From contig JBBTQS010000001.1 of assembly GCA_038065555.1 (NCBI GenBank), forward strand, positions 192,741-256,740: 64,000 nucleotides of DNA, written 5' to 3'. Numbering within the stretch: the stretch's first letter is position 1; the number at the start of each line of letters is the position of its first letter. The notes below the pieces were generated by a model. That model saw only the letters and a program-made list of their open reading frames with translations. It was not told the DNA's origin and did no database searches. Source of the stretch: Patescibacteria group bacterium (GTDB lineage Bacteria > Patescibacteriota > Patescibacteriia > Magasanikbacterales > JBBTQS01). This document shows positions 1 to 64,000 of the stretch, in pieces. A program made the position numbers and the translations under genes.

Positions 1-68
1 CGAACATTGGCAGTACCGAGGTCCATGCCAATGTCTTTGCTGAATTTGCCAAAGAAAGATTTGATCAT
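1..68 (-). CDS. mreB: Rod shape-determining protein MreB (N-terminal 22 codons only, gene continues beyond window start)
   Basis: Reverse strand reads ATG ATC AAA ... = MIKSFFGKFSKDIGMDLGTANV, the characteristic MreB/actin N-terminus (DIGxDLGTANT). The ATG overlaps the proS TGA stop (ATGA coupling). Confidence 0.5.
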   Translation of the reverse strand, partial: MIKSFFGKFSKDIGMDLGTANV

Positions 69-1303
69 ACGGTCAATCGACTATAGAGTGTACTTTCATC
101 GATTGTCTCAGCTGTTGCACTGGTGCGGGATTTCCACTCGACTGTTCCTGCAGCGAGTTGTTTGCTGCTGACCACGACGCGTGTTGGGATTCCAATGAGG
201 TCGCTTTCGGCAAACTTCTCCCCTGCGCGCATATCACGGTCGTCCAGAAGTACTTCGACGCCATGCTCAGAGAGCGTGAGTGCAATCTCTTGCGCCTTGC
301 GCATCACAGATTCGTCTGTGCTCAACGCAACAACATGCACTGCAAATGGCGCAACCTCAGCTGGCCAGATCATTCCTGCAGCATCGTGGTGTACTTCTAC
401 AATGGTTCCCATGACACGACTTGGTCCAATACCATAGCAACCCATGAGCACTGGCTGTGACTTCCCATCAGCATCTACGAATGTGAAATCAAACGCATTC
501 GAATACTTCGCGCCAAGTGGGAAAATATTGCCTACTTCAATCGCCTTGTTCTCCGTTACAGGTCCCTGACAGGTGTCACACGTGTCGAACGTTGTGAGAA
601 TTTCACGATTCTTGTACCAACCACACTTTGCGCAGTGGTATACGAGATCCTCTCCAAACTCCGTGAATACCTGATACTCGTGGGAGAATTTGCTGAACGT
701 GCCACCGCTTGCTTCGACCATTTTTGCGTCGAGTCCACAGCGTGCATAAATGCGATCGTACGCGCGCGCTGCTTCCATGTAATACGCGTCGAGCTCTTCT
801 TGCGTTGCGTGGAAGCTATACAGATCCTTCATCAAAAATTCGCGCCCACGAAGCAGTCCCGACTTCGCACGTGGTTCATTGCGGAATTTGTTTTGGATCT
901 GGTACACAGCTCGAGGCAGATCCTTGTAGGATTGTACGAAGTCTTGGAGCATTGGCGTAACGATTTCTTCGTGTGTTGCGCCCAGGGCATACTCCTTGTT
1001 ACCGGCGCCCTCCAGACGGAAGAGTACGTCGAGTCCATCCCATCGGCCCGTCTTGACCCATGGCTCCTTCGGTGTGAGCGCTGGCATGAGAATCTCGCTT
1101 GCGCCCAATGCATTCATCTCTTCGCGGATGATCCCCTCAATGCGACGCAAGACACGCAGTCCGTATGGAAGATACGAATACACACCTGCCATTTCCTTGT
1201 GCACAAATCCTGCACGCGTGAGGAGCTCGGCGTTATGACTTACTTCATCCTTTGGCGCTTCCTTGGTGGTCTTGGTGAATATGGTTGACTGTCGAATATA
1301 CAT
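65..1303 (-). CDS. proS: Prolyl-tRNA synthetase, class II, short bacterial form without editing insertion
   Basis: 412 aa; class II aaRS motifs (FRNEPRAKSGLLRGREFLMKDLYSFH; GCYGIGPSRV); ProRS-type anticodon-binding C-terminal domain. Confidence 0.9.
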   Translation of the reverse strand: MYIRQSTIFTKTTKEAPKDEVSHNAELLTRAGFVHKEMAGVYSYLPYGLRVLRRIEGIIREEMNALGASEILMPALTPKEPWVKTGRWDGLDVLFRLEGAGNKEYALGATHEEIVTPMLQDFVQSYKDLPRAVYQIQNKFRNEPRAKSGLLRGREFLMKDLYSFHATQEELDAYYMEAARAYDRIYARCGLDAKMVEASGGTFSKFSHEYQVFTEFGEDLVYHCAKCGWYKNREILTTFDTCDTCQGPVTENKAIEVGNIFPLGAKYSNAFDFTFVDADGKSQPVLMGCYGIGPSRVMGTIVEVHHDAAGMIWPAEVAPFAVHVVALSTDESVMRKAQEIALTLSEHGVEVLLDDRDMRAGEKFAESDLIGIPTRVVVSSKQLAAGTVEWKSRTSATAETIDESTLYSRLTV

Positions 1304-1304
1304 A

Positions 1305-1691
1305 CTAGGAATGATGAGACGATCGTGACGACCAGAGGAATTCTACACAGCTGACAATGACGGCGAGGAGGATAAGTGTCCACCAATAGAGATACTGCGC
1401 ACGTGCCATGAGGAGCACTACGGTAACAAGCACAGAGAACAAGACTGCTTGCCTGAAGCTCTTGCGCACCATTCGAAATGCCACTGTCTCACTGCGAGAG
1501 AAAAAACTCTCAATCGCAAACACGATCAGTGAAAAAAGTCCGAACAGCGAAAGGAACAATGCGACAAAGAAAAGTGACAGCCCCGCCGCGCTTGCCGTGT
1601 ACGGATCAACAGACATCATGACGAAGTACAATGCTCCAAAGCACAAGAGCGTCGCTGCAGTCATGAACAGCAAGTATTGGCGAAGTGTCAT
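1305..1691 (-). CDS. Hypothetical integral membrane protein (4 predicted TM helices)
   Basis: 128 aa, strongly hydrophobic segments; no recognisable family. Confidence 0.4.
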   Translation of the reverse strand: MTLRQYLLFMTAATLLCFGALYFVMMSVDPYTASAAGLSLFFVALFLSLFGLFSLIVFAIESFFSRSETVAFRMVRKSFRQAVLFSVLVTVVLLMARAQYLYWWTLILLAVIVSCVEFLWSSRSSHHS

Positions 1692-2017
1692 AGAAGATAA
1701 CGAATACGTTCGACCCGTGCCCGGGCCGGCATTTTGTCATTAAAGTACGCGAGGATTGCTGCCTCTTGTGTCTTGAGTGTCTGCGCAAACGCTGCAGAGT
1801 CACAGCTGACCGTGAGCGTTCCGTTCTTGATATATTGTGGTCGTACATGGCGTGCATCTGCAGCAAAAACCGCGTCGAGTGCTTGCTGCGCAATCTCGAT
1901 CGCCATTGCTCCTTCTACTTGCTTGCCTACACCAGCACGCGCAACGCGTGCCATGAGGTCTTTACCAATCCCATCCATACAGATGCTGAAATTCACGAAA
2001 GCTTGCGAAATGGACAA
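1688..2017 (-). CDS. DUF721 / DciA-like protein
   Basis: 109 aa; core GTLTVSCDSAAFAQTLKTQEAAILAYFN matches the DUF721 consensus (G.L.V...S.AwA.EL......IL..lN); overlaps the 3' end of the upstream helicase-nuclease gene. Confidence 0.5.
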   Translation of the reverse strand: MSISQAFVNFSICMDGIGKDLMARVARAGVGKQVEGAMAIEIAQQALDAVFAADARHVRPQYIKNGTLTVSCDSAAFAQTLKTQEAAILAYFNDKMPARARVERIRYLL

Positions 2018-4902
2018 ATACTGCGGAAGTCACACGTGTTACACACATGCGGGTTAGGCTTTGCTGGGAACGTGCTTGAACGCATTTCCGTAACCACCGC
2101 ACCGATCTCTTCCTCAAAGGTGAGCAAAATGTCCGAATTCACCGGAACTTCTTGCATGCTCAGGTCGTTCAAATACCAGTACTGCAATGATTTCACTGGT
2201 CGAGCATCTGCAAACTTCGGATCCCGCTCGATTGCTGCATAATACAACAGCAGCTGATTCTTGTCGTCTTTTTCAAGACGTGGCTTGGGCTTGCCTGTCT
2301 TGTAGTCAATAATGATGCTACCTCCCCCCTCAGCCGAATCTATTCTATCAATGCGTCCTGTAAAAGTACAGCCGCCGATCGAAACACTAAACGACTGTTC
2401 CAGCGATCGCGGCACTGTTGCAAACGGCGCATACCGACCATAGAACTCACGCAAAATATCCTGTCCTTTCTTGAAGTACTCTTGCTTTTGTTCTGAGGAC
2501 TCGTACCACTCATCAACCCACGATGCAGAGAATATCGCTAGCAGCGCATCAAGTGATGGCACAGCTTCTGCGTCTTGTGCTGTTGGTACACCGAAGAGAT
2601 CTTGCTGCACACGTTCACGTGATTGTCGCAATGTCTCGTACCATTTTTGCAGTGTCGAGTGCATGGTTGTGCCGAAGCTCATCGCATGCGATCCAATCGT
2701 CGGAATTTTGATCACATATTTGTACTTGTACTGCAATGGACAACGCAAATAGGTCTGGAGATGTGAGAACGATAATCGCGTGATCGAGCTGGGTGTTGCT
2801 GCAGTCGTCGTTACTGTGGATGCGGGAGCGGTAGTCACGAGCGTATCAGTCCCATTGATCCAATGCTCTACTTCCATTTCAGCGAGAAATCGTGACGGTT
2901 TGCGCTCGGTCTTACCATCCCCATAATACTTGGCACGCGTGATATGAATTGCATCACGAGCTCGGGTAATGGCTACGTAACACAATCGACGCTCTTCACG
3001 CACATGCGCGTCATCATCCTCAGGCATGCGCGAGAGCAATGCCGCAGGGAGCGGGAGCGCTTCGCTGCGATCTGCACCCGGAAATCGAAGATGCACAAAA
3101 CTAGGTAAGAAAACGTGACTGAATTCCAACCCTTTTGCTGCGTGAATTGTCATAAGATGGACTGCGTCTACACGCGTGCTCACTTCTTGCTCTCCCGAAT
3201 CATCTCCCGAGAGCAATGCATCGGCGTAGAATTGAAGGAATGCATCTACCGTCGGCGTTGGATGTGATTGCGCAAACTGCTTCACAAACTCCAGGAATGT
3301 CTGCAGTGCCACAAACGGCTCATCTAACTCCCCTGCGTTGTTCTGGTCCTGCCAGTACTGCATCAAACCAGACAACTCGAAGTAGTGAACAAGCACTTCA
3401 TGAATCGGACGATCACGCAGCAACTGATGCGCTGTTGCAAGCGCGGCAAGAAAGGACGCGATACGCGCTTGCTCATCAGCAGGAATCGCGACCAGTTGCG
3501 CCTTCTTGAGTGTCTCATAGAGCGTCGCTCCATCCTTGTGACTGGCAGCCAGCAATTGCGTACACGCATCGTGTGAGAGTGAGAGTGGAGGCAATGACAA
3601 GAGACCATACAGCGACACCGAATCTTGCGCGTTATGCAGTGCACGCAAAATCTGGATGCATTGCTGTGCCACACGATGCTGTAGTGTGCCACTGCGCCCA
3701 TGCACGACCAGTGGAATGCCGCGACGAAGACACTGCTCACGAATGGCAGCGCCGTGTCCATGTGCACGCACGAGAATTGCCATATCACTCCACGGAGTTC
3801 CCTGCTCATGACAGCGGATAATTTCTGTAGCAATCGTCGCTGCCTCATCGTGTTCTTGTTCCAAAATGGTGTACTGGATAGATCCTACACCTTCGCGAGC
3901 CGCGTGCAGCTTCTTCGAAATGCCCAATCGTGACTCCAGCGTATGTGGCGCATTGCGAGTAATGAGTGCATAGCTCATGTCCAAAATATTTTGCCGTGTG
4001 CGAAAATTCTCATTGAGCACGATGGATGTCGCACTCGGAAAATCATTTTTGAAATCCAAAATATTATCCATGACTGCACCACGAAATCCGTACACACTCT
4101 GGTTGTCATCCCCCACGACTGTCAGTACAGGTCCATCTTCACGACACAACTGCCGCACAATCTCATACTGCGCGCGGTTGGTATCCTGGAATTCATCCAC
4201 AAGCACATGCTTGAATCGCTTGCGTAGCTGTGCAGTGATGTTGGGTCGTTCGACAAGCAGGGCGTGCACGTAGAACAACAGCGATCCGAAATCGAGCTTG
4301 GATGCCTTCATGAGCTCCTGCTCGTACTGCACATAGATACGTGCCAACTCCGCGTCCGCAGATGCAGCCAACGCCACATCAGTATCACTCGAGAGCTGTA
4401 CCTGCGTAGCGTACTCGAGATATCGCTCAGGAGTAATGAGCTCATCTTTGCATCGCGAAATGTGAGACAAAATTGCACGAATGAATCGCGTCGCATTCCC
4501 CTTCTGGGCAAAATACGAGAGATCAAACATTGAGAGACGATTGCGCACGAACATCCATGCACCTGCATCATTGAGCACTTGGAAACCAATCGGCAACCCA
4601 ATATGATGACCGAACTCACGCAAAAGACGCTCACAGATACTGTGAAACGTTCCAATCTGCAGTGTCAGCGCTGCATCTGGGTTGACCGCTTCAATGCGGG
4701 CCAGAATTTCACTCGCTGCCTTTTCAGTAAATGTCACAGCCATGATTTCTCTTGGCGCAACACCTGAGGCCAACAAAAACAAAATACGACGCGTCAGCAC
4801 CGTTGTCTTGCCGGTTCCTGCGCCTGCCACGATCATGAGCGGCCCACCAGTGTGTGTAACTGCTGCTTTTTGCGCTTCTGTGAGTCCTTCAAGTAATTCC
4901 AT
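1993..4902 (-). CDS. Single-chain ATP-dependent helicase-nuclease: UvrD/PcrA-like SF1 helicase fused to a C-terminal PD-(D/E)XK (Cas4/RecB-like) nuclease with Cys cluster
   Basis: 969 aa; N-terminal Walker A AGAGTGKTTVLTRRI and helicase motifs (DEFQDTN, VVGDDNQSVYGFRGA); C-terminal RCPLQYKYKY ... IIIDYKTGKP ... CNTCDFRSICPF (four Cys typical of Fe-S Cas4/AddB nucleases). Confidence 0.85.
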   Translation of the reverse strand: MELLEGLTEAQKAAVTHTGGPLMIVAGAGTGKTTVLTRRILFLLASGVAPREIMAVTFTEKAASEILARIEAVNPDAALTLQIGTFHSICERLLREFGHHIGLPIGFQVLNDAGAWMFVRNRLSMFDLSYFAQKGNATRFIRAILSHISRCKDELITPERYLEYATQVQLSSDTDVALAASADAELARIYVQYEQELMKASKLDFGSLLFYVHALLVERPNITAQLRKRFKHVLVDEFQDTNRAQYEIVRQLCREDGPVLTVVGDDNQSVYGFRGAVMDNILDFKNDFPSATSIVLNENFRTRQNILDMSYALITRNAPHTLESRLGISKKLHAAREGVGSIQYTILEQEHDEAATIATEIIRCHEQGTPWSDMAILVRAHGHGAAIREQCLRRGIPLVVHGRSGTLQHRVAQQCIQILRALHNAQDSVSLYGLLSLPPLSLSHDACTQLLAASHKDGATLYETLKKAQLVAIPADEQARIASFLAALATAHQLLRDRPIHEVLVHYFELSGLMQYWQDQNNAGELDEPFVALQTFLEFVKQFAQSHPTPTVDAFLQFYADALLSGDDSGEQEVSTRVDAVHLMTIHAAKGLEFSHVFLPSFVHLRFPGADRSEALPLPAALLSRMPEDDDAHVREERRLCYVAITRARDAIHITRAKYYGDGKTERKPSRFLAEMEVEHWINGTDTLVTTAPASTVTTTAATPSSITRLSFSHLQTYLRCPLQYKYKYVIKIPTIGSHAMSFGTTMHSTLQKWYETLRQSRERVQQDLFGVPTAQDAEAVPSLDALLAIFSASWVDEWYESSEQKQEYFKKGQDILREFYGRYAPFATVPRSLEQSFSVSIGGCTFTGRIDRIDSAEGGGSIIIDYKTGKPKPRLEKDDKNQLLLYYAAIERDPKFADARPVKSLQYWYLNDLSMQEVPVNSDILLTFEEEIGAVVTEMRSSTFPAKPNPHVCNTCDFRSICPFRKLS

Positions 4903-4986
4903 ACTTCCCCATCATAAACGAAAACACGCCGGGAAGCCAGCGTGTTTCGGTTTAGTTATTGGGGGCGAAATTGCCCCTGGAATCGC

Positions 4987-7074
4987 TCAGTGACAGGCGT
5001 CCCGCACGGTGATCTCACCGACGAAGTGGAACGTCTGTTGGAAGACAGGCGAAGTCGAGACCTTGGCGCCGTTGCGCTTGAGATTGATCACGACTGTGCC
5101 ACTCGTGCCTACAGCAAGTGGTGATTGCGTCCCACCGGACTGCTGCCGCGAGTATTTCTCGCTCGGCCCATCGAAGACATTGCTATCGATGACAGCGCTT
5201 CCTTTCTTCACCTCCATGGTTGGGAAGGCGTCGCCGACGATGTCGTAGTGATGCTGCAGCGCGAACTCCAGCACCTTTGGCACTCCGCTCGTATCGCCCA
5301 GAGCATCCAAGTCGATCGTGATGCTCGCAGAGTCGCTACTCAGGAGAATACCGATTTCCTTGTTGCACGTACTGCCAACTGCGCACCACGGGCCGACGTG
5401 AAATCCAGAGCCTGCTGTGAACCAAGGTTGGAAGTTCCCAGCATCTCCTGCTTTGCCAGCGCTTTCGCTGACAATGAACGCGGGGTAGCCTGAGTGTACG
5501 CATCCCACCGATGGCTCGCACGAGTCGAGTGTGCAGACATCGCTGTCCGAACAATCTGTCGGCGTCGGTGTGACGCATTCGCCAGCAGCGCAGCCTTCGT
5601 TCTGGGTGCACGGATCGATATCCGAGCAGTCCAGCGCTTTGCCCACGCAGCTTCCATTGAAGCATGTGTCAGAATGCGTGCACGGCTCACCGTCGTCGCA
5701 CTCTGCAATATCTCCCGAGATGCATATACCTTCGGTGACGCTACAGTGGTCTCCCACAGTGCAGACATCCCCATCGTCACACACGACGTCGAGATTCTTG
5801 CTGAAGCACATGTTCTGATCCGGTCCTGGCGTGAGCTCGCACCAATTCTGTGTGCAGGCGTTGCTGTCGTCACATTCTTCGTTTTGACGACAGCACGCGG
5901 GGACTTCTGGGAACGAGCAGAGCCCGCTCTGTGCAACGCACAGGTCATACGAGCACGGATTCCCGTCCTCGCAGTGAACCAGCGTCCCCAACACACAGAC
6001 GTTCGCGACGCATGTGACCGGCTTGGTGCACAGCGTAGCGTCCTCGAGATGCGCGCAGTCTGACGTTACCGTACACTGACACACCTGCGCGTCCACTGCT
6101 CCACTCAGACATACTCCCGCATCGCAGACATCAGCAACCGTGCAGAAGTCGCCATCTTCGCACGCCACTTCATCAGCGAGAACCACCGACTTGATGATGC
6201 ATTCCCCTGTTGTTGGGTCACACATCTCGGGAGCGCACGGATCACTCGTATCGCAGATAATGCCGAGGCATTTGTCCACGACAGGGACGTCGTTGTCGAT
6301 CGTGGTATCAGGCGGATCAACGATGTCGCCATCGATGCCGTCTGTTGTACCCACGTCTTGTTGTCCAACGTCGTCGATGCCATCTGTGGCATCAGCGAGA
6401 TCCGTCGAATCGGTAGTGCCTACGTCCTCGAGTACATCCTCCGGCGGATTCACGATCACATCGCTGGCGTCAGTGCCATCCACACCGTCTACGTCAGTCA
6501 GGACCGCATCACTGCTGTCCGTTCCATCGGTGTCGGGCGCGTCTACACTGTCGTCACCAACGCTGCCATCGGTGTCGGGGATGTCCGCTGGGTCTTCGAC
6601 ATCAGGCACGTCCTCGAATGAGTCCGCGTCATCAGTCTCAACATCATCGGAATCCACTTCGACACTGCCGTCAGTGTCTGCGTCGGGCGTCTCCACCTCT
6701 GGGGTGTCTTCGCCGTCAGCTGCCACATCGGCGTCGTCTGTCGAGTCTGCATCAGCGTCGGCTAGGACTTCTGTGTCCTTGCCGTCGACCGACACTTCCT
6801 CGCCCGCGACATCAGCGCTGTCAGCATCCTCGCTGTCTGCGACTTCTTCGCCCACGCCGTCGGATGCATCAATGTCTTCGTCGAGCGCGATCGCGTCAGC
6901 GTCGGCGCTCGAATCTGACGCGTGGATGTCCGTGCTGTCGCTGACACTGTCAGCTCCAGCATCGTCCGCAACGAGACCGTCGCCAGTCCCGAATGTGAGC
7001 TGCGCCGGATCCGACGCGGTGAAAGGATTGCATGCGGCCGTAGCCGCGAAAAGTAGTGCTACTGCGATCCGCAT
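4987..7074 (-). CDS. Secreted/lipoprotein with long acidic D/S/T/V-rich low-complexity region followed by about 9 cysteine-rich repeats (C-x-D-G-x-x-C-T-x-D-x-C-x4-6-C)
   Basis: ORF-track ORF trimmed to the internal ATG (MRIAVALLFAATAAC: signal peptide with lipobox-like TAAC) preceded by GGGAGGT SD. Residues about 40-270 are almost pure D/A/S/T/V/E. Then CEDGDFCTVADVCDAGVC, CEDGNPCSYDLC, CDDGDVCTVGDHC, CDDGEPCTHSDTC etc. C-terminal about 200 aa beta-rich domain. Confidence 0.7.
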   Translation of the reverse strand: MRIAVALLFAATAACNPFTASDPAQLTFGTGDGLVADDAGADSVSDSTDIHASDSSADADAIALDEDIDASDGVGEEVADSEDADSADVAGEEVSVDGKDTEVLADADADSTDDADVAADGEDTPEVETPDADTDGSVEVDSDDVETDDADSFEDVPDVEDPADIPDTDGSVGDDSVDAPDTDGTDSSDAVLTDVDGVDGTDASDVIVNPPEDVLEDVGTTDSTDLADATDGIDDVGQQDVGTTDGIDGDIVDPPDTTIDNDVPVVDKCLGIICDTSDPCAPEMCDPTTGECIIKSVVLADEVACEDGDFCTVADVCDAGVCLSGAVDAQVCQCTVTSDCAHLEDATLCTKPVTCVANVCVLGTLVHCEDGNPCSYDLCVAQSGLCSFPEVPACCRQNEECDDSNACTQNWCELTPGPDQNMCFSKNLDVVCDDGDVCTVGDHCSVTEGICISGDIAECDDGEPCTHSDTCFNGSCVGKALDCSDIDPCTQNEGCAAGECVTPTPTDCSDSDVCTLDSCEPSVGCVHSGYPAFIVSESAGKAGDAGNFQPWFTAGSGFHVGPWCAVGSTCNKEIGILLSSDSASITIDLDALGDTSGVPKVLEFALQHHYDIVGDAFPTMEVKKGSAVIDSNVFDGPSEKYSRQQSGGTQSPLAVGTSGTVVINLKRNGAKVSTSPVFQQTFHFVGEITVRDACH

Positions 7075-7124
7075 GAGTGACCTCCCAGTCGTGTGCGGTG
7101 AATGGTCTTGGAGCGCCAATCCTA

Positions 7125-7175
7125 AAAAAGAAAAGGCTGCCCTCCAAGTGAGGCAGCATACGCCTTTTCTTCGTT
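7125..7175 (-). terminator. Rho-independent terminator downstream of atpC (end of ATP synthase operon)
   Basis: Minus strand GCTGCC-N10-GGCAGC hairpin followed by CTTTTCTTTTTT; coordinates approximate. Confidence 0.5.
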
Positions 7176-7195
7176 TTTGTCAACTGGTAGCTAGA

Positions 7196-7618
7196 CTACG
7201 CGCGGCGACGGCGGGCAACGCGAATACGGACCAAGGATCGCTCGAGTGCTGCCTGAAGTGCAGCGAACTCAATATCATTAGCAAACTGACGCTTTGTGAT
7301 GAGTTCATGGGCACGCGCGCGAGCTGCTTCGGCACGCACAACGTCAATCTCGTCAGCACGCTCTGCAGCGTCTGCGAGAAGAATTACTTCATTGCCTCCA
7401 CGAACCTGGACGTACCCTGCAGCAGTTGCAACATGGTGCTCGCTTGCTCCTTCGCGAATGCGCACCTCACCTGCCTTCACAATACCTACAACAGGCATGT
7501 GGTGTGGCAAAATCGTGATCTCACCCATCTCCGTCATGAGCGATACAGAATCAACCGGTGCACGAAACACGACACGCTCTGGAGTGATGACTACAAATTG
7601 GAGTGTCGTGGTTGCCAT
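7196..7618 (-). CDS. atpC: F1 ATP synthase epsilon subunit
   Basis: 140 aa; MATTTLQFVVITPERVVF...ITILPHHMP typical epsilon N-terminal beta-sandwich plus C-terminal helical hairpin. Confidence 0.85.
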   Translation of the reverse strand: MATTTLQFVVITPERVVFRAPVDSVSLMTEMGEITILPHHMPVVGIVKAGEVRIREGASEHHVATAAGYVQVRGGNEVILLADAAERADEIDVVRAEAARARAHELITKRQFANDIEFAALQAALERSLVRIRVARRRRA

Positions 7619-7621
7619 ACG

Positions 7622-9846
<2,225 letters not shown>

Positions 9847-9863
<17 letters not shown>

Positions 9864-11337
9864 AGCGCGTAATAATCTCCTTAAGTGCTGGTTCGGTTAC
9901 TGCCCAGTCCTCCTTGGTCATCGCAGTAAGCCAATCCTCATGTTCAGTCTCGATGAATGTGTGCAGTCCTTCTTCCCATGCAGCGACCTTCTCGACTGGT
10001 ACAGCATCAAGGAAACCGTTGGTTGCGGCATAGATAATGGCAACCTGTTGTGCCATGGACATCGGAGCATACTGTCCCTGTTTAAGCACTTCCACAAGGC
10101 GCTTACCTCGTTCGATCTGACGACGTGTGTTCTCATCAAGGTCAGACGCAAACTGTGCAAATGCTTCCATTTCGCGGAACTGCGCCATTTCCAGACGAAG
10201 TCGTCCTGCGATTTTCTTCATTGGCTTGGTCTGTGCTGCAGAACCTACACGTGACACGGAGATTCCCACGTTGAGCGCAGGACGAATACCACGGTAGAAG
10301 AGATCGGACTCGAGATAAATCTGACCATCAGTGATCGAAATCACGTTGGTTGGAATGTATGCCGAAACGTCGCCGCCTTGTGTCTCGATAATAGGAAGTG
10401 CTGTCATCGAGCCGCCGCCATTCTCCTTGTTGAGACGCGCTGCACGTTCGAGAAGTCGTGAGTGGAGATAGAACACGTCACCAGGATATGCTTCACGGCC
10501 TGGTGGTCGGCGAAGCAAGAGAGAAATTTCGCGGTATGCCCAAGCTTGCTTGGTGAGATCATCGTACACTACGAGTACGTCTTTTCCTTGCTCCATGAAG
10601 AATTCTCCCATTGCGCAACCAGAGTATGGAGCAATGAACGAGAGTGCTGCAGGATCAGACGCGCCAGCAACTACCACAATCGTGTTCTTCATCGCACCAG
10701 CAGCTTCGAGCTTTGCGACAATGCGCGCAATCTTGGATTCCTTCTGACCAATTGCTACGTAGATACAGATAACGCCGGTATCACGCTGGTTGATGATCGT
10801 GTCAATTGCAATTGCGGTCTTACCAACCTGACGATCGCCGATGATGAGCTGACGCTGTCCGCGACCTACTGGAATCATGGAGTCAATCGCCTTGATACCT
10901 GTTTGGAGTGGAACTCCTACTGGTTCACGGGTCATCACGCCTGGAGCAATTTTTTCAACAGGGTTGAGCTTCTTAGTCTTGATAGCGCCTTTGCCATCTA
11001 CTGCTTCGCCCAATGGGTTCACCACACGGCCCAGGAGTTCCTCACCAACTGGTACGGAGAGAATACGACCAGTGCGGCGCGCCGTCATTCCTTCTTTGAT
11101 CGCAGTGTACTGGCCCAGAATTACTGCACCAACTGTCTCCTCCTCGAGGTTGAGCGCAACGCCCATGACCTTGCCTGGGAACTCGATCATTTCCATGGAC
11201 GCACACTTGGTGAGTCCGGACATGCGAGCAATACCATCACCTACTTCTACTACCGTGCCTGTTTCTTCAACATGAGCGGTAGGCGCAAAGTCTGCGATTT
11301 GCTTTTTGAGTGAGTCAACGAGTGTGTGATTCGACAT
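9847..11337 (-). CDS. atpA: F1 ATP synthase alpha subunit
   Basis: P-loop [18 protein letters not shown]. Start moved to internal ATG ([10 protein letters not shown]) because the ORF-track N-terminus overlaps atpH; coordinates of start approximate. Confidence 0.9.
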
Positions 11338-11347
11338 ACAACTGAAA

Positions 11348-11734
11348 TTATGAAATTCGTGAAAGCATCCCCGCAACACTGGCGTCTACACGCGTATAGC
11401 CCTGTGTAATCACCGCACCACCGACAAGAGTCGGATCCACATGCAACCCCACAGCTTCGGTCTTGAAATATCCTTGCAAAACCAGGATGAGTTCTGCGCG
11501 TGCACGTGGAGACAATTCATGCGCAATCGCAACGGTTACCTGCTCGCGCTTCTCCCGTTCTGCAATAATACGTTCGAACTGCTTTACGATCGCACCAGCC
11601 AAATGCAGTTTGCCCTTGGTCTTGAGGTGTGTTGCAAAACGCGCAATAACACCTTCGGCCTGATTGCGGGACAAGTCCTTCGTCAGATCGAAGAGTGCGC
11701 GAGCGTATTTGGATGGAAGCGTTGCTCGGCTCAT
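11348..11734 (-). CDS. atpH: ATP synthase delta (OSCP) subunit, short form
   Basis: 128 aa; position between atpF and atpA; OSCP-like N-terminus [17 protein letters not shown]. Confidence 0.7.
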
Positions 11735-11736
11735 AC

Positions 11737-12303
11737 CTATTTTGTCTTCACTTCCTTCATCCCTTGCTGAAGCAGCTGCAAGTCTTCTTTGCTTGTCATC
11801 TTCTCCCCAAGGAATTTCTCAGCAATGCGTGCAGCGAGTTGCACGACTTCTTTCTCAACTTCCTCACGCATGAGCGCACGCTCCCCCACGATTTGCTGAC
11901 GAGCTTGCATCACAATTCCAGCAACTTCTTCTTGTGCGCGAGCCGTTGCTGTTGCAATCATGGCAGCAGACTTTTCTTTTGCTTCAGTAAGGACCGCAGT
12001 CGCGTCACGGCGTGCGGCAAGAATAGCTGCGTCGCGCTCTACTTCCATTGCCTTCTTCGCCTCCTCAATGAGTGTTGCGTCCTTGAGTGACTGCTCAATG
12101 CGGTTGGTACGCTCGTCCATGACACGCAAAAGTGGCTTGTACACCCACTTAGCCAGAACAATCAATACAATGATGAAGTTGATGAGCTGCGCAAGAAAAA
12201 GTTTGCCATTGAGGCCAAAGGTTCCCAAAGGGCCAACAGCTTCGTGAGCTGCGGCAGCGGTATTGGTTACTTCAGCGGCAAATACTGGATCGATCATACA
12301 CAA
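11737..12303 (-). CDS. atpF: Fo ATP synthase subunit b
   Basis: 188 aa; single N-terminal TM helix (LFLAQLINFIIVLIVLAKWVYKPL) then long charged coiled coil. Confidence 0.8.
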   Translation of the reverse strand: MCMIDPVFAAEVTNTAAAAHEAVGPLGTFGLNGKLFLAQLINFIIVLIVLAKWVYKPLLRVMDERTNRIEQSLKDATLIEEAKKAMEVERDAAILAARRDATAVLTEAKEKSAAMIATATARAQEEVAGIVMQARQQIVGERALMREEVEKEVVQLAARIAEKFLGEKMTSKEDLQLLQQGMKEVKTK

Positions 12304-12366
12304 GAGATTAAGTGAAGCGCCCAGCGTCGATTCGCATCGTTCCCGAGCACCTCAAGAATCCCTCGA

Positions 12367-12585
12367 TTACAAGGTGAAAGCGATAACAAGCGCGTAAATC
12401 GCGATAGCTTCTGCAAACGCAGCACCGAGAAGCATCGGGACAAACAACTTGCCTGCAGCTTCTGGATTGCGTCCGATAGACTCCATAGCGCGTGAAACGA
12501 TCCAACCGATAGCAATTGCTGGTGCAATACCACCTGCGGCGATCGTCATACCCTTGGCCATGAGACGAATGCTCTCTGCATCCAT
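12367..12585 (-). CDS. atpE: Fo ATP synthase subunit c (proteolipid)
   Basis: 72 aa two-helix hairpin with conserved carboxylate context ([15 protein letters not shown]). Confidence 0.85.
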
Positions 12586-12623
12586 AGTGTTATTCCTAAT
12601 GAATTAGACGCGACAACCCATTC

Positions 12624-13460
12624 CTAAGAATGCGATGCCTCGTGCGATCCATTATGTGCCTCATCATGTCCTTCCTCACCATGTGGCGGCTCCGTTGCAA
12701 CGGTGAGGTACACAAGCGTAAGCATCGAGAACACAGTCGCCTGCACCACACCCACAATCAACTCAAGGAAGATGAAAGGCAATGGCGCTGCGTACGCAAT
12801 AAGTCCAGCAATAACTGTGAGCAATACTTCGCCCGCAAATACGTTACCGAACAATCGCAGTGAGAGCGACAACATCTTTGCAACTTCGCCGATCAATTCG
12901 AGGATTCCTACGAAGAATTCGATAAGAGCTGCAAAAATAGCTACTGGCCCCTTGCGCAAGCTCTTCCAAATACCACCCAGCTGAATGAACTTCCCTGCGT
13001 GGCGGAAGAATCCAATAGCCATGATACCGAGAATGTGCGAACTCACAACCGCAAGCACCGCAAGCGCAAGTGTCGTGTTGAGATCACTCGTTGCTGCGCG
13101 GAAAAGCGGAATGAGCATCACATGTCCTTCGTGCAATCCCCACACACCGATGGTTCCTACTCCAGGAATCAGTCCCATCCAGTTACTCACGAGAATGAAC
13201 ACGAAGAGTGAACCAACAATAGGAAGGAATCGACGCGCACGCGCACGGTCATTGGTCACCTTCTCGATCTGATCAATGAGCACCTCGAGAATTGTCTCCA
13301 CGAAATTCTGAATTCCGCGTGGAACAAGCGCACGTCGCGATCGCAATACCAGCGCAAGAATGATGAACAACCCGAGGGCAATCCACGTGTTGAGCATCGA
13401 ATTGGTGATCACGAATGATCCAATGTGTGCTACTGGTTCTGCTGCGAGTGGTACGATCAT
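12624..13460 (-). CDS. atpB: Fo ATP synthase subunit a
   Basis: 278 aa; conserved LSLSLRLFGNVFAGEVLL with essential Arg; unusual His/Glu-rich C-terminal tail (PPHGEEGHDEAHNGSHEASHS). Confidence 0.85.
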   Translation of the reverse strand: MIVPLAAEPVAHIGSFVITNSMLNTWIALGLFIILALVLRSRRALVPRGIQNFVETILEVLIDQIEKVTNDRARARRFLPIVGSLFVFILVSNWMGLIPGVGTIGVWGLHEGHVMLIPLFRAATSDLNTTLALAVLAVVSSHILGIMAIGFFRHAGKFIQLGGIWKSLRKGPVAIFAALIEFFVGILELIGEVAKMLSLSLRLFGNVFAGEVLLTVIAGLIAYAAPLPFIFLELIVGVVQATVFSMLTLVYLTVATEPPHGEEGHDEAHNGSHEASHS

Positions 13461-13693
13461 AGTTCTTGAAATTCCTTACCGAACTTCTTTGCCTTGCGAG
13501 CAATCAGCACGGCGGAAATAGTGGCGGCGAGTGCAAATCCTCCAATGAGGAGCCATGGGCGCGTGCCCCAACGAGTATCCAAATAGTTGCCGAGATTCGC
13601 GAGAAGAACGACAGGTACGGCGATTGTGGCGCCGAAATCTCCTGCGATTCTCAGGGCAAATATCCAATATTTTCGTTCAGGTGCAGTGCTCAT
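13457..13693 (-). CDS. atpZ: AtpZ/AtpI-like small membrane protein preceding the ATP synthase operon
   Basis: 78 aa, two TM helices, position immediately upstream of atpB; resembles the putative F0F1-ATPase subunit (AtpZ) family. Confidence 0.5.
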   Translation of the reverse strand: MSTAPERKYWIFALRIAGDFGATIAVPVVLLANLGNYLDTRWGTRPWLLIGGFALAATISAVLIARKAKKFGKEFQEL

Positions 13694-13741
13694 GAAATAC
13701 GGCGCTATTGTACCTATCTATGAGCCATTCGTCAAGGGATT

Positions 13742-14605
13742 TCAAACTTCGATCCCAAAGAGTCTGCGGGCATTGGCTCGTGTAGTGTCCAGGACTTCGG
13801 CGAGAGTACAACCCTTGAGTGTCGCCACACATTGCGCGACGTCTAATACATACAGCGGCTCATTGCGTTTGCCGCGATGTGGAATAGGTGTGAGATACGG
13901 AGCATCTGTTTCTACGAGGATCCATTCAAGCGGAAGTTCACGAACGACTTTCTGGAGATCAGTCAGTGTCTCGCCACTTGATTTCTTGGGTGGGAACGTA
14001 ATCACTCCAGTGAGCGATGTGTAGAACCCGAGAGCGTGATAGCGCTTCGCCTCCTCGAGAGATCCCGTGAAGCAGTGAATAACACCTCGGCGCGCGAGCT
14101 TCCCCGCAGCAATGTACTCCTCGAGAATGTCAGCACAGTCCTGGTGTGCGTCGCGACAATGGATCATGACTGGCTTGTCCACTATCTCGCACAAATCAAG
14201 ATGCTGTCGAAATACTTCCTTTTGTCGCGTCTGCACTTCCTCGATCGATCGTTCGGGTGGAATGCGATACCAGTCCAGCCCACACTCCCCGATCGCAACG
14301 ACTTTTGGATCCTGCGCCAACGAGAGATAATATTCGAAATCAAACGATTCCTCACGCGTCATGAACGGTGACTCATCTTCGTCAATCATCACGGGGAAAA
14401 GATGGTTAGGATGCAGTCCGACAGTTGCCCAGAGTCCTTCAGTTGCCCGCGCAACTTCTACACCCTTCTTGCTCGTGTCGCGCTGCGTTCCGACCGTGAT
14501 CATCGCAACACCTCCTGCAACCGTACGATCAAGAACCGCGGCCATATCGTCGCGGTAACTGTTGAAGTGAATGTGACAATGACTATCGAGTGCAACGTAG
14601 CTCAT
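13742..14605 (-). CDS. tatD: TatD-family metal-dependent DNase/hydrolase
   Basis: 287 aa; LDSHCHIHF N-terminal His motif and full-length TatD similarity; ATGA overlap with cvpA. Confidence 0.8.
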   Translation of the reverse strand: MSYVALDSHCHIHFNSYRDDMAAVLDRTVAGGVAMITVGTQRDTSKKGVEVARATEGLWATVGLHPNHLFPVMIDEDESPFMTREESFDFEYYLSLAQDPKVVAIGECGLDWYRIPPERSIEEVQTRQKEVFRQHLDLCEIVDKPVMIHCRDAHQDCADILEEYIAAGKLARRGVIHCFTGSLEEAKRYHALGFYTSLTGVITFPPKKSSGETLTDLQKVVRELPLEWILVETDAPYLTPIPHRGKRNEPLYVLDVAQCVATLKGCTLAEVLDTTRANARRLFGIEV

Positions 14606-15141
14606 GGCTTGTGTTCAAAAAGATGTTCAACATGTTCCCACGCTTCCGGCAACAACGGGAATAGGACTGCTGCCATATCCACGAGCCACGGCGCAACAGT
14701 CGAACCTTCGAAGAAGTGCTTCATCCCTTCACCAAACGGAAACGCGGACAAATACGCGATACCAAGTCCCAATACAAGTGCGCCTTCCAGAAATCCAGCG
14801 AGTCCACCAAGGAAATGATTGATCGAGTTCAAAAAAGGAATCGAGCGCATGATGTTGAGACTCTTGTCCAACATCCAGAACACCATTCCCACCAATCGAT
14901 TGACGATAAAGAACGTACTAAAGAACACCAGCACATGCGCAGTCCCCACTGGGAAGTTAACCTGCGTCAGGAGCCACTCTGTAATTCCATTATTGTAATG
15001 TGTTGCAACATACGCTCCTGCAACCGTACCCACCACAGATCCCACCGCATGAATCGCGCCAGCCATCCACCCAAACGATGTGAACCCGAGCATTGCCAGG
15101 AACAAAAAAACATCTGGGTTGAAGACTTCTGCGATTTTCAT
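14602..15141 (-). CDS. cvpA: CvpA-family (colicin V production) membrane protein
   Basis: 179 aa, 4 TM helices, CvpA-like organisation. Confidence 0.55.
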   Translation of the reverse strand: MKIAEVFNPDVFLFLAMLGFTSFGWMAGAIHAVGSVVGTVAGAYVATHYNNGITEWLLTQVNFPVGTAHVLVFFSTFFIVNRLVGMVFWMLDKSLNIMRSIPFLNSINHFLGGLAGFLEGALVLGLGIAYLSAFPFGEGMKHFFEGSTVAPWLVDMAAVLFPLLPEAWEHVEHLFEHKP

Positions 15142-15153
15142 ACCGTACGAATA

Positions 15154-16668
15154 TTATTCGCCGATCTTTGGGAAAAGGATCTGCGACTGGCCCACCCGCT
15201 GTCCGGCGGTAATATGGGAGAGCTCAATGCCAGGTGCCCACACCGCTCCAGGCGCCTCACATCCGAGTTGCGACAACATTTTTGTTGCCGTCTCGGGCAT
15301 GATCGGAAGGAGCATGTATGCAACATGCATGAGCTTGTCTGCGAGCAAGTATAACACAGTGCCCAAGCTCGCGTCGTTGTTCTTCGCCAACTCCCAAGGC
15401 TTCTCCTCTGTAATAACGCGGTTAGCATCGCGCACATGATCCCAGATCACCGTGAGCGCACTCGTGAAATCAAATCGCTCCATCGCGTCTGCATAGTGCT
15501 TCCACGTTGCATCATACGTTGGCGGGATGACGCCACACGCAGGTATCACACTGTTGCTGAACTTGTGATGCATCACCACAACGCGCGAGACGAGATTGCC
15601 CAGCGCATTTCCCAACTCATCGTTGTATCGAGTCTCTAACTTCTCGAGCGAAAAATCTCCATCTTCTCCAAATGTAATCTCACGCAATAGGAAGAAGCGC
15701 AGCGCATCCTTCGTATATTTCTGCGCTGTTGTTACAGGATCGATGACATTACCCAGCGATTTGCTCATCTTCTGTCCATCGATGGTGAAGAATCCATGAG
15801 CAAAGACCTGTTCTGGAATGGCGATATCCGCTGCCATGAGCATGGCAGGCCAGAGTGCGCAGTGGAATTTGATGATGTCTTTGCCGACCAGTTGTACTTG
15901 CGCTGGCCAGAACTTCTCGAATTGCGCCTGATCAGTCCCAAATCCAATAACCGACAGATAATTAATCAATGCATCGAACCAGACATACAACACTTGTGAT
16001 GGATCCGTCGGTACTGGAATGCCCCAAGTCTGCGTCTGTCGAGAAATACTTACGTCCTCGAGATGATCCTTGATATAGTTGACGATCTCATTGCGACGAG
16101 ATGTTGGCTGCACGAACTCTGGATGTGACTCAATGTGTGCCAAAAGCGCATCACGATATTTGGTGAGTCGGAAGAAATAATTTTTTTCCTTGATCGTCTC
16201 TGGCTTGCGACGGTGCAGCGGACACTCACCTGCCTCATTGAGATCCGTTGCGCGATAGAACGCTTCGCACCCCGTGCAATAGAGCCCTTGGTATTCGCCT
16301 TCGTAGATATCTCCCTTGGCTTCGACTCTGCGGAAAAATTCACGAACTGCTGCGAGGTGTCGTGGCTGCGTTGTGCGAATAAAATCTGTGAACGTGAGAT
16401 CCATCTCCTTCCACGTAGATTCCCACTGTGCAGCCATTTCATCAATGTACCCATGAATCGTTGCGGCTCCAGCTTTTTGCGCAGCGTCAACACTTTTTTG
16501 ACTATTCTCGTCTGTGCCTGTGGCAAAAAATACATCCTTACCTGTCAGCCGATGATACCGTGCAATAACATCTGCAACGATCGTGGTGTACGCATGCCCA
16601 ATATGCGGCCGATCGTTAATATAGTAAATCGGCGTGGTCAAGAAATAGGTTTTGGACATATTTGACAT
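15154..16668 (-). CDS. metG: Methionyl-tRNA synthetase (short form without C-terminal tRNA-binding domain)
   Basis: 504 aa; class I motifs PIYYINDRPHIGHAYT (HIGH) and KMSKSLGNV (KMSKS); zinc knuckle CTGCEAFY...C. Confidence 0.9.
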   Translation of the reverse strand: MSNMSKTYFLTTPIYYINDRPHIGHAYTTIVADVIARYHRLTGKDVFFATGTDENSQKSVDAAQKAGAATIHGYIDEMAAQWESTWKEMDLTFTDFIRTTQPRHLAAVREFFRRVEAKGDIYEGEYQGLYCTGCEAFYRATDLNEAGECPLHRRKPETIKEKNYFFRLTKYRDALLAHIESHPEFVQPTSRRNEIVNYIKDHLEDVSISRQTQTWGIPVPTDPSQVLYVWFDALINYLSVIGFGTDQAQFEKFWPAQVQLVGKDIIKFHCALWPAMLMAADIAIPEQVFAHGFFTIDGQKMSKSLGNVIDPVTTAQKYTKDALRFFLLREITFGEDGDFSLEKLETRYNDELGNALGNLVSRVVVMHHKFSNSVIPACGVIPPTYDATWKHYADAMERFDFTSALTVIWDHVRDANRVITEEKPWELAKNNDASLGTVLYLLADKLMHVAYMLLPIMPETATKMLSQLGCEAPGAVWAPGIELSHITAGQRVGQSQILFPKIGE

Positions 16669-16700
16669 GGAAACATCTATAGTATACTATTGCACATCCA
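16669..16700. promoter_or_regulatory. Bidirectional promoter region with palindromic -10 (TAGTATACTA): serves metG on the minus strand and, with a consensus TTGACA -35, a plus-strand transcript
   Basis: Plus strand atTTGACAtggaaacatctatagTATACTattg; on the minus strand TATACT lies about 12 nt upstream of the metG ATG. Confidence 0.45.
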
Positions 16701-16975
16701 CATGTCTCTCACTTCATGTGGACAAGGTCCGTTAGGTGCTGCACTGGCCCGTTTGGGGCTCTGGCAACGCAGAGGTTCTATGCTGTGTCATCCCGCCCAC
16801 ACCATCACCCTCGCGCCGAGCCATCGATTGAAGTACGTGTCATGTCACGCACAGGGAGGGCGATACTCTCAGGTGCGTGGCTGAGTGGCCACTCACACCT
16901 ACAACAACTTTCCAGCACACAACGGATCGAGACCCCTAGACTTTGCTAACGCATTGGCTGGGGGTTTCATTTTTT
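16700..16975 (+). ncRNA. Candidate structured ncRNA of unknown class (about 270 nt) between promoter and plus-strand terminator
   Basis: 305 bp GC-rich non-coding gap between metG and rsmI; plus-strand TTGACA/TATACT promoter at 5' end; 3' end has CCCC...GGGGG stem followed by TTTCATTTTTTATTG; contains GGGGCTCTG...GCAACGC and AGGTCCG motifs reminiscent of SRP RNA but not convincingly alignable. Confidence 0.3.
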
Positions 16976-17663
16976 ATTGTGGAGCCAAGACAAGGACAAA
17001 TTCACCCTTTTCAACAATCTGTGGCAACACCTGCGCAATAGTCCCACGATATACGGTCTCGAACTGTTTCGTCAATTCACGACAGACGACCACACGTCGA
17101 TCTCCCATGGCGCTCTCGAGCTCCGTGAGTGTTTTCTTGATGCGGTGCACAGACTCGTAGAGCACAATACATCCGCGTTCTTGTGCGAGCTCTGCAATGC
17201 GCGTCTGTCTTCCTTTTTTTACAGGCAAGAATCCTGCGAACACCACACGATCAAATGCAAACCCGGCGACCGAAAGCGCTGCAGCAAGCGCACTAGGGCC
17301 CGGAATAGCGACAATGGAGACTTCTGGAAGATGCGCGCTCACGTACGCCACAACTGCCGCACCTGGATCAGACACACCTGGCGTACCAGCGTCGCTGACC
17401 ACAGCCACATCACTTCCCTTCTCCAGGAGACTACGAATCTCATGCATGGTCTTCGCAGTTGCATGTTCATCGAGTCGTAACGTATGTGCAGCACTCTCAA
17501 TATGTGAAAGGAGTTTCTTAGTCACGCGCGTATCCTCACAACAGACCATGGGCACAGCGCAAAGAATCTCACGCGCACGCGCAGTGAGATCTCCGAGATT
17601 TCCGATAGGTGTTGCGACAATATAGAGTGTTCCAGCAGGCATGTTATTGTGGATACCCAACAC
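16974..17663 (-). CDS. rsmI: 16S rRNA (cytidine1402-2'-O)-methyltransferase
   Basis: TLYIVATPIGNLGDLTARA N-terminal tetrapyrrole-methylase-like motif; likely true start at internal Met (MPAGTLYIV, about 17642). Confidence 0.8.
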   Translation of the reverse strand: MLGIHNNMPAGTLYIVATPIGNLGDLTARAREILCAVPMVCCEDTRVTKKLLSHIESAAHTLRLDEHATAKTMHEIRSLLEKGSDVAVVSDAGTPGVSDPGAAVVAYVSAHLPEVSIVAIPGPSALAAALSVAGFAFDRVVFAGFLPVKKGRQTRIAELAQERGCIVLYESVHRIKKTLTELESAMGDRRVVVCRELTKQFETVYRGTIAQVLPQIVEKGEFVLVLAPQ

Positions 17664-17665
17664 CG

Positions 17666-17917
17666 CTAGTTCTCTGGAAAAATCTGATTTCCTTCCTCAT
17701 CAAACAGCTTGATAGCAAGCACGGGGCAGCTCTGGGCTGCGAGTAACAACGTGTCATCATCTGCACCTTCAGGATCAACAATGTACGCCTTTTGCTCGTC
17801 ATTCATCTGGAATACTCCTGGCGCTACAACAACGCAACTCACCGCACCAATACACGCGTCCTGGTCAACGATAATTTTGTGAATGCGACCAGTTTTGCGT
17901 TCTCGATTATCTTCCAT
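17666..17917 (-). CDS. Small ferredoxin (single Fe-S cluster, 3-Cys + Asp type)
   Basis: KIIVDQDACIGAVSC...SCP pattern; start trimmed to internal Met because the ORF-track N-terminus overlaps the upstream ferredoxin gene. Confidence 0.55.
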   Translation of the reverse strand: MEDNRERKTGRIHKIIVDQDACIGAVSCVVVAPGVFQMNDEQKAYIVDPEGADDDTLLLAAQSCPVLAIKLFDEEGNQIFPEN

Positions 17918-17924
17918 AGCATTG

Positions 17925-18266
17925 TTAGAATAAATCCTCGCGATCGATAATAAGATTGATTGCGGCATCAGTCACCATCCCTTGGTTGTGCGGCAACGTG
18001 CGCGCGTTCTCCACATTCTCATGCACGCTGCGTGGCGTGTTGTGGTGCACCACATTCCCATTCACATCAACGTTGGGTCCGATACTACAATACCCCGTGC
18101 AGTTGCGCGTTGCAACTGACACGGTTGTGTCATCTTTGTACGCTTCTTCGAGCACGGTCACGAGTTGCACAGCGTTGCGCGCCATACAATCTCCACCGCA
18201 ACAGACACGCACATCATCTGGCTCGCGCGGCGACTCACTAGACGCAACAGGCTCGTTAGTTACCAT
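17925..18266 (-). CDS. Thioredoxin-like [2Fe-2S] ferredoxin
   Basis: CCGGDC ... CTGYC cysteine pattern characteristic of Trx-like 2Fe-2S ferredoxins; sits directly after nifU. Confidence 0.6.
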   Translation of the reverse strand: MVTNEPVASSESPREPDDVRVCCGGDCMARNAVQLVTVLEEAYKDDTTVSVATRNCTGYCSIGPNVDVNGNVVHHNTPRSVHENVENARTLPHNQGMVTDAAINLIIDREDLF

Positions 18267-18930
18267 AATATTTCTCCGCGTAGAAACGGATCAACTCCTC
18301 AACCTGCTGACGAACTTCAGCGCTTGCACCAACGCCCACCTTCAACTTCTTCTGTACTTCCTCAAGCGTCGTTGCGCCTTCGAGTACTGCTTCCTCGATA
18401 TCATGATCTGTAGTATTCGTTGCAGGATCAATAACACGCTTGCCTTCTACTTGCACGCGCTGATGCTGCTCTGTTGCATGGAAATACGTGTTCACTGCTT
18501 TGCGAAATGCTTTGTCTGCAAGGACTGAGCAGTGAATCTTGCGATTAGGCAGTCCGCCGAGGCGTACCATGATGTCTTGTGGCTTGATCTTGAGCGCGTC
18601 GTCAACACGCAGCCCGCCATCCTCTGTAATCATCACAGAGAACATCGACGTAGCAGCGATAGCAGATCCACACCCGAATGTCTTCCACTTGAGATCTGTA
18701 ATGCGCTCTGTCTCCTTGTCTACCTTGATCCAAATATCCATGACGTCCCCACACGCAGGTGAACCTACGGTTCCACGCGCATCGAACTGCGCTTCCATCT
18801 CTGGCGTCGGCTCATCGAGCAACAAATTGCGTGGATGAAAAAAATGATCCTTTACAATTGGTGAATACACCCAGCGCTGACCGGTGTGCTCGTTCACGAC
18901 ATCTGATCCTTGTGCTTTGACTGGTTCCAT
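18256..18930 (-). CDS. nifU: NifU/IscU-type Fe-S cluster assembly scaffold
   Basis: GSPACGDVM ... KTFGCGSAIA (the three scaffold Cys) plus C-terminal extension; follows the cysteine desulfurase. Confidence 0.8.
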   Translation of the reverse strand: MEPVKAQGSDVVNEHTGQRWVYSPIVKDHFFHPRNLLLDEPTPEMEAQFDARGTVGSPACGDVMDIWIKVDKETERITDLKWKTFGCGSAIAATSMFSVMITEDGGLRVDDALKIKPQDIMVRLGGLPNRKIHCSVLADKAFRKAVNTYFHATEQHQRVQVEGKRVIDPATNTTDHDIEEAVLEGATTLEEVQKKLKVGVGASAEVRQQVEELIRFYAEKYYGN

Positions 18931-18936
18931 AGTGTT

Positions 18937-20232
18937 TTATTTCTTAGTAACAAAGTGTGGCAAACCATCTTCGACAAATGCCGAAGCCATGCTCACTGAT
19001 TTCTCATCTCCCATCGCAATACGCACAGGCGAAACCTGACGCAAGAATGCAACCGTTGGCACAAGTACCGTGAGCACATACTCGAGATCCTCGCGTGTCG
19101 TTGTCTTGCCGAGCGTGAATCGCATGCTGCTGTGCGCGTACTCATACGGACGGCCAATGCCAGTGATCACATGCGAAGGATCAAGTGACTCACTCGTGCA
19201 CGCACTTCCGGTGCTCATACTAATACCATACTCATCGAGATACAGAATGAGCGCCTCACCCTCAATATCTAGAATCGAAACGTTGATGTTATTAGGCAAT
19301 CGCTCTGTCGGATGACCGTTGAGCACGATCTTCGGCATACGCGCATGCAATTCCTTGATGAACCAGTCGCGCAATTCGAGAAGTCGCGCATTCTCTGCGT
19401 CCTTCTCCGCCTGCATATTTGCGATCGCTGTTGCGAGTCCTACAATGTACGCAACGTTCTCCGTACCTGCGCGCTTGCGGAATTCCTGTCCGCCGCCCAT
19501 CACAATAGGCTTGATCGACACGCCCTTGCGAATGAAGAGCGCGCCAACACCTTTCGGCCCATAAATCTTCGAGCCATTGATCGTCATGAGATCAACATGG
19601 AGCTTGTCCACATTCATCTCAAGCGCACCTGCTGCCTGACATGCATCGGTGTGCAAAAATGGCGGCTCTGTTGGTCCGCGACCATGCTCCTTCTTCCACT
19701 TCGTGATCGCGTTACCAATTTCACCAATAGGATTGATGGTTCCAATTTCATTATTTGCGTACATGATCGTGACAAGCGTCGTGTCCTCACGCAGCGCAGC
19801 CATTACCGACTCCACGCTCACACGTCCCGTCTCATCCACTGCAACATACGTAGTCTCAAACCCTTCCTTCTCGAGCGCTTCGAGCGGATGCAATACTGCG
19901 TGATGCTCAATAGCCAACGAGATCAGATGCTTGCCCTTTGCAGCATACTGACGTGCAATGCCAAATACCGCCATGTTGTCGCTCTCTGTACCACTTCCTG
20001 TAAAAATAATATTTCCAGGATTGCAACCAAAAATAGTTGCAATCGTTGTTCGCGCTTGCGTCACAGCGTAGAGCGCCTCGCGTCCTGCATCATACAACCC
20101 ACCTGGATTACCGTAGATGGTTGTGAAGTATGGTGTCATGGCTGCAAGCACACGTGGATCCATGGGTGTTGCTGCTGCATGATCCAAGTAGACGTTGCGC
20201 TTTGCAACTTGCGGTGGCTGGAATTGTGACAT
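18937..20232 (-). CDS. nifS: Cysteine desulfurase (NifS/IscS class V aminotransferase)
   Basis: 431 aa; PLP-lysine region INGSKIYGPKG, active-site loop SGSACTSESLDPSHV. Confidence 0.9.
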   Translation of the reverse strand: MSQFQPPQVAKRNVYLDHAAATPMDPRVLAAMTPYFTTIYGNPGGLYDAGREALYAVTQARTTIATIFGCNPGNIIFTGSGTESDNMAVFGIARQYAAKGKHLISLAIEHHAVLHPLEALEKEGFETTYVAVDETGRVSVESVMAALREDTTLVTIMYANNEIGTINPIGEIGNAITKWKKEHGRGPTEPPFLHTDACQAAGALEMNVDKLHVDLMTINGSKIYGPKGVGALFIRKGVSIKPIVMGGGQEFRKRAGTENVAYIVGLATAIANMQAEKDAENARLLELRDWFIKELHARMPKIVLNGHPTERLPNNINVSILDIEGEALILYLDEYGISMSTGSACTSESLDPSHVITGIGRPYEYAHSSMRFTLGKTTTREDLEYVLTVLVPTVAFLRQVSPVRIAMGDEKSVSMASAFVEDGLPHFVTKK

Positions 20233-20238
20233 AGAGGA

Positions 20239-20637
20239 TTAGGTGAGTTCTGTAAGTGGGACGTTGCGCAGAAGTTGCGCGATTTGATAATTGATTTTGC
20301 TGACGACTTTCTTCGTGCGACATTTGTGTTCGAATGCGCAAGCGCCTGGCTTGCTCACACACAACGTCACAGACACTGGACCTTCGATTGCTTCCACAAC
20401 ATCTTGTACCGTGAACTCTGCTGCAGGACGAGCCAATCGATATCCTCCCGTACTCCCCTTCGTCGCACTCACGATTCCTGACCGCTTGAGCCGAATCGCA
20501 ATACGTTGCAAGAAGAGCGAAGAAAGCGTAGACTGACGAGCAAATTCCCTGATCGACAAACTCGCGCCCTCAGGCACACGCGTGAGTGCGGCTACAAATT
20601 GCAGCGCGTAGTCAGTTTGTCGAGATAGCGTAAGCAT
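20239..20637 (-). CDS. iscR: Rrf2-family transcriptional regulator (IscR-like, 3 Cys for cluster ligation)
   Basis: 132 aa; N-terminal wHTH MLTLSRQTDYALQFVAAL; CVSKPGACAFEHKC cluster-binding segment; first gene of the Fe-S operon. Confidence 0.8.
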   Translation of the reverse strand: MLTLSRQTDYALQFVAALTRVPEGASLSIREFARQSTLSSLFLQRIAIRLKRSGIVSATKGSTGGYRLARPAAEFTVQDVVEAIEGPVSVTLCVSKPGACAFEHKCRTKKVVSKINYQIAQLLRNVPLTELT

Positions 20638-20706
20638 TGCGCAATGTATACTAAATCAGTATGATATGCGCATCGTACGCGAAACTCTCCTCTGTGTCAA
20701 GACCCT
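20638..20706. promoter_or_regulatory. Divergent promoter region between iscR and the FNR-like gene, with TGTATACT -10-like element and short inverted repeat (ATACT-N5-AGTAT)
   Basis: Sequence gcaatgTATACTaaatcAGTATgatatgcg; plausible Rrf2 operator/overlapping promoters. Confidence 0.3.
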
Positions 20707-21381
20707 ATGCCCAACCTATTTCGCGCAAAACTTGTAGAGAAAAAAGCACTAACATCATCTATTTTTTGGTGCGTTTTTGAGGTAATTGAGCCCGCGAATT
20801 TCACCTACACCCCAGGCCAATTCGTGCACATCGACATTCCAACTGCAGAAGGCAAAATCGTTCGCCGCTCATACTCCATTTGTTCTGGCAACGTAGAGAC
20901 TGGAAGATTTGAACTCTGCGTCAAGCTTGTTGAAGGTGGTACTGGTTCTGTGTATCTCAACGCCCTCACTGCTGGTGATGAGATCAATGGCGAAGCTCCA
21001 CTTGGACACTTTGTTGTGAAGGACAAAACGGTTCCTATCGTATTCATTGCAACAGGCACTGGTATTGCGCCGTTTCGCGCGATGCTTGCTGACGCACCGC
21101 ACGCAACCGTGTGGTTCGGCAACCGCTGTGAAGAAGATGTATTCTGGATGGAAGACCTCGAATCTCGCGCAGCGCAATTCCATGTCACACTCTCCCAACC
21201 AAGCGATACGTGGACAGGGCTGCGCGGTCGCGTCACTGCACACACCAACGTCATCGTGCACGAGAATCCGTCCACGCACTATTACTTGTGCGGCACCCCG
21301 CCCATGGTACTTGAGATGCGCAAAGCACTCATCGCATCTGACATCAGTCCAACAAATATCTTCTTCGAACTTTTCACCTAG
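20707..21381 (+). CDS. Ferredoxin-NADP reductase-like FAD/NAD(P)-binding oxidoreductase
   Basis: 224 aa; FAD motif RSYSICS, NAD(P) motif FIATGTGIAPF, C-terminal YLCGTPPM. Confidence 0.75.
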   Translation: MPNLFRAKLVEKKALTSSIFWCVFEVIEPANFTYTPGQFVHIDIPTAEGKIVRRSYSICSGNVETGRFELCVKLVEGGTGSVYLNALTAGDEINGEAPLGHFVVKDKTVPIVFIATGTGIAPFRAMLADAPHATVWFGNRCEEDVFWMEDLESRAAQFHVTLSQPSDTWTGLRGRVTAHTNVIVHENPSTHYYLCGTPPMVLEMRKALIASDISPTNIFFELFT

Positions 21382-21384
21382 ACT

Positions 21385-21780
21385 ATGCCTACGAAATCCG
21401 TTGTTGTTTGTGCATCGAAGCGCTAAGCAAAAGAAGTTGCCGCGTTTTGTGACGAGCTGGAATCACTCGGCGTGACAGTCTTCCGACCCAACATCTCCGA
21501 ACCTATTTTTGAAAATGAAATGCACGTGACGCCGCACATCACTCGCATGCTCTTCAAGGGTCTCACGCTCGAACACTTCGACATGATCCGCAAGGCCGAC
21601 GCATGTTATGTGCACAATATTGATAGCTACGCAGGCGTAAGTGTCTCCATGGAAATGGGCTACGCCACTGCACTTGGCAAACCTCTCTACGCACTCAATC
21701 CAACAACAGGAGATCCTTGCCGCGACAGTCTCATCGATCGCGTGACACCAACAGCCGCATCACTCGCTGCGTTGCTCTAA
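21385..21780 (+). pseudogene. Nucleoside 2-deoxyribosyltransferase-like gene interrupted by in-frame TAA after codon 13
   Basis: MPTKSVVVCASKR-TAA-AKEVAAFCDELESLGVTVF...DSYAGVSVSMEMGYATALGKPLYAL all in one frame; conserved (D)S..S.E.GYA.ALGKP motif of the Ndt family. TAA is a used stop in this genome (e.g. atpD). Confidence 0.5.
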
Positions 21781-21789
21781 ATAAAAAAG

Positions 21790-21850
21790 CACCCCTCGAC
21801 CTTCACACCGCGTTGTGCGATGAGATGGTCGAGGGGGCTAAATCGCCCAG
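21790..21850 (-). terminator. Hairpin plus T-run downstream of the minus-strand Cys-rich protein gene
   Basis: GCCCCTCGACC-N25-GGTCGAGGGGTGC followed by TTTTTTAT on the minus strand; convergent intergenic region. Confidence 0.4.
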
Positions 21851-21878
21851 GAGCAAAGTCCTTGCGATCACGCGCGTA

Positions 21879-23027
21879 CTACAGGTCGATCTTGACCAGG
21901 TAGCCGCCGTTGTTGGAGTTGAAGACAGTGGAACTGAGGACGTTACCGTACGAATCGGTGAACCGCAGGGTCACGTCGTCGGCACCGGACGGCTTCTCCG
22001 GATACCAGACCGTTCGGTTACCCACGGCCACGACACTGCCGATCAGGAACCCATCATTCGTGCGAGCACCAGTCGGCACAGTGAGCTGAAACTTGATCAC
22101 GCGACGGTTCCAAGTGTTCTCAGAGTACCACGCCGACGCGTAGAAGTAGGTCCAGCTACGGTTGAAGCCGCTCTGTGCGCAGGTGGGTGTTGCGTAGTTG
22201 CTCATCCCGCCCCAGCTACAGAACTGCCCGTAGAAGTCAGCGCCCGAGAGATTGAACGAGGGTGCGGTGATCACCTCGACGTTCACGATCGCCACTGGGT
22301 TGCCGCTCCCTCCGCTTCCGCCGCCGTATCCTACCCAGACGCACTGATTGCTGCTGCACCCGTAGCCGCTGGCGCAATCACTGGAGGATCGGCAACAGTT
22401 GCTGATCTGCGTGTGCTGACACGAGCCGCCGGAGCTGCACCAGTCGTTGGTGCACACGTTGTTGTCCGCACACGACGCCGATGTGTTGCGGCAGTACGCT
22501 GCGCCGCCACTCACGTAGCACTCGTCCGTCGTACATCCATTGACATCGTTGCATGTGTACCGCGTTCCCTTGCAGACCCCGTTGCTCTGGTAGGTGTCGT
22601 TGTACGTGCACAGGTCCTGGTCGTTGCACGAGCCTGAGTACAGGTCCGTGCATGTGCCTGCGTAGCATCGCCGGTTCGCGCCGCACTGCGAGTCGTACAT
22701 GCAGCCGTCGTCAGACCCGGAGCACGTGAAGTCGATCGTGACGTTGCCCTTACAGCGGCCGTACGCGCACCACGACGACTCGAGGCTGACGCAGTTTGCC
22801 GAAAGGTCGGACTCATAGAGCCAGGCGTTGAACTCAGAGTACCCGCACTGACTACTCGAGTTGCAGGTCCCGAGCTCTGCCTCAATGACCCCCGTGCGCC
22901 CGCTCTCAGGAGCCGGGAGCGAAGCGATCTCCTGAGGAAGTGACGTGAACCCACCCGTCGCCATCGGATCTGTCCCGCATGCCACCATGGCTGCTGCGGC
23001 GCAGATCGCGAACATCAATTTTCTCAT
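21879..23027 (-). CDS. Secreted/lipoprotein cysteine-rich repeat protein with Gly-rich linker and C-terminal beta-rich domain
   Basis: Start at internal ATG MRKLMFAICAAAAMVACG (signal peptide/lipobox) preceded by AAGGAG SD. Mature protein has more than 45 Cys with repeats such as CNDVNGCTTDECY, CADNNVCTNDWC, then GYGGGSGGSGNP linker. Confidence 0.7.
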   Translation of the reverse strand: MRKLMFAICAAAAMVACGTDPMATGGFTSLPQEIASLPAPESGRTGVIEAELGTCNSSSQCGYSEFNAWLYESDLSANCVSLESSWCAYGRCKGNVTIDFTCSGSDDGCMYDSQCGANRRCYAGTCTDLYSGSCNDQDLCTYNDTYQSNGVCKGTRYTCNDVNGCTTDECYVSGGAAYCRNTSASCADNNVCTNDWCSSGGSCQHTQISNCCRSSSDCASGYGCSSNQCVWVGYGGGSGGSGNPVAIVNVEVITAPSFNLSGADFYGQFCSWGGMSNYATPTCAQSGFNRSWTYFYASAWYSENTWNRRVIKFQLTVPTGARTNDGFLIGSVVAVGNRTVWYPEKPSGADDVTLRFTDSYGNVLSSTVFNSNNGGYLVKIDL

Positions 23028-23130
23028 CGAACTCTCCTTGCTTGCGTTGCACCGCAACGCGCAAAACGACCAAGATTGCTCTCTTGGAAGTCCTGTGGGA
23101 TTTAAGCACGTTTTGTAGTTTTTGTCAATA

Positions 23131-23156
23131 GAAAAAGCCTGCACATGGCAGGCTTT
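23131..23156 (-). terminator. Rho-independent terminator after the exonuclease gene
   Basis: AAAGCCTGC-ACATG-GCAGGCTTT perfect 9 bp stem, followed on the minus strand by TTTTTCTATTG; coordinates approximate. Confidence 0.55.
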
Positions 23157-23175
23157 CCCTTATTTAACCGTGATA

Positions 23176-23760
23176 TTAGAACGGGAGCGAGAGGTTGACG
23201 TTCACCGGAGTTGTTGATGCCGCAGGCATTTCGAAGTTCACGGGGAATGGTCGCAGCTGTCCTGTGAGAATGTCGTTGTAGAACAACTGCTTGTTCTTCT
23301 TGCCGAATTCGTACACGTCTCGTGTGATCTTCACATCATCCATGCAGTACTTGATCAGATCGTCCCAATTTCCTTCCTTGAACCACTGTACTGCTTGCAA
23401 TCCTTCGCCACTCTTCTCGATTTTGAGCGTCGCCTTTGCTACGTCGTTGAGCTTGAGTCGTGTGCCGAGATTCTTCTTGATCTCCACGAGCATGTCGAGT
23501 TGTGGGAGCTTGAGCAAGTCGCCCGCATAGTAGTTGTTGAGCACTGGGATGTCGAAGAAGATCGAGTTGTACCCAATGATGCGATCTGCCTGCTCAAGGA
23601 GCGGCCACATATTCTTCAACTCATCTTCACGAAATGACTGGAACGTGTCTGTCGCATAGTCATACAAACAGACAACAGAGACCTTGAGGCCTCTGATGTC
23701 ATTGTTGACGTCTGCGAAAATGTTTTGGGTTTCGATGTCAAGAACAATTTCACGGGACAT
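23176..23760 (-). CDS. Predicted 3'-5' exonuclease of the RNase H-like / PolB-exonuclease-like (DEDD) superfamily
   Basis: Start at ATG (MSREIVLDIETQN) with AAGGAGG SD; Exo I LDIET, Exo II-like YNSIFFD, Exo III KYCMDDV motifs. Confidence 0.6.
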   Translation of the reverse strand: MSREIVLDIETQNIFADVNNDIRGLKVSVVCLYDYATDTFQSFREDELKNMWPLLEQADRIIGYNSIFFDIPVLNNYYAGDLLKLPQLDMLVEIKKNLGTRLKLNDVAKATLKIEKSGEGLQAVQWFKEGNWDDLIKYCMDDVKITRDVYEFGKKNKQLFYNDILTGQLRPFPVNFEMPAASTTPVNVNLSLPF

Positions 23761-23776
23761 ACCTCCTTTGGATTGA

Positions 23777-24373
23777 TTACTTACCGAGTGTTCCTGAACC
23801 TGGCTCCCATTCAATAGGGCAGAGTTCACCGGTTTGCAATGCTTCGAGAACGCGCAAGGTCTCCTTCACCGAGCGACCGACGTTGTTGTCAGAAACAACC
23901 ATGTACTTGAGCTCACCATCTGGATCAACAATGAATGTTCCGCGAAGTGCGATACCTTTGTCTTCCAGAAGCACTCCGTAGCTGCGTGCAACGCGATGCG
24001 CGGTGTCAGCAAGCACAGGGAACTTCACACCAGGGAGATCACGCTCGAACCATGCTTTGTGGCTGTGCTCAGAGTCTGTGGATGCACCAACGATCACTGC
24101 ATTCTTTGCATTGAACTCAGCTTCGTGTGATGCGAACCCCTTGATCTCTGTTGGACACACGAATGTGAAATCCAATGGGTAGAAGAAGAGCACTACCCAC
24201 TTGCCTGCATAATCTGCAAGGCGAACGCGCTTGAATTCACCTGCAACATACGCCATCTCATCGAAATGTGGCGCTGGGTGACCCACCTGCAACGGTGATC
24301 CTGCTCCGCCCATTTCTTCGAAAAGTCCTTCATCTTCACCGCATCCGCCGCCGTTTTCTTTACAACATGACAT
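23777..24373 (-). CDS. 2-Cys peroxiredoxin (AhpC/TSA family)
   Basis: FTFVCPTEI peroxidatic Cys motif and C-terminal resolving Cys (GELCPIEW); ORF has an unusual 20-aa Cys/Gly/acidic N-terminal extension (MSCCKENGGGCGEDEG...) and may really start at internal Met (about 24313). Confidence 0.8.
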   Translation of the reverse strand: MSCCKENGGGCGEDEGLFEEMGGAGSPLQVGHPAPHFDEMAYVAGEFKRVRLADYAGKWVVLFFYPLDFTFVCPTEIKGFASHEAEFNAKNAVIVGASTDSEHSHKAWFERDLPGVKFPVLADTAHRVARSYGVLLEDKGIALRGTFIVDPDGELKYMVVSDNNVGRSVKETLRVLEALQTGELCPIEWEPGSGTLGK

Positions 24374-24392
24374 AGCCTAAATCATTACAGAA

Positions 24393-25004
24393 TTACAATG
24401 TGCACTTGCGTGCCTTCTCATAGTACTCGTTCGCTACGCTCCAATCAAGGTTCTTGAAGAAATCATCAATGTACGCGCCACGATTCGCTCCATAATCCAT
24501 GAAATACGCATGCTCATAGACATCAAGGACGATGAGTGGAATACAGCCCCAGACACCACCCTGATTGTGCGCGTCTGCGGTATAGACCTTCACCGTCTGT
24601 GCGCGCATATCCCAGCACAGCACCGCCCAGCCACGCGCAGCCATGCCGCACGCCTTGAAATAGCCATAGAAATTCTCGAGTGATCCCATTTTTTCCACCA
24701 GCGCGTCAACGAGCGTCCCTGTTGGCTCCCCAGAACCACCAAGAACGGAGAAATACCATTCGTGGAGGTACACACCATTACGCGCAAATGTCTCGCCTTC
24801 CTTGAGTCCGCGAATGTGGCTGTAGCTCTGATTGGGCGCATCGAAGTTCGCCTGATTCATGCAGAACTCGTTGAGCTTCTGCGAAATCTCGTTGGCTTTC
24901 TTCACGTACCCTTGATAGAGCGTGTCTTGATGGATCTGAAGTGTCTTTTCGGAAATGCCTGTAAGAGGCTTTTCCCATGTGTATTTGCGGGGTTCGATGG
25001 CCAT
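24393..25004 (-). CDS. sodA: Fe/Mn superoxide dismutase
   Basis: Start at MAIEPRKYTWEKPL; metal ligands in HQDTLYQGY... and DVYEHAYF (D-x-W/Y-E-H-A-Y); ORF-track N-terminal extension overlaps gpsA so trimmed. Confidence 0.85.
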   Translation of the reverse strand: MAIEPRKYTWEKPLTGISEKTLQIHQDTLYQGYVKKANEISQKLNEFCMNQANFDAPNQSYSHIRGLKEGETFARNGVYLHEWYFSVLGGSGEPTGTLVDALVEKMGSLENFYGYFKACGMAARGWAVLCWDMRAQTVKVYTADAHNQGGVWGCIPLIVLDVYEHAYFMDYGANRGAYIDDFFKNLDWSVANEYYEKARKCTL

Positions 25005-25008
25005 AGTG

Positions 25009-25902
25009 TTATGCGAAAAACTGAGTGAAGAATGCTGCGGGAGACTGAGCGCCGCGTAGCACACCCACTATACCAGACAACAGTGGGTAGCGCGCAATCG
25101 CCTCGTCGCCCCCAAGAAGAACAACCAGGGACTGGTATGATGCTGCACCTTCAGCAGTCGCGAGCGCTTCTGGGGCCTGAACAAATTGCATCCCATAGGT
25201 GAAGTTGCGCGAATACGTGCCTGCAGACGTTGCTACAAAATCTCCAATGCCTGCAATGCCATACACCGTCTCACGTTTGCCACCAAGCGCCTCACACTGC
25301 GCCGCCATTTCGCCAATCGCAGTTGCAACACAGGTGCCGCGTGCGTTGTCGCCCAGCTCAAGCGCAACAAGCATACCGATCCCAATCGTGTACACATTCT
25401 TGAGTACACCACAGAGCACCACACCGCGCACATCATCTGTTGTGGTGGTGCGTAGTCCTGTTTGTGCAAAGAGTGCTTGTACGCGAGCGAGCGCTGCTGC
25501 ATCAGTGGACGCGAGCACTGCGCCTGCTGGTTTGCTCTCCATCAATTCTTCAGCAAGCATCGGTCCAGAGAGAAATACCACCGGCATTTGATCTCCGATA
25601 CTCTCTGCACAGATCACATCTGTTGTTGCGTGCGTGTCACGCTCAACGCCTTTTGCGATTGAGATGAAAATCGCGTGGGGCGGCATATGCGGAAGTGCAC
25701 GAGTAATCGCATCTCGCAGACACCATGATGGCACTGCTGCGACAATGAATTCTGCTTGTGCAAGTGCAGATTCGAGCGTGTGCTGCACAGGCATCTTGGC
25801 CGCATCAACGTCCCACAGCGTACACGTGTGTCCAACGCGAGTAAGTACGGTTGCAAGCGCCTGTCCGAACTCCCCTGCACCCAACATGGTAATACGAGCC
25901 AT
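25009..25902 (-). CDS. gpsA: NAD(P)H-dependent glycerol-3-phosphate dehydrogenase
   Basis: 297 aa; N-terminal Rossmann MARITMLGAGEFGQALA; GpsA-type catalytic domain (GVLKNVYTIGIGM, GLRTTTTDDVRGV). Confidence 0.75.
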   Translation of the reverse strand: MARITMLGAGEFGQALATVLTRVGHTCTLWDVDAAKMPVQHTLESALAQAEFIVAAVPSWCLRDAITRALPHMPPHAIFISIAKGVERDTHATTDVICAESIGDQMPVVFLSGPMLAEELMESKPAGAVLASTDAAALARVQALFAQTGLRTTTTDDVRGVVLCGVLKNVYTIGIGMLVALELGDNARGTCVATAIGEMAAQCEALGGKRETVYGIAGIGDFVATSAGTYSRNFTYGMQFVQAPEALATAEGAASYQSLVVLLGGDEAIARYPLLSGIVGVLRGAQSPAAFFTQFFA

Positions 25903-25986
25903 AGAAGTGATTAGTTATCCACATTGACTGAGTCAAAATATCATAGATAGTGTAGCCGCACCCCCGTACTCCTACAAGGAGAGCTC

Positions 25987-26346
25987 ATGAACTGTCCGCT
26001 ACTGATTGTACTCGTTGTCGCATCCTGCGGCTACGAGATGGCTGCCCCGACTGACATCAATTACGAGGTGCAAAATCCTGAAACAACCAATACGCACGTG
26101 TCCGAAGAGCCGCTCATTCCTACCGGACAGCTCCTTCTGCAGACACTGTGTGTGAGCGACAATCCCTGTGTAGTGGCAACGATCGACGCTGCGGCTGGAG
26201 TCTGCGAATTCCAGACCACTGATCTACAAGGCGAGGTGTTCTGTGACGACCACAACCCCTGTACTCGCGACGACATGTGCTACGAGGATTACTGTCTGGG
26301 TGAAGTGATCGAAGGGTGTGACCTCGATGATACCTATTACTACTAG
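25987..26346 (+). CDS. Small cysteine-rich lipoprotein carrying one or two copies of the same C-x-D-x-N-x-C-T-x-D-x-C repeat
   Basis: 119 aa; lipoprotein signal MNCPLLIVLVVASCG; CDDHNPCTRDDMCYEDYC repeat. Confidence 0.55.
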   Translation: MNCPLLIVLVVASCGYEMAAPTDINYEVQNPETTNTHVSEEPLIPTGQLLLQTLCVSDNPCVVATIDAAAGVCEFQTTDLQGEVFCDDHNPCTRDDMCYEDYCLGEVIEGCDLDDTYYY

Positions 26347-26349
26347 GAG

Positions 26350-26745
26350 GTGACGATGCGACGCACATTTTGCATCGCCCATCCCATCGAACTCAGCGAA
26401 GATCCCATTCCAGTACTCATGACCGAGCCCAACTCCCCGTGTGGTGTTGTTCGGCCACTCTGGCTGTGGCCTGACCACGACGAATACTTCCTCTACCACA
26501 TCGACGACGACTCGCTCGAGCAACTCGTGCACTATATCCGCGTGCAGACACACGTGGATGAGTACGCACGCATTCTCGCGCCATACTACGACAGCATCAC
26601 CCGATTTTTGCGTGACATGCAGGTCCGCATCGATCGTGCTGCTATCATCGACGAACTCCACAAACATCCAGAGCTGATGCCAGCGCTTGCGGGAATTTTC
26701 GCAACGCGTGAGGTGCTGCGTCGCAAATCGCTGCCATCAGCATAA
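26350..26745 (+). CDS. Hypothetical protein, translationally coupled to the small Cys-rich lipoprotein gene (4 nt gap)
   Basis: 131 aa, no recognisable motifs. Confidence 0.4.
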   Translation: MTMRRTFCIAHPIELSEDPIPVLMTEPNSPCGVVRPLWLWPDHDEYFLYHIDDDSLEQLVHYIRVQTHVDEYARILAPYYDSITRFLRDMQVRIDRAAIIDELHKHPELMPALAGIFATREVLRRKSLPSA

Positions 26746-26794
26746 CAGCACCCGCAACACACACGACTCCTCCGAGCGTGTGTGTTCTCTTTTG

Positions 26795-28567
26795 TTAATC
26801 AATGAATCCGCCGGCTTGGAGTTGCCACAGACGTGCGTAGATTCCGCGCTTCTTGGTGATAAGTTCGTTGTGGGTCCCCTGCTCTGCTACCTGACCATTC
26901 TTGATGACCACAATGCGATCCATCTGCATGATGGTTGAGAGTCGATGCGCGATGACAATAACCGTTCGGTTCTCCATGAGCGTCTGCAATGCCTCCTGGA
27001 TATAGACTTCTGATTGTGAGTCGAGACTTGCCGTTGCTTCGTCGAGTACGAGGATCGGTGCATTCTTCACGACGGCTCGTGCTATGGCGATGCGTTGACG
27101 CTCACCTCCTGAGAGCTTCACACCACGCTCACCTACTTGTGTCTGATACTTTTGCGGAAGTCCCATGATGAATTCTTCGCAGTGTGCGATGCGCGCTGCT
27201 GTCTTTGCTTGTGCAATGGTGGCGTCCTCGCGTCCGTATCGAATATTCTCGAGCACAGATCGATGGAAGAGAACAGGATCCTGCGGAACGAGCGCAATGT
27301 GTCTGCGCACGCTGTCCTGCGTTACGGTGGTGATATCTGTTCCGTCGATGCTAATGGTGCCTTTTTGTACATCGTAGAGGCGCAGAAGTAACTTGAGAAG
27401 CGTACTCTTGCCGGCGCCAGATGGTCCGACGATTGCTACGCGTTCGCCAGGTTTGATCGAGAGCGAGAATGCATCGAGAATCTTGCGTCGTTTGCGACCT
27501 TTCGGCTGATACGAGAACGTGACATTGCGCAATTCGACGCCACCGCCGCGTACTTCGAGCTGGCCAGCGCGTGCTGCGTCTTTGACTTCAAGCGGTTCTG
27601 TGAGCACTTCTACCATTTCTTTTGCATCTGCAAACGACTCGTAGACTTTTTCTATCACGCGTCCGAAGTCATACATGTGATAGAACATTTCGAATACGTA
27701 GGTCTGGATGAGCACAAAGTCACCGATGCTCAGGAGCCCCTGTGACCAGTACGTAACGCCGAAGTAGATCACTGCGAACTCCAGAAGTACCGAGAGCGTG
27801 TTGCGAACAATATCTGCAAATGTGTCGAGATCCAGCGTGAGCTTGCGAAGACGGAAATAGCGCTCGACCATGGCCGTGAATCCAGAGCGCTCGTGCCGAT
27901 AGCCATTGAAGAGCTTGATCGTTGCATTGTTGGTGATTGTATCTGCGAGATACCCCGTGGTCTTGGATTCTACTTCTGCGCGATCAATCTCGTACTGCTG
28001 CTTCCACATGGAGAATCCGTACTGCGCCGTAATGAATACGACCAACCAAACGAGCATCGCGTACCCGATCGCCGGATTCACGAAGAACAACACAATGAGC
28101 GTGAATGTAATACGCAACGCGAGGCGCAGCACATCCCAGATAGCTACCTCGAACAATACTTCGAACCCTCGAGTGAATCGTCGCAATCGAGTAACGAGTG
28201 ATCCAACAAAATTTGTTGCAAAAAAGCGATGTGAGTGGAGATGAATGCGAGCAAATCCCATGAGCAGCAGATTCGCACTCATGCGCGAGCTCAAATAATT
28301 ATCAAATAATGCCGCTCCACGGTTGAAGAGCATGCTCACTGCATTCCAGACTGCGATGATTATTACGAGCGTTGTCAACGAATCAAGCGCAGCAGCACGG
28401 TCGTCAGCACTGGCAAGAATATCAAACACCTGTTTGTACAGATACGGAACGTACAGTTCGGCACACACGGACGCGAGAATACACAACAAGAGGAGCGCCA
28501 CCAGGAATCCATGGCGGCGCACCTCTCCCCAATACAATGAAATGGTTTGTGTTGTAATTCTTCGCAT
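26795..28567 (-). CDS. ABC transporter, fused permease/ATP-binding protein (type I exporter, MsbA-like)
   Basis: 590 aa; 6 TM N-terminal domain; Walker A GPSGAGKST, signature LSGGERQRIAIARA, Walker B ILVLDEATS. Confidence 0.85.
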   Translation of the reverse strand: MRRITTQTISLYWGEVRRHGFLVALLLLCILASVCAELYVPYLYKQVFDILASADDRAAALDSLTTLVIIIAVWNAVSMLFNRGAALFDNYLSSRMSANLLLMGFARIHLHSHRFFATNFVGSLVTRLRRFTRGFEVLFEVAIWDVLRLALRITFTLIVLFFVNPAIGYAMLVWLVVFITAQYGFSMWKQQYEIDRAEVESKTTGYLADTITNNATIKLFNGYRHERSGFTAMVERYFRLRKLTLDLDTFADIVRNTLSVLLEFAVIYFGVTYWSQGLLSIGDFVLIQTYVFEMFYHMYDFGRVIEKVYESFADAKEMVEVLTEPLEVKDAARAGQLEVRGGGVELRNVTFSYQPKGRKRRKILDAFSLSIKPGERVAIVGPSGAGKSTLLKLLLRLYDVQKGTISIDGTDITTVTQDSVRRHIALVPQDPVLFHRSVLENIRYGREDATIAQAKTAARIAHCEEFIMGLPQKYQTQVGERGVKLSGGERQRIAIARAVVKNAPILVLDEATASLDSQSEVYIQEALQTLMENRTVIVIAHRLSTIMQMDRIVVIKNGQVAEQGTHNELITKKRGIYARLWQLQAGGFID

Positions 28568-28611
28568 AGCGTAAGGAACGAGACAAGATCAGCACCGAGG
28601 CACGATCGTGA

Positions 28612-29409
28612 TTAGCGAATGGAGTAGCGAAGGGTTACAAAGACTTGAATCTCTTGGCTACCAGCTTCGATCACTGGTGCTGGAGCACCTTCTTGCTTTG
28701 CGTCAGCTGACACCGCATTCATTGTTCGTACTCCGCCACCATATCCCATTTCTGGATATGCAGCTGGCATTGGTGATGCACCTTCGTCAATGGAAATCAG
28801 TTTGCCAATGCGAACGTCTCCTGCTTTTGCGATTGACTTTGCTTTTTCGCGAGCCTTGCTAATGGCTTCGATGCGAGCCTGATTGCGGATGGTCTCTAGA
28901 TCGTCCACGGTGAATGTGAGTTGGCTCACATCATTTGCTCCACGCTCGACAACACCCGCGAGAATATCGCTTGCTGCCGCGAAGTCACGCACCTTCACTG
29001 TCACACGCTGCGTCACGGTGTATCCAACGATCTCTGGTGGAGGGCACACTCCTGCAGCACAGCTTGAGTACTGGTAGCGTGGCTCTACTTGGTACTGTGC
29101 AGTTGTAATATCTTTTGCGTCGACATTTTTGCTCTTCACGAAGGAGATCGCTTCGTTTACTTTTTGTGTATTCTGCTTTTGCAATGTTGCGAGATCGCGA
29201 CCTCCTTGGGTTGTGACACCAAAGGTGAACTGCGCGACATTTGGCACGACAACTACTTTGCTCTCCCCTTGCACCGTGAAGCTACGCGCTGTTGCTGGAT
29301 CGCTCGCGCGCGAATAGGCGCTGCTCATGCGCAGCAAGCCAGCAGTTCCTGCAAGACACAGGACAATCAGCATGACTCCGAGGATATTCTTGATCGTTGG
29401 ATGCATCAT
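28612..29409 (-). CDS. SIMPL-domain (DUF541, YggE-like) secreted protein
   Basis: 265 aa; N-terminal signal/TM; SIMPL-type beta-rich domain with conserved VRIGKLISIDEG and C-terminal GSQEI.V.V. Confidence 0.6.
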   Translation of the reverse strand: MMHPTIKNILGVMLIVLCLAGTAGLLRMSSAYSRASDPATARSFTVQGESKVVVVPNVAQFTFGVTTQGGRDLATLQKQNTQKVNEAISFVKSKNVDAKDITTAQYQVEPRYQYSSCAAGVCPPPEIVGYTVTQRVTVKVRDFAAASDILAGVVERGANDVSQLTFTVDDLETIRNQARIEAISKAREKAKSIAKAGDVRIGKLISIDEGASPMPAAYPEMGYGGGVRTMNAVSADAKQEGAPAPVIEAGSQEIQVFVTLRYSIR

Positions 29410-29500
29410 ATTTTGGATTAAATATGAACCAAGTATAGCACAATAATAAGCAACGCGCCCACAGGGTTCTGTAGGCGCGCACTCGAAGGCGGCGGACGGA

Positions 29501-29671
29501 TCACATGCTCGGCTGGAGCATCATGTTGATGTCATGAGGCGTCGCGTCGCCGGGAACGTAGACCGTTCCGTATCCGTGGATGAACACCGCGGTGTGGCCA
29601 GGCGGAGCGCCTGATCCAGACTTCACACCCTGCGGTTCAGGCGGAATGATCACGATTTGCTGTATTTGCAT
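29501..29671 (-). CDS. Unannotated small ORF (56 aa) with strong Shine-Dalgarno
   Basis: Minus strand GGAGGAGCAACGTG-ATG...; product MQIQQIVIIPPEPQGVKSGSGAPPGHTAVFIHGYGTVYVPGDATPHDINMMLQPSM; below ORF-track cut-off; coordinates approximate. Confidence 0.35.
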   Translation of the reverse strand: MQIQQIVIIPPEPQGVKSGSGAPPGHTAVFIHGYGTVYVPGDATPHDINMMLQPSM

Positions 29672-29736
29672 CACGTTGCTCCTCCGAGCGGTTGGTACAT
29701 CGTATGTACCACGAATGTGGTGTCTTTGTCAACCTG

Positions 29737-30156
29737 CTACTTCCACATGCCGAGGATCAAACCAAATACAATGAACAATACGAGCTGATATCCTGCCTGA
29801 ATCAAGAATCGCGACCACGCAATCTGACGTGAGTCATTGGTCCACATGCACGCACCAGCAACGGTTGGCATAACGAACGCTGCCCAAATCCACAGAGCAT
29901 TAACCACGCCCGATGCATCTGACCACCCAGCAATGTACTGCGCAAGAACATACGCCTGGAAAAGGGTGAGCAAGAATTGGACCAGGTAGAGCGGACCTGC
30001 AGCCTTCTGCATTTTTTTGCGTGTTTCGATGTCCTGGTTCGTTGCGCCGATAATGCGCATCCACATTTTGCCAAAAAGTGGTCCGTACCAGATCGAACCA
30101 ATGATCATCGAAACCACACCACACACGAGCACTGCCCAATAATTAATTTCCAACAT
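29737..30156 (-). CDS. DUF1761-family membrane protein
   Basis: 139 aa; N-terminus MLEINYWAVLVCGVVSMIIGSIWYGPLFGKMW matches the DUF1761 signature; 4 TM helices. Confidence 0.6.
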   Translation of the reverse strand: MLEINYWAVLVCGVVSMIIGSIWYGPLFGKMWMRIIGATNQDIETRKKMQKAAGPLYLVQFLLTLFQAYVLAQYIAGWSDASGVVNALWIWAAFVMPTVAGACMWTNDSRQIAWSRFLIQAGYQLVLFIVFGLILGMWK

Positions 30157-30269
30157 AAAAATCGGTTAATAGTTACAATAGTATACGCGCCGAAGTACAG
30201 GGAGCACAAATGAAAAACGCGACCTCGTTGAGAGATCGCGTGCCGGACACACGAGCGTGTGACAGAAGT

Positions 30270-30545
30270 TCATGCACTCGGCTGTGCAACATCAACGCGG
30301 GTCACCACGTCGACGACACGAACGAGTACGTCGGAGTCCGAACCTGCGTATGAAACATCCTCGGGGATCGGTTCTCCGCACGACGTACGATCATCGACAA
30401 GCACCTGGATGGCGTCTTGCCCTTGGCTGATCGCATGCGCTTCGTCGGTGCCGAAGGTGATACACTCGTCAGGGAATGCTGGCGCGCGCACATGGAAGAG
30501 CTCTTCATGAGCGTCCCACGTGAGCACTAGTGTAAATCGATGCAT
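30270..30545 (-). CDS. HicB-like (UPF0150) antitoxin-fold protein, orphan (no HicA partner seen)
   Basis: 91 aa; F.V.L..D...ELFHV.APAFP.C.TFG.T.EEA pattern typical of HicB/UPF0150. Confidence 0.45.
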   Translation of the reverse strand: MHRFTLVLTWDAHEELFHVRAPAFPDECITFGTDEAHAISQGQDAIQVLVDDRTSCGEPIPEDVSYAGSDSDVLVRVVDVVTRVDVAQPSA

Positions 30546-30568
30546 GGTTGCACCTCCTACGTGAGAAC

Positions 30569-31267
30569 CTACACTCTTGGCTGTGGAGTGTCAATCTGTG
30601 CTGCGTACCATCGCACCAGCGGCAAGCCCGCGATCGTTCCTGCTGCAACACACATGACATCAACCTGCGTATCCCATGCGATAACCGTTCGATACATACC
30701 TGAGAGACTCGTTCCAAAAAACAGATCCACGGTCAGCTCATACACTTCCCAAACCACCCCCGTTACAAGCAACCCACCAAACGTATACCAGGTTGCACGG
30801 CGCAGTGTGAGATCAAATCGAACCATCATGAGGAGCGGAAGCACCACCATGGTTACAAATGGAATGGCAAAATGCAGCACTTTGTCGTATTGAAAACCAA
30901 CACGATACAACTGATACAGCCCCAGATCACCAATCACCGAAACAAAAATAAAAAGTGTCAGCAAATATTGTGCTCGATGCACTGCGGCGTTCTTTGCATC
31001 AGCATGTATCTCAGTCTCCTCAACTGCAAATGCCCAATACAGCCAGTACACCATCGCGATACCGGCCAACGAAATCAGCCCCATGTACCGCGTGTCATAG
31101 AAAGATGGAAACCACGAAAGTGGTGAAAACGTAAGTACAACAAAGAGCGCAATCAGAAATGCGTAGAAGGCGCGAATGGTGCGCGCTCGATGGCGCTGGC
31201 CGTGCATGAGGTTCTGAGGCATACGTTGGTCAAGCAGAATCGACACTTGGTTATACCCCGAACTCAA
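30569..31267 (-). CDS. Hypothetical polytopic membrane protein (about 6 TM)
   Basis: 232 aa, hydrophobic helices throughout; no family recognised. Confidence 0.4.
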   Translation of the reverse strand: MSSGYNQVSILLDQRMPQNLMHGQRHRARTIRAFYAFLIALFVVLTFSPLSWFPSFYDTRYMGLISLAGIAMVYWLYWAFAVEETEIHADAKNAAVHRAQYLLTLFIFVSVIGDLGLYQLYRVGFQYDKVLHFAIPFVTMVVLPLLMMVRFDLTLRRATWYTFGGLLVTGVVWEVYELTVDLFFGTSLSGMYRTVIAWDTQVDVMCVAAGTIAGLPLVRWYAAQIDTPQPRV

Positions 31268-31291
31268 GAATAAGTCAATGGACGCGCTGCG

Positions 31292-31645
31292 TTACTTCTT
31301 TTTCTTGAATCGCACGGAGAACTTGGGCTCGTAGGTATTCTCGTACTCGTCCTTGAGCTCTACTGTCTCACCTTTGGTGTACTGCGTGATAGCAATATCC
31401 GTGAGTAACTCCGCATCAGTCTTGGTATCAAGAGCGAGCGACTCAATTTGCTCGAACTCTTTTCCGAAGTCTTCCATCGTTGCGTTCTCAATCTGCTTTT
31501 TCTTTGCACGCAAATTTGCGATCTTCTCGTTGATGTCTTCGTACTCTTTGTTGCTATGGAGTGCTTCCTTGTACATGGAGACGAGCTGTCGGCGCTTCTT
31601 CGTTGCTCCTTGCATCCGGTCAAAAACTTCTTGTAACTGTGGCAT
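31292..31645 (-). CDS. Hypothetical charged coiled-coil protein
   Basis: 117 aa, K/E-rich, ends in KKKK. Confidence 0.35.
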   Translation of the reverse strand: MPQLQEVFDRMQGATKKRRQLVSMYKEALHSNKEYEDINEKIANLRAKKKQIENATMEDFGKEFEQIESLALDTKTDAELLTDIAITQYTKGETVELKDEYENTYEPKFSVRFKKKK

Positions 31646-31678
31646 AGTAGTGATCTAAAACAAAGAAGTGGCTTGCGC

Positions 31679-31750
31679 CTACTTCTTTGTTGCTGCCTTT
31701 GGCTTCTTCTTATTTTTGTTCTTCTCACGCGCGTTGTTACCTTTGGCCAT
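31679..31750 (-). CDS. Candidate micro-ORF encoding a 23-aa poly-basic peptide (MAKGNNAREKNKNKKKPKAATKK)
   Basis: ATG 23 nt downstream of the GTGTGGTATACT promoter element; could be a leader peptide or spurious. Confidence 0.2.
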   Translation of the reverse strand: MAKGNNAREKNKNKKKPKAATKK

Positions 31751-31774
31751 AAAGATGTGATTACGTTGTGAACA

Positions 31775-31786
31775 GTATACCACACT
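31775..31786 (-). promoter_or_regulatory. Extended -10 promoter element GTGTGGTATACT (copy 1)
   Basis: Exact 12-mer also present upstream of pilM (62432..62443); TGnTATACT resembles the extended -10 consensus; coordinates approximate. Confidence 0.45.
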
Positions 31787-31799
31787 GCGGGCAAGATTT

Positions 31800-32216
31800 T
31801 CACCCCCCTTTAGTCACCCATCCCAACCGCTCCAACAACTCATAGAATCCGTGAATGAGATCCGGCAATGCGTAGCACTCCTCTGGCGTAACCCATGCGT
31901 ACTCAATATGCTCTTCGGGGTTGAGTACCACGTCAATTGGCGCCGCAAGCTGAATCCTGAATGCAGGAAAGTGGAGGATGAACTCCTGAACATCAAATAC
32001 AAATTCACCCAATGACTCCAACTGTTCTTCGATTGCTTGGTAGCCAGTTTCTTCTTGAATTTCACGTAACACTGCTTTGACATCGGACTCACCAGGAACA
32101 ACTTTGCCAGATGCAAGGCACCACGTCCTTGGCTGATCCTTCGCAGGATTCCGGCGCAAAATCAAAAACCTGCCTTGATACGTGAGAAAGCAACCAACCG
32201 TACGAACCGTCTTCAT
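31800..32216 (-). CDS. NUDIX hydrolase
   Basis: Start at ATG (MKTVRTVGCF); Nudix box GKVVPGESDVKAVLREIQEETG. Confidence 0.7.
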   Translation of the reverse strand: MKTVRTVGCFLTYQGRFLILRRNPAKDQPRTWCLASGKVVPGESDVKAVLREIQEETGYQAIEEQLESLGEFVFDVQEFILHFPAFRIQLAAPIDVVLNPEEHIEYAWVTPEECYALPDLIHGFYELLERLGWVTKGG

Positions 32217-32217
32217 A

Positions 32218-32847
32218 CTATTTGTACAACGTACGCAATGCTTCTTTCTGTGCCTTCCCAAACTGTTTGTCCACGGACACGACAGCATACCCGCGCGACA
32301 CAGCTTCCTTTGCTGTCGTTGCACTGTAGTGCGCAACCATCTTTCCAACACACTCGAATGTCACACCTTTCTTGTCCACCAACTTCAACCAATCATTCGG
32401 GCCTGAGTGTACACTGACATCACGGACGAATTGCGCTACATCATGCTTTACGAGGAAGACAGCACGAATATGTTTTGCGCCAAATTTCTTTTGTAGTTTT
32501 TCTACAGTCGTTGGTTCGATGTGATAGCCTTCGATACAATAGTCCACACCATCTTGCAGCGAGCATTCGACAAGCATGCTGATTGCCGCGAATGTCGCGC
32601 GCGCCTGTGTGCGTAGCAGTGCTACAATCTTCACCGACGACAGCTGGTCATAGAACTGTGCATGCGAGAGCTTGCGACGCGCAACGGAATACGGATGTGT
32701 TCTATTCCACGTGCTCTGGGACATGTACTCCCCTGCAATAGTCTCAAGTGTGTCACACGAAATCCACGGAACTCGATGCGTACGTGAGAAGGTTTGTGCC
32801 AGGATTGTTTTACCAACGCGTGGTGGGCCTCCAATAAGATAGATCAT
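32218..32847 (-). CDS. P-loop NTPase / small-molecule kinase-like protein
   Basis: 209 aa; Walker A GGPPRVGKT at N-terminus; kinase-like fold suggested, substrate unknown. Confidence 0.5.
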   Translation of the reverse strand: MIYLIGGPPRVGKTILAQTFSRTHRVPWISCDTLETIAGEYMSQSTWNRTHPYSVARRKLSHAQFYDQLSSVKIVALLRTQARATFAAISMLVECSLQDGVDYCIEGYHIEPTTVEKLQKKFGAKHIRAVFLVKHDVAQFVRDVSVHSGPNDWLKLVDKKGVTFECVGKMVAHYSATTAKEAVSRGYAVVSVDKQFGKAQKEALRTLYK

Positions 32848-32849
32848 AC

Positions 32850-33860
32850 CTACACCGTAAAATCTCCATTCTCGAAAATTACGCGGTCATCCACGGTAAT
32901 ACGCTTGATATCGACAAAAATGTCGATGTGATAGCGGCCTTTTTTGCGATGCATGTTTTCCTTCTTGTAGATCGTGTGCTTGGCGCCGAGGGATAGATGC
33001 AATCCTTTTTGACGTTCAAATGCAGTGATGTCACTCACGAGCGCGTGCTTGCCCATGCCACGCGAAAGTCCGAGACCGAATTCACGCACATACACTTCCT
33101 CGTCAGACTTGATGAGCTCGAGAATATGTTGGAATTCCGCTGGAGCCTCAGGTGCCGTCATGATACCGTCAGTAACTTGCACGAGAAACGGTTCTACAAT
33201 TCTCACACGGTGATCATCCCCTGCATAGCCGAAGATCCGGGCAGTTCCATTCACTTTGGTGAGGTCCTTGGGTTCGCTGAACACTTCGCCGATTGGGAAC
33301 GTGCCTCCCTTGTTCTTCATCTTCGTGTAATCACCGATGTTGAGCTTGCTATCCTCCATTGGGCTCTTGTACTCCAACCGAGTGTCTTCACATTCCACGA
33401 CAATCTCTTGTGCAGGGTCGAGTATCGCCTTGAGCGCATGCCCCCGTCGATGGTAATACTCCTTGTCGTATGACAGCGCCTCGATGTATCGCGCCCACTG
33501 GTCCTCAGGAATACGAGTCAAATGCACATGCTCAATATTCTTGAGCCCACGCGCAAAGAGCTCAATGCGCAATCGAAATTCGTTGAGACGAAAATTCGTA
33601 GACTGCACGAGCACAATCAAGTCCCCTTGTGTCCGCGCATTGAGAGCCTCTCGCACTTGTTCTGGCGTAACCGTTGCGAAATCGACGAACGTCGCAGTTG
33701 GCGCAGCAATGCGATACGCATCAACCATAATTTGCGCGAGTCCTGCTTGCGTATCATAAATCACCAGAATGTGCTCCGTTGGCTGCATGAGCAACGCGTC
33801 CTGGAGAATATCTGCAAGGTGTTTTGCGGCAGCAGCAACAAGTTCTGGATGGGTGCTCAT
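32850..33860 (-). CDS. M29-family aminopeptidase (AmpS/aminopeptidase T-like)
   Basis: 336 aa; GGTFPIGEVFSEP matches the M29 N-I-P-x-GE-x-F-x-AP signature; overall length/organisation of leucyl aminopeptidase T. Confidence 0.55.
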   Translation of the reverse strand: MSTHPELVAAAAKHLADILQDALLMQPTEHILVIYDTQAGLAQIMVDAYRIAAPTATFVDFATVTPEQVREALNARTQGDLIVLVQSTNFRLNEFRLRIELFARGLKNIEHVHLTRIPEDQWARYIEALSYDKEYYHRRGHALKAILDPAQEIVVECEDTRLEYKSPMEDSKLNIGDYTKMKNKGGTFPIGEVFSEPKDLTKVNGTARIFGYAGDDHRVRIVEPFLVQVTDGIMTAPEAPAEFQHILELIKSDEEVYVREFGLGLSRGMGKHALVSDITAFERQKGLHLSLGAKHTIYKKENMHRKKGRYHIDIFVDIKRITVDDRVIFENGDFTV

Positions 33861-33937
33861 ACAATGTCTTTATGTACTGCAAAGAGTGCCACATTGGAGC
33901 AGATTTGGCCAGTGGCACTCGATGCGCGTTGACGCAC

Positions 33938-34690
33938 TTACTTCTTTGCCGAATCGCCTCTCATCCCCTCGAAAGCACGCAGTACCTCAAGCGGAACAGC
34001 AAAGACCACAGTGTTGCTCTTGTCCGAGCTGATATCGTTGATTGAATTGAGTGTACGCAGATGCAACGCGCCTGGGGATCCTGCAAGCATTGCTGCTGCG
34101 CGACTCAAATTCTCCGCAGCCAATACTTCACCGCTGCTTTCGATGATCACCGCGCGCTTTTGACGTTCTGCTTCTGCTTGTTTGGCAATGACGCGCTGCA
34201 TTTCTTCAGGGAGGAGAATGTCTTTGAGCTCCACAGACCCTACTTCGATCCCCCAGCTTGTTGCTGTTGCATAGACGTGTGTCTTGATTCGCTCTGCAGC
34301 CACTTCGCGCTTTGCGAGCAACTCGTCGAGCTCCAACTCACCAATCACATTGCGCATGGTTGTCTGCGCCAACTGCATCATTGCGTTCCAGAAGTTCTCC
34401 ACTTCAAGTACCGCCTTGCTCGCATCATTGAGACGATAATAAATCACGGCATTCACCTTTGCCGACACATTATCTTTCGTAATCGCATCCTGATATGGCA
34501 CATCGACCGCCTTCACACGCATGTCCACTTTGCGCATGCTCTGGAAAATCGGAATAATGATGCGCCATCCTGGCTCAACCACACGAGTGAATCGTCCCAT
34601 CGTGAACTTCACACCACGCTCATACTGATCAACCTGACGAATGCTCGCAAGCAATACGATCACGATGATACCGAGAATAATCCACGTCAT
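33938..34690 (-). CDS. SPFH/band 7 (stomatin/prohibitin-like) membrane protein
   Basis: 250 aa; N-terminal TM, SPFH core (DVPYQDAITKDNV...), C-terminal coiled coil AERQKRA. Confidence 0.8.
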   Translation of the reverse strand: MTWIILGIIVIVLLASIRQVDQYERGVKFTMGRFTRVVEPGWRIIIPIFQSMRKVDMRVKAVDVPYQDAITKDNVSAKVNAVIYYRLNDASKAVLEVENFWNAMMQLAQTTMRNVIGELELDELLAKREVAAERIKTHVYATATSWGIEVGSVELKDILLPEEMQRVIAKQAEAERQKRAVIIESSGEVLAAENLSRAAAMLAGSPGALHLRTLNSINDISSDKSNTVVFAVPLEVLRAFEGMRGDSAKK

Positions 34691-34700
34691 ATACGATTAA

Positions 34701-35573
34701 TTACGGTTGAAAAAGCTCCTCAGGCATGAACCGAACGGATTGCACTGTCGGAAATTGCATTGCAGTGCCCGCGATCTGCTGCCATAACACTCCAACACGA
34801 CACGCACCTCCTATTGTTTTGTTCTGCGGGTCAGTGAATGAGAGCGTTGCTACACCATCAGTAATGGTAGCGCTCGACAATGCAAAACCAGCAAGTGGAA
34901 ACTCAGTCGTAATTCCCTGCTTCTTCTCTGCATCAGTTAGCTTCCCTTGTAACAGCAACTCAATAGCATTCTTGAGCGGCGTTGGTGACTTGGGAATCGT
35001 GCGCGTAACTGCAACAAGTCCTTTGGCGCTGCACTGCACGCCACCTGGGCCCTGATCCATCGCTGGGTTGTAGTAGAACAGTTTGACTGACGTGGAATTA
35101 CTCGCATCTGGAGTACTTGTGACAGCAAATCGAATCGGAATGCGCAACGCATTATCGTGCTCTGGAAGTCCAGATGGATTGTCCTTCTCCAACACGAGTG
35201 TTCCCGTCTCAGTTGTCGATGTAGCAAATGGAAGCGTCAATGAGAATGGAACAAACGATGTTGTCATCCAATCACTCTGCGCAGTCGCTGGAGCAACTGC
35301 CAACTCGTTCCCATGTGCATCGAGAATTCTCACAGGGAAGGAGGCTTCGAAATACCAATTACCACGCGCCTTACCAGTAATCATCAATGGGCTCGTGACT
35401 ACCGCGTTGATCACTGGCGCATCCACAACAATCAAATCATCCAATCCACTTGGCGTTGTCGTCACAACCTGTCCTGGCTGCTGTTCTCGAGGCTCGACTA
35501 CGAACCACGATACCAACGCCGCTCCAATCAACACCACGAGTACTCCTGCCACTATGAGTGGAGTTCTGTTCAT
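34701..35573 (-). CDS. Membrane-anchored Gmad2 Ig-like + GerMN domain protein
   Basis: 290 aa; N-terminal TM; Ig-like domain (VTSPLMITGKARGNWYFEASFPVRILD), C-terminal GerMN-like region. Confidence 0.55.
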   Translation of the reverse strand: MNRTPLIVAGVLVVLIGAALVSWFVVEPREQQPGQVVTTTPSGLDDLIVVDAPVINAVVTSPLMITGKARGNWYFEASFPVRILDAHGNELAVAPATAQSDWMTTSFVPFSLTLPFATSTTETGTLVLEKDNPSGLPEHDNALRIPIRFAVTSTPDASNSTSVKLFYYNPAMDQGPGGVQCSAKGLVAVTRTIPKSPTPLKNAIELLLQGKLTDAEKKQGITTEFPLAGFALSSATITDGVATLSFTDPQNKTIGGACRVGVLWQQIAGTAMQFPTVQSVRFMPEELFQP

Positions 35574-35634
35574 ACGAATAAGTATTACAGAGACTAATAC
35601 ATCTACTCTAGCAGAATACAGGAAATAAGGAACC

Positions 35635-36000
35635 TTATACCTCGACCTTGAATCCGCCGTACGTGAGACGCTTCATATCAAAAGGCATGTCGATTTTCTC
35701 TTTGCTGTACTTTTTATCGAAGTGCGCCATGACTTTTTTGTTCACAGCGTCGCGATGCGCGCGCGACTTGAACGTGATGAAGGAGAACCAGACTGTCTCC
35801 CCCTCCTTGAGCTTCGTCAATTTGGAAAAATCCGATGGACCTCTACCTGGCGTAATATCGTCGCCAATACACTCCTTGTAATCAAGCGCGCCGAATTTCA
35901 ACCATGCAGCTCTGCCTTCGCGTGCCATTTTCTTGTACGCTTCAACGTTCTTTGCTGGAATCACAATGACGAAACCGTCGACGTATTTTCCTTTTGTCAT
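35635..36000 (-). CDS. DUF1428-family protein
   Basis: 121 aa; YVDGFVIVIPAKNVEAYKKMA...GALDYKECIGDD matches the DUF1428 N-terminal signature. Confidence 0.65.
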   Translation of the reverse strand: MTKGKYVDGFVIVIPAKNVEAYKKMAREGRAAWLKFGALDYKECIGDDITPGRGPSDFSKLTKLKEGETVWFSFITFKSRAHRDAVNKKVMAHFDKKYSKEKIDMPFDMKRLTYGGFKVEV

Positions 36001-36006
36001 ACAGAT

Positions 36007-36333
36007 TTACTTTGTTAATTTATTATTCTTTTTTGCTCGTCTCTCGAGGATACCGCGCACTGATGGACTTACCGCCTTATCCGTACGATGAATGCATCCA
36101 ATCCAACAACATGGGCGGCGCTTCCCTTTCTTGAGGTCCTCGACAAGACGGTCGATGTGCTCCTTTCTTGTTTCGACTTTCTTCACGGACGTGACCCAAC
36201 AAATCCACTCGTTACGCGCGAGGGGTGTGAGGTTCTCCCATACTGCATGCACGATCCGATCGGCAGCAAGAGCCTCGCGAATATCAGATGTCGCAGCATG
36301 TGCGGTTCCGTTGGAAATTTTTTGTTTGTCCAT
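36007..36333 (-). CDS. YdeI/OmdA-family protein
   Basis: 108 aa; WENLTPLARNEWICWV..K..ETRKEHIDRLVEDL matches the YdeI/OmpD-associated domain. Confidence 0.6.
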   Translation of the reverse strand: MDKQKISNGTAHAATSDIREALAADRIVHAVWENLTPLARNEWICWVTSVKKVETRKEHIDRLVEDLKKGKRRPCCWIGCIHRTDKAVSPSVRGILERRAKKNNKLTK

Positions 36334-36393
36334 ACGTTAACTTTCATCTTAGCAAATGGCGGTTTGTGAGGATAGCGAAGTCACAAATAGGTA

Positions 36394-37035
36394 CTACTCC
36401 TCACCAACATTAATCTGTGTCGCAGACAACTCCCAGAGATAATAGTACTCCCTGACCTTGTGTTCTCCCCACGGATTGATGCGCAACCTATGGGAAACAG
36501 TTCGTTCATTTGCATCCCAGATAATTGGCATCATCGCACGATACATTCTGCCCCACTCTATCGTTGCCAACCTTCTGTCGCCATGCTGCCAATGCGCATC
36601 TTCGGTATTATTTTTCCACCAGAACTGATGCAGCGGCTTGGGCAACTCGAAGACCACGAGAAAATTTTCAGGCTTCACCAATTCGTACCCCAATGGATCA
36701 AGGAGCGAATTACCCTCGACACTATCGTATAGGTCATACACTGGCAGCTCCATTCGATGTTCCTTGAGGTACTCACGAATCCGCGGTGACACGGCGGGAT
36801 CACTCAACAGTATGTCCATTGCGTCACTCCATTTTTGGAGCGTCTCAAGCGTCTCATCTTGCCACAGCTCAACACACGCACGCTGTGTAGGCTCGAGAGA
36901 ATCCAAATCTACATGCATGCGAATTGACTTCGCAAGATATTCGCGCTGCGCTTCTGCCTCCGACTGCTCCCACGTTGTCGTGTCGTGGACGTCACTGGGG
37001 TTGCGAAATCTCTCTGGATTGTGATGCTTGGGCAT
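36394..37035 (-). CDS. Hypothetical protein (Trp/His-rich, no known family recognised)
   Basis: 213 aa. Confidence 0.4.
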   Translation of the reverse strand: MPKHHNPERFRNPSDVHDTTTWEQSEAEAQREYLAKSIRMHVDLDSLEPTQRACVELWQDETLETLQKWSDAMDILLSDPAVSPRIREYLKEHRMELPVYDLYDSVEGNSLLDPLGYELVKPENFLVVFELPKPLHQFWWKNNTEDAHWQHGDRRLATIEWGRMYRAMMPIIWDANERTVSHRLRINPWGEHKVREYYYLWELSATQINVGEE

Positions 37036-37336
37036 AGCACAATTATGGCAATGTTCCGACAGGATAATTTGATCATCTATTACTGTACCATTATTCTGTT
37101 TTGAAAACAGCAGACATCAACACATTATTTTGCTCGCCCAGCTGTCCACAGCAAACGTTTGACTTTGATATCATCCATGCTAAAGTCTACTTGTCGCTTC
37201 CGAAACTAGCGTAGGTGAGGTATACGCTAATAGGTCCGGAAGCGATTACTGAGTGGGCACTTCTCAGGATTCACCTCAGTCCTGAGCCTACTCGTCGAGC
37301 CTCGGCCACAAGCCTTGGCTCTTCTTTTTATTACAA

Positions 37337-37360
37337 TAGGAAAAGCACCAACGACGAATC
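37337..37360 (-). terminator. Rho-independent terminator of the small membrane-protein gene
   Basis: Perfect 10 bp hairpin GCACCAACGA-CGAAT-CGTTGGTGC followed on the minus strand by TTTTCCTATTGTAATAAAAA; coordinates approximate. Confidence 0.55.
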
Positions 37361-37391
37361 GTTGGTGCCTGTTGAGAGGATCTCTCTCCCG

Positions 37392-37703
37392 TCACATGAA
37401 GAGGTGCACGATCCACCCGAAGAAAAGTGTGATCAGCGGCTTCAGAACAGCCTCCAAGACCATCTTCAGAATGCGCGCGCTGTTGCTCATCTCCTCTTTC
37501 TTGCAGCGGTGCGCATGGTAGGTTAGAAGGTGCACCACCATGGTGAAGCCGATTGCAGGAATGATGTCGAGGGAGGGCACGCCGAAGGTCGGGACAAAGA
37601 ACCACGACCACAGCATGCTCAGAGCGAAGCCATTGAAGATGGAGCCGATGAACGCCAGAATCCAAACGCCGACGTATTCAACGACAACAGAGAACATGGT
37701 CAT
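37392..37703 (-). CDS. Hypothetical small membrane protein (3 TM)
   Basis: 103 aa. Confidence 0.4.
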   Translation of the reverse strand: MTMFSVVVEYVGVWILAFIGSIFNGFALSMLWSWFFVPTFGVPSLDIIPAIGFTMVVHLLTYHAHRCKKEEMSNSARILKMVLEAVLKPLITLFFGWIVHLFM

Positions 37704-38005
37704 TTGCTATCTCCGCAAGATATTGTGTTATCACGATTCTCTCGTGGTGGACTACTGGATACTACTTCCAATAGTCGTCTAACCTAGCACAATTTGGTGT
37801 GAATGTCAAGAGTTGACCACTCAAATTTGCTTGCTCCACATAGTGGACGACATTAAAACTTATTTTATCACTTCAAATATCTACTTTCATGTCCCCAACC
37901 TTCAGAAAGCCAGCGAGTGATTCACAATTTAGAAAGTTTTGCTACGGTTTCCCATACTAAGTTACTATATTTCAGTGTGCACCGATAGCAGTTTTCATAT
38001 CAAAA

Positions 38006-38038
38006 TTAATGCCCTTAATTAAGTTTTAAGGGCATTAA
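38006..38038 (-). terminator. 13 bp perfect hairpin terminator whose upstream arm overlaps the last codons/stop of the island gene
   Basis: TTAATGCCCTTAA-N7-TTAAGGGCATTAA; on minus strand followed by TTTTGATATG; coordinates approximate. Confidence 0.5.
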
Positions 38039-39059
38039 AGATGTCCATAAATTTAACGTTACCGCTTTTTAGTAGTTCCTCCTGTTTCTCCACATCCTCT
38101 ACCTTAAAGAGATTTTCCATTGTAACCGTAACACTGAGATTCAACGGTGGACGATTTAACACCTCGTTTAACTTATTGATGAGGTGGCTACGAACCGCCG
38201 CTTCTACCTTTTTCTGTTTCAAAAAACGAAGTATTTGATAATACTCGGTAATGTACTTATTGGAACGTGAGCGCTGATTCCAACCAAAATCCTTCGTCAG
38301 TCTCGCAATTTCCAAAAACTTCGCCTTTTCAAACTCACTTTGGTCAAACCCAACATTTTCATTCACTTTCATTGCGTCCATCTGGAATTGCGGTATCAAC
38401 TCTTTACTAAGCTGATACAGACGTTTTAGAAGATAAAATGCCTTACGTCGGCCACCGTAGCCCTTCGGCATATCAATTCGGAGAATCTTTTCCGCAGGAA
38501 TTTTTATTATTTGAACGCGTGTATGTGACTCTCTAGCCTCCCACCAATGGACTAGCTGGTAGTAATTCTTGCCTAGGCGGTAAAGGTAGTAAGGTTGAAG
38601 ATGTTCAAACTCAAAACTCTCAATTTCACCCGCGTCATTTTTCTTATAAATTATCTCGTAAAATGCTACTCCGTCAGAAAAAAGAGAATGTGCGGCTAAC
38701 CTGACAAACTCACAGATTGCATCTTCAAGAAAATATGTGTGGTCTCTTTGAGAAATACCACTGGCAATCATTCGCTTTTTTGGAGTTGAAACCGCTGGCT
38801 CAATACGTGCTGGATACTTTTCTCTTTCACCGCGATAAATCATAAAAGGCATAATGCCTGTATACATATCCTCTACAAACATATGTGAATCCCCGTGATC
38901 GGGATATACTTTCCTGCGATACCGTCCTGTTATCCGAGCGGACAGTTGGTTACTGTCGCGTGGGCGTAAATACCACGGTTGCACCCAATGATTCAGAAAA
39001 AGCGGGTCTTTCAAAAAAGACCCGAGGAACTCTTTTCCTTTCTTAATATAGTTATTCAT
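38019..39059 (-). CDS. Island gene B: hypothetical soluble protein (about 346 aa from first ATG), no detectable family
   Basis: First ATG at 39059 (MNNYIKKGKEF) with AGGAAA SD; the ORF-track upstream extension begins with a TTG. Overlaps gene A stop by 8 nt (ATGAATAA). AT-rich codon usage distinct from flanking genes. Confidence 0.55.
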   Translation of the reverse strand: MNNYIKKGKEFLGSFLKDPLFLNHWVQPWYLRPRDSNQLSARITGRYRRKVYPDHGDSHMFVEDMYTGIMPFMIYRGEREKYPARIEPAVSTPKKRMIASGISQRDHTYFLEDAICEFVRLAAHSLFSDGVAFYEIIYKKNDAGEIESFEFEHLQPYYLYRLGKNYYQLVHWWEARESHTRVQIIKIPAEKILRIDMPKGYGGRRKAFYLLKRLYQLSKELIPQFQMDAMKVNENVGFDQSEFEKAKFLEIARLTKDFGWNQRSRSNKYITEYYQILRFLKQKKVEAAVRSHLINKLNEVLNRPPLNLSVTVTMENLFKVEDVEKQEELLKSGNVKFMDIFNALKT

Positions 39060-41568
39060 TGTCTTGTATTTCCTGATTAGGATTCTGTTGCTCCTCTTGG
39101 ATTGAGATCTTGAAATTATGTCTGTCTGGGAGCTCAATTCCTGCAGCAGATGGAAGGTTAGACAGGTAAGTAGCGAAGAAAATGTCCCGTGCGGAAGCCA
39201 TCAATCTCAAACCACCCAACCTTTCAAGTACCCTTACGATTGGGCTTGTATGGGTTGGCTGTCTACGACCATTTACAGTGTCGTAGCTCCTGTCATCAGG
39301 GAATACTGGTATACCTTGCTCGCGTAGTTCGTGTTCAAAGTTGATTTGCCAATTAGTTCGCAGTGTCGCTTGAGGCATTATGGTTAGCAGGCTATCTCGG
39401 TAAGCACTTACCCCCGCAATAAATTCTATGACTTTCTTGGCGTCAACAGCACCAAAATACTTGTTCCATAAATCTTCAAAAACACTCCAAATCTCTGGCT
39501 TCTGATAGAGCTCTGCATATAGCTTTGCGTATCCGCTGATTTCAAAAAGATTTTCAAGGGGTTCGCTTGCAAACACTATTTTGCTATCAAGCTGACTCCA
39601 ATCTTTTACTTTTTCACGTAGTCTTTCGTAAGCGGTAAGAGATGCATCAAATACGGCTGGCAAGATTTTCTTGAGTCTTTCAGGGTCTTTTTCTTCGCAA
39701 GCCTCATAGCAGGCTTCAACTCCTTCGGAAAGAGCCTGTCCGAAATAGTCTGGCAAACCATCACCTGTTGCAAGAGATTTGAGTTGAGGGAGCAATTGAA
39801 TCATCCTGTCGGTCACTTCCTTTTCGCGGTCTAGAGCTGTTTGCTTCTCCTTCTCAAAATCAAAGTCTGTCCAAGGCAAGTCTCCCAACAAGCGACGAGA
39901 GTTGGTGCATTCAACGTGTTTATTCATCTCAAAAACAAGTCTGCGGCACTTGGCAGAAAACTCCTTCCATTTCTGGATAAGGTGAACAGCCAAAGGCAAT
40001 TGTTGTGAGGCAAGTAAGGCATCAAGGGCTGACTGAAAATGTTCGGTATGCAACGACTTAATAAAATTGAAATAGCTATGCAATGAGAAGACATATTGCT
40101 GGAAGCAAAACGTATCTATATACCAATCTTCGGTTACGAGTTCTCCTTCAATGATTTTTTCATTCTCCAAGTCATTTTGAAGAGACTCCAAACGTGGGAG
40201 CATTGCTCCTGGCAACCCCGTGAGATAAATATGTTTTTTACCTGACAGCCACTTTATATCCGCTATGCGTTTTGCTATCGTTTCGCAAGAGTTTGCAGCA
40301 AGGTATTTTGTTAAACCTAGCAATGCTGCGATAGCGAGTCTGCTGTGCGCGTCCACAAAAGCAAGTTGTTCTTTGATTACCGGTTGCTGAACATTCGTTG
40401 CTTGTATTGCAAATAAGGAGTCCCTGATAGATTTTGTTTTTTTGAAAAGAAGCTCTGCACTTTTAACATCAAGATCTTGCGCGTACACATCTGCAATCTC
40501 AACGAATATATCTAAGGCGCGTGCACTGGAAATAATCCTTGTGCCTTCAGAAAAAGATTTAAATACCTCTCCCGCAATGCCCAAGACTTCATCCTCGTAC
40601 CAGGTGTAATTCTTTACATTTTTTGGCTGCAATGTTGTTCCAGTACTTAGCGCGATTGCAATTTCTGAAGAATTGGCAAGACCCCAATCTTGATACTCGT
40701 TTTTAGTTTCAAACCAGTAACTGTTTGTTGGGGTTTTGCTTTTAAAGCCTGCGTACGAGACAAGAATTCCACAGATATAGCCTATCGTTGTAACCAGTTG
40801 GTCGTCAGAGATTTTCATCTCGTCCTTCCCAAATCGCAGGAGGTTTTTGATTAAAGAAAATTTTGATGCGACCAGCCCTCTGTGATGATTTTGTATGGCT
40901 GGATTAGCCCACTGAAACCCTGGAGGTGCGATGCTTTTCATTGAAAAAAGGATGTCTCGCGTAATCCACGTTAGAGCGGACTGCGGCTCCAAGGAGTAAA
41001 AAACGTTCGTCCCTACCTGCCAAAATCTGATGACGATGTACGCAACCAATAGCGAGAGGAAGGCTAGACCTGCTGGATGAATTGTTTGGTCAAAGGATTT
41101 AAAAACGATGTAAAAGACACTCACTATACCTGTAATAGCTATTGTTCTTACGTACTGTCGTCCGCGTGGCTCTTTCAAGAAAAACTGCTTCACATTTTGA
41201 GGTGCACGCAAGAGATAACTGCTAGCAATACCAGATATTGCAGTGAAATACAGACCGAGGAAAACACCAGAGATACTGGCAACAACAGAAAGAAAAGTAT
41301 CAACAGCTTCTTTCTGATAGCGGAGATTTAAAGGGTAGTAAGCACTAAGCAGCTCTAAAATGAAAATTATAAATACGGAGTATGTTACTGCCCCGACAAA
41401 TGATTTTAGCGTCGGAAAGAGAATGTCTTTATCGATTTTGAATTGGTTTTTTGTGTAGCTACCACGATACATGCCTTTCCAAAAATAAAAGACTGGCTTA
41501 TCAGTAAGCCACTTTTTTGTAAGCCAGAAACCTTTCTTTCTGTATAGTTTGTTTCTAAAAGAAGTCAT
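39052..41568 (-). CDS. Island gene A: large membrane protein, 4-5 N-terminal TM helices followed by about 600-aa predicted alpha-helical soluble region; no detectable family
   Basis: 838 aa; TM helices at about 55-78, 95-120, 140-160, 170-190, 255-272; no nucleotide-binding or nuclease motifs seen; AT-rich composition. Confidence 0.6.
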   Translation of the reverse strand: MTSFRNKLYRKKGFWLTKKWLTDKPVFYFWKGMYRGSYTKNQFKIDKDILFPTLKSFVGAVTYSVFIIFILELLSAYYPLNLRYQKEAVDTFLSVVASISGVFLGLYFTAISGIASSYLLRAPQNVKQFFLKEPRGRQYVRTIAITGIVSVFYIVFKSFDQTIHPAGLAFLSLLVAYIVIRFWQVGTNVFYSLEPQSALTWITRDILFSMKSIAPPGFQWANPAIQNHHRGLVASKFSLIKNLLRFGKDEMKISDDQLVTTIGYICGILVSYAGFKSKTPTNSYWFETKNEYQDWGLANSSEIAIALSTGTTLQPKNVKNYTWYEDEVLGIAGEVFKSFSEGTRIISSARALDIFVEIADVYAQDLDVKSAELLFKKTKSIRDSLFAIQATNVQQPVIKEQLAFVDAHSRLAIAALLGLTKYLAANSCETIAKRIADIKWLSGKKHIYLTGLPGAMLPRLESLQNDLENEKIIEGELVTEDWYIDTFCFQQYVFSLHSYFNFIKSLHTEHFQSALDALLASQQLPLAVHLIQKWKEFSAKCRRLVFEMNKHVECTNSRRLLGDLPWTDFDFEKEKQTALDREKEVTDRMIQLLPQLKSLATGDGLPDYFGQALSEGVEACYEACEEKDPERLKKILPAVFDASLTAYERLREKVKDWSQLDSKIVFASEPLENLFEISGYAKLYAELYQKPEIWSVFEDLWNKYFGAVDAKKVIEFIAGVSAYRDSLLTIMPQATLRTNWQINFEHELREQGIPVFPDDRSYDTVNGRRQPTHTSPIVRVLERLGGLRLMASARDIFFATYLSNLPSAAGIELPDRHNFKISIQEEQQNPNQEIQDNE

Positions 41569-41630
41569 TGCTTATTTTGGTATTTCTTCAAAAAGGCATG
41601 GTTTCGTCCAAACCTCTGAAAAAGGCTCTC

Positions 41631-41658
41631 CTAAAAGACAAAAAGGCACCTTCGTGCC
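41631..41658 (-). terminator. Rho-independent terminator immediately after tRNA-Asn
   Basis: Minus strand GGCAC-GAAG-GTGCC followed by TTTTTGTCTTTT; coordinates approximate. Confidence 0.6.
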
Positions 41659-41672
41659 TTCTCGTCCTACTG

Positions 41673-41746
41673 GGCTCCGAGGGCGGGGCTCGAACCCGCG
41701 ACCAATTGGTTAACAGCCAACTGCTCTACCACTGAGCTACCTCGGA
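41673..41746 (-). tRNA. tRNA-Asn (anticodon GTT)
   Basis: Minus strand TCCGAGG-TA-GCTC-AGTGGTA-GAGC-A-GTTGG-CTGTTAA-CCAAT-TGGTC-GCGGG-TTCGAGC-CCCGC-CCTCGGA-G; cloverleaf with 7 bp acceptor, G73 discriminator; only CC of CCA encoded; coordinates approximate. Confidence 0.8.
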
Positions 41747-41794
41747 ATTCTGGGATCCGGCACTAGTGTACCGAATCCCGTGTGCTATTGTCAA

Positions 41795-43105
41795 TTACTC
41801 TTTTACTTCCATTTCCGAACCAGCTCCTGCCAACAATCCCATGAATACCGGGATCATTTCATAGACGCTCTTCGATGGGGTTGGGCGCTCGATGCGCAAC
41901 CCAGAGTTGAGCTTCGAGAATGTCATCTCCATGGGCTTGGTACCACGCAAATCCTTGCCGCTTGCGCTGGTCACTGCCTGCAACGTAATACGCTCCATTG
42001 CGCCAGTCTTTGCGTTGAGTGTGACGAAGATATCACCCTTCTCCTTAGTCTGCGCCGCTGGCACATCCTCTGGCTCCGTACCTGCGCTGAGAATTTGCTC
42101 AACGATCTTGCTACCATCTTCGCCCGCCTCAGTTACCAATTCCTTGCGATACGACTCGAGCTGCGTGGTACCCTCGGTATCCCCCGCTTTTTTGGTTTTC
42201 GCAAGCGCAGCGTCAATATCGCGCAAATACTGCTGCACAAATGTCTTCACCATGTCTGCAACGAATGCATCGCCTTGCGCATCAGTCACTTCACCCTTTT
42301 CCTCCATGCGATACTTGCCTTCGCTCACGAGCGAAAATGCAATGAGATCGTGGCGGCGCATCACGTCACCAAACAACGATGCATACGTTGCGCGATCAGA
42401 AACAATGAATCGTGTTGGCTGTTCCTGAATCAGCTTCAAAAATTCTGGATTATCTTGCGCCGCTGCGCCAAGTCCTGCGCCAAAGTCATTCAACATCTGG
42501 CGAACATTGATGTTGATCCAGACTCCCTTGACTGCTGTCAGATCAATGGGCATCTCCGGCATCTCAAATTTCGCAAGCTGCAAATACAACTCGTCACTAT
42601 TGAACGCCCGCATCATCATCGCTACCTTGAGTGTGTCCGAAGTAAGATCAAAATCAAACCGACCCTGCGTAGAAGTAGCACCAGTCTGCGCCCATGCGCC
42701 TGACATCGTAATCACCATGTTCTTGTACTGGTCAGCATAAGACTCCTCGGGTGGAACCACGATAACTTTGCCATTTTCTATGATTGTCAGTGACTCAACA
42801 GGAGCATCATCCACAGCACCAAAACTGTCCAGAGGGAACAGCAACGAGAATTCTCCGTCCTTTGCTGCAATAACCTTACTGATTCCCTGAATCACTGCCT
42901 CGCGAGGATCAGCACTAACCGCTACCGACTCCTCAGTAGCGCGACTGTTCCACCAGAATGCGAATCCAATGGCAATACCTGCGACAAGCACAAGTGATAC
43001 CAATGGCCAGAGCATCTTCTGCGCCATCGACCGCTCACCTACTGGTGGCATCATTGGTTGTGTCGGCTGCTGTGGAGCCGGCGTCTGTGGCATGGAGTTT
43101 TCCAT
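41795..43105 (-). CDS. Hypothetical membrane-anchored protein (Pro/Gln-rich N-terminus, single TM, large extracytoplasmic domain)
   Basis: 436 aa; follows rpoD. Confidence 0.45.
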   Translation of the reverse strand: MENSMPQTPAPQQPTQPMMPPVGERSMAQKMLWPLVSLVLVAGIAIGFAFWWNSRATEESVAVSADPREAVIQGISKVIAAKDGEFSLLFPLDSFGAVDDAPVESLTIIENGKVIVVPPEESYADQYKNMVITMSGAWAQTGATSTQGRFDFDLTSDTLKVAMMMRAFNSDELYLQLAKFEMPEMPIDLTAVKGVWININVRQMLNDFGAGLGAAAQDNPEFLKLIQEQPTRFIVSDRATYASLFGDVMRRHDLIAFSLVSEGKYRMEEKGEVTDAQGDAFVADMVKTFVQQYLRDIDAALAKTKKAGDTEGTTQLESYRKELVTEAGEDGSKIVEQILSAGTEPEDVPAAQTKEKGDIFVTLNAKTGAMERITLQAVTSASGKDLRGTKPMEMTFSKLNSGLRIERPTPSKSVYEMIPVFMGLLAGAGSEMEVKE

Positions 43106-43119
43106 AATAAAGGTACGAT

Positions 43120-44576
<1,457 letters not shown>

Positions 44577-44580
<4 letters not shown>

Positions 44581-46349
44581 AGGCTATTAACCTGGTGAAA
44601 TTCCTGACTCAATGTTGCTACCGCGTCGGCATCTGCGCGCTCCTGTGCCATCTGAATCTCGCGCCCAAGCCGTTCGCGCTCCATGTTCTGCCATTCTCTG
44701 TGCAATCGCTCCACAGCTGCGTCATACTCCTCAGCGAGCTCCCGTGCCGAAAAAGCAAACAACTTCTCCTCGGAGAGAAGCTGCAGAACATCTAGTCGGT
44801 GAGCAAACGCGCTGTCATGTCGATCGTGAGTATACCCGCCGGCAATCGCCTTGTAAAGCGCGCGGTCTTCCTCACCACAAAACCACATTCCATTGAGTGG
44901 AACACGCGCATGCAACGCCGGTGTATGCACCAACAAACACAGCACATATTCAGAAATAAGTGCATATCGATTGCGCGGCGCCGCTGGCGGGGCCATGACC
45001 GCCGGTGAGGCTGATTGTGGAGCGCGAGACGCGGGCGCAGGAGCTGTGCGCAGCTGCTTGACCTTGTTGGCGATCGCATCGCCACTCACTCCAAGTGCTG
45101 TGGCAATACGCTGGGACCAGAAATCGTACACGATCGGATCACGCACGCGCGCCAACTCCCGCGCGAGGAGTTCGCCTGCATCACGCAATTTCGTCGGGTC
45201 CTTGCGCACCTCATCCGTAACATACCGATCAATATAGTATGCGAAGACGGGTTGTGAATCTGCGACTGCTTGTTCCCACACCGCAGGATCTTGCTTGATG
45301 CACTCATCGGGATCCTTGCCAGCGCCCTCAGGAATGCGAATCACACGCACATCGAGTCCTGCTTCGATCGCCGTATCAATACCACGCTTGGCAGCGCGCT
45401 CCCCTGCTGCATCTGCATCAAATGCCATGCGCACTTGCGGCGCAAATCGCTTGAGCAGTGCAACGTGCGCTGCCGTGAGCGCAGTACCTGACGCTGCAAC
45501 CACGTTGCGCATTCCTGACTGGTGACAACTAATCACATCCATCTGCCCCTCGACCACCACGAAGAACCCCGCGTCCTTTGCTGCTTGCTTTGCGAGATTG
45601 AGTCCATACACGAGGTGCCCCTTATCAAAGAGCACGGTCTCAGGAGTATTGAGATATTTGCCTACGCCTTCTTGCTCTTGCAGCAGTCTCCCAGTGAATC
45701 CAACAATACCCCCTTGCATATCCCAGATTGGGAACATCACGCGCCCACGAAAGACATCATAGTATCGACCAGAGTCCGGATGCTTCTTGGTCACACCTGC
45801 TGCAACACATTCCTCCAGTGTATAGTCGCGCTTCTTGGTCAAGAAATCCGTCAGCGTTGTCCACACCGACCCTTCCGGGATATATCCCAAATGAAAATGC
45901 GTTGCAGTCTCAGGCGTCACACCGCGCCGCTCAATATATTCGCGAGCGACAGCTGCAGCCTTCGACTCATGCAATACTTTTTCAAAAAAATGTTGCGACA
46001 ACGTGAGGATCTCACGCAACCGCGAGCGTTCATCCTTGTCCGCGCCGCGCGCCTGCAATGTCTGCCGCGTGAGTGTCACGCCTGCGCGCTCTGCGAGCAC
46101 GCGCAACGCCTCACCGAAGCTCATGCTCTCCGCCTCCTGCAAAAATGAAAAAATATCGCCCCCCTTACCGCACCCAAAACAGTGCCACATCTGCTTCTCG
46201 CGATGCGCCATGAATGACGGCGACTTCTCGCGATGGAACGGGCATACGCCCTTCCAATTGGCGCCTGCGGGTTTGAGCGGAACGTACTCACTAATCAAGG
46301 TGACCACATCCACGCGGTCTTTGATGAGCTGTACATCGTCCATATGCAC
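44577..46349 (-). CDS. dnaG: DNA primase
   Basis: 590 aa; zinc-binding [11 protein letters not shown]...CFGCG, TOPRIM domain (EGQMDVIS); ORF-track first codon is GTG, first ATG two codons in (MDDVQLIK). Confidence 0.9.
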
Positions 46350-46359
46350 CCACCCTACT

Positions 46360-47103
46360 CTACCGAGGCGCGTGGCGCAAGAACACCTCAGTTCCCGAAA
46401 TCACCGCAGCTGGAATAAAGCACAGATTCAAACCAGGAATCAACAAAAACACCATCAACCCAAGCCCATAGACTGCACAAGGCAGAGCGTTGCGACGAAT
46501 GAAATCAATCTTCTGCCGAAACGAGAAATCGTGTCGAGCCATCGAATAATCCAGGAACTCAAACACAAGGAAAAAGAGTGACACAACGCCATTGAGCACC
46601 AAAAACACCAACCCACCGCTCCACCAGGAGCCGAGGAAAAGCAACAAACTCACGAATCCAAAGAGCGCTAATCGCACAATCTCCGTGCGAATTGCATACG
46701 CATACACGCGCAACAACAACCGCACTCGCCCACCGCGAATACGACGATTGCGACGCTCCTCTGATGTCAGTGTTGGACCAGTCGTTGGGCGCAAGAACTC
46801 CTCAGTCTGCTCCGACAACAGCTCATTGAATGGTCCAGAAACAATAACCAGCAACACAATAAACAAATATGCTAGCGTCACAACTAACATGATCGTGAGA
46901 ATCGTCGCTGCAACAATTGCCCACACACCAGACAATTTCACCACATCGTGCACCAACTGCATGATCTCTCCAATACCAAATCGCAAGGAGAACCCAATCA
47001 GCACGAGGCTCAACACCCACGGAATAATAGCCACGCGCCGCAGTCCCCGCTCACGAACCAGCGGCGACAGCGCACGAAATGGGGCGGTGAAATACCACAA
47101 CAT
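46360..47103 (-). CDS. EI24/CysZ-like polytopic membrane protein
   Basis: 247 aa, about 6 TM with a basic cytoplasmic loop (EERRNRRIRGGRVR). Confidence 0.35.
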   Translation of the reverse strand: MLWYFTAPFRALSPLVRERGLRRVAIIPWVLSLVLIGFSLRFGIGEIMQLVHDVVKLSGVWAIVAATILTIMLVVTLAYLFIVLLVIVSGPFNELLSEQTEEFLRPTTGPTLTSEERRNRRIRGGRVRLLLRVYAYAIRTEIVRLALFGFVSLLLFLGSWWSGGLVFLVLNGVVSLFFLVFEFLDYSMARHDFSFRQKIDFIRRNALPCAVYGLGLMVFLLIPGLNLCFIPAAVISGTEVFLRHAPR

Positions 47104-47111
47104 ACCGCTAT

Positions 47112-47504
47112 CTACAACCCAATTTTGTCACGAAGTGTACGTGCAGGCTGCGTGTGCGTCGATGGGGCTTCTGCGGTCGTAGAAATATGCAACGATGCCT
47201 TTGTCGGCGTAACAACTTCCGCAAGGATACGATCTCGCTCTGCGTCAAGAAGTGGTCCAACGTATTCGCCACTGTGTGCCGCACTTCCCTCGTACGAGAC
47301 ATGCTTCTGATCAATATGCATATCAATGGACAACTGCCCATCATTCGTCTCTACATACGCATGGAACCGAGGATAGAATCCTGTGCCCAGACGTCGGATA
47401 TAGCTGACCTTCCCAGTGTTCGGGTCAACGAACTCGTGATACCCGACGCGCGTGAGGAGCTGCTTACTCGTGAACCGAACTTCTGCTGGAATGGTGAACT
47501 GCAT
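47112..47504 (-). CDS. Hypothetical protein
   Basis: About 130 aa; start uncertain (overlaps VKOR gene end). Confidence 0.3.
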   Translation of the reverse strand: MQFTIPAEVRFTSKQLLTRVGYHEFVDPNTGKVSYIRRLGTGFYPRFHAYVETNDGQLSIDMHIDQKHVSYEGSAAHSGEYVGPLLDAERDRILAEVVTPTKASLHISTTAEAPSTHTQPARTLRDKIGL

Positions 47505-47952
47505 AGAGCGTAGCGATACCGATGCCAAGCATCGAGAATTGAATAAATGCGGATAACATACAATAGGTGCACACAGCCTGAATCACCACGAGCATCAAAT
47601 ACACCAGATATACTGAGGCAGCAGCACCCAAGAACGTCGAACAGGCCATGAGTATAGTCCAAATCCTATTCTCCCATTCACGCGCCACGAACCAGCCGAT
47701 GATGAGCACGAGATACCAACACGCACCAATGAGTGCGATAGGAATCCCCGCGATCTCTGCGTACGCACTGCGTGTAACCACATCACACCCCTGTCCAATT
47801 CCACACGGAACCACGGTGCCCGAAATATACTTGGCCGCAAGATAGGACGCATCGGCCAATCCAACAGCAGCAAGGGCGACAGCGATGGTGCTGAGCTGCC
47901 TAGTTCGACTGCTGCGCAAGGAGACTGTCGATGGTTGCTCGGAGTGTTGCAT
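47464..47952 (-). CDS. Vitamin K epoxide reductase (VKOR) family membrane protein
   Basis: 162 aa; 4-5 TM; loop Cys pair in VVPCGIGQGCD and active-site CTYC (CXXC) in last TM. Confidence 0.7.
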   Translation of the reverse strand: MQHSEQPSTVSLRSSRTRQLSTIAVALAAVGLADASYLAAKYISGTVVPCGIGQGCDVVTRSAYAEIAGIPIALIGACWYLVLIIGWFVAREWENRIWTILMACSTFLGAAASVYLVYLMLVVIQAVCTYCMLSAFIQFSMLGIGIATLYAVHHSSRSSVHE

Positions 47953-48619
47953 AGTTGCTAGACAATTGTGCTACTTCACCATTGATGAAGAATGTCGGTG
48001 TACCTGTCACTCCTGCGCGTCTGCTCAGAGACATGTCACGCGTCACGCGCGAAGTGATTTCGTTAGACAACACATCTCTGCGAAACTGCTCTTCATTGAT
48101 CCCCAACTCACGAGCGAATGATGCGAATCGATTTGTCGCTTCACTCCCAGAGAGTTGCGTCCAACTTCCTTGTGTGGTGAAGAGTTTGTCCTGCATCTCC
48201 CAGAACTTGCCCTGCGTGTGTGCTGCCTCAGAAGCACGCGCGGCGAGATCTGCCAACGGATGCATATCATAGAGCGGATGATGGCGATACACGAATCGAA
48301 CCTTGTCCGCGTGCGTCGCCTGCAACTGCTTGATCGCCGGATGATACGAAGCACATGCAGGACACTGGAAATCACTATACTCAACGATCGTGATCTTCGC
48401 GTCTGCTGGTCCCCATGTATGATCCACAGACTCGACCGAGCTTGTGTCACGCTTGCCTGTCTCGCCAGCAGAATTACGACTGCCCAACCACACCATGAGC
48501 CCAATAACGACCACAACTCCAGCAAGTAACCACGCACCATGCACCAACGATGACGATTTTTGCATAACCGAAAAAAATACTACGCCTCTAGCGTAGCATT
48601 CTTTGCCTCTTATTGCCAC
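47900..48619 (-). CDS. DsbA-family thiol:disulfide oxidoreductase, membrane-anchored
   Basis: Signal-anchor TM then thioredoxin fold with CPAC active site (YSDFQCPACASYH); overlaps VKOR gene by about 50 nt. Confidence 0.8.
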   Translation of the reverse strand: MAIRGKECYARGVVFFSVMQKSSSLVHGAWLLAGVVVVIGLMVWLGSRNSAGETGKRDTSSVESVDHTWGPADAKITIVEYSDFQCPACASYHPAIKQLQATHADKVRFVYRHHPLYDMHPLADLAARASEAAHTQGKFWEMQDKLFTTQGSWTQLSGSEATNRFASFARELGINEEQFRRDVLSNEITSRVTRDMSLSRRAGVTGTPTFFINGEVAQLSSNYATLRATIDSLLAQQSN

Positions 48620-48870
48620 CGCTTGAGCGGTGGAATGAACTCATTGGCTATTTCCTTTGCTTTCTCATCCGTGAACTGCATCACGCGGACTAGATGCGAC
48701 TCCATCTTCTCGATCATTGCCGCCTTGGTGAGCTCTGGCTCTATGAACGCGCCCTCTTTGTAGCAGCAACGACAATATTCGCGACTTTCGGACCCATCAG
48801 CATTGGATCCGAAGAACCCCGGATCCATGGGCATACTGCAACTCTGACAACGAACTGATTCTTGAGCCAT
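48610..48870 (-). CDS. Small zinc-ribbon protein
   Basis: 86 aa; CQSC...CRCC cysteine pairs. Confidence 0.4.
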   Translation of the reverse strand: MAQESVRCQSCSMPMDPGFFGSNADGSESREYCRCCYKEGAFIEPELTKAAMIEKMESHLVRVMQFTDEKAKEIANEFIPPLKRWQ

Positions 48871-48872
48871 AC

Positions 48873-49370
48873 TTATAAGAAATACTTTTGCAAAAGCGCA
48901 CGCGTCTCAGGATGCACCAACTCCTGCTCATTCAGGAGCATAGCACGAATCTCCTCAACCGATCGGTACTCCACATATTGCACTTCGTGAGGATCACAGA
49001 CGAACAGTCCTTCGTATTGTGCTGTGTACACACCGAGCAATTTGTCATGTGACGTTCCAGGCTTCACAAACGGCGTCACACCGACAAACGTAAGTGGCAC
49101 CGTAACACCAATCTCTTCCTGCATTTCGCGCAGTGCTGCATCTTCGTACGATTCGCCTGCAGCTACGTGTCCTGCTGCTGTTGAGCACCAGTGGTCAGGG
49201 CAGTACGAGATCTCCTTCCCTCTTCGCGCCAACGCTATGCGCCCCTGCGCATCAAGGAGAAATACATGAGCAATGCGATGACGCAACTTTCGCGAATAGA
49301 TTTCCGATCGAGGGAACGTCCCCACAACTTCGTCGTGTTCATTGACGTGATCCATCATTTCTTCGCTCAT
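48873..49370 (-). CDS. NUDIX hydrolase
   Basis: Start at ATG overlapping rlmN stop (ATGA); Nudix box GHVAAGESYEDAALREMQEEIG. Confidence 0.7.
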   Translation of the reverse strand: MSEEMMDHVNEHDEVVGTFPRSEIYSRKLRHRIAHVFLLDAQGRIALARRGKEISYCPDHWCSTAAGHVAAGESYEDAALREMQEEIGVTVPLTFVGVTPFVKPGTSHDKLLGVYTAQYEGLFVCDPHEVQYVEYRSVEEIRAMLLNEQELVHPETRALLQKYFL

Positions 49371-50425
49371 ACTTCTTGTGTTGAGGATGCTTCGGTGTTC
49401 GCCAATTGCCCGCACGCTGCATCAATATCATCACCCATGGTTTTGCGAACAGTAACCTCAACACCAGCACCACGCAAAATACCAACGAACTGTTCGATGC
49501 GATCAGTGGTCGAACGTTCAAAAGAAATTTTGTCTACCGGATTCCACGGAATGAGATTCACTTTGCTCACGCCTGTGGTGCGAATGTACTGCGCCAACTC
49601 CTGTGCGAGCTCCGGTGTATCATTCACGCCTTCGAGCAACACATACTCGTATGTCACATGGTGCTTGCGCGTACCATGATGTTCTTGATAGCGATGCGAC
49701 CACGCAGAGAGCTTCTTGAGGAAGTCTGGCACCGTTGTCGGTACAATCTCCTCGCGTCGCTGCTGATTGGCGCTGTGCAACGAAATCGCGATGCGCACTG
49801 GTGGCCACTCAGGATCATCAATAAGTCGCTCGAGTTGCGCGAGCACTCCTACACTCGACACTGTGATATGAGTTGGGCCAATATCAGTCTCCCGCAACCA
49901 CAAATTGACTGTTTCCTTCACAGCATCGTAGTTGGCGAGTGGCTCACCCATTCCCATGAACACGACATTGCTGATGCGCTGCGGCAAATGCGGTTTGTTC
50001 GCGAGGAACTGTCTCCAGAATCGCATTTGATCAACGATCTCATCCGCTAATAGGCTTCGCTTGAGTCCCATCTTACCCGTCGCGCAAAATGTGCAACGCA
50101 TCGCACACCCAATCTGTGAAGAAACACAAATCGTCCACTGATCGCGCACATTCTCCATGAGCACTGTCTCAAACGGTCGATCATCGGCTCCCACGAGCAC
50201 TGCTTTGTACGTGTCGCCACGCTTGCTCTTATAAATATGTTGTGGTCGCACGCTCCACCATGGCATCTCACGCACCAACGTCTCACGCACATCCTTGGGA
50301 AGCGCAGTTACATCGGCCCACGACTTCATTCCAGCTGTGAACAATGCTTTTTCGCACTGCAAGAACCGGTACGCAGGTGCGTCCGGAAAAAGCCGATCCC
50401 ACGTGTGACGGCGTGACTCAGTCAT
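49367..50425 (-). CDS. rlmN: 23S rRNA/tRNA (adenine-C2)-methyltransferase, radical SAM
   Basis: 352 aa; radical SAM CAMRCTFCATG; RlmN-specific C-terminal Cys (DIDAACGQL). Confidence 0.85.
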   Translation of the reverse strand: MTESRRHTWDRLFPDAPAYRFLQCEKALFTAGMKSWADVTALPKDVRETLVREMPWWSVRPQHIYKSKRGDTYKAVLVGADDRPFETVLMENVRDQWTICVSSQIGCAMRCTFCATGKMGLKRSLLADEIVDQMRFWRQFLANKPHLPQRISNVVFMGMGEPLANYDAVKETVNLWLRETDIGPTHITVSSVGVLAQLERLIDDPEWPPVRIAISLHSANQQRREEIVPTTVPDFLKKLSAWSHRYQEHHGTRKHHVTYEYVLLEGVNDTPELAQELAQYIRTTGVSKVNLIPWNPVDKISFERSTTDRIEQFVGILRGAGVEVTVRKTMGDDIDAACGQLANTEASSTQEV

Positions 50426-50433
50426 ACTCCGTA

Positions 50434-50859
50434 TTACTCCCCGATCTTTACGAGCTCGAGATCAAAAATCAAATCCTTGCCTGCAAGATGATGGTTCGCA
50501 TCAATCGTAATCATGTCATCTGCGATTTCCTTCACCGTGACACGCAACACACCGCCTTCTGGGTGCGAGAGCTGGAACTGGTGACCGATCGCAACGTCTG
50601 CTGGGAATTGTGCCTTTGGCAATGTCGCAATCATATCTTCGCGTGCTGCACCATAGGCCTCTGCTGCTGGAATGCGCACTTCACGCTTTTCACCTACTTC
50701 CATGCTCACAATTGCATGTTCAAATCCTGGAATAACCTGGCCAGATCCGATCACAAAAAGCAATGGATCACGCTCACGCGATGAGTCAAAAATCGTACCG
50801 TCATCGAGTCGACCAGTATAGTGTACGTGTACCGAATCTCCTGCTGCTGGTTTTGCCAT
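50434..50859 (-). CDS. FKBP-type peptidyl-prolyl cis-trans isomerase (SlyD-like, with IF insertion)
   Basis: 141 aa; VHYTGRLDDGTIFDSS FKBP core. Confidence 0.8.
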   Translation of the reverse strand: MAKPAAGDSVHVHYTGRLDDGTIFDSSRERDPLLFVIGSGQVIPGFEHAIVSMEVGEKREVRIPAAEAYGAAREDMIATLPKAQFPADVAIGHQFQLSHPEGGVLRVTVKEIADDMITIDANHHLAGKDLIFDLELVKIGE

Positions 50860-50958
50860 AGTTCACAGATTATAAAGTAAGCTCCATGCTACCGCGCCGC
50901 GCGCATGCTGGCAAGTATTGCTCAGTGTTCTCCCAAATGCTACCATGCGTCGCATCCT

Positions 50959-52200
50959 ATGCCTAGAACCATTGCGATCATCGGTGCAGGCGCTGCAGGC
51001 ATGATGGCTGCAGCAACGATTCTCGAATCACATCCCGACCATGTGATTCATTTGTTCGACAAAAATCCGTCACTCGGGCGCAAAGTTGTCATCAGCGGCG
51101 GCGGTCGCTGCAATGTGACCACAGGAATCACCGACCGCAAAGTGCTCATGACCAAATACACGCGCGGTGCGCAATTCTTGTCGCACGCACTCACCGCATT
51201 CACTCCAGCGCGCGTTCGTTCTTGGTTCGAACAGCACGGCGTACCGCTCAAATGCGAAGAGGATCTGCGCGTGTTCCCCGTGTCAGATGATGGCAACGAT
51301 GTAGTGCGTGCATTTGAACGTGTTTTTCGCGCGCATGATGTGCGTACGCATTTGCGCGACAGCGTCACCACTCTCACCCATGATGGAGCGAACTTCGTCG
51401 TCACCGCATCATCAGGAATCTACTCCTGCGATGCCGTCATCGTCACCACAGGCGGCAACGCATATCGCCATACTGGTTCTACTGGAGACGGCTATGATTT
51501 CGCACGCGCATTTGGCCACACCATCACACCACTTGGTCCATCACTCAACAGCTTTGAGACGGCGCAGTCATGGTGCAAGGAATTATCAGGACTGAGTATG
51601 CCTGATGCGCAGTGGAGCGTGACAGTAGATGGCACCAAGCATCGCGTACATGGTCCCATGCTCTTCACACACTTCGGCGTCAGCGGTCCTAGCACGTTCG
51701 CACTCTCGTCACGCATTGCATTTGCGCCTATCAGCAAGCAACAACCACTCACTGTTGCATGGAGTCCCATTGCAGATCGCGATTTCCAATCCTGGGACGA
51801 GCAATTCTTGAGCGCCACACAAGAGAACGGTCGCAAGCACGTGCTCACATTCCTTGCACAAACACTCCCGCGCAGACTCGCAAGTACACTCCTCACACTC
51901 GCAGCTATCCACGAGGACACCACACTCGCCAATCTCACAAAAGAACTTCGCAAACGTCTCATACATCTCCTATCCGGCGAACTCTCTCTGACATTTTTGT
52001 CGCGCCGCGCTGGTGATGAATTTGTCACCGCTGGTGGAGTAGTGCTCGATGAAGTCGACCCTACAACAATGCAATCACGTCTTCGACCAGGGCTCTTCTT
52101 CGCAGGTGAGGTACTCGATGTTGACGGAGTCACCGGTGGATTCAACCTCCAAGCATCCTGGGCCACCGGACGCCTCGCAGGCACGCACGCTGCACAATAA
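50959..52200 (+). CDS. HI0933-family NAD(FAD)-dependent flavoprotein (BaiN/aminoacetone oxidase-like)
   Basis: Start at ATG MPRTIAIIGAGAAG (dinucleotide-binding GxGxxG); VISGGGRCNVTTG signature of the HI0933 family. Confidence 0.75.
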   Translation: MPRTIAIIGAGAAGMMAAATILESHPDHVIHLFDKNPSLGRKVVISGGGRCNVTTGITDRKVLMTKYTRGAQFLSHALTAFTPARVRSWFEQHGVPLKCEEDLRVFPVSDDGNDVVRAFERVFRAHDVRTHLRDSVTTLTHDGANFVVTASSGIYSCDAVIVTTGGNAYRHTGSTGDGYDFARAFGHTITPLGPSLNSFETAQSWCKELSGLSMPDAQWSVTVDGTKHRVHGPMLFTHFGVSGPSTFALSSRIAFAPISKQQPLTVAWSPIADRDFQSWDEQFLSATQENGRKHVLTFLAQTLPRRLASTLLTLAAIHEDTTLANLTKELRKRLIHLLSGELSLTFLSRRAGDEFVTAGGVVLDEVDPTTMQSRLRPGLFFAGEVLDVDGVTGGFNLQASWATGRLAGTHAAQ

Positions 52201-52278
52201 ATAAAAGCGCTGCTCCACTGTTGCGTTGCAACAATAGAACAGCGCAGTTGCGGCACACGTCTCGTGCCGCAGTCTCTC

Positions 52279-53025
52279 TCAGACACTGAGCCACGTCACG
52301 AGCTCTGCTCCGAGTAACCGATCGTTGAGCGCTTCGACGCCCTGACTCACGAGCACCTTGAGCTCATGCAGATCGATGATCACGAGCCCGGTGTTGTCGA
52401 ACTCCTTCGCGATCTGATGAAGGAACTCGAATGCCTCCTTACCACGACGCACCGCGATGAAGAGGAAGTAGATCTGCTCACCTCGTTGTTGTGCATCTCG
52501 AAGCGTCATACGCGTTGCAACCTTGTCGTTGTTGACCCCGTCGGTGACAACAAGCGCCAGAGCCGGATACTTGGGTGGTGCGATCGTCAGAAAATGCTCA
52601 CACAGCTTCGGCCCGTTCCACTGCTTTGGTTCAGGGACCTGACCGAAGATCTTGCGAAGATGAGACAGGACTGGTGCGAAGTCTGTCCCTCCTCCATACC
52701 CTTGGCAGTTGATGATGTGCCTTTTGACGTAACCATCGCTACTGGCCACGGTGAGCGGGTGCGTTTTGTGATGCACCATGTTGCGTTCTTCGTTGCTGAA
52801 TGTGCACACGTCCATCTTGTGATCTGGATCGAACACCTCGCCCCACGGAACCAGCGCGTCCACGAGGAGTTGCGTTGTTCCATCCTGATGTTCGTCCATG
52901 TAGCTGCGGGAGACATCGAGCGCGAACCCAATCTCCATCGGCTTGATCTTCTTCACTCCTTTTTTGATCAGCGAGAGCTGCAGCTTCTGGCCTGCCTCAG
53001 ACAATTGTTGCATCGTCATGATCAC
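52279..53025 (-). CDS. von Willebrand factor A domain protein with intact MIDAS (TerY/TerF-C-like vWA)
   Basis: 248 aa; MIDAS residues D-x-S-x-S (ALDVSRS), T (GGGTDFAPV), D (VVTDG). Confidence 0.55.
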   Translation of the reverse strand: MIMTMQQLSEAGQKLQLSLIKKGVKKIKPMEIGFALDVSRSYMDEHQDGTTQLLVDALVPWGEVFDPDHKMDVCTFSNEERNMVHHKTHPLTVASSDGYVKRHIINCQGYGGGTDFAPVLSHLRKIFGQVPEPKQWNGPKLCEHFLTIAPPKYPALALVVTDGVNNDKVATRMTLRDAQQRGEQIYFLFIAVRRGKEAFEFLHQIAKEFDNTGLVIIDLHELKVLVSQGVEALNDRLLGAELVTWLSV

Positions 53026-53166
53026 CTCCTTGCGCTTCGCGCATGCTCGTGCACACGTATGTGCAACGATAGAATATACACGACGTATCTCTGTGTGTCA
53101 ATAAGAAAACGCCGCTCCCACAGATGTGTAGAGCGGCGTCATGATCGCATCGCGTTCGCGAATTGA

Positions 53167-53667
53167 TCAGGCAGCCAGCGCCGTTGGCGGCTGGCTCAGT
53201 GCAGTCTCGTCCCTGATGAATGCGGACGGGCGAAGCACCACGATGTTGACGACGAGAGGAGCCTCACCCAGCGACCCAACAATGCTGACGTTGTCGAAGT
53301 GAACACCATCTGCATTGATCCTTGCGCGCTTGAAGTGCTGTTCCGTAATTGCTTCATCACAGATCAGCCGCATCGCATGTCTGATGCTGAGCTCGATGCT
53401 CTTCACACCAGGGCGGAGGGTAGTGGCCTTACGCACCTCTTTTCCAGTCTCAGGGAGATGGCGTGGCTCCAGACTTTCGAAGCCTGTCATTCCCACTGGT
53501 TTACGCACCTCCCACTCTGGGAAGCCACGCCGAACCCTGTGCCAGATCACCCATCCGAAAAGGTGAATCTCGATCACTTCTCGATACTCACCCCACCCAG
53601 CAACAGGAGGTTTCGGAATTTCCTCGCGCTTCTCCCGTTTCTCATCACGACGCATCAGTTCCCCCAT
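53167..53667 (-). CDS. Hypothetical protein (basic/charged N-terminus)
   Basis: 166 aa; GC-rich coding with high GC3; no family recognised. Confidence 0.4.
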   Translation of the reverse strand: MGELMRRDEKREKREEIPKPPVAGWGEYREVIEIHLFGWVIWHRVRRGFPEWEVRKPVGMTGFESLEPRHLPETGKEVRKATTLRPGVKSIELSIRHAMRLICDEAITEQHFKRARINADGVHFDNVSIVGSLGEAPLVVNIVVLRPSAFIRDETALSQPPTALAA

Positions 53668-53739
53668 GGTGTGGTGTCACGACTGCGCACCACTGTCGTT
53701 CCCTGCCAGACTACACCGTCGAACTGTCCAGCGTCAACA

Positions 53740-54219
53740 TTACACTTTGGGCTTGCGAGCGACGTATCCGCGATCCGATCGCTGGAACTCCGAGATGATC
53801 CGCACTGGCAGCGGAATCACGTTGCCCGACAGCAGGAAATCGATCTGATCGATCACGACGTCGTTGCCCACGTCACGCGCCGTCTCGAACGTCGCCTGCG
53901 TGATGAAGTTGCGTGGCACCCCTTCGGCGATCATGCGCAGCGCCTCGAGAGGCGACAGCACAACGTGCGCGATGAGGCTAATGTCCCAGTCATGCTCCTG
54001 CAGGAACGGGGCAAGGATGTGGTAGTCCACATCCTGCACGAACTTGCGGTCGACCACCGTGATGAGGCGTGGGTCGTACACCCAACTACCGACTTCGGGG
54101 TCCGTGAGCTCGAGGTACGGGCCCGGGAACATCCCCTCACGCACGTCCACGATCTTGCCGCTGCGGTCGAAGACCTGCCACTCTTTGTCACTCACCCACT
54201 TGAAGTTGTTCGATGGCAT
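53740..54219 (-). CDS. Hypothetical protein
   Basis: About 159 aa from internal Met (MPSNNFKW); very GC-rich (GC3-biased) relative to flanks. Confidence 0.4.
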   Translation of the reverse strand: MPSNNFKWVSDKEWQVFDRSGKIVDVREGMFPGPYLELTDPEVGSWVYDPRLITVVDRKFVQDVDYHILAPFLQEHDWDISLIAHVVLSPLEALRMIAEGVPRNFITQATFETARDVGNDVVIDQIDFLLSGNVIPLPVRIISEFQRSDRGYVARKPKV

Positions 54220-54301
54220 GATGCCCTCCGATTGTGTTCTGCAACGCACTTCGCGTGCAGGGAATGAGTGTAAGCACATTTGGTGGTTTTGTCAAGTTGA
54301 G

Positions 54302-54330
54302 GAATACAAAACACGCCCCGTATTGGGCGT
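54302..54330 (-). terminator. Rho-independent terminator immediately after tRNA-Ser
   Basis: Minus strand CACGCCC-AATACG-GGGCGTG followed by TTTTGTATT; coordinates approximate. Confidence 0.55.
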
Positions 54331-54339
54331 GTTCGTGCT

Positions 54340-54426
54340 GCGGAGGATGAGGGATTCGAACCCTCGATGACCTTTCGGTCAAACCAACTTTCCAGGCTGG
54401 CGCCATAGACCACTAGGCGAATCCTC
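54340..54426 (-). tRNA. tRNA-Ser (anticodon GGA), type II with long variable arm
   Basis: Minus strand GGAGGAT-TC-GCC-TAGTGGTCTAT-GGC-G-CCAGC-CTGGAAA-GTTGG-TTTGACCGAAAGGTCATC-GAGGG-TTCGAAT-CCCTC-ATCCTCC-G; CCA not encoded; coordinates approximate. Confidence 0.8.
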
Positions 54427-54434
54427 CAGCGTTG

Positions 54435-55217
54435 CTACTTTTTGCGAACTTGGGTTCCTTTCTTATACCAGAAGACCCCGACCAACACAAGAGCTGCGAT
54501 CGTTCCATATTGTGCAGGCGTGAGCCCTGCATACCGCACATCAGCTCCAGCAATATCAGTCGCCCGCAGGAAGTCCAAGAAGAACCTCGCTACCGCGTAC
54601 ACTGCGACCACAACCAGCATATGCCACCCACGCAGCCATCCCTGTGCGCGCAGGAACACGACGATCACTGCGATGCCCGCAGCAACAATCGCATCATAGA
54701 GTCCTAGGTCGTGCCTGCCCCACCCAGCGTCACCCCAATCCCCAGGTTCGCGCACGGCAAGTGCAAAATGCGTCAGCGTTCCTGGATGATCATGGATGAG
54801 AAAACATCCAATGCGTCCAACCATCCAACCCAGTGGCAACGCCAGGGCTCCTGCTTCGGCAAATGCATGCACATCCACGCGCGCTCTGCGCAATCTCCAT
54901 ATCCCGTAGCCCGCAGCTACAACAAATCCACCAAGGGACGACATGCCACCATGCCACACACGCAACACTTCAAGTGGATCAACGAGATACTGCGCAGGCT
55001 CATAGAACAATACATGTCCTAATCGTGCACCGACAAACCCTGCGATAATGATCGCAATTGCATGATCCACCCATGATGACGCATCTTTGCCCAGACGCTT
55101 TGCATCCCACCGTAATACGAGAAGTGACACAACGACACCCAGTGCAACGAGCAGTCCCCACACATGCAACGTCAGTGGCCCCAACGCAATCGTGTGCCAC
55201 GCAAAGTACGGAATCAT
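54435..55217 (-). CDS. lgt: Prolipoprotein diacylglyceryl transferase
   Basis: 260 aa; Lgt signature GRIGCFLIHDHPG and conserved His/Arg/Tyr positions, 7 TM. Confidence 0.85.
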   Translation of the reverse strand: MIPYFAWHTIALGPLTLHVWGLLVALGVVVSLLVLRWDAKRLGKDASSWVDHAIAIIIAGFVGARLGHVLFYEPAQYLVDPLEVLRVWHGGMSSLGGFVVAAGYGIWRLRRARVDVHAFAEAGALALPLGWMVGRIGCFLIHDHPGTLTHFALAVREPGDWGDAGWGRHDLGLYDAIVAAGIAVIVVFLRAQGWLRGWHMLVVVAVYAVARFFLDFLRATDIAGADVRYAGLTPAQYGTIAALVLVGVFWYKKGTQVRKK

Positions 55218-56605
55218 ACCTTCTTCGTCTTTGGTTTTTTCACTGTCTTTTTTGCAAGTGCAGCAAACACTTCTTCTACCGTGTCTACGACAGTAATCAA
55301 CTTGAGATCAGACACAGAAATCGTCTGGAATTTCTCTGCGAGCACATCGCGCATGAACGCCACCATTGGACCCCAATATGCCGTGTCATAGAGAATAATA
55401 GGAACGCGCGCCATTTTGTTGTTCTGTTGCAACGTGAGGAGCTCGAACAACTCATGCAGCGTTCCAAGCGCACCAGGGAAGAAAACAAATGCTTGACTAG
55501 GCGCCGTCAGAATCACCTTGCGAGTAAATGGGAATTCGAAGCTCACACTCTTGTGAATATACTGATTCACACGCTCCTCGCCGTTGAATTTGATTGTGAT
55601 CCCCACAGGATTACCACCCACATCTCGAGAACCCTTGCTCACTGCTTCCATGACTCCCATCCCTCCCGTGCTCACCACTGTATATTTTTTGGACGACAAC
55701 TCCCGACCGAGATGATACGCAGCTTCGTAGTACGGAGATGCGGTAGACACTTCCCCACTTCCGAGCACTGTTACATCATTGGAGAGTGTGGTGAGGAACT
55801 CGAACCCGTCCACAAGTTCTGCCATGATCCGGAAAATGCGCCAGTTAATATTGCTCCCGCAATCAAAGAGGTTGTGTGACAGCTCGCAAAGCGGCGCACT
55901 TACATTCTGCTTCTTGATAATCTCAATCGCTTCCTTTGCACTATCCACTACTTGCAGCTGTGCCAGAATCTTGGGCGTTATTGCATGGATCTTGCCCTTC
56001 GCTTGTTGCGTAAGAAACCGAACAATTGGTTCCCAATACTCACGACCAATGAGAATCAGCGGTGCAGCTGGCATCTTGCCAATGTTCATGTTGTCATACG
56101 CCTCGAACAACTCATCGAGCGTACCGAACCCTCCCGGGAAATACACAAATGCGCGTGACGGTGCTGTGAGCATCACCTTGCGCGTGAAGAAATAATGAAA
56201 CGCCGTGGACTTGCCCACGTACGGATTGATGCGCTGCTCGTGCGGCAACTCAATGTTGAGTCCCACTGATTCACCACGGGCCTCTTTTGCTCCGCGATTG
56301 GCAGCTTCCATAATACCGGGACCACCACCTGTCACCGTTACAAATTTGTTCTTGGCAAGGAGCTTGCCCAGCTCTCGTGCTTCACGATACCAGCGATGAT
56401 GTGGATCGTGGAGTCGTGCAGAACCAAGTACTGTGACCGCACGATCAAACGAGTTCAAGAACTGATACCCTTCAATGAACTCGGACATGATACGGAATAT
56501 CCGCCACGTATCTCGGTATTGCGAGAAGGGATGCTGATACGCAAAAGACAACGCATCTTGTGGCGGTGGCAACGGCGGGAGGGAAGGAGCTGATTTGCGG
56601 GGCAT
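55214..56605 (-). CDS. Tandem-duplicated LOG-family (TIGR00730 Rossmann-fold, lysine-decarboxylase-like) protein
   Basis: 463 aa containing two complete LOG domains each with GGGxGxMEA and PGGxGTxxE motifs (TVTGGGPGIMEA...FPGGFGTLDELFE and VVSTGGMGVMEA...FPGALGTLHELFE). Confidence 0.7.
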   Translation of the reverse strand: MPRKSAPSLPPLPPPQDALSFAYQHPFSQYRDTWRIFRIMSEFIEGYQFLNSFDRAVTVLGSARLHDPHHRWYREARELGKLLAKNKFVTVTGGGPGIMEAANRGAKEARGESVGLNIELPHEQRINPYVGKSTAFHYFFTRKVMLTAPSRAFVYFPGGFGTLDELFEAYDNMNIGKMPAAPLILIGREYWEPIVRFLTQQAKGKIHAITPKILAQLQVVDSAKEAIEIIKKQNVSAPLCELSHNLFDCGSNINWRIFRIMAELVDGFEFLTTLSNDVTVLGSGEVSTASPYYEAAYHLGRELSSKKYTVVSTGGMGVMEAVSKGSRDVGGNPVGITIKFNGEERVNQYIHKSVSFEFPFTRKVILTAPSQAFVFFPGALGTLHELFELLTLQQNNKMARVPIILYDTAYWGPMVAFMRDVLAEKFQTISVSDLKLITVVDTVEEVFAALAKKTVKKPKTKKV

Positions 56606-56611
56606 AAGAAC

Positions 56612-58054
56612 TTAGTCGAGATTCGGAACACGCGTGTGCCAATCAGTCACGCGCTGATACTGATGGCCCAATTGTAATACTCGCGACTCTGCCATACGCG
56701 GCCCAATGAGCTGCATACCAATAGGCAACCCATCACGATCGAATCCGCAAGGAACCGACAGCGCAGGAACACCAGCCAACGACGAAGGAGCAACAAAAAT
56801 ATCTGCGAGATAGAGCTGGAGCGGATCTGCAGCCTTCTCTCCAATCTTGAAAGCCGTAATCGGTGCCGTTGGTGTGAGAATCATGTCTACAGATTTCCAC
56901 GCGTGCGTGAAGTCTTCGATAATGCGTGTGCGCACTTGTTGCGCCTTGCGATAGTACGCTTCGTAATGTCCCGCAGATAAAGCATAGGTTCCAATCATGA
57001 TGCGACGCTTCACCTCATCCGGGAATCCTGCGTTACGCGCGCTAATATAGGTATCATTGAGCGATCCAGTTCCACGTGTGCCATAACGCATCCCATCGAG
57101 TCTCGCGAGGTTGCTGCTATCTTCACATGGCACCAACACATAGTACGTCGCGATGGCGTAGTTGGTATGCGGCAACGAAATTTCGTGCACTGTACAGCCG
57201 AGTTGCTCCATTTCTTTGATCGCACCTTGCACCGCTGCTGCAACATCAGGCGCAATACCATCACCGAAGTACTCCTTCGGAATACCAATACGCATTCCAG
57301 CAACAGGTCCATCGAGTTCCTTCGCATACGCAGGAACAACATCAGGCACAGATGTTGCATCGTGTGGATCCAGTCCCGCCATTGTCTCCATGAGAATCGC
57401 GATATCCTCAACCGTGTGCGCCATCGGCCCAACTACATCGAGCGATGACGCCATCGGCATAATGCCGTAGCGCGAATTGCGACCATAGCTTGGACGAAAT
57501 CCGACAATGCCGCTGAGCGACGCTGGATAGCGAATCGATCCACCCGTGTCCTCTGCAATCGCGTAGACGCACAAATCCGCAGCAACTGCTGCTGCAGAAC
57601 CACCAGAGCTTCCACCAGGAACGCGTGTGAGGTCCCACGGATTCTTCACAGGCCCAAAATGCGAATTTTCGTTACTTGCCCCGTGACCAAATCCATCGCA
57701 ATTATGTTTGCTCACTAGTACTCCATGACGCCCACGCAATCGCGCAATAACTGTGGCGTCATACGGAGCAACATATGAGTCGAGCATGTGCGCAGAACCA
57801 GTGCTCAGAATATCTCGCGTACAAATCGCATCTTTCACACCAAATGGTACACCGGTGAGCGGATGCGCATCCCCGCTAGCGATCGCCGCATCAGCCGCAC
57901 GCGCCATTGCAAGCGCCGCCTCATCAGCAACCGTAATATTTGCATTGAGTACTGGCCCGAGCTTCGCGTTACGCGCCAAATACTCTGTCGTGAGTTCGAC
58001 AGAGGAAATTTTTTTGTCCTGCAAGAGTTGGCTTACTTCTCGGATCGTTCGCAT
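56612..58054 (-). CDS. gatA: Glutamyl/aspartyl-tRNA amidotransferase subunit A
   Basis: 480 aa; amidase signature GGSSGGSAAAVAA, catalytic Ser/Lys context. Confidence 0.9.
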   Translation of the reverse strand: MRTIREVSQLLQDKKISSVELTTEYLARNAKLGPVLNANITVADEAALAMARAADAAIASGDAHPLTGVPFGVKDAICTRDILSTGSAHMLDSYVAPYDATVIARLRGRHGVLVSKHNCDGFGHGASNENSHFGPVKNPWDLTRVPGGSSGGSAAAVAADLCVYAIAEDTGGSIRYPASLSGIVGFRPSYGRNSRYGIMPMASSLDVVGPMAHTVEDIAILMETMAGLDPHDATSVPDVVPAYAKELDGPVAGMRIGIPKEYFGDGIAPDVAAAVQGAIKEMEQLGCTVHEISLPHTNYAIATYYVLVPCEDSSNLARLDGMRYGTRGTGSLNDTYISARNAGFPDEVKRRIMIGTYALSAGHYEAYYRKAQQVRTRIIEDFTHAWKSVDMILTPTAPITAFKIGEKAADPLQLYLADIFVAPSSLAGVPALSVPCGFDRDGLPIGMQLIGPRMAESRVLQLGHQYQRVTDWHTRVPNLD

Positions 58055-58056
58055 AC

Positions 58057-58347
58057 TTACAAAACAGGTGGCACAACAAGCGCATCTCCTGCACGCTCTG
58101 GGAAGAGCGCGATGAGTGCCGCACGCGTTGTTGCGTCGGTTTCTACAACTCGGTCGGGGCGCAAGACATCAGCAAGTCCGGAGACTTGGCCTGTTGGCTC
58201 AACCCCCTCAGTATCCACTTCATTGAGCACTTCCATATACGCAAAAACTCCCGCAAGCTGCTCGCGGTATTTCTCGACTTCTGCGTCCGTGAGCGACAAC
58301 CGCGCAAGCGCAGCGATCGAACGGATGTGATCAGGCGTCAATTCCAT
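58057..58347 (-). CDS. gatC: Glutamyl/aspartyl-tRNA amidotransferase subunit C
   Basis: About 96 aa from ATG MELTPDHIRSIAALARLSLTDAEVEKY, classic GatC N-terminus. Confidence 0.8.
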   Translation of the reverse strand: MELTPDHIRSIAALARLSLTDAEVEKYREQLAGVFAYMEVLNEVDTEGVEPTGQVSGLADVLRPDRVVETDATTRAALIALFPERAGDALVVPPVL

Positions 58348-58413
58348 GGCTCCAGTGTAGCACAGGAATCCCGTTGACAAAAGAGCCAGAACGAAGAATT
58401 ATGCAGAGCAAAT

Positions 58414-60438
<2,025 letters not shown>

Positions 60439-60446
60439 TTAGCGCA

Positions 60447-60914
60447 TCACTGTACCGTGCCTGCTGGCGTAATGGTGACCACACCAGAGATCCCATTGAC
60501 CTCACCTTCGAGCTCTGCACGCACCGTATACGACGTGTATGGCTCCTTGGATTCATACTGATACTCACGCGTGCCTGTTGGCGCCATTGGAATGCGCATC
60601 TTGAGATCTTGATTAGTACACTGTGTCGCCTCCTTTGCAAATCCATCTTCGCCATCGTCACAAATATAGAGTACTTCACCAGAACCGATCGTAATCGGCG
60701 CATCGGCGTGTGGATATTCCTTCTTCTTATTGAAGTACAACTCCAGGCCCGCGTGCACTACCTGCAAATCTGCAAGTCGCGCCTTGTCGCGAGATGTTTC
60801 GCGCGCCATTCCGAGTGCAACCACTGCCAGAGTGCTCAGCACGCCGATAATTGCCACAACCACGAGCAGTTCAATCAATGTAAACCCTTGTTGATTTCGC
60901 ATACGCATATCCAT
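60447..60914 (-). CDS. Type IV pilin / pseudopilin with prepilin N-terminal methylation motif
   Basis: GFTLIELLVVVAIIGVL class III signal peptide; C-terminal Cys pair region. Confidence 0.75.
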   Translation of the reverse strand: MDMRMRNQQGFTLIELLVVVAIIGVLSTLAVVALGMARETSRDKARLADLQVVHAGLELYFNKKKEYPHADAPITIGSGEVLYICDDGEDGFAKEATQCTNQDLKMRIPMAPTGTREYQYESKEPYTSYTVRAELEGEVNGISGVVTITPAGTVQ

Positions 60915-61312
60915 TAAAGAAATTTTCGCAGAAATGACACGACGCCATCTGGCGTGCAGTGAGTAGTAATCATAATCGCATCCGCTCCCGCTGCGGTGAG
61001 CTCCTGCACGTCTGCTGGTGACGCACCTGGCGTTGTCACCACAGCAGCTGCACCATGAGACTTAATAGCAGCTATGGCTGTTGCAACATTGAGACTCATA
61101 TCAGCGACCACGAGTCGATACTGACGACGACTGAGCTGCTCGTGCATTCGCCGCACCGTAAGTACTGTATCAACCGTCACACCAAACACTTCAGTGAGTC
61201 GACGTTTGAACAATGCTGCAAGCATGGCGTCAGGCTCTACCAACAACACACGGCGAGATGCCGGTGGTTCTGCACTGACTGGAGCCTTGGAAATACGTGG
61301 TTGCCGGGGCAT
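60914..61312 (-). CDS. Stand-alone CheY-like receiver domain protein (PilH-like)
   Basis: 132 aa; acidic pocket LLVEPD, phospho-acceptor context LVVADMSL, conserved Thr (VVTT). Confidence 0.5.
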   Translation of the reverse strand: MPRQPRISKAPVSAEPPASRRVLLVEPDAMLAALFKRRLTEVFGVTVDTVLTVRRMHEQLSRRQYRLVVADMSLNVATAIAAIKSHGAAAVVTTPGASPADVQELTAAGADAIMITTHCTPDGVVSFLRKFL

Positions 61313-61321
61313 ACCACTCCA

Positions 61322-62422
61322 TTACAGCGCAAGCCGCAGCGCAAGTCCAGTTGCAACACTCATACGCGGACCAAAAGAGTCGAGCACTGGCTTGAGCGCA
61401 GACGGCGTGAGCACACGCGCCCACGGGTCCCCAATTGACGTCTTAATCGAGAAATGATCTTCCAACATCTCACTGAGCTGCGCCACACCACATGATCCAC
61501 CCGTGAGAATAATACGTTCTGGCTTGGCATTCTCGCGTTGTACTTGTTCGGAGAAAAGCAAGAATCCATACTGCATTTCTTTCACAATCGGCTGAACCGT
61601 TCGCTCGAGCAGTTCGCGCATCACGCGCTGTGTCTCAGGCGACGACGAATGACTCATATCTTTCTTGACCTGCTCTGCGTCTTCTTGACTGAGCGAGAGC
61701 ATATCCTGAATCACTGTTGTGAACGTGAGTCCACCGATCTCAATACTGCGTTGTGTACGTGGCACTCCGCGCTCCACCATGAAGAAATTTGTTCGCTTCG
61801 ATCCAATATCCACAATCATTGTTGTCGCAGGGTCAGTCCCAACAAGCGATCGAATGAGACCAAACGCCTCAGTCTCGAGACTCTCCAGCGCAATATTCGC
61901 TTGATAAAAAATCTTGCTATAGCGCTCAACAATCGACTTGAGTGTTGCAATCACAAGCACTTCACGAGATTTGGATTTCTTGCCCGGCGTTCCCTCGGCT
62001 GTCATATCTGCAATGCGCTCATCCATGAGACGCGTATCGAGCACAATATCCTTCGGATCGTATTGTAATAATTTGGTTGCCTGTGCTTGCGCTGCTGCAC
62101 GCATGGATTCTGGATCAGACTCGGCCACACGCACGACAACACTGAACACCTGTGACACAGGGAGACTCGCACTTGCGATTGTTGCACGCGCGCCGCACGC
62201 GTCATACACCTTGCGCAGACGCTGCGCATAGAGCGCAACCGAACGCGCTTCTTCCTCTGCAGTTCCTGCACGCTGATGCACGGCAGCATCAAAGACGTCG
62301 CCAATACCGTACGTAGCCAGTCGTGGTCGCGTCCCAGATTTGATGAGCTCAACCATCTTGACGCCGCGAGCGCCAATATCCACACCGAGCACGTTGGTAT
62401 TTGTTTTGGCAAAAAGTCCCAT
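61322..62422 (-). CDS. pilM: Type IV pilus assembly ATPase-fold protein PilM (actin-like)
   Basis: ORF-track 560-aa ORF trimmed to ATG MGLFAKTNTNVLGVDIGARGVKMVEL because the upstream part is antisense to cysS; actin/FtsA-like fold motifs (VDIGSKRTNF, ILTGGS). Confidence 0.75.
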   Translation of the reverse strand: MGLFAKTNTNVLGVDIGARGVKMVELIKSGTRPRLATYGIGDVFDAAVHQRAGTAEEEARSVALYAQRLRKVYDACGARATIASASLPVSQVFSVVVRVAESDPESMRAAAQAQATKLLQYDPKDIVLDTRLMDERIADMTAEGTPGKKSKSREVLVIATLKSIVERYSKIFYQANIALESLETEAFGLIRSLVGTDPATTMIVDIGSKRTNFFMVERGVPRTQRSIEIGGLTFTTVIQDMLSLSQEDAEQVKKDMSHSSSPETQRVMRELLERTVQPIVKEMQYGFLLFSEQVQRENAKPERIILTGGSCGVAQLSEMLEDHFSIKTSIGDPWARVLTPSALKPVLDSFGPRMSVATGLALRLAL

Positions 62423-62431
62423 ACGCGAAAG

Positions 62432-62443
62432 AGTATACCACAC
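62432..62443 (-). promoter_or_regulatory. Extended -10 promoter element GTGTGGTATACT (copy 2), 9 nt upstream of the pilM ATG
   Basis: Exact repeat of the 12-mer at 31775..31786; implies a near-leaderless pilM transcript; coordinates approximate. Confidence 0.45.
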
Positions 62444-62470
62444 TTTGCGCCTGCGCCGCGAGATGCTAGG

Positions 62471-63892
62471 ATGGCGCATATGCCCATCAGACTTTGGAAC
62501 ACCCTCACACACAAGAAGCAGCTCTTCCGTCCACAGCGCTCCGGCGTTGCTACGCTCTACACCTGCGGTCCGACGGTGTACAACTACATGCACATCGGCA
62601 ATTTGCGCACGTTCGTGTTCGAAGATCTGCTCAAGCGCACACTTCTTGCGAGCGATCTTCGCGTGCGCCACATCATGAATATCACCGATGTTGGACATCT
62701 CACCAACGACTCCGATGATGGTGATGACAAGATGGAACGCGCAGCACTCACCACTGGCAAAAGCATCTGGGAACTCGCCGCATTCTACACCGAGGCATTT
62801 CAGCAAGACGTTGCCGCGCTCAACATATTGCCGCCAATGCGTTACACGCTGGCAACAGACCACATCAAGGAACAGATTGCGCTGGTCAAGAAGCTCGAAA
62901 AGAAGGGACACACCTATCGCACGAGCGACGGTATTTATTTCGACACTGCGACATGGAAGAAGTATGGCGTGCTCATGAGCAAGAAGCACCTCGCAGGACT
63001 CCACAAAGGAGCACGTGTGAGTGCAAGCGAAGAGAAACGCAACGCGACTGATTTCGCACTCTGGAAATTTTCACCATCCGATGGTGGCGCCAAGCGTCAA
63101 ATGGAGTGGGACTCGCCATGGGGCGTCGGATTCCCTGGTTGGCACATTGAGTGTTCTGCTATGGCGATGAAATATCTCGGCACAACACTTGATATCCACT
63201 GTGGCGGCGTGGATCACATCACCATCCATCACACCAACGAGATTGCGCAAAGCGAAGCAGTCACAGGCAAGCCGTTCGCTCGGTTTTGGATGCACGGCGA
63301 ATTCCTCCAAATCAATAGTGCGAAGATGGCAAAGTCGCAAGGCAACTTCTTGCGCATCGCCGACGTACGCGATCACGGGTTGGACCCGATTGACTATCGC
63401 TACTTCTTGTTGCAGACCCACTATCGCAAGCAACTACAATTCTCTTGGGAAGCAGTCGAAGCTGCAGCAACAGGACTACGCAATCTCGTCGAACGACTTG
63501 CACAGGCTCCAGCGAGCAACCGCGCAGAGAGCAAACTCTCCAAGGCGATCACCGCAGCAATGCAAGATGATCTCAACGCACCCAAGGCCATCGCACTGCT
63601 CTGGAAAGCGATTGGCAAGAAGGGCGCTGTTGATGCGCGTATTGCAGAGGCTATTTTTGCCGCTGACGACGCATACTTCGGTCTCAACTTGCGCACGCGC
63701 GTTGCAACACATCTGAGCAAGCCTACAAGCACACAAGAACTCCCCGCAGATATCCAAGGCATCCTCGACGCACGTGCGCTCGCACGATCGAGCCGCGACT
63801 TCGCAGCATCAGACCGCCTACGCGACGAGCTCCTCGCTCGCGGATATGTGGTCAAGGACACTCCTACTGGCCAAGAAGTGAGCACACGCTAG
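62471..63892 (+). CDS. cysS: Cysteinyl-tRNA synthetase
   Basis: Start at MAHMPIRLWNT (second ATG 62480 also possible); class I HIGH (MHIGNLRT) and KMSKS (KMAKSQGN) motifs, zinc-binding Cys. Confidence 0.9.
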   Translation: MAHMPIRLWNTLTHKKQLFRPQRSGVATLYTCGPTVYNYMHIGNLRTFVFEDLLKRTLLASDLRVRHIMNITDVGHLTNDSDDGDDKMERAALTTGKSIWELAAFYTEAFQQDVAALNILPPMRYTLATDHIKEQIALVKKLEKKGHTYRTSDGIYFDTATWKKYGVLMSKKHLAGLHKGARVSASEEKRNATDFALWKFSPSDGGAKRQMEWDSPWGVGFPGWHIECSAMAMKYLGTTLDIHCGGVDHITIHHTNEIAQSEAVTGKPFARFWMHGEFLQINSAKMAKSQGNFLRIADVRDHGLDPIDYRYFLLQTHYRKQLQFSWEAVEAAATGLRNLVERLAQAPASNRAESKLSKAITAAMQDDLNAPKAIALLWKAIGKKGAVDARIAEAIFAADDAYFGLNLRTRVATHLSKPTSTQELPADIQGILDARALARSSRDFAASDRLRDELLARGYVVKDTPTGQEVSTR

Positions 63893-64000
63893 TACTGGCC
63901 CAAAACGCGATATACTTGACATACCCCACAAAACGTGGTATGTATTGTTGTCCCTGTCCCGTGCAACAACAACTAACTCACGGAGTTACACATGGAAAGC

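Follow-up and report, generated by a model that had tools for sequence, protein, structure and literature searches.

Gene organization and architecture of the predicted protein

The window, by which we mean the whole 64-kb stretch of DNA analysed, derives from a Patescibacteria MAG and carries on its reverse strand a gene for a putative surface lipoprotein, hereafter the target, in the order atpGDC–gene–UvrD-like helicase (Table 1). The order was kept in four distinct orthologues, whose proteins are 61-77% identical to the target, and one near-identical copy (98%) was also found; judged from these neighbours, the gene is passed on vertically, in kept synteny. The start codon is likely ATG 7074, which has a Shine-Dalgarno motif at its 5' side, while the alternative TTG 7119 lies directly 3' of the atpC terminator, so placed that the extension opens within the T-run of the terminator and has no Shine-Dalgarno motif.

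Four parts can be told apart in the protein, namely a signal peptide with a lipobox, an acidic segment (the tether), nine Cys-rich modules (the stalk) and a C-terminal domain predicted to be all-beta (the head). This bears out the anatomy proposed in the first-pass annotation, which had read a lipobox signal peptide, an acidic region, about nine Cys repeats and a beta-rich C-terminus from the same letters. A 548-aa Ser-rich ORF that the annotation had called spurious does exist on the opposite strand, where it overlaps the target gene and the intergenic terminator, continues across atpC and reaches into atpD. Long antisense stop-free runs recurred at the orthologue loci; as they are expected opposite a sense strand rich in GAY and GNN codons, they are not evidence of coding, and composition accounts best for the ORF. 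Elsewhere in the window, searches with PADLOC and Pfam returned no match for the ORFs of the low-GC stretch at 38-42 kb.

Table 1. Features of the target locus and related genes in the window, with coordinates and the basis of each assignment
Feature	Coordinates (strand)	Residues	Basis or remark
Target ORF	4987..7119 (-)		Open to TTG at 7119
Target gene	4987..7074 (-)	695 aa	ATG at 7074 (likely start)
Shine-Dalgarno motif	7081..7086 (-)		GGGAGG, 6 nt 5' of ATG 7074
Terminator-like hairpin, 3' of atpC and 5' of target gene	7136..7157 (-)		
Terminator-like hairpin, 3' of target stop codon	4921..4948 (-)		12-bp stem and T-run
Predicted signal peptide with lipobox	7030..7074 (-)	aa 1-15	MRIAVALLFAATAA/C15; PROSITE PS51257 pattern
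Polyanionic tether, predicted disordered	6271..7029 (-)	aa 16-268 (253 aa)	Composition; charge-hydropathy plot
Cys-rich stalk	5500..6270 (-)	aa 269-525 (257 aa)	Nine tandem Dicty_CTDC-type modules; 41 Cys
Orphan C-terminal domain, predicted beta-sandwich	4987..5499 (-), with stop codon	aa 526-695 (170 aa)	AF2; Foldseek
Antisense Ser-rich ORF	6140..7786 (+)	548 aa	Judged non-coding
Paralogue-like lipoprotein	21879..23027 (-)		PF00526; lipobox AMVAC, Dicty_CTDC repeats, GGGSGGSG linker
Small predicted lipoprotein	25987..26346 (+)	119 aa	BLASTP, phmmer; VVASC, one or two repeat modules
VKOR homologue, DsbB-equivalent re-oxidiser	47464..47952 (-)		PF07884; CTYC 128-131, loop pair Cys50/Cys56
DsbA-like thiol oxidase, membrane-anchored	47900..48619 (-)		PF13462, PF01323; CPAC at 86-89
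Lgt, prolipoprotein diacylglyceryl transferase	54435..55217 (-)		PF01790, 130 bits

A putative lipid anchor and a long acidic tether

Read from the sequence, the N-terminus (MRIAVALLFAATAAC) agrees with PROSITE PS51257, whose rule is {DERK}(6)-[LIVMFWSTAG](2)-[LIVMFYSTAGCQ]-[AGS]-C with the Cys at position 15-35 and a Lys or Arg among the first 7 residues; it has Arg2, an uncharged h-region and A-T-A-A-C, and Cys15 is the predicted lipidated residue. The classic residue at position -3 of a lipobox is Leu, Val or Ile. The target carries Thr there, and the orthologues, every one of which matched the PS51257 regular expression, have the more canonical AAAAC. Lgt is encoded in the window (Table 1), and LspA was not found among the scanned genes of these 64 kb.

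Between the lipobox and the stalk lies an acidic low-complexity region, slightly longer than the roughly 230 aa first estimated for it. Over residues 16-266 it consists of 28% Asp and 6% Glu with one Lys/Arg, giving a net charge of about -86, and on a charge-hydropathy plot it falls on the disordered side. The target is the sole ORF of the window with at least 30% Asp plus Glu in any 60-aa stretch (maximum 47%). Tandem repeat analysis of the underlying DNA with TRF detected a single 15-nt array of 2.3 copies; the low complexity is thus compositional, and a recent tandem duplication was rejected as the source of the region.

Among the orthologues the tether measures 223-251 aa, with net charges from -68 to -86. 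All of them keep its length, composition and charge, while its alignment is rich in indels and only 46-58% identical, compared with 72-81% identity and a gapless alignment for the stalk. Non-synonymous divergence of the tether (pN 0.26-0.34) was well under the synonymous value (pS ~0.7), which indicates that the region is translated and constrained. Taken together, this pattern is the one that would be expected of a functional disordered spacer. Short islands are also kept within the acidic region (GEEV, VLADAD, DDADS-EDVPDV and PPDTT), a hint that it may make specific interactions beyond those of a passive spacer. About half of the sampled full-length homologues of the stalk family likewise carry a lipobox and, between it and the repeats, a mildly acidic linker that measures only 4-87 aa; the linker is thus a family trait, which was expanded to 223-251 aa here. 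We favour a tether that spans the cell envelope; binding of cations or host surfaces, as suggested in the first-pass annotation, is possible.

The stalk consists of Dicty_CTDC-type modules

The nine modules that make up the stalk are 23-38 aa long and contain four to six Cys each, two of them being atypical six-Cys variants. The spacing C-x5-C-x4,5-C-x4,6-C was matched nine times, whereas 5000 shuffled sequences averaged 0.62 matches and never attained nine; the stricter pattern C-x-[DN]-x3-C-[TS]..[DENQ]-x-C gave four matches versus 0.01 expected. The count of about nine tandem repeats given earlier was therefore confirmed. The stalk of the orthologues aligned without gaps and with the Cys positions kept, and AF2 modelled the region as short beta-hairpins (pLDDT ~77). 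A sequence search of PDB chains with the repeat region returned nothing at E <= 1, and the poor likeness of this part to Elapor1 that came out of a whole-ectodomain Foldseek search (rmsd 30-40 Å) was disregarded.

The repeats had been likened to the myxobacterial TIGR02232/DUF4215 type, an identity that the HMM searches did not support: no NCBIfam family was matched at E <= 1, ruling against TIGR02232, and no match to DUF4215 (PF13948) was obtained from Pfam at E <= 1. The sole Pfam match of the target was instead PF00526 (Dicty_CTDC), with 23.2 bits for the full-length protein, 25.5 bits for the isolated Cys region and 19.4-24.5 bits for the orthologues, all under the Pfam gathering cutoff of 27 bits, the target only just. 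A phmmer search yielded 334 matches below the threshold of E <= 1e-3; among the 120 listed, nearly every one carries PF00526; against PF00526-annotated bacterial proteins, the E values of the matches listed ran from 5e-45 to 1e-13 (best non-orthologue, 5.5e-45). More than 100 PF00526 proteins, mostly of Myxococcota, are clear homologues of the stalk region, and a consensus of 60 homologues displayed the same two alternating module subtypes as the target. On this homology, the stalk repeats are of the Dicty_CTDC type. The C-terminal domains borne by these homologues vary widely (they include fibrinogen-C, LTD, Laminin_G_3, FG-GAP/VCBS, cohesin and amidase_2), and, as judged from such combinations, the Dicty_CTDC stalk is a carrier of variable heads.

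Two further repeat proteins had been reported in the window, and both were found. The paralogue-like lipoprotein scores 27.4 bits for PF00526, at or above the gathering cutoff, and the smaller one matched the target with E = 4e-6 by BLASTP and 2e-4 by phmmer; a six-frame scan of the 64-kb window disclosed no repeat proteins beyond the target and these two. To speak of an expanded family was an overstatement: three genes within 64 kb have just the repeat type in common, their C-terminal domains are unrelated and the acidic region is absent from both paralogues. A head shared with the larger paralogue was rejected accordingly (hhalign probability 0.2%). The DsbA-VKOR pair, also pointed out earlier, is intact, and both motifs are present.

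The C-terminal domain is predicted to resemble carbohydrate-binding modules

A Pfam search with residues 526-695 returned no match at E <= 1, and hence no Pfam CBM family. Compared with 1.8 billion representative proteins, the clear matches of the head were its own orthologues only, and there was one further weak match; in a genome scan for the domain, one true orthologue locus (L003) was recovered and three other matches were repeat-only. Within this small family, Cys564, Cys570 and Cys694 are conserved and a loop of 13 residues, KRNGAKVSTSPVF (aa 666-678), is invariant.

The AF2 model of the head, built on an alignment of just five sequences, was all-beta with a pTM of 0.72 and a pLDDT of 72. 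Foldseek matched it to CBM51, CBM61, CBM8, CBM22, CBM36 and CBM6, to gingipain adhesin domains, to binary-toxin receptor-binding domains and to phage tail-fibre and tailspike modules. These matches were weak in E value (5e-5 to 5e-3) and TM-score (0.35-0.6), with probabilities of 0.99-1.0, and the target-normalised TM-scores, at most 0.54 against the PDB and at most 0.60 against BFVD, denote likeness at the level of the fold only. The model predicts a jelly roll like that of carbohydrate-binding modules, a very common fold that is found in non-binding roles too.

Proposed function and alternative readings

CPR/Patescibacteria are thought to live on other cells, yet only a few of the molecules with which they attach have been identified. 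We propose that this Patescibacteria (CPR) bacterium, tiny and probably symbiotic, displays the target on its surface as an adhesin or ligand receptor held by a lipid anchor, a reading to which we give a probability of about 55%. The Sec signal peptide would be cut at the lipobox and Cys15 diacylglyceryl-modified by Lgt, and the lipid anchor, as the motif and the presence of Lgt suggest, would fix the protein to the cytoplasmic membrane, in its outer leaflet. The tether would stay unfolded, extended by charge repulsion, and would serve as a flexible spacer taking the folded part through and past cell wall and S-layer, with a contour length of ~90 nm and a realistic reach of tens of nm, the length required being a guess. 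As a side effect, it may form a non-sticky, cation-binding polyanion brush. The DsbA-VKOR pair may oxidise the nine modules into an elongated protease-resistant stalk with up to ~20 predicted disulfides, the repeat homology and the oxidation genes being found directly and the disulfide pattern being a prediction. At the far end, the jelly-roll domain would act as a ligand-binding head, for which the most likely ligand would be a glycan or other surface polymer, borne by a partner or host cell or belonging to the bacterium's own envelope or matrix, and the invariant loop is its candidate binding site.

A bolder form of this proposal, which we hold to be improbable, makes the head, a domain family not described before, a specific receptor for a host-cell surface glycan and the exceptionally long, polyaspartate-rich tether both an electrostatically extended 'fishing line' of tunable reach and a teichoic-acid-like polyanion substitute, so that the protein would be a host- or partner-recognition device of a narrow Patescibacteria lineage. 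If true, it would open a practicable way to study how an uncultured episymbiont locates its host and stays attached.

Another reading, possible though unlikely, places the function in the acidic region itself, as a cation-binding or mineral-interacting surface polyanion that would be the protein counterpart of teichoic acid; it might buffer Ca2+, Mg2+ or metals or control mineral nucleation, with the Cys-rich and beta domains as mere scaffold. The net charge of -134 of the whole mature protein and the tether charge of -68 to -86 kept in all orthologues speak for it, as does a tether whose length exceeds that in the other lipobox-bearing PF00526 homologues three- to ten-fold or more, from which it would follow that the lineage selected more acid, not a linker alone. 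However, the stalk and head evolve more slowly (pN 0.11-0.17, against 0.26-0.34 for the tether) and include the invariant 13-residue loop, both of which are hard to reconcile with a mere scaffold, and no known Ca-binding motif, such as EF-hand, RTX or a Dx[DN]xDG repeat, was found in the target by Pfam and NCBIfam. The polyanion role and the adhesin role are not mutually exclusive.

We think it rather unlikely that the target is a structural component of the matrix or envelope, in the manner of the Dictyostelium matrix proteins EcmA/EcmB, and not an adhesin to another cell; its head would then attach to wall or exopolysaccharide of the cell itself and so have a cross-linking role in the envelope or in the matrix of a biofilm. 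A CBM-like predicted head could bind self polysaccharide, and the gene lies amid housekeeping genes, with synteny kept, and not in a variable island. Nevertheless, one lipid anchor and a long flexible tether would suit the display of a distant head better than cross-linking, the gene occurs as a single copy per genome region, and there is no sign of self-assembly domains in the protein; self and non-self ligands are indistinguishable from sequence data. It is very improbable that start or topology is mis-assigned, the protein being soluble and secreted through signal peptidase I, or begun at TTG 7119, and lacking a lipid anchor: the atypical Thr at -3 and the ORF open up to that TTG are outweighed by the position of the TTG in the terminator T-run without a Shine-Dalgarno motif, the optimal spacing of GGGAGG to ATG 7074, the equivalent Met and lipobox A-A-A-A-C with which all orthologues begin, the Lgt gene of the window and the lipoboxes of both paralogues.

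As an adhesin or receptor candidate, the target appears to unite a known kind of repeat with a new combination of long acidic tether and orphan head. Its anchor-tether-stalk-head architecture, together with Lgt, DsbA and VKOR in the same window, makes it a sensible choice for work on expression and binding. The analysis also records three smaller points: the Cys repeat of Dictyostelium type serves widely as a stalk module in bacteria, the head represents a very rare family of domains, predicted to be CBM-like, with no annotation in any database, and the target is an extreme case of a polyanionic lipoprotein tether. Current understanding is not overturned by it, and its value is that of a lead, not of a discovery.

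Comparison with known systems

The closest relatives by repeat type are the Dicty_CTDC proteins, which comprise Dictyostelium EcmA/EcmB, spore-coat proteins and uncharacterised bacterial ones mostly from Myxococcota. EcmA and EcmB are Cys-repeat matrix proteins. The target shares with this group tandem four-Cys modules of ~24-27 aa, the signature C-x-D-G-x-x-C-T-x-D-x-C-x-x-G-x-C, a signal peptide and an extracellular location (predicted for the target), and differs from it in the 253-aa polyacidic tether before the repeats, the orphan head after them and the two six-Cys modules. The TIGR02232/DUF4215 repeat of Myxococcus is similar in being a Cys-rich tandem D-G repeat of secreted proteins common in Myxococcota, but belongs to a different family.

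A literature search on Cys-rich surface proteins of Patescibacteria returned mostly irrelevant matches. Among CPR bacteria, Ca. Peribacter riflensis has large extracellular Cys-rich proteins for which a role in attachment to other cells was proposed; they average ~1655 aa, form a 14-gene cluster and were reported to be weakly similar to Myxococcus repeats (PMC4736985). The target resembles them in its CPR origin, signal peptide, Cys-rich character, a disulfide-forming enzyme in the genome and the proposed role in attachment, whereas, as far as the descriptions set the two apart, it is much smaller and has an acidic tether and a CBM-like head that are not described there. Approximately half of the outer-membrane lipoproteins of E. 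coli have a disordered N-terminal linker (bioRxiv 10.1101/2021.01.05.425367), and these proteins and the target alike have an unstructured segment right after the lipidated Cys that parts the anchor from the folded domain; in the target, however, this segment has 253 aa, far more than there, and is extremely acidic, and sorting of the Lol type cannot be assumed in this CPR bacterium.

The head differs from jelly-roll CBMs in its low identity to them (8-16%) and its lack of Pfam CBM membership, and its three conserved Cys and KRNGAKVSTSPVF loop have no CBM counterpart that could be identified. It is like CBM51, CBM61, CBM6, CBM22 and CBM36 in being a predicted all-beta sandwich of ~150 aa, a fold also predicted to be the same as that of the gingipain, binary-toxin and phage tail-fibre receptor-binding domains related to these CBMs, and its terminal place on the stalk is typical of binding modules.

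Gene context and overall architecture

The ATP synthase operon flanks the gene on one side and a UvrD/PD-(D/E)XK helicase-nuclease gene on the other. The mechanical call was 4987..7119 (minus strand) from a TTG; the credible start on sequence grounds is the ATG at 7074, since GGGAGG (7086..7081) precedes it, the TTG abuts the T-run of the atpC terminator, and the equivalent Met is the start in all orthologues. With terminator-like hairpins on both sides, the gene looks like a separate transcription unit. Its 695-aa product has the four parts reported by the first-pass annotation: a signal peptide, an acidic tether, a Cys-rich stalk and a C-terminal head. Drawing on directly observed motifs, repeats, homology, predicted fold, conservation pattern and genes for Lgt, DsbA and VKOR, we read it, with a probability of roughly 0.55, as a lipid-anchored surface protein presenting its head, likely for adhesion or ligand binding.

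Features of the protein, its gene and related loci (aa, residues of the 695-aa product; other positions in window nucleotides)
Feature	Position	Strand	Details
Signal peptide	aa 1-15		MRIAVALLFAATAA then C; satisfies PROSITE PS51257 lipobox rule
Acidic tether	aa 16-268		28% Asp, 6% Glu, single Lys/Arg, net charge about -86, 8% bulky hydrophobics; vs orthologues 46-58% identity, 38-56 gap columns, pN 0.26-0.34, pS about 0.7
Cys-rich stalk	aa 269-525		41 Cys, nine modules of 23-38 aa; vs orthologues 72-81% identity, no gaps, pN 0.11-0.16, pS about 0.7
C-terminal head	aa 526-695		conserved Cys 564, 570, 694; vs orthologues 48-75% identity, 15 gap columns in most distant orthologue, else none, pN 0.11-0.17, pS about 0.7
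Invariant 13-residue stretch KRNGAKVSTSPVF	aa 666-678; 4990-5079 region		loop between last strands in model
Repeat-bearing ORF, 695 aa	4987..7074	minus	this protein
Repeat-bearing ORF, 382 aa	21879..23027	minus	paralogue
Repeat-bearing ORF, 119 aa	25987..26346	plus	small repeat protein
Terminator-like hairpin	7157..7136	minus	ends upstream atpC; TTG 7119 directly after T-run
Second terminator-like hairpin	4948..4921	minus	after stop codon
Ser-rich ORF, 548 aa	6140..7786	antisense to gene	crosses gene, terminator, atpC, into atpD
Lgt, prolipoprotein diacylglyceryl transferase	54435..55217	minus	PF01790, 130 bits; adjoins tRNA gene 54341..54427
ORF, 372 aa	38019..39137	minus	in low-GC stretch
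ORF, 838 aa	39052..41568	minus	in low-GC stretch; apparently several membrane helices

A near-identical protein (MEK7647598.1, annotated 'Patescibacteria group bacterium') lies on an 881-kb contig, and there are four more distant orthologue clusters (77, 76 and 61% identity, plus locus L003). The order atpG-atpD-atpC, this gene, UvrD-like helicase is retained at three orthologue loci (L001, L002 and L003), so the gene is inherited vertically within a narrow lineage. L003 (CAZVGV010000008.1, 5725-12660) belongs to a MAG labelled 'uncultured Gammaproteobacteria bacterium'; because its AtpD shares 95% identity with that of the window and the atp-lipoprotein-helicase synteny is the same, the MAG is probably mislabelled or the contig wrongly binned.

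The acidic tether

A charge-hydropathy plot places the tether among disordered sequences (<H> 0.435 versus a boundary of 0.535), and the tether's ORF peaks at 47% D+E in a 60-aa stretch, a level of 30% being reached over 60 aa by no other window ORF of at least 100 aa. Since TRF detected no real DNA tandem repeat within it, the low complexity is compositional and not the product of recent expansion. Length (223-251 aa) and net charge (-68 to -86) are kept in every orthologue, with conserved islands GEEV, VLADAD, DDADS-EDVPDV and PPDTT; with pN well below pS, the tether is thus translated and constrained, yet fast-evolving. A protein that works chiefly through its tether, as a sink for cations or minerals, is compatible with head presentation and seems to us rather unlikely. 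The antisense Ser-rich ORF had rightly been set aside as spurious: it runs on through neighbouring genes, and orthologues have comparable stop-free antisense runs (295-461 aa), as expected where GAY/GNN codons are frequent on the sense strand.

Cysteine repeats

Chance falls far short of explaining the stalk's repeat: nine instances of the four-Cys spacing pattern compare with a mean of 0.62 in composition-matched shuffles (0/5000 reached nine), and four of the strict C-x-[DN]-x3-C-[TS] motif with 0.01 expected. [quoted passage not shown] Against PF00526 the whole protein scored 23.2 bits and its Cys region alone 25.5 bits, both just below the 27-bit gathering score; orthologues scored 19-24.5 bits, and the 382-aa paralogue, at 27.4 bits, exceeded the gathering score. 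A search of 5.8 billion proteins returned 334 matches (E down to 5e-45); nearly all those listed carry PF00526, and the named ones among them are mostly Myxococcota, with Uhrbacteria, Binatia and others. A 60-sequence consensus alternates the subtypes C-x-D-G-x-x-C-T-x-x-D-x-C-x-x-G-x-C and C-D-D-x-N-P-C-T-x-D-x-C-x-P-x-x-G-C. This homology and alternation clearly point to divergent Dicty_CTDC-type repeats, not DUF4215. A sequence search found no solved structure of the repeat, which has been listed as a variable surface-display module of teneurin-like bacterial proteins (bioRxiv 10.1101/2025.11.11.687626).

Across orthologues the stalk keeps its Cys positions. Cluster P0002 has Phe at the otherwise conserved Cys340, in the atypical third module, giving an odd Cys count; since the near-identical L003 copy retains the Cys, this may be a sequencing error or strain variant.

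As previously noted, the window holds two further repeat proteins: a six-frame scan, in agreement with BLASTP, found exactly three ORFs of this type. Both open with a lipobox (AMVAC and VVASC), have linkers of about 40 aa that are not notably acidic, and share nothing more with the 695-aa protein than lipobox and repeat type, the paralogue's C-terminal domain being unrelated (hhalign probability 0.2%). The first-pass observation is confirmed and its interpretation partly right: the anatomy and redox partners stand, the repeat family does not, and 'expanded family' is overstated.

The C-terminal head

No Pfam family matches the head, and when 1.84 billion representatives were scanned exhaustively with HMMER just two proteins matched: the cluster of its own orthologues (P0004, E = 6.5e-33) and, weakly and over multiple repeats, P0127 (E = 3.3e-4), which has PKD domains and no annotation on the matching units. 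AF2 on a five-sequence alignment predicted an all-beta head (pTM 0.72, pLDDT about 80 within the domain itself), and a separate 431-aa ectodomain model gave the same strand pattern. Foldseek against the PDB (E 2e-4 to 5e-3, target-normalised TM-scores up to 0.54) returned CBM51, 61, 8, 22, 36 and 6, gingipain 'cleaved adhesin' domains, Cry-toxin domain III and receptor-binding domains of iota/CDT binary toxins, and against viral models tail-fibre, tailspike and minor-tail proteins. The modelled head thus resembles a jelly-roll binding module at fold level. Unchanged in all orthologues, even one at 48% head identity, the 13-residue loop is a candidate functional site for ligand binding or interaction. 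A self-binding matrix or envelope component is an improbable alternative reading of the protein.

Lipidation, oxidation and other genes in the window

Lgt, which had gone unmentioned, supports the predicted lipidation of all three Cys-repeat proteins; a secreted protein without lipidation is very unlikely. The proposed DsbA-VKOR pair is intact: DsbA has CPAC and an N-terminal membrane anchor, and VKOR has CTYC and Cys50/Cys56. Between the two smaller repeat genes, adjacent peroxiredoxin-like and Fe/Mn superoxide-dismutase-like proteins (23777-25064, minus; called by reading translations, without HMM) hint at an oxygen-exposed lifestyle, in line with extracellular disulfide chemistry. A Gmad2/Germane-domain protein (34701-35573, minus) and a vWA-TerF-like protein (52279-53025, minus) are possibly envelope-associated. 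Type IV pilus-related genes (60447-63004, minus) encode a pilin-like protein (60447..60914) bearing an N-terminal methylation motif and a PilM-like protein of 560 aa (61322..63004) extended by roughly 200 aa at its N-terminus; such pili could also serve CPR bacteria for attachment. A stretch at 37100-41750 (GC 0.42-0.43 versus about 0.52 elsewhere), adjoining a tRNA gene (41675..41746, minus), may be an island inserted at the tRNA; neither of its two ORFs matches Pfam or PADLOC.

Proposed mode of action and known systems

After Sec export, Cys15 would be lipidated by Lgt, anchoring the protein to the outside of the cytoplasmic membrane; charge repulsion would keep the polyanionic tether extended, so that it carries the folded part across the wall and any S-layer; DsbA-VKOR would oxidise as many as 44 Cys, making the stalk rigid and protease-resistant; and the predicted jelly-roll head would bind a ligand, for which a glycan on a partner cell or matrix is the best candidate. 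Homologous stalks bear varied heads (fibrinogen-C, LTD, Laminin_G_3, FG-GAP/VCBS, cohesin, amidase_2), which fits a generic role of stalk presenting head. This anchor-tether-stalk-head reading is further supported by the attachment role proposed for Cys-rich extracellular CPR proteins (PMC4736985) and by the disordered N-terminal linkers common in lipoproteins (bioRxiv 10.1101/2021.01.05.425367).

The protein offers a reasonable lead for experiments on CPR attachment biology, if not one that specialists would find surprising. Its known part is a bacterial surface protein with Dicty_CTDC repeats; what is new, in a CPR lineage, is an unusually long polyaspartate-rich tether together with an orphan head that is CBM-like. 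The head resembles CBM51, 61, 8, 22, 36 and 6 in predicted fold but matches no Pfam CBM family by sequence. Among 59 homologues (four orthologues included), the linkers of lipobox-bearing proteins outside the orthologue group span just 4-87 aa and carry a net charge of 0 to -31, whereas those of this lineage are long and strongly polyanionic, which by sequence comparison marks the tether as a lineage-specific novelty.

Follow-up and report, generated by a model that had tools for sequence, protein, structure and literature searches.

In a lineage of groundwater Patescibacteria, tRNA-Ser is followed by a row of three genes, namely orf159, orf166 and a gene for a TerF-type vWA protein. This locus was analysed in a window of 64 kb, which is the whole stretch of DNA under study. 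With moderate confidence, it can be regarded as a recombination-prone site that carries two independent units and no three-gene system. One unit would be the stand-alone vWA gene, and the other would be orf159-orf166, a gene pair of the conflict type. The same moderate confidence, given jointly for the whole explanation, covers the origin of the vWA gene, which appears to descend from the gene that closes the abbreviated Ter operon and stands without Ter neighbours in the 64-kb window. To our knowledge, phage defence has received little attention in Patescibacteria, and no role has been proposed for most of their orphan genes.

Structure of the tRNA-Ser Locus

The features of the locus are listed in Table 1. 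The initial annotation described tRNA-Ser(GGA) and its terminator, followed by three genes on the same strand. This order holds for the tRNA, the hairpin with its T-run and the three minus-strand ORFs. An Rfam scan of positions 52000–54600 gave the tRNA as the sole match. The flanking genes encode an HI0933-like flavoprotein, Lgt and a LOG-family protein (Pfam), and the usual phosphatase/kinase or AAA partners are missing, as the annotation had stated.

The gene sizes, first given as 159, 166 and 248 aa, need some revision. The size of orf159 stands; its ATG start is preceded by GGAGGG. A 179-aa form starting at 54279 was rejected, as this start falls in the promoter region and several assemblies annotate the 159-aa form. 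The start of orf166 may be Met5 (53655), where the second orf166 allele begins, which would give 162 aa. The vWA gene starts at the ATG at 53019 and encodes 246 aa, in agreement with its public record. A GTG start at 53025 was also rejected, since it sits within the AGGAGG ribosome-binding site.

Table 1. Features of the tRNA-Ser locus, in the direction of transcription (window coordinates).
Feature	Position	Strand	Evidence or remark
tRNA-Ser (anticodon GGA)	54340..54427	minus	ARAGORN; Rfam tRNA at 56.3 bits
Hairpin ACACGCCC/GGGCGTGT, then T-run	54305..54332	minus	Terminator-like, directly after the tRNA; read from sequence
Promoter P1, TTGACA-17-TACACT	54267..54295	minus	orf159-orf166 operon; scan, 10/12 matches
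5'-UTR palindrome/stem-loop CTGCACGC-N5-GCGTTGCAG	54231..54266	minus	Alignments, consensus fold
orf159	53740..54219	minus	159 aa; MEK7647658.1, annotated hypothetical
orf166	53167..53667	minus	166 aa; MEK7647657.1, hypothetical
Three successive hairpins closing the orf159-orf166 operon	53108..53196	minus	Fold z-score -3.67
Operon-end hairpin within the orf166 coding tail	53173-53196	minus	Fold analysis
Operon-end hairpin across the orf166 stop codon	53142-53169	minus	Fold analysis
Intrinsic terminator with T-run ending the orf159-orf166 operon	53108-53140	minus	Fold analysis
Promoter P2, TTGACA-17-TATATT	53073..53101	minus	vWA gene alone; scan, 11/12 matches
TerF-type vWA gene	52279..53019	minus	246 aa; MEK7647656.1
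Long GC-rich hairpin with T-run	52207..52245	minus	Terminator where the vWA and HI0933-like genes converge; terminator scan

Transcription Signals

The hairpin after the tRNA was not called by a simple terminator scan. Based on junction alignments, it is kept in the relatives L001 and L003 and missing in L054. Downstream of it, P1 has a comparable TTGACA promoter as its counterpart upstream of the orf159 orthologs in L054 and L057. The 5'-UTR palindrome is placed between the -10 box of P1 and the ribosome-binding site. Its arms are identical between the window and L054, though the protein encoded downstream is just 36% identical there, and L057 contains a related CTGCA...TGCAG element at this position. 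No covariation was found in alignments and the consensus fold, so the element reads equally as an RNA hairpin or a DNA operator. No DNA-binding domain was found.

The two genes are separated by a spacer of 72 nt. The terminator stem after orf166 contains one compensatory change, from G-C to A-U. In the divergent intergenic region of L003, the -10 box of P2 is unchanged and a -35 is still present. The vWA gene and orf159-orf166 are read as separate units because each has a strong promoter and the terminator between them carries the compensatory base-pair change. The stretch from tRNA-Ser to the HI0933-like gene is accordingly predicted to be transcribed as two units, with a promoter and a terminator for each, and the initial picture of one three-gene cluster does not hold in the sense of an operon.

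orf159 and orf166, a Lineage-Restricted Pair

An exhaustive HMMER search of 1.84 billion representative proteins gave only three true relatives of orf159, which makes this family very rare. All three are at the same locus, beside tRNA-Ser and Lgt, with differing other neighbours. A word-indexed search returned close relatives only. No further locus came from scanning metagenomes and viral sequences for orf159 or viral sequences for orf166, and tblastn of orf166 against phage records gave no match. Based on these searches, the orf159 family is confined to this Patescibacteria lineage. A protein of 3268 aa, P0015, was rejected as a relative. It is a giant repeat protein with Big_9 and cadherin-like domains, and the match is an artefact of a 20-residue stretch that matches each repeat copy. 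The identity of orf159 to its distant orthologs is 31–36%, where the housekeeping neighbours are 75–90% identical. orf159 is kept at the tRNA-Ser site in every relative examined.

The initial annotation proposed profile searches and structure prediction for the two small proteins, and these gave no known domain, reliable model or fold match. In Pfam, PHROGs, NCBIfam and PADLOC, orf159 and orf166 have nothing at E up to 0.1. The distant relatives P0012–P0014 have no match either (Pfam for P0013 and P0014, PADLOC for all three). Profiles of both proteins against PDB sequences gave noise only, such as tryptase at E 0.5. AlphaFold2 models from 3-sequence alignments have pLDDT values of 45 and 52 and are unreliable, and Foldseek with these low-pLDDT models against PDB gave nothing below E 0.2.

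The two proteins share a C-terminal module of ~50 residues and are reciprocal weak best matches. The hhalign score between them is 27.9, against a mean of 12.5 (sd 2.3, maximum 21.7) in 300 column shuffles, with a probability of just 21%. It is probable from this similarity that orf159 and orf166 are tandem paralogs. They are predicted to be cytoplasmic proteins encoded in one operon.

orf166 occurs as two alleles, which are 42% identical. The DNA identity is 51–72% inside the orf166 cassette and 87–97% in its flanks, which is a mosaic profile. The C-terminal tail ALSQPPTALAA is invariant, and both alleles end with the ssrA-like sequence ...ALAA. Among 231 ORF segments in the window, the LAA ending is seen in one. 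Since the same codons form a 10-bp GC hairpin, the invariance of the tail could reflect an RNA or DNA structure instead of a degron.

The variable locus, deep alleles and degron-like tail are traits typical of conflict genes, and so is the stronger conservation of a regulatory element compared with the encoded protein. orf159-orf166 is read here as a putative conflict module similar to toxin-antitoxin or sensor-effector systems. Throughout the lineage, orf159 is the gene that stays constant at the locus, and orf166, with its two deep alleles, is the diversifying one. Because it ends in the ssrA-like ...ALAA, orf166 is a candidate ClpXP substrate. Control of the module could involve the conserved promoter palindrome and the turnover of orf166.

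The pair resembles type II toxin-antitoxin or abortive-infection gene pairs in being two small genes with one promoter (P1) and one terminator, in the palindrome at the promoter, in having a diversifying partner with an ssrA-degron-like end, and in its variable, defence-island-prone location. It differs in that orf159 and orf166 seem to be paralogous, an unusual relation for toxin-antitoxin partners, in that the genes do not overlap across their spacer, and in that orf159 is seen without orf166 in L054. No toxin, antitoxin, immunity or defence domain was found in either protein in Pfam, PHROGs, NCBIfam, PADLOC or PDB sequences.

The three genes could instead be ordinary lineage-specific genes with no role in conflict. 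Their high GC3 and the mosaic alleles would then come from a recombination hotspot through GC-biased gene conversion, and the vWA gene would be a remnant, either in decay or put to a new use. Frequent recombination at the locus is indeed shown by the mosaic profile of identity and by the swapped allele. GC3 is elevated not only in the three genes but also in the orf159 orthologs of every lineage, and none of the three proteins matches a defence family. Patescibacteria genomes are also rich in orphan genes. However, all three genes are under purifying selection, both units have strong consensus promoters, and the 5'-UTR palindrome is better conserved than the protein downstream of it. The maintenance of two deeply diverged orf166 alleles is typical of conflict genes, as is the limitation of fast evolution to orf159 and orf166, with flanking genes 75–98% identical. 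Besides, a defence island is inserted at the same site in L001. The ordinary-gene explanation is considered unlikely.

The TerF-Type vWA Protein and the Abbreviated Ter Operon

The vWA protein matches PF10138 (vWA-TerF-like) at 46.7 bits (cut-off 29.4; E 5.5e-12), with residues 31–219 aligned to positions 3–170 of the 200 in the profile. It also matches phrog_5359 at 3.8e-30, and its match to the general VWA Pfam model is below threshold. By these matches, it is assigned to the TerF type (PF10138), not to the TerY or MoxR-associated types. The initial annotation related it to stress-response and phage-defence vWA proteins, which is right in that it belongs to the Ter world and wrong in the type suggested. 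The MIDAS is complete, as had been read from the sequence, because D35, S37, S39, T112 and D160 are invariant in the alignment of nine family members with 39–91% identity. Against PDB by sequence there was no useful match, and PADLOC gave no match at E below 0.1.

In 41 of 41 other GTDB genome loci, the vWA gene is the final gene of a [TerC]-unkA-TerD-TelA-like-vWA operon. On phage contigs, the family is likewise the terminal gene of this same operon. The arrangement TerC-unkA-TerD-TelA-like-vWA is the abbreviated Ter operon, seen in bacteria and large phages (Iyer et al. 2021, PMC7824862; also cited to Anantharaman, Iyer & Aravind 2012, Mol Biosyst 8:3142). The gene neighbourhood of the vWA family, which the initial annotation proposed to analyse, is conserved in these loci, with TerC, unkA, TerD and the TelA-like protein as the partners. 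Neither orf159 nor orf166 is seen at any of the 41 loci or at the phage vWA loci.

The window vWA protein is homologous to those of the abbreviated Ter operon over its full length, with 37–43% identity over 98–100% of the protein, a similar length and the invariant MIDAS residues. Homologs are also present in other Patescibacteria (Saccharibacteria, Adlerbacteria, Kaiserbacteria and Nomurabacteria). It differs in that its gene is monocistronic, with its own promoter and terminator, and in the shorter loop between T112 and D160. Unlike in the 41 loci, TerC, unkA, TerD and the TelA-like gene are missing from the 64-kb window; tblastn with TerC, unkA, TerD and unkB gave no match there. The sequence read comprised this window, out of a contig of about 881 kb, and flanks of up to 10 kb in relatives; with a Ter operon elsewhere in the genome, the vWA gene would count as an additional paralog and not as an orphan. 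In the family tree, the window vWA sits on a long solitary branch.

Elsewhere, the TerF-type vWA has to date been seen solely as the fixed terminal gene of Ter operons. A copy under purifying selection with no TerD, TelA or TerC nearby suggests that it can function in another context. The protein might keep acting as a metal-dependent protein-binding adaptor, alone or with other partners. Such a stand-alone vWA gene gives a handle on the role of the vWA component in Ter systems.

TerY-P is a described phage-defence system, a triad of a TerY vWA, a PP2C phosphatase and a Ser/Thr kinase. The likeness here lies in a MIDAS vWA in a defence-prone locus and in L054, where the orf159 ortholog is next to a PP2C phosphatase gene at the position of orf166 plus vWA, both of which are absent there. 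On the other hand, the window contains no kinase or phosphatase, PADLOC gave no match, and Pfam places the protein in the TerF type. vWA and PP2C are never seen together in the loci examined, and the PP2C of L054 stands without vWA. As for the MoxR-vWA pair, the immediate flanks (about 50.4–56.6 kb of the window) lack an AAA+ gene.

The three genes might alternatively be one new system for stress signalling or phage defence, in which orf159 and orf166 replace TerD and TelA beside the MIDAS vWA, and PP2C substitutes for vWA in relatives. The same adjacency on the same strand is seen in at least six close-relative assemblies, GC3 is above background in all three genes, and orf159-orf166 occupy the places that TerD and the TelA-like gene have in the canonical operon. 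The defence island of L001 abuts these genes, and the PP2C of L054 recalls the vWA/PP2C/kinase triads of TerY-P. All genomes in which the three genes are found together are at least 88% identical, though, and at such identity the synteny says little. The initial annotation asked whether the genes form a recurring unit; outside these relatives, they do not. A strong terminator and the vWA gene's own promoter separate this gene from orf166, and both signals are conserved across alleles. L054 has orf159 without the vWA gene, and the vWA family is never accompanied by orf159 or orf166 elsewhere. Profiles of orf159 and orf166 gave no signal against TerD, TerC, unkA, unkB or vWA (E 0.05–0.8). A single system of this kind is quite unlikely.

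A bolder proposal starts from the gene pair. orf159 and orf166 might form a Patescibacteria-specific two-protein conflict module, with a constant effector and a ClpXP-labile, diversifying paralog as antitoxin or phage sensor, wired to interchangeable vWA or PP2C partners. If so, signalling partners would swap at the same locus, a Ter-derived MIDAS vWA here and a PP2C phosphatase in another lineage. This proposal is very doubtful.

Variability and Composition of the Locus

In L001, junction alignments place a defence island of 5.65 kb exactly at the 3' end of tRNA-Ser, where it abuts orf159. It contains genes for a C-protein, a type II methyltransferase, a restriction enzyme and a Ppl-like ATPase. 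Metagenome contigs end at tRNA-Ser or after orf159, which reflects strain heterogeneity. No empty tRNA-Ser site was found among the relatives examined. The region beside the tRNA is a variable, defence-prone spot and is probably conflict-related.

The GC3 values are 0.831 for orf159, 0.611 for orf166 and 0.684 for the vWA gene. Relative to the 64 long ORFs of the window (mean 0.541, sd 0.062), the z-scores are +4.6, +1.1 and +2.3, respectively, and the value of orf159 is the highest of the 64. This confirms the strong GC3 bias first noticed by eye in orf159. The description of the block as compositionally atypical and GC-rich applies to GC3, but the total GC of the three genes is only slightly raised, 0.56–0.57 compared with 0.516. 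The orf159 orthologs at the same position, in L054 and L057, where the housekeeping proteins are 75–90% identical, have GC3 of 0.67–0.81 against a background of ~0.50. Because these syntenic orthologs in diverged genomes are also GC3-rich, orf159 is old in the lineage, and its high GC3 does not mark a recent import. Conserved high GC3 beside a tRNA, by itself, is no evidence for recent horizontal transfer.

These data bear on the idea that the three genes are a GC-rich genomic island recently integrated at tRNA-Ser. The block does adjoin a tRNA, the GC3 of orf159 is extreme, and L001 has a genuine island inserted at this tRNA. However, neither an integrase nor a duplicated tRNA 3' end was found around the three genes, and only the island of L001 fits insertion at the tRNA end. 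The age of orf159 in L054 and L057, the lack of any relative outside the lineage in the exhaustive search, and the absence of viral-contig homologs of orf159 and orf166 and of phage-record homologs of orf166 also stand against recent import. This idea is largely refuted and highly improbable.

Coding Signal

All three minus-strand ORFs are real genes under purifying selection. Their codon log-likelihood is positive (+0.21 for orf159 and +0.14 for orf166), and that of the plus-strand ORFs 52366–53166 and 53299–54267 is negative. The dN/dS ratio is 0.15–0.23 in the orf159 frame and 0.15–0.19 in the vWA gene. The alternative that the small ORFs are not genes and that the plus-strand ORF 53299–54267 is the real one, which is long (322 aa) and stays open over the orf159 part in relatives, is refuted by its codon log-likelihood of -0.04 and by a dN/dS of 1.3–1.8 in the frame antisense to orf159. 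A Pfam search of this ORF gave no match. A long shadow ORF on the plus strand is expected here, since stop codons are scarce on the strand complementary to a gene whose GC3 is 0.83.

Two Transcription Units behind tRNA-Ser(GGA)

As the initial annotation observed, tRNA-Ser(GGA) is followed on the minus strand by two small genes (orf159 and orf166) and a vWA gene. All three are genuine genes. Their codon log-likelihoods per codon (+0.21 for orf159, +0.14 for orf166, and +0.21 for vWA) are inside the range of 24 confident reference genes (0.12–0.32), and dN/dS against close relatives is low for orf159 (0.15–0.23) and the vWA gene (0.15–0.19). The plus-strand ORFs 52366–53166 (266 aa, opposite vWA) and 53299–54267 (322 aa, opposite orf166 and orf159) were rejected as genes, with negative codon scores (−0.08 and −0.04, respectively) and, in the antisense frame of orf159, a dN/dS of 1.3–1.8. 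They are shadow ORFs, as expected opposite GC3-rich genes. Codon scores and dN/dS thus contradict the alternative that the small ORFs are noncoding or that 53299–54267 is the true gene.

The three genes were proposed to be a single cluster. They belong to two transcription units, each with its own promoter and terminator. The orf159–orf166 operon has a 72-nt spacer between its genes and is closed by three stacked hairpins. The third is an intrinsic terminator, and its stem carries a single compensatory difference between alleles (G-C to A-U). orf166 possibly starts at Met5 (53655) instead, as in the other allele. The three genes co-occur only in near-identical genomes, and in more distant comparisons each component occurs without the others. 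These facts leave the one-cluster idea unsupported. Judged from sequence, the tRNA-linked variable locus most likely combines an orphaned Ter-type (tellurite-resistance-type) vWA gene with an independent, fast-evolving paralog pair.

Features of the tRNA-Ser locus (window coordinates unless a relative's locus is named)
Feature	Position	Strand	Remarks
tRNA-Ser(GGA)	54340–54427	minus	
Hairpin and T-run, 3' of tRNA-Ser(GGA)	~54332–54305	minus	
Promoter P1	54295–54267	minus	TTGACA-17-TACACT
Palindrome/stem-loop	54231–54266; L054:7958–7990; L057:~7612–7635		just past the P1 −10 box
orf159	53740–54219	minus	GGAGGG ribosome-binding site ahead; MEK7647658.1 (hypothetical)
orf166	53167–53667	minus	MEK7647657.1 (hypothetical)
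Allelic cassette	53005–53745		orf166 and downstream intergenic region
Invariant island	53164–53200		37 nt
Intrinsic terminator, third operon-end hairpin	53108–53140	minus	fold z = −3.67
Second promoter	53101–53073	minus	TTGACA-17-TATATT; 11/12 matches; directly after the 53108–53140 terminator
vWA gene	52279–53019	minus	246 aa; ATG at 53019, AGGAGG site ahead; MEK7647656.1 (VWA domain-containing protein)
18-bp hairpin terminator	52245–52207		between vWA and the convergent HI0933-like gene
Defence island of L001	L001:4286–9935		insertion point = window 54339/54340

A Probably Orphaned Ter-Type vWA Gene

The vWA protein shows an above-threshold match to PF10138 (vWA-TerF-like) and also matches phrog_5359. 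Residues D35, S37, S39, T112, and D160 are invariant, in agreement with the intact MIDAS noted initially. The suggested link to TerY or MoxR does not hold, the Pfam match being TerF-like. Membership of TerY-P is ruled out, as PADLOC gave no match, and a MoxR-linked protein was also rejected.

In metagenome contigs, relatives with ~40% identity belong to an operon of constant gene order, [TerC]-unkA-TerD-unkB-vWA; unkB has a weak TelA match. This operon is seen in all 41 GTDB species-representative loci retrieved, drawn from Burkholderiales, Bacteroidota, Actinomycetota, and several classes of Patescibacteria. The family is also present in phage records, likewise with TerC or TerD. TelA and TerF vWA proteins have been proposed to form sub-membrane structures barring the entry of phages or xenobiotics (PMC7824862). 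None of the Ter partners (TerC, unkA, TerD, unkB) is within the 64-kb window, and the window vWA is a long branch of its own in the family tree, which together indicate that this member of a known family has probably become a stand-alone gene.

The orf159 Family and Its 5' UTR Palindrome

Word-indexed searches with orf159 and orf166 returned close relatives only. An exhaustive HMMER search with orf159 against 1.84 billion representatives revealed three true relatives (89%, 37%, and 32% identity); a fourth match was dismissed as a repeat artefact. In genomes with conserved synteny, all three come immediately after Lgt and tRNA-Ser, and their neighbours vary. At L054 (7515–9889), the locus of a more distant relative, a DUF1761 membrane protein gene is followed by the orf159 ortholog, which has a promoter of its own, and then by a gene for a PP2C phosphatase of 439 aa whose C-terminal region is uncharacterised. 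The phosphatase gene stands in place of orf166 and vWA, neither of which is present at this locus. At L057, another relative locus, a different small gene is ahead of the ortholog. Housekeeping proteins of L054 and L057 are 75–90% identical to those of the window, whereas orf159 is only 31–36% identical; the orf159 family is therefore fast-evolving.

The 5' UTR of orf159 contains a palindrome, CTGCACGC-N5-GCGTTGCAG. Its arms are identical between the window and L054, beside a protein identity of only 36%; the cross-lineage conservation of the palindrome exceeds that of the protein downstream. Its role may be that of an operator or of an mRNA stem-loop/5' stabiliser, with no covariation to discriminate between them.

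orf166 Alleles and Likeness to orf159

Two alleles of orf166 are present, one in the window, L001, and L061 and the other in L002 and L003. The alleles share 42% identity, their dS is saturated, and they are carried by a divergent ~700-bp cassette (51–72% DNA identity, vs 87–97% in the flanks). The window and L001 are near-identical across the cassette, yet 8–11% different in parts of the adjoining orf159. This identity profile is a mosaic recombination pattern.

The last 11 residues of orf166, ALSQPPTALAA, are identical in both alleles, even at the DNA level, and the invariant island encodes the C-terminal SQPPTALAA together with the stop codon. Among 231 ORF segments of the window, orf166 alone ends with LAA. 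In ssrA tags, a C-terminal LAA serves as the signal that ClpXP recognises. Since the tail codons double as a 10-bp GC hairpin, the invariance could reflect selection either on the peptide (a degron?) or on nucleic-acid structure.

Profile comparison pairs the C-terminal halves of orf159 and orf166 (LSxxxAhRhI...ITxxxFxxAR) with a score of 27.9, while 300 column shuffles gave a mean of 12.5 (sd 2.3, maximum 21.7). The two families are reciprocal best weak matches among all ORFs of the loci. With moderate confidence, they can be considered tandem paralogs. Structure prediction for orf159 and orf166 gave no usable fold. From its hallmarks, we infer that the pair might be a toxin-antitoxin-like or sensor module.

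Variability at tRNA-Ser

The tRNA-Ser locus is variable and defence-prone. L001, from a 93–97% identical relative, contains a 5.65-kb insertion precisely at the 3' end of tRNA-Ser. This island encodes an HTH C-protein, an EcoRI-like type II methyltransferase, a GmrSD_N/HNH restriction enzyme, and an 860-aa Ppl-like ABC ATPase. It contains no integrase, and its junction repeat is only ~4–7 bp. Metagenome contigs also break here: L059 after Lgt/tRNA, and L060 and L057 after orf159. The L002 contig begins at orf159, and L002 and L059 are from the same sample. The recurrent breaks at tRNA-Ser or after orf159 fit within-sample strain heterogeneity. The sample label of one relative, Hain_H41, is read as Hainich groundwater. 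LigA as encoded in the window is identical to MEK7647663.1. Upstream of Lgt, a 463-aa protein (55214–56605) with two tandem LOG/SLOG (Lysine_decarbox/LDcluster4) domains is kept in all relatives.

Base Composition

The strong GC3 bias of orf159, initially estimated by eye, was borne out when GC3 was computed per gene: 0.83 for orf159, 0.61 for orf166, and 0.68 for vWA, compared with 0.541 (sd 0.062) on average in the window. The value of orf159 is the most extreme among 64 long ORFs of the window. The total GC of the three-gene block rises only slightly. The orf159 orthologs are GC3-rich too (0.81, 0.75, and 0.67; background ~0.50). High GC3 is a long-standing property of the gene and does not indicate recent transfer.

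An AT-rich block at 38000–42000 (GC 0.41–0.44 vs 0.52) adjoins tRNA-Asn (41671–41747) and looks like a separate island-like region. Its 838-aa ORF 39052–41568 (GC3 0.41) has no Pfam or PADLOC match. Two large ORFs of the window show high GC3: 21879–23144 (0.78), with an odd codon-position profile in which GC1 (0.46) is lower than GC2 (0.55), and 4987–7119 (0.65). In Pfam, each has only a single marginal match, to a Dicty_CTDC-type repeat, and they may be repeat-rich surface proteins.
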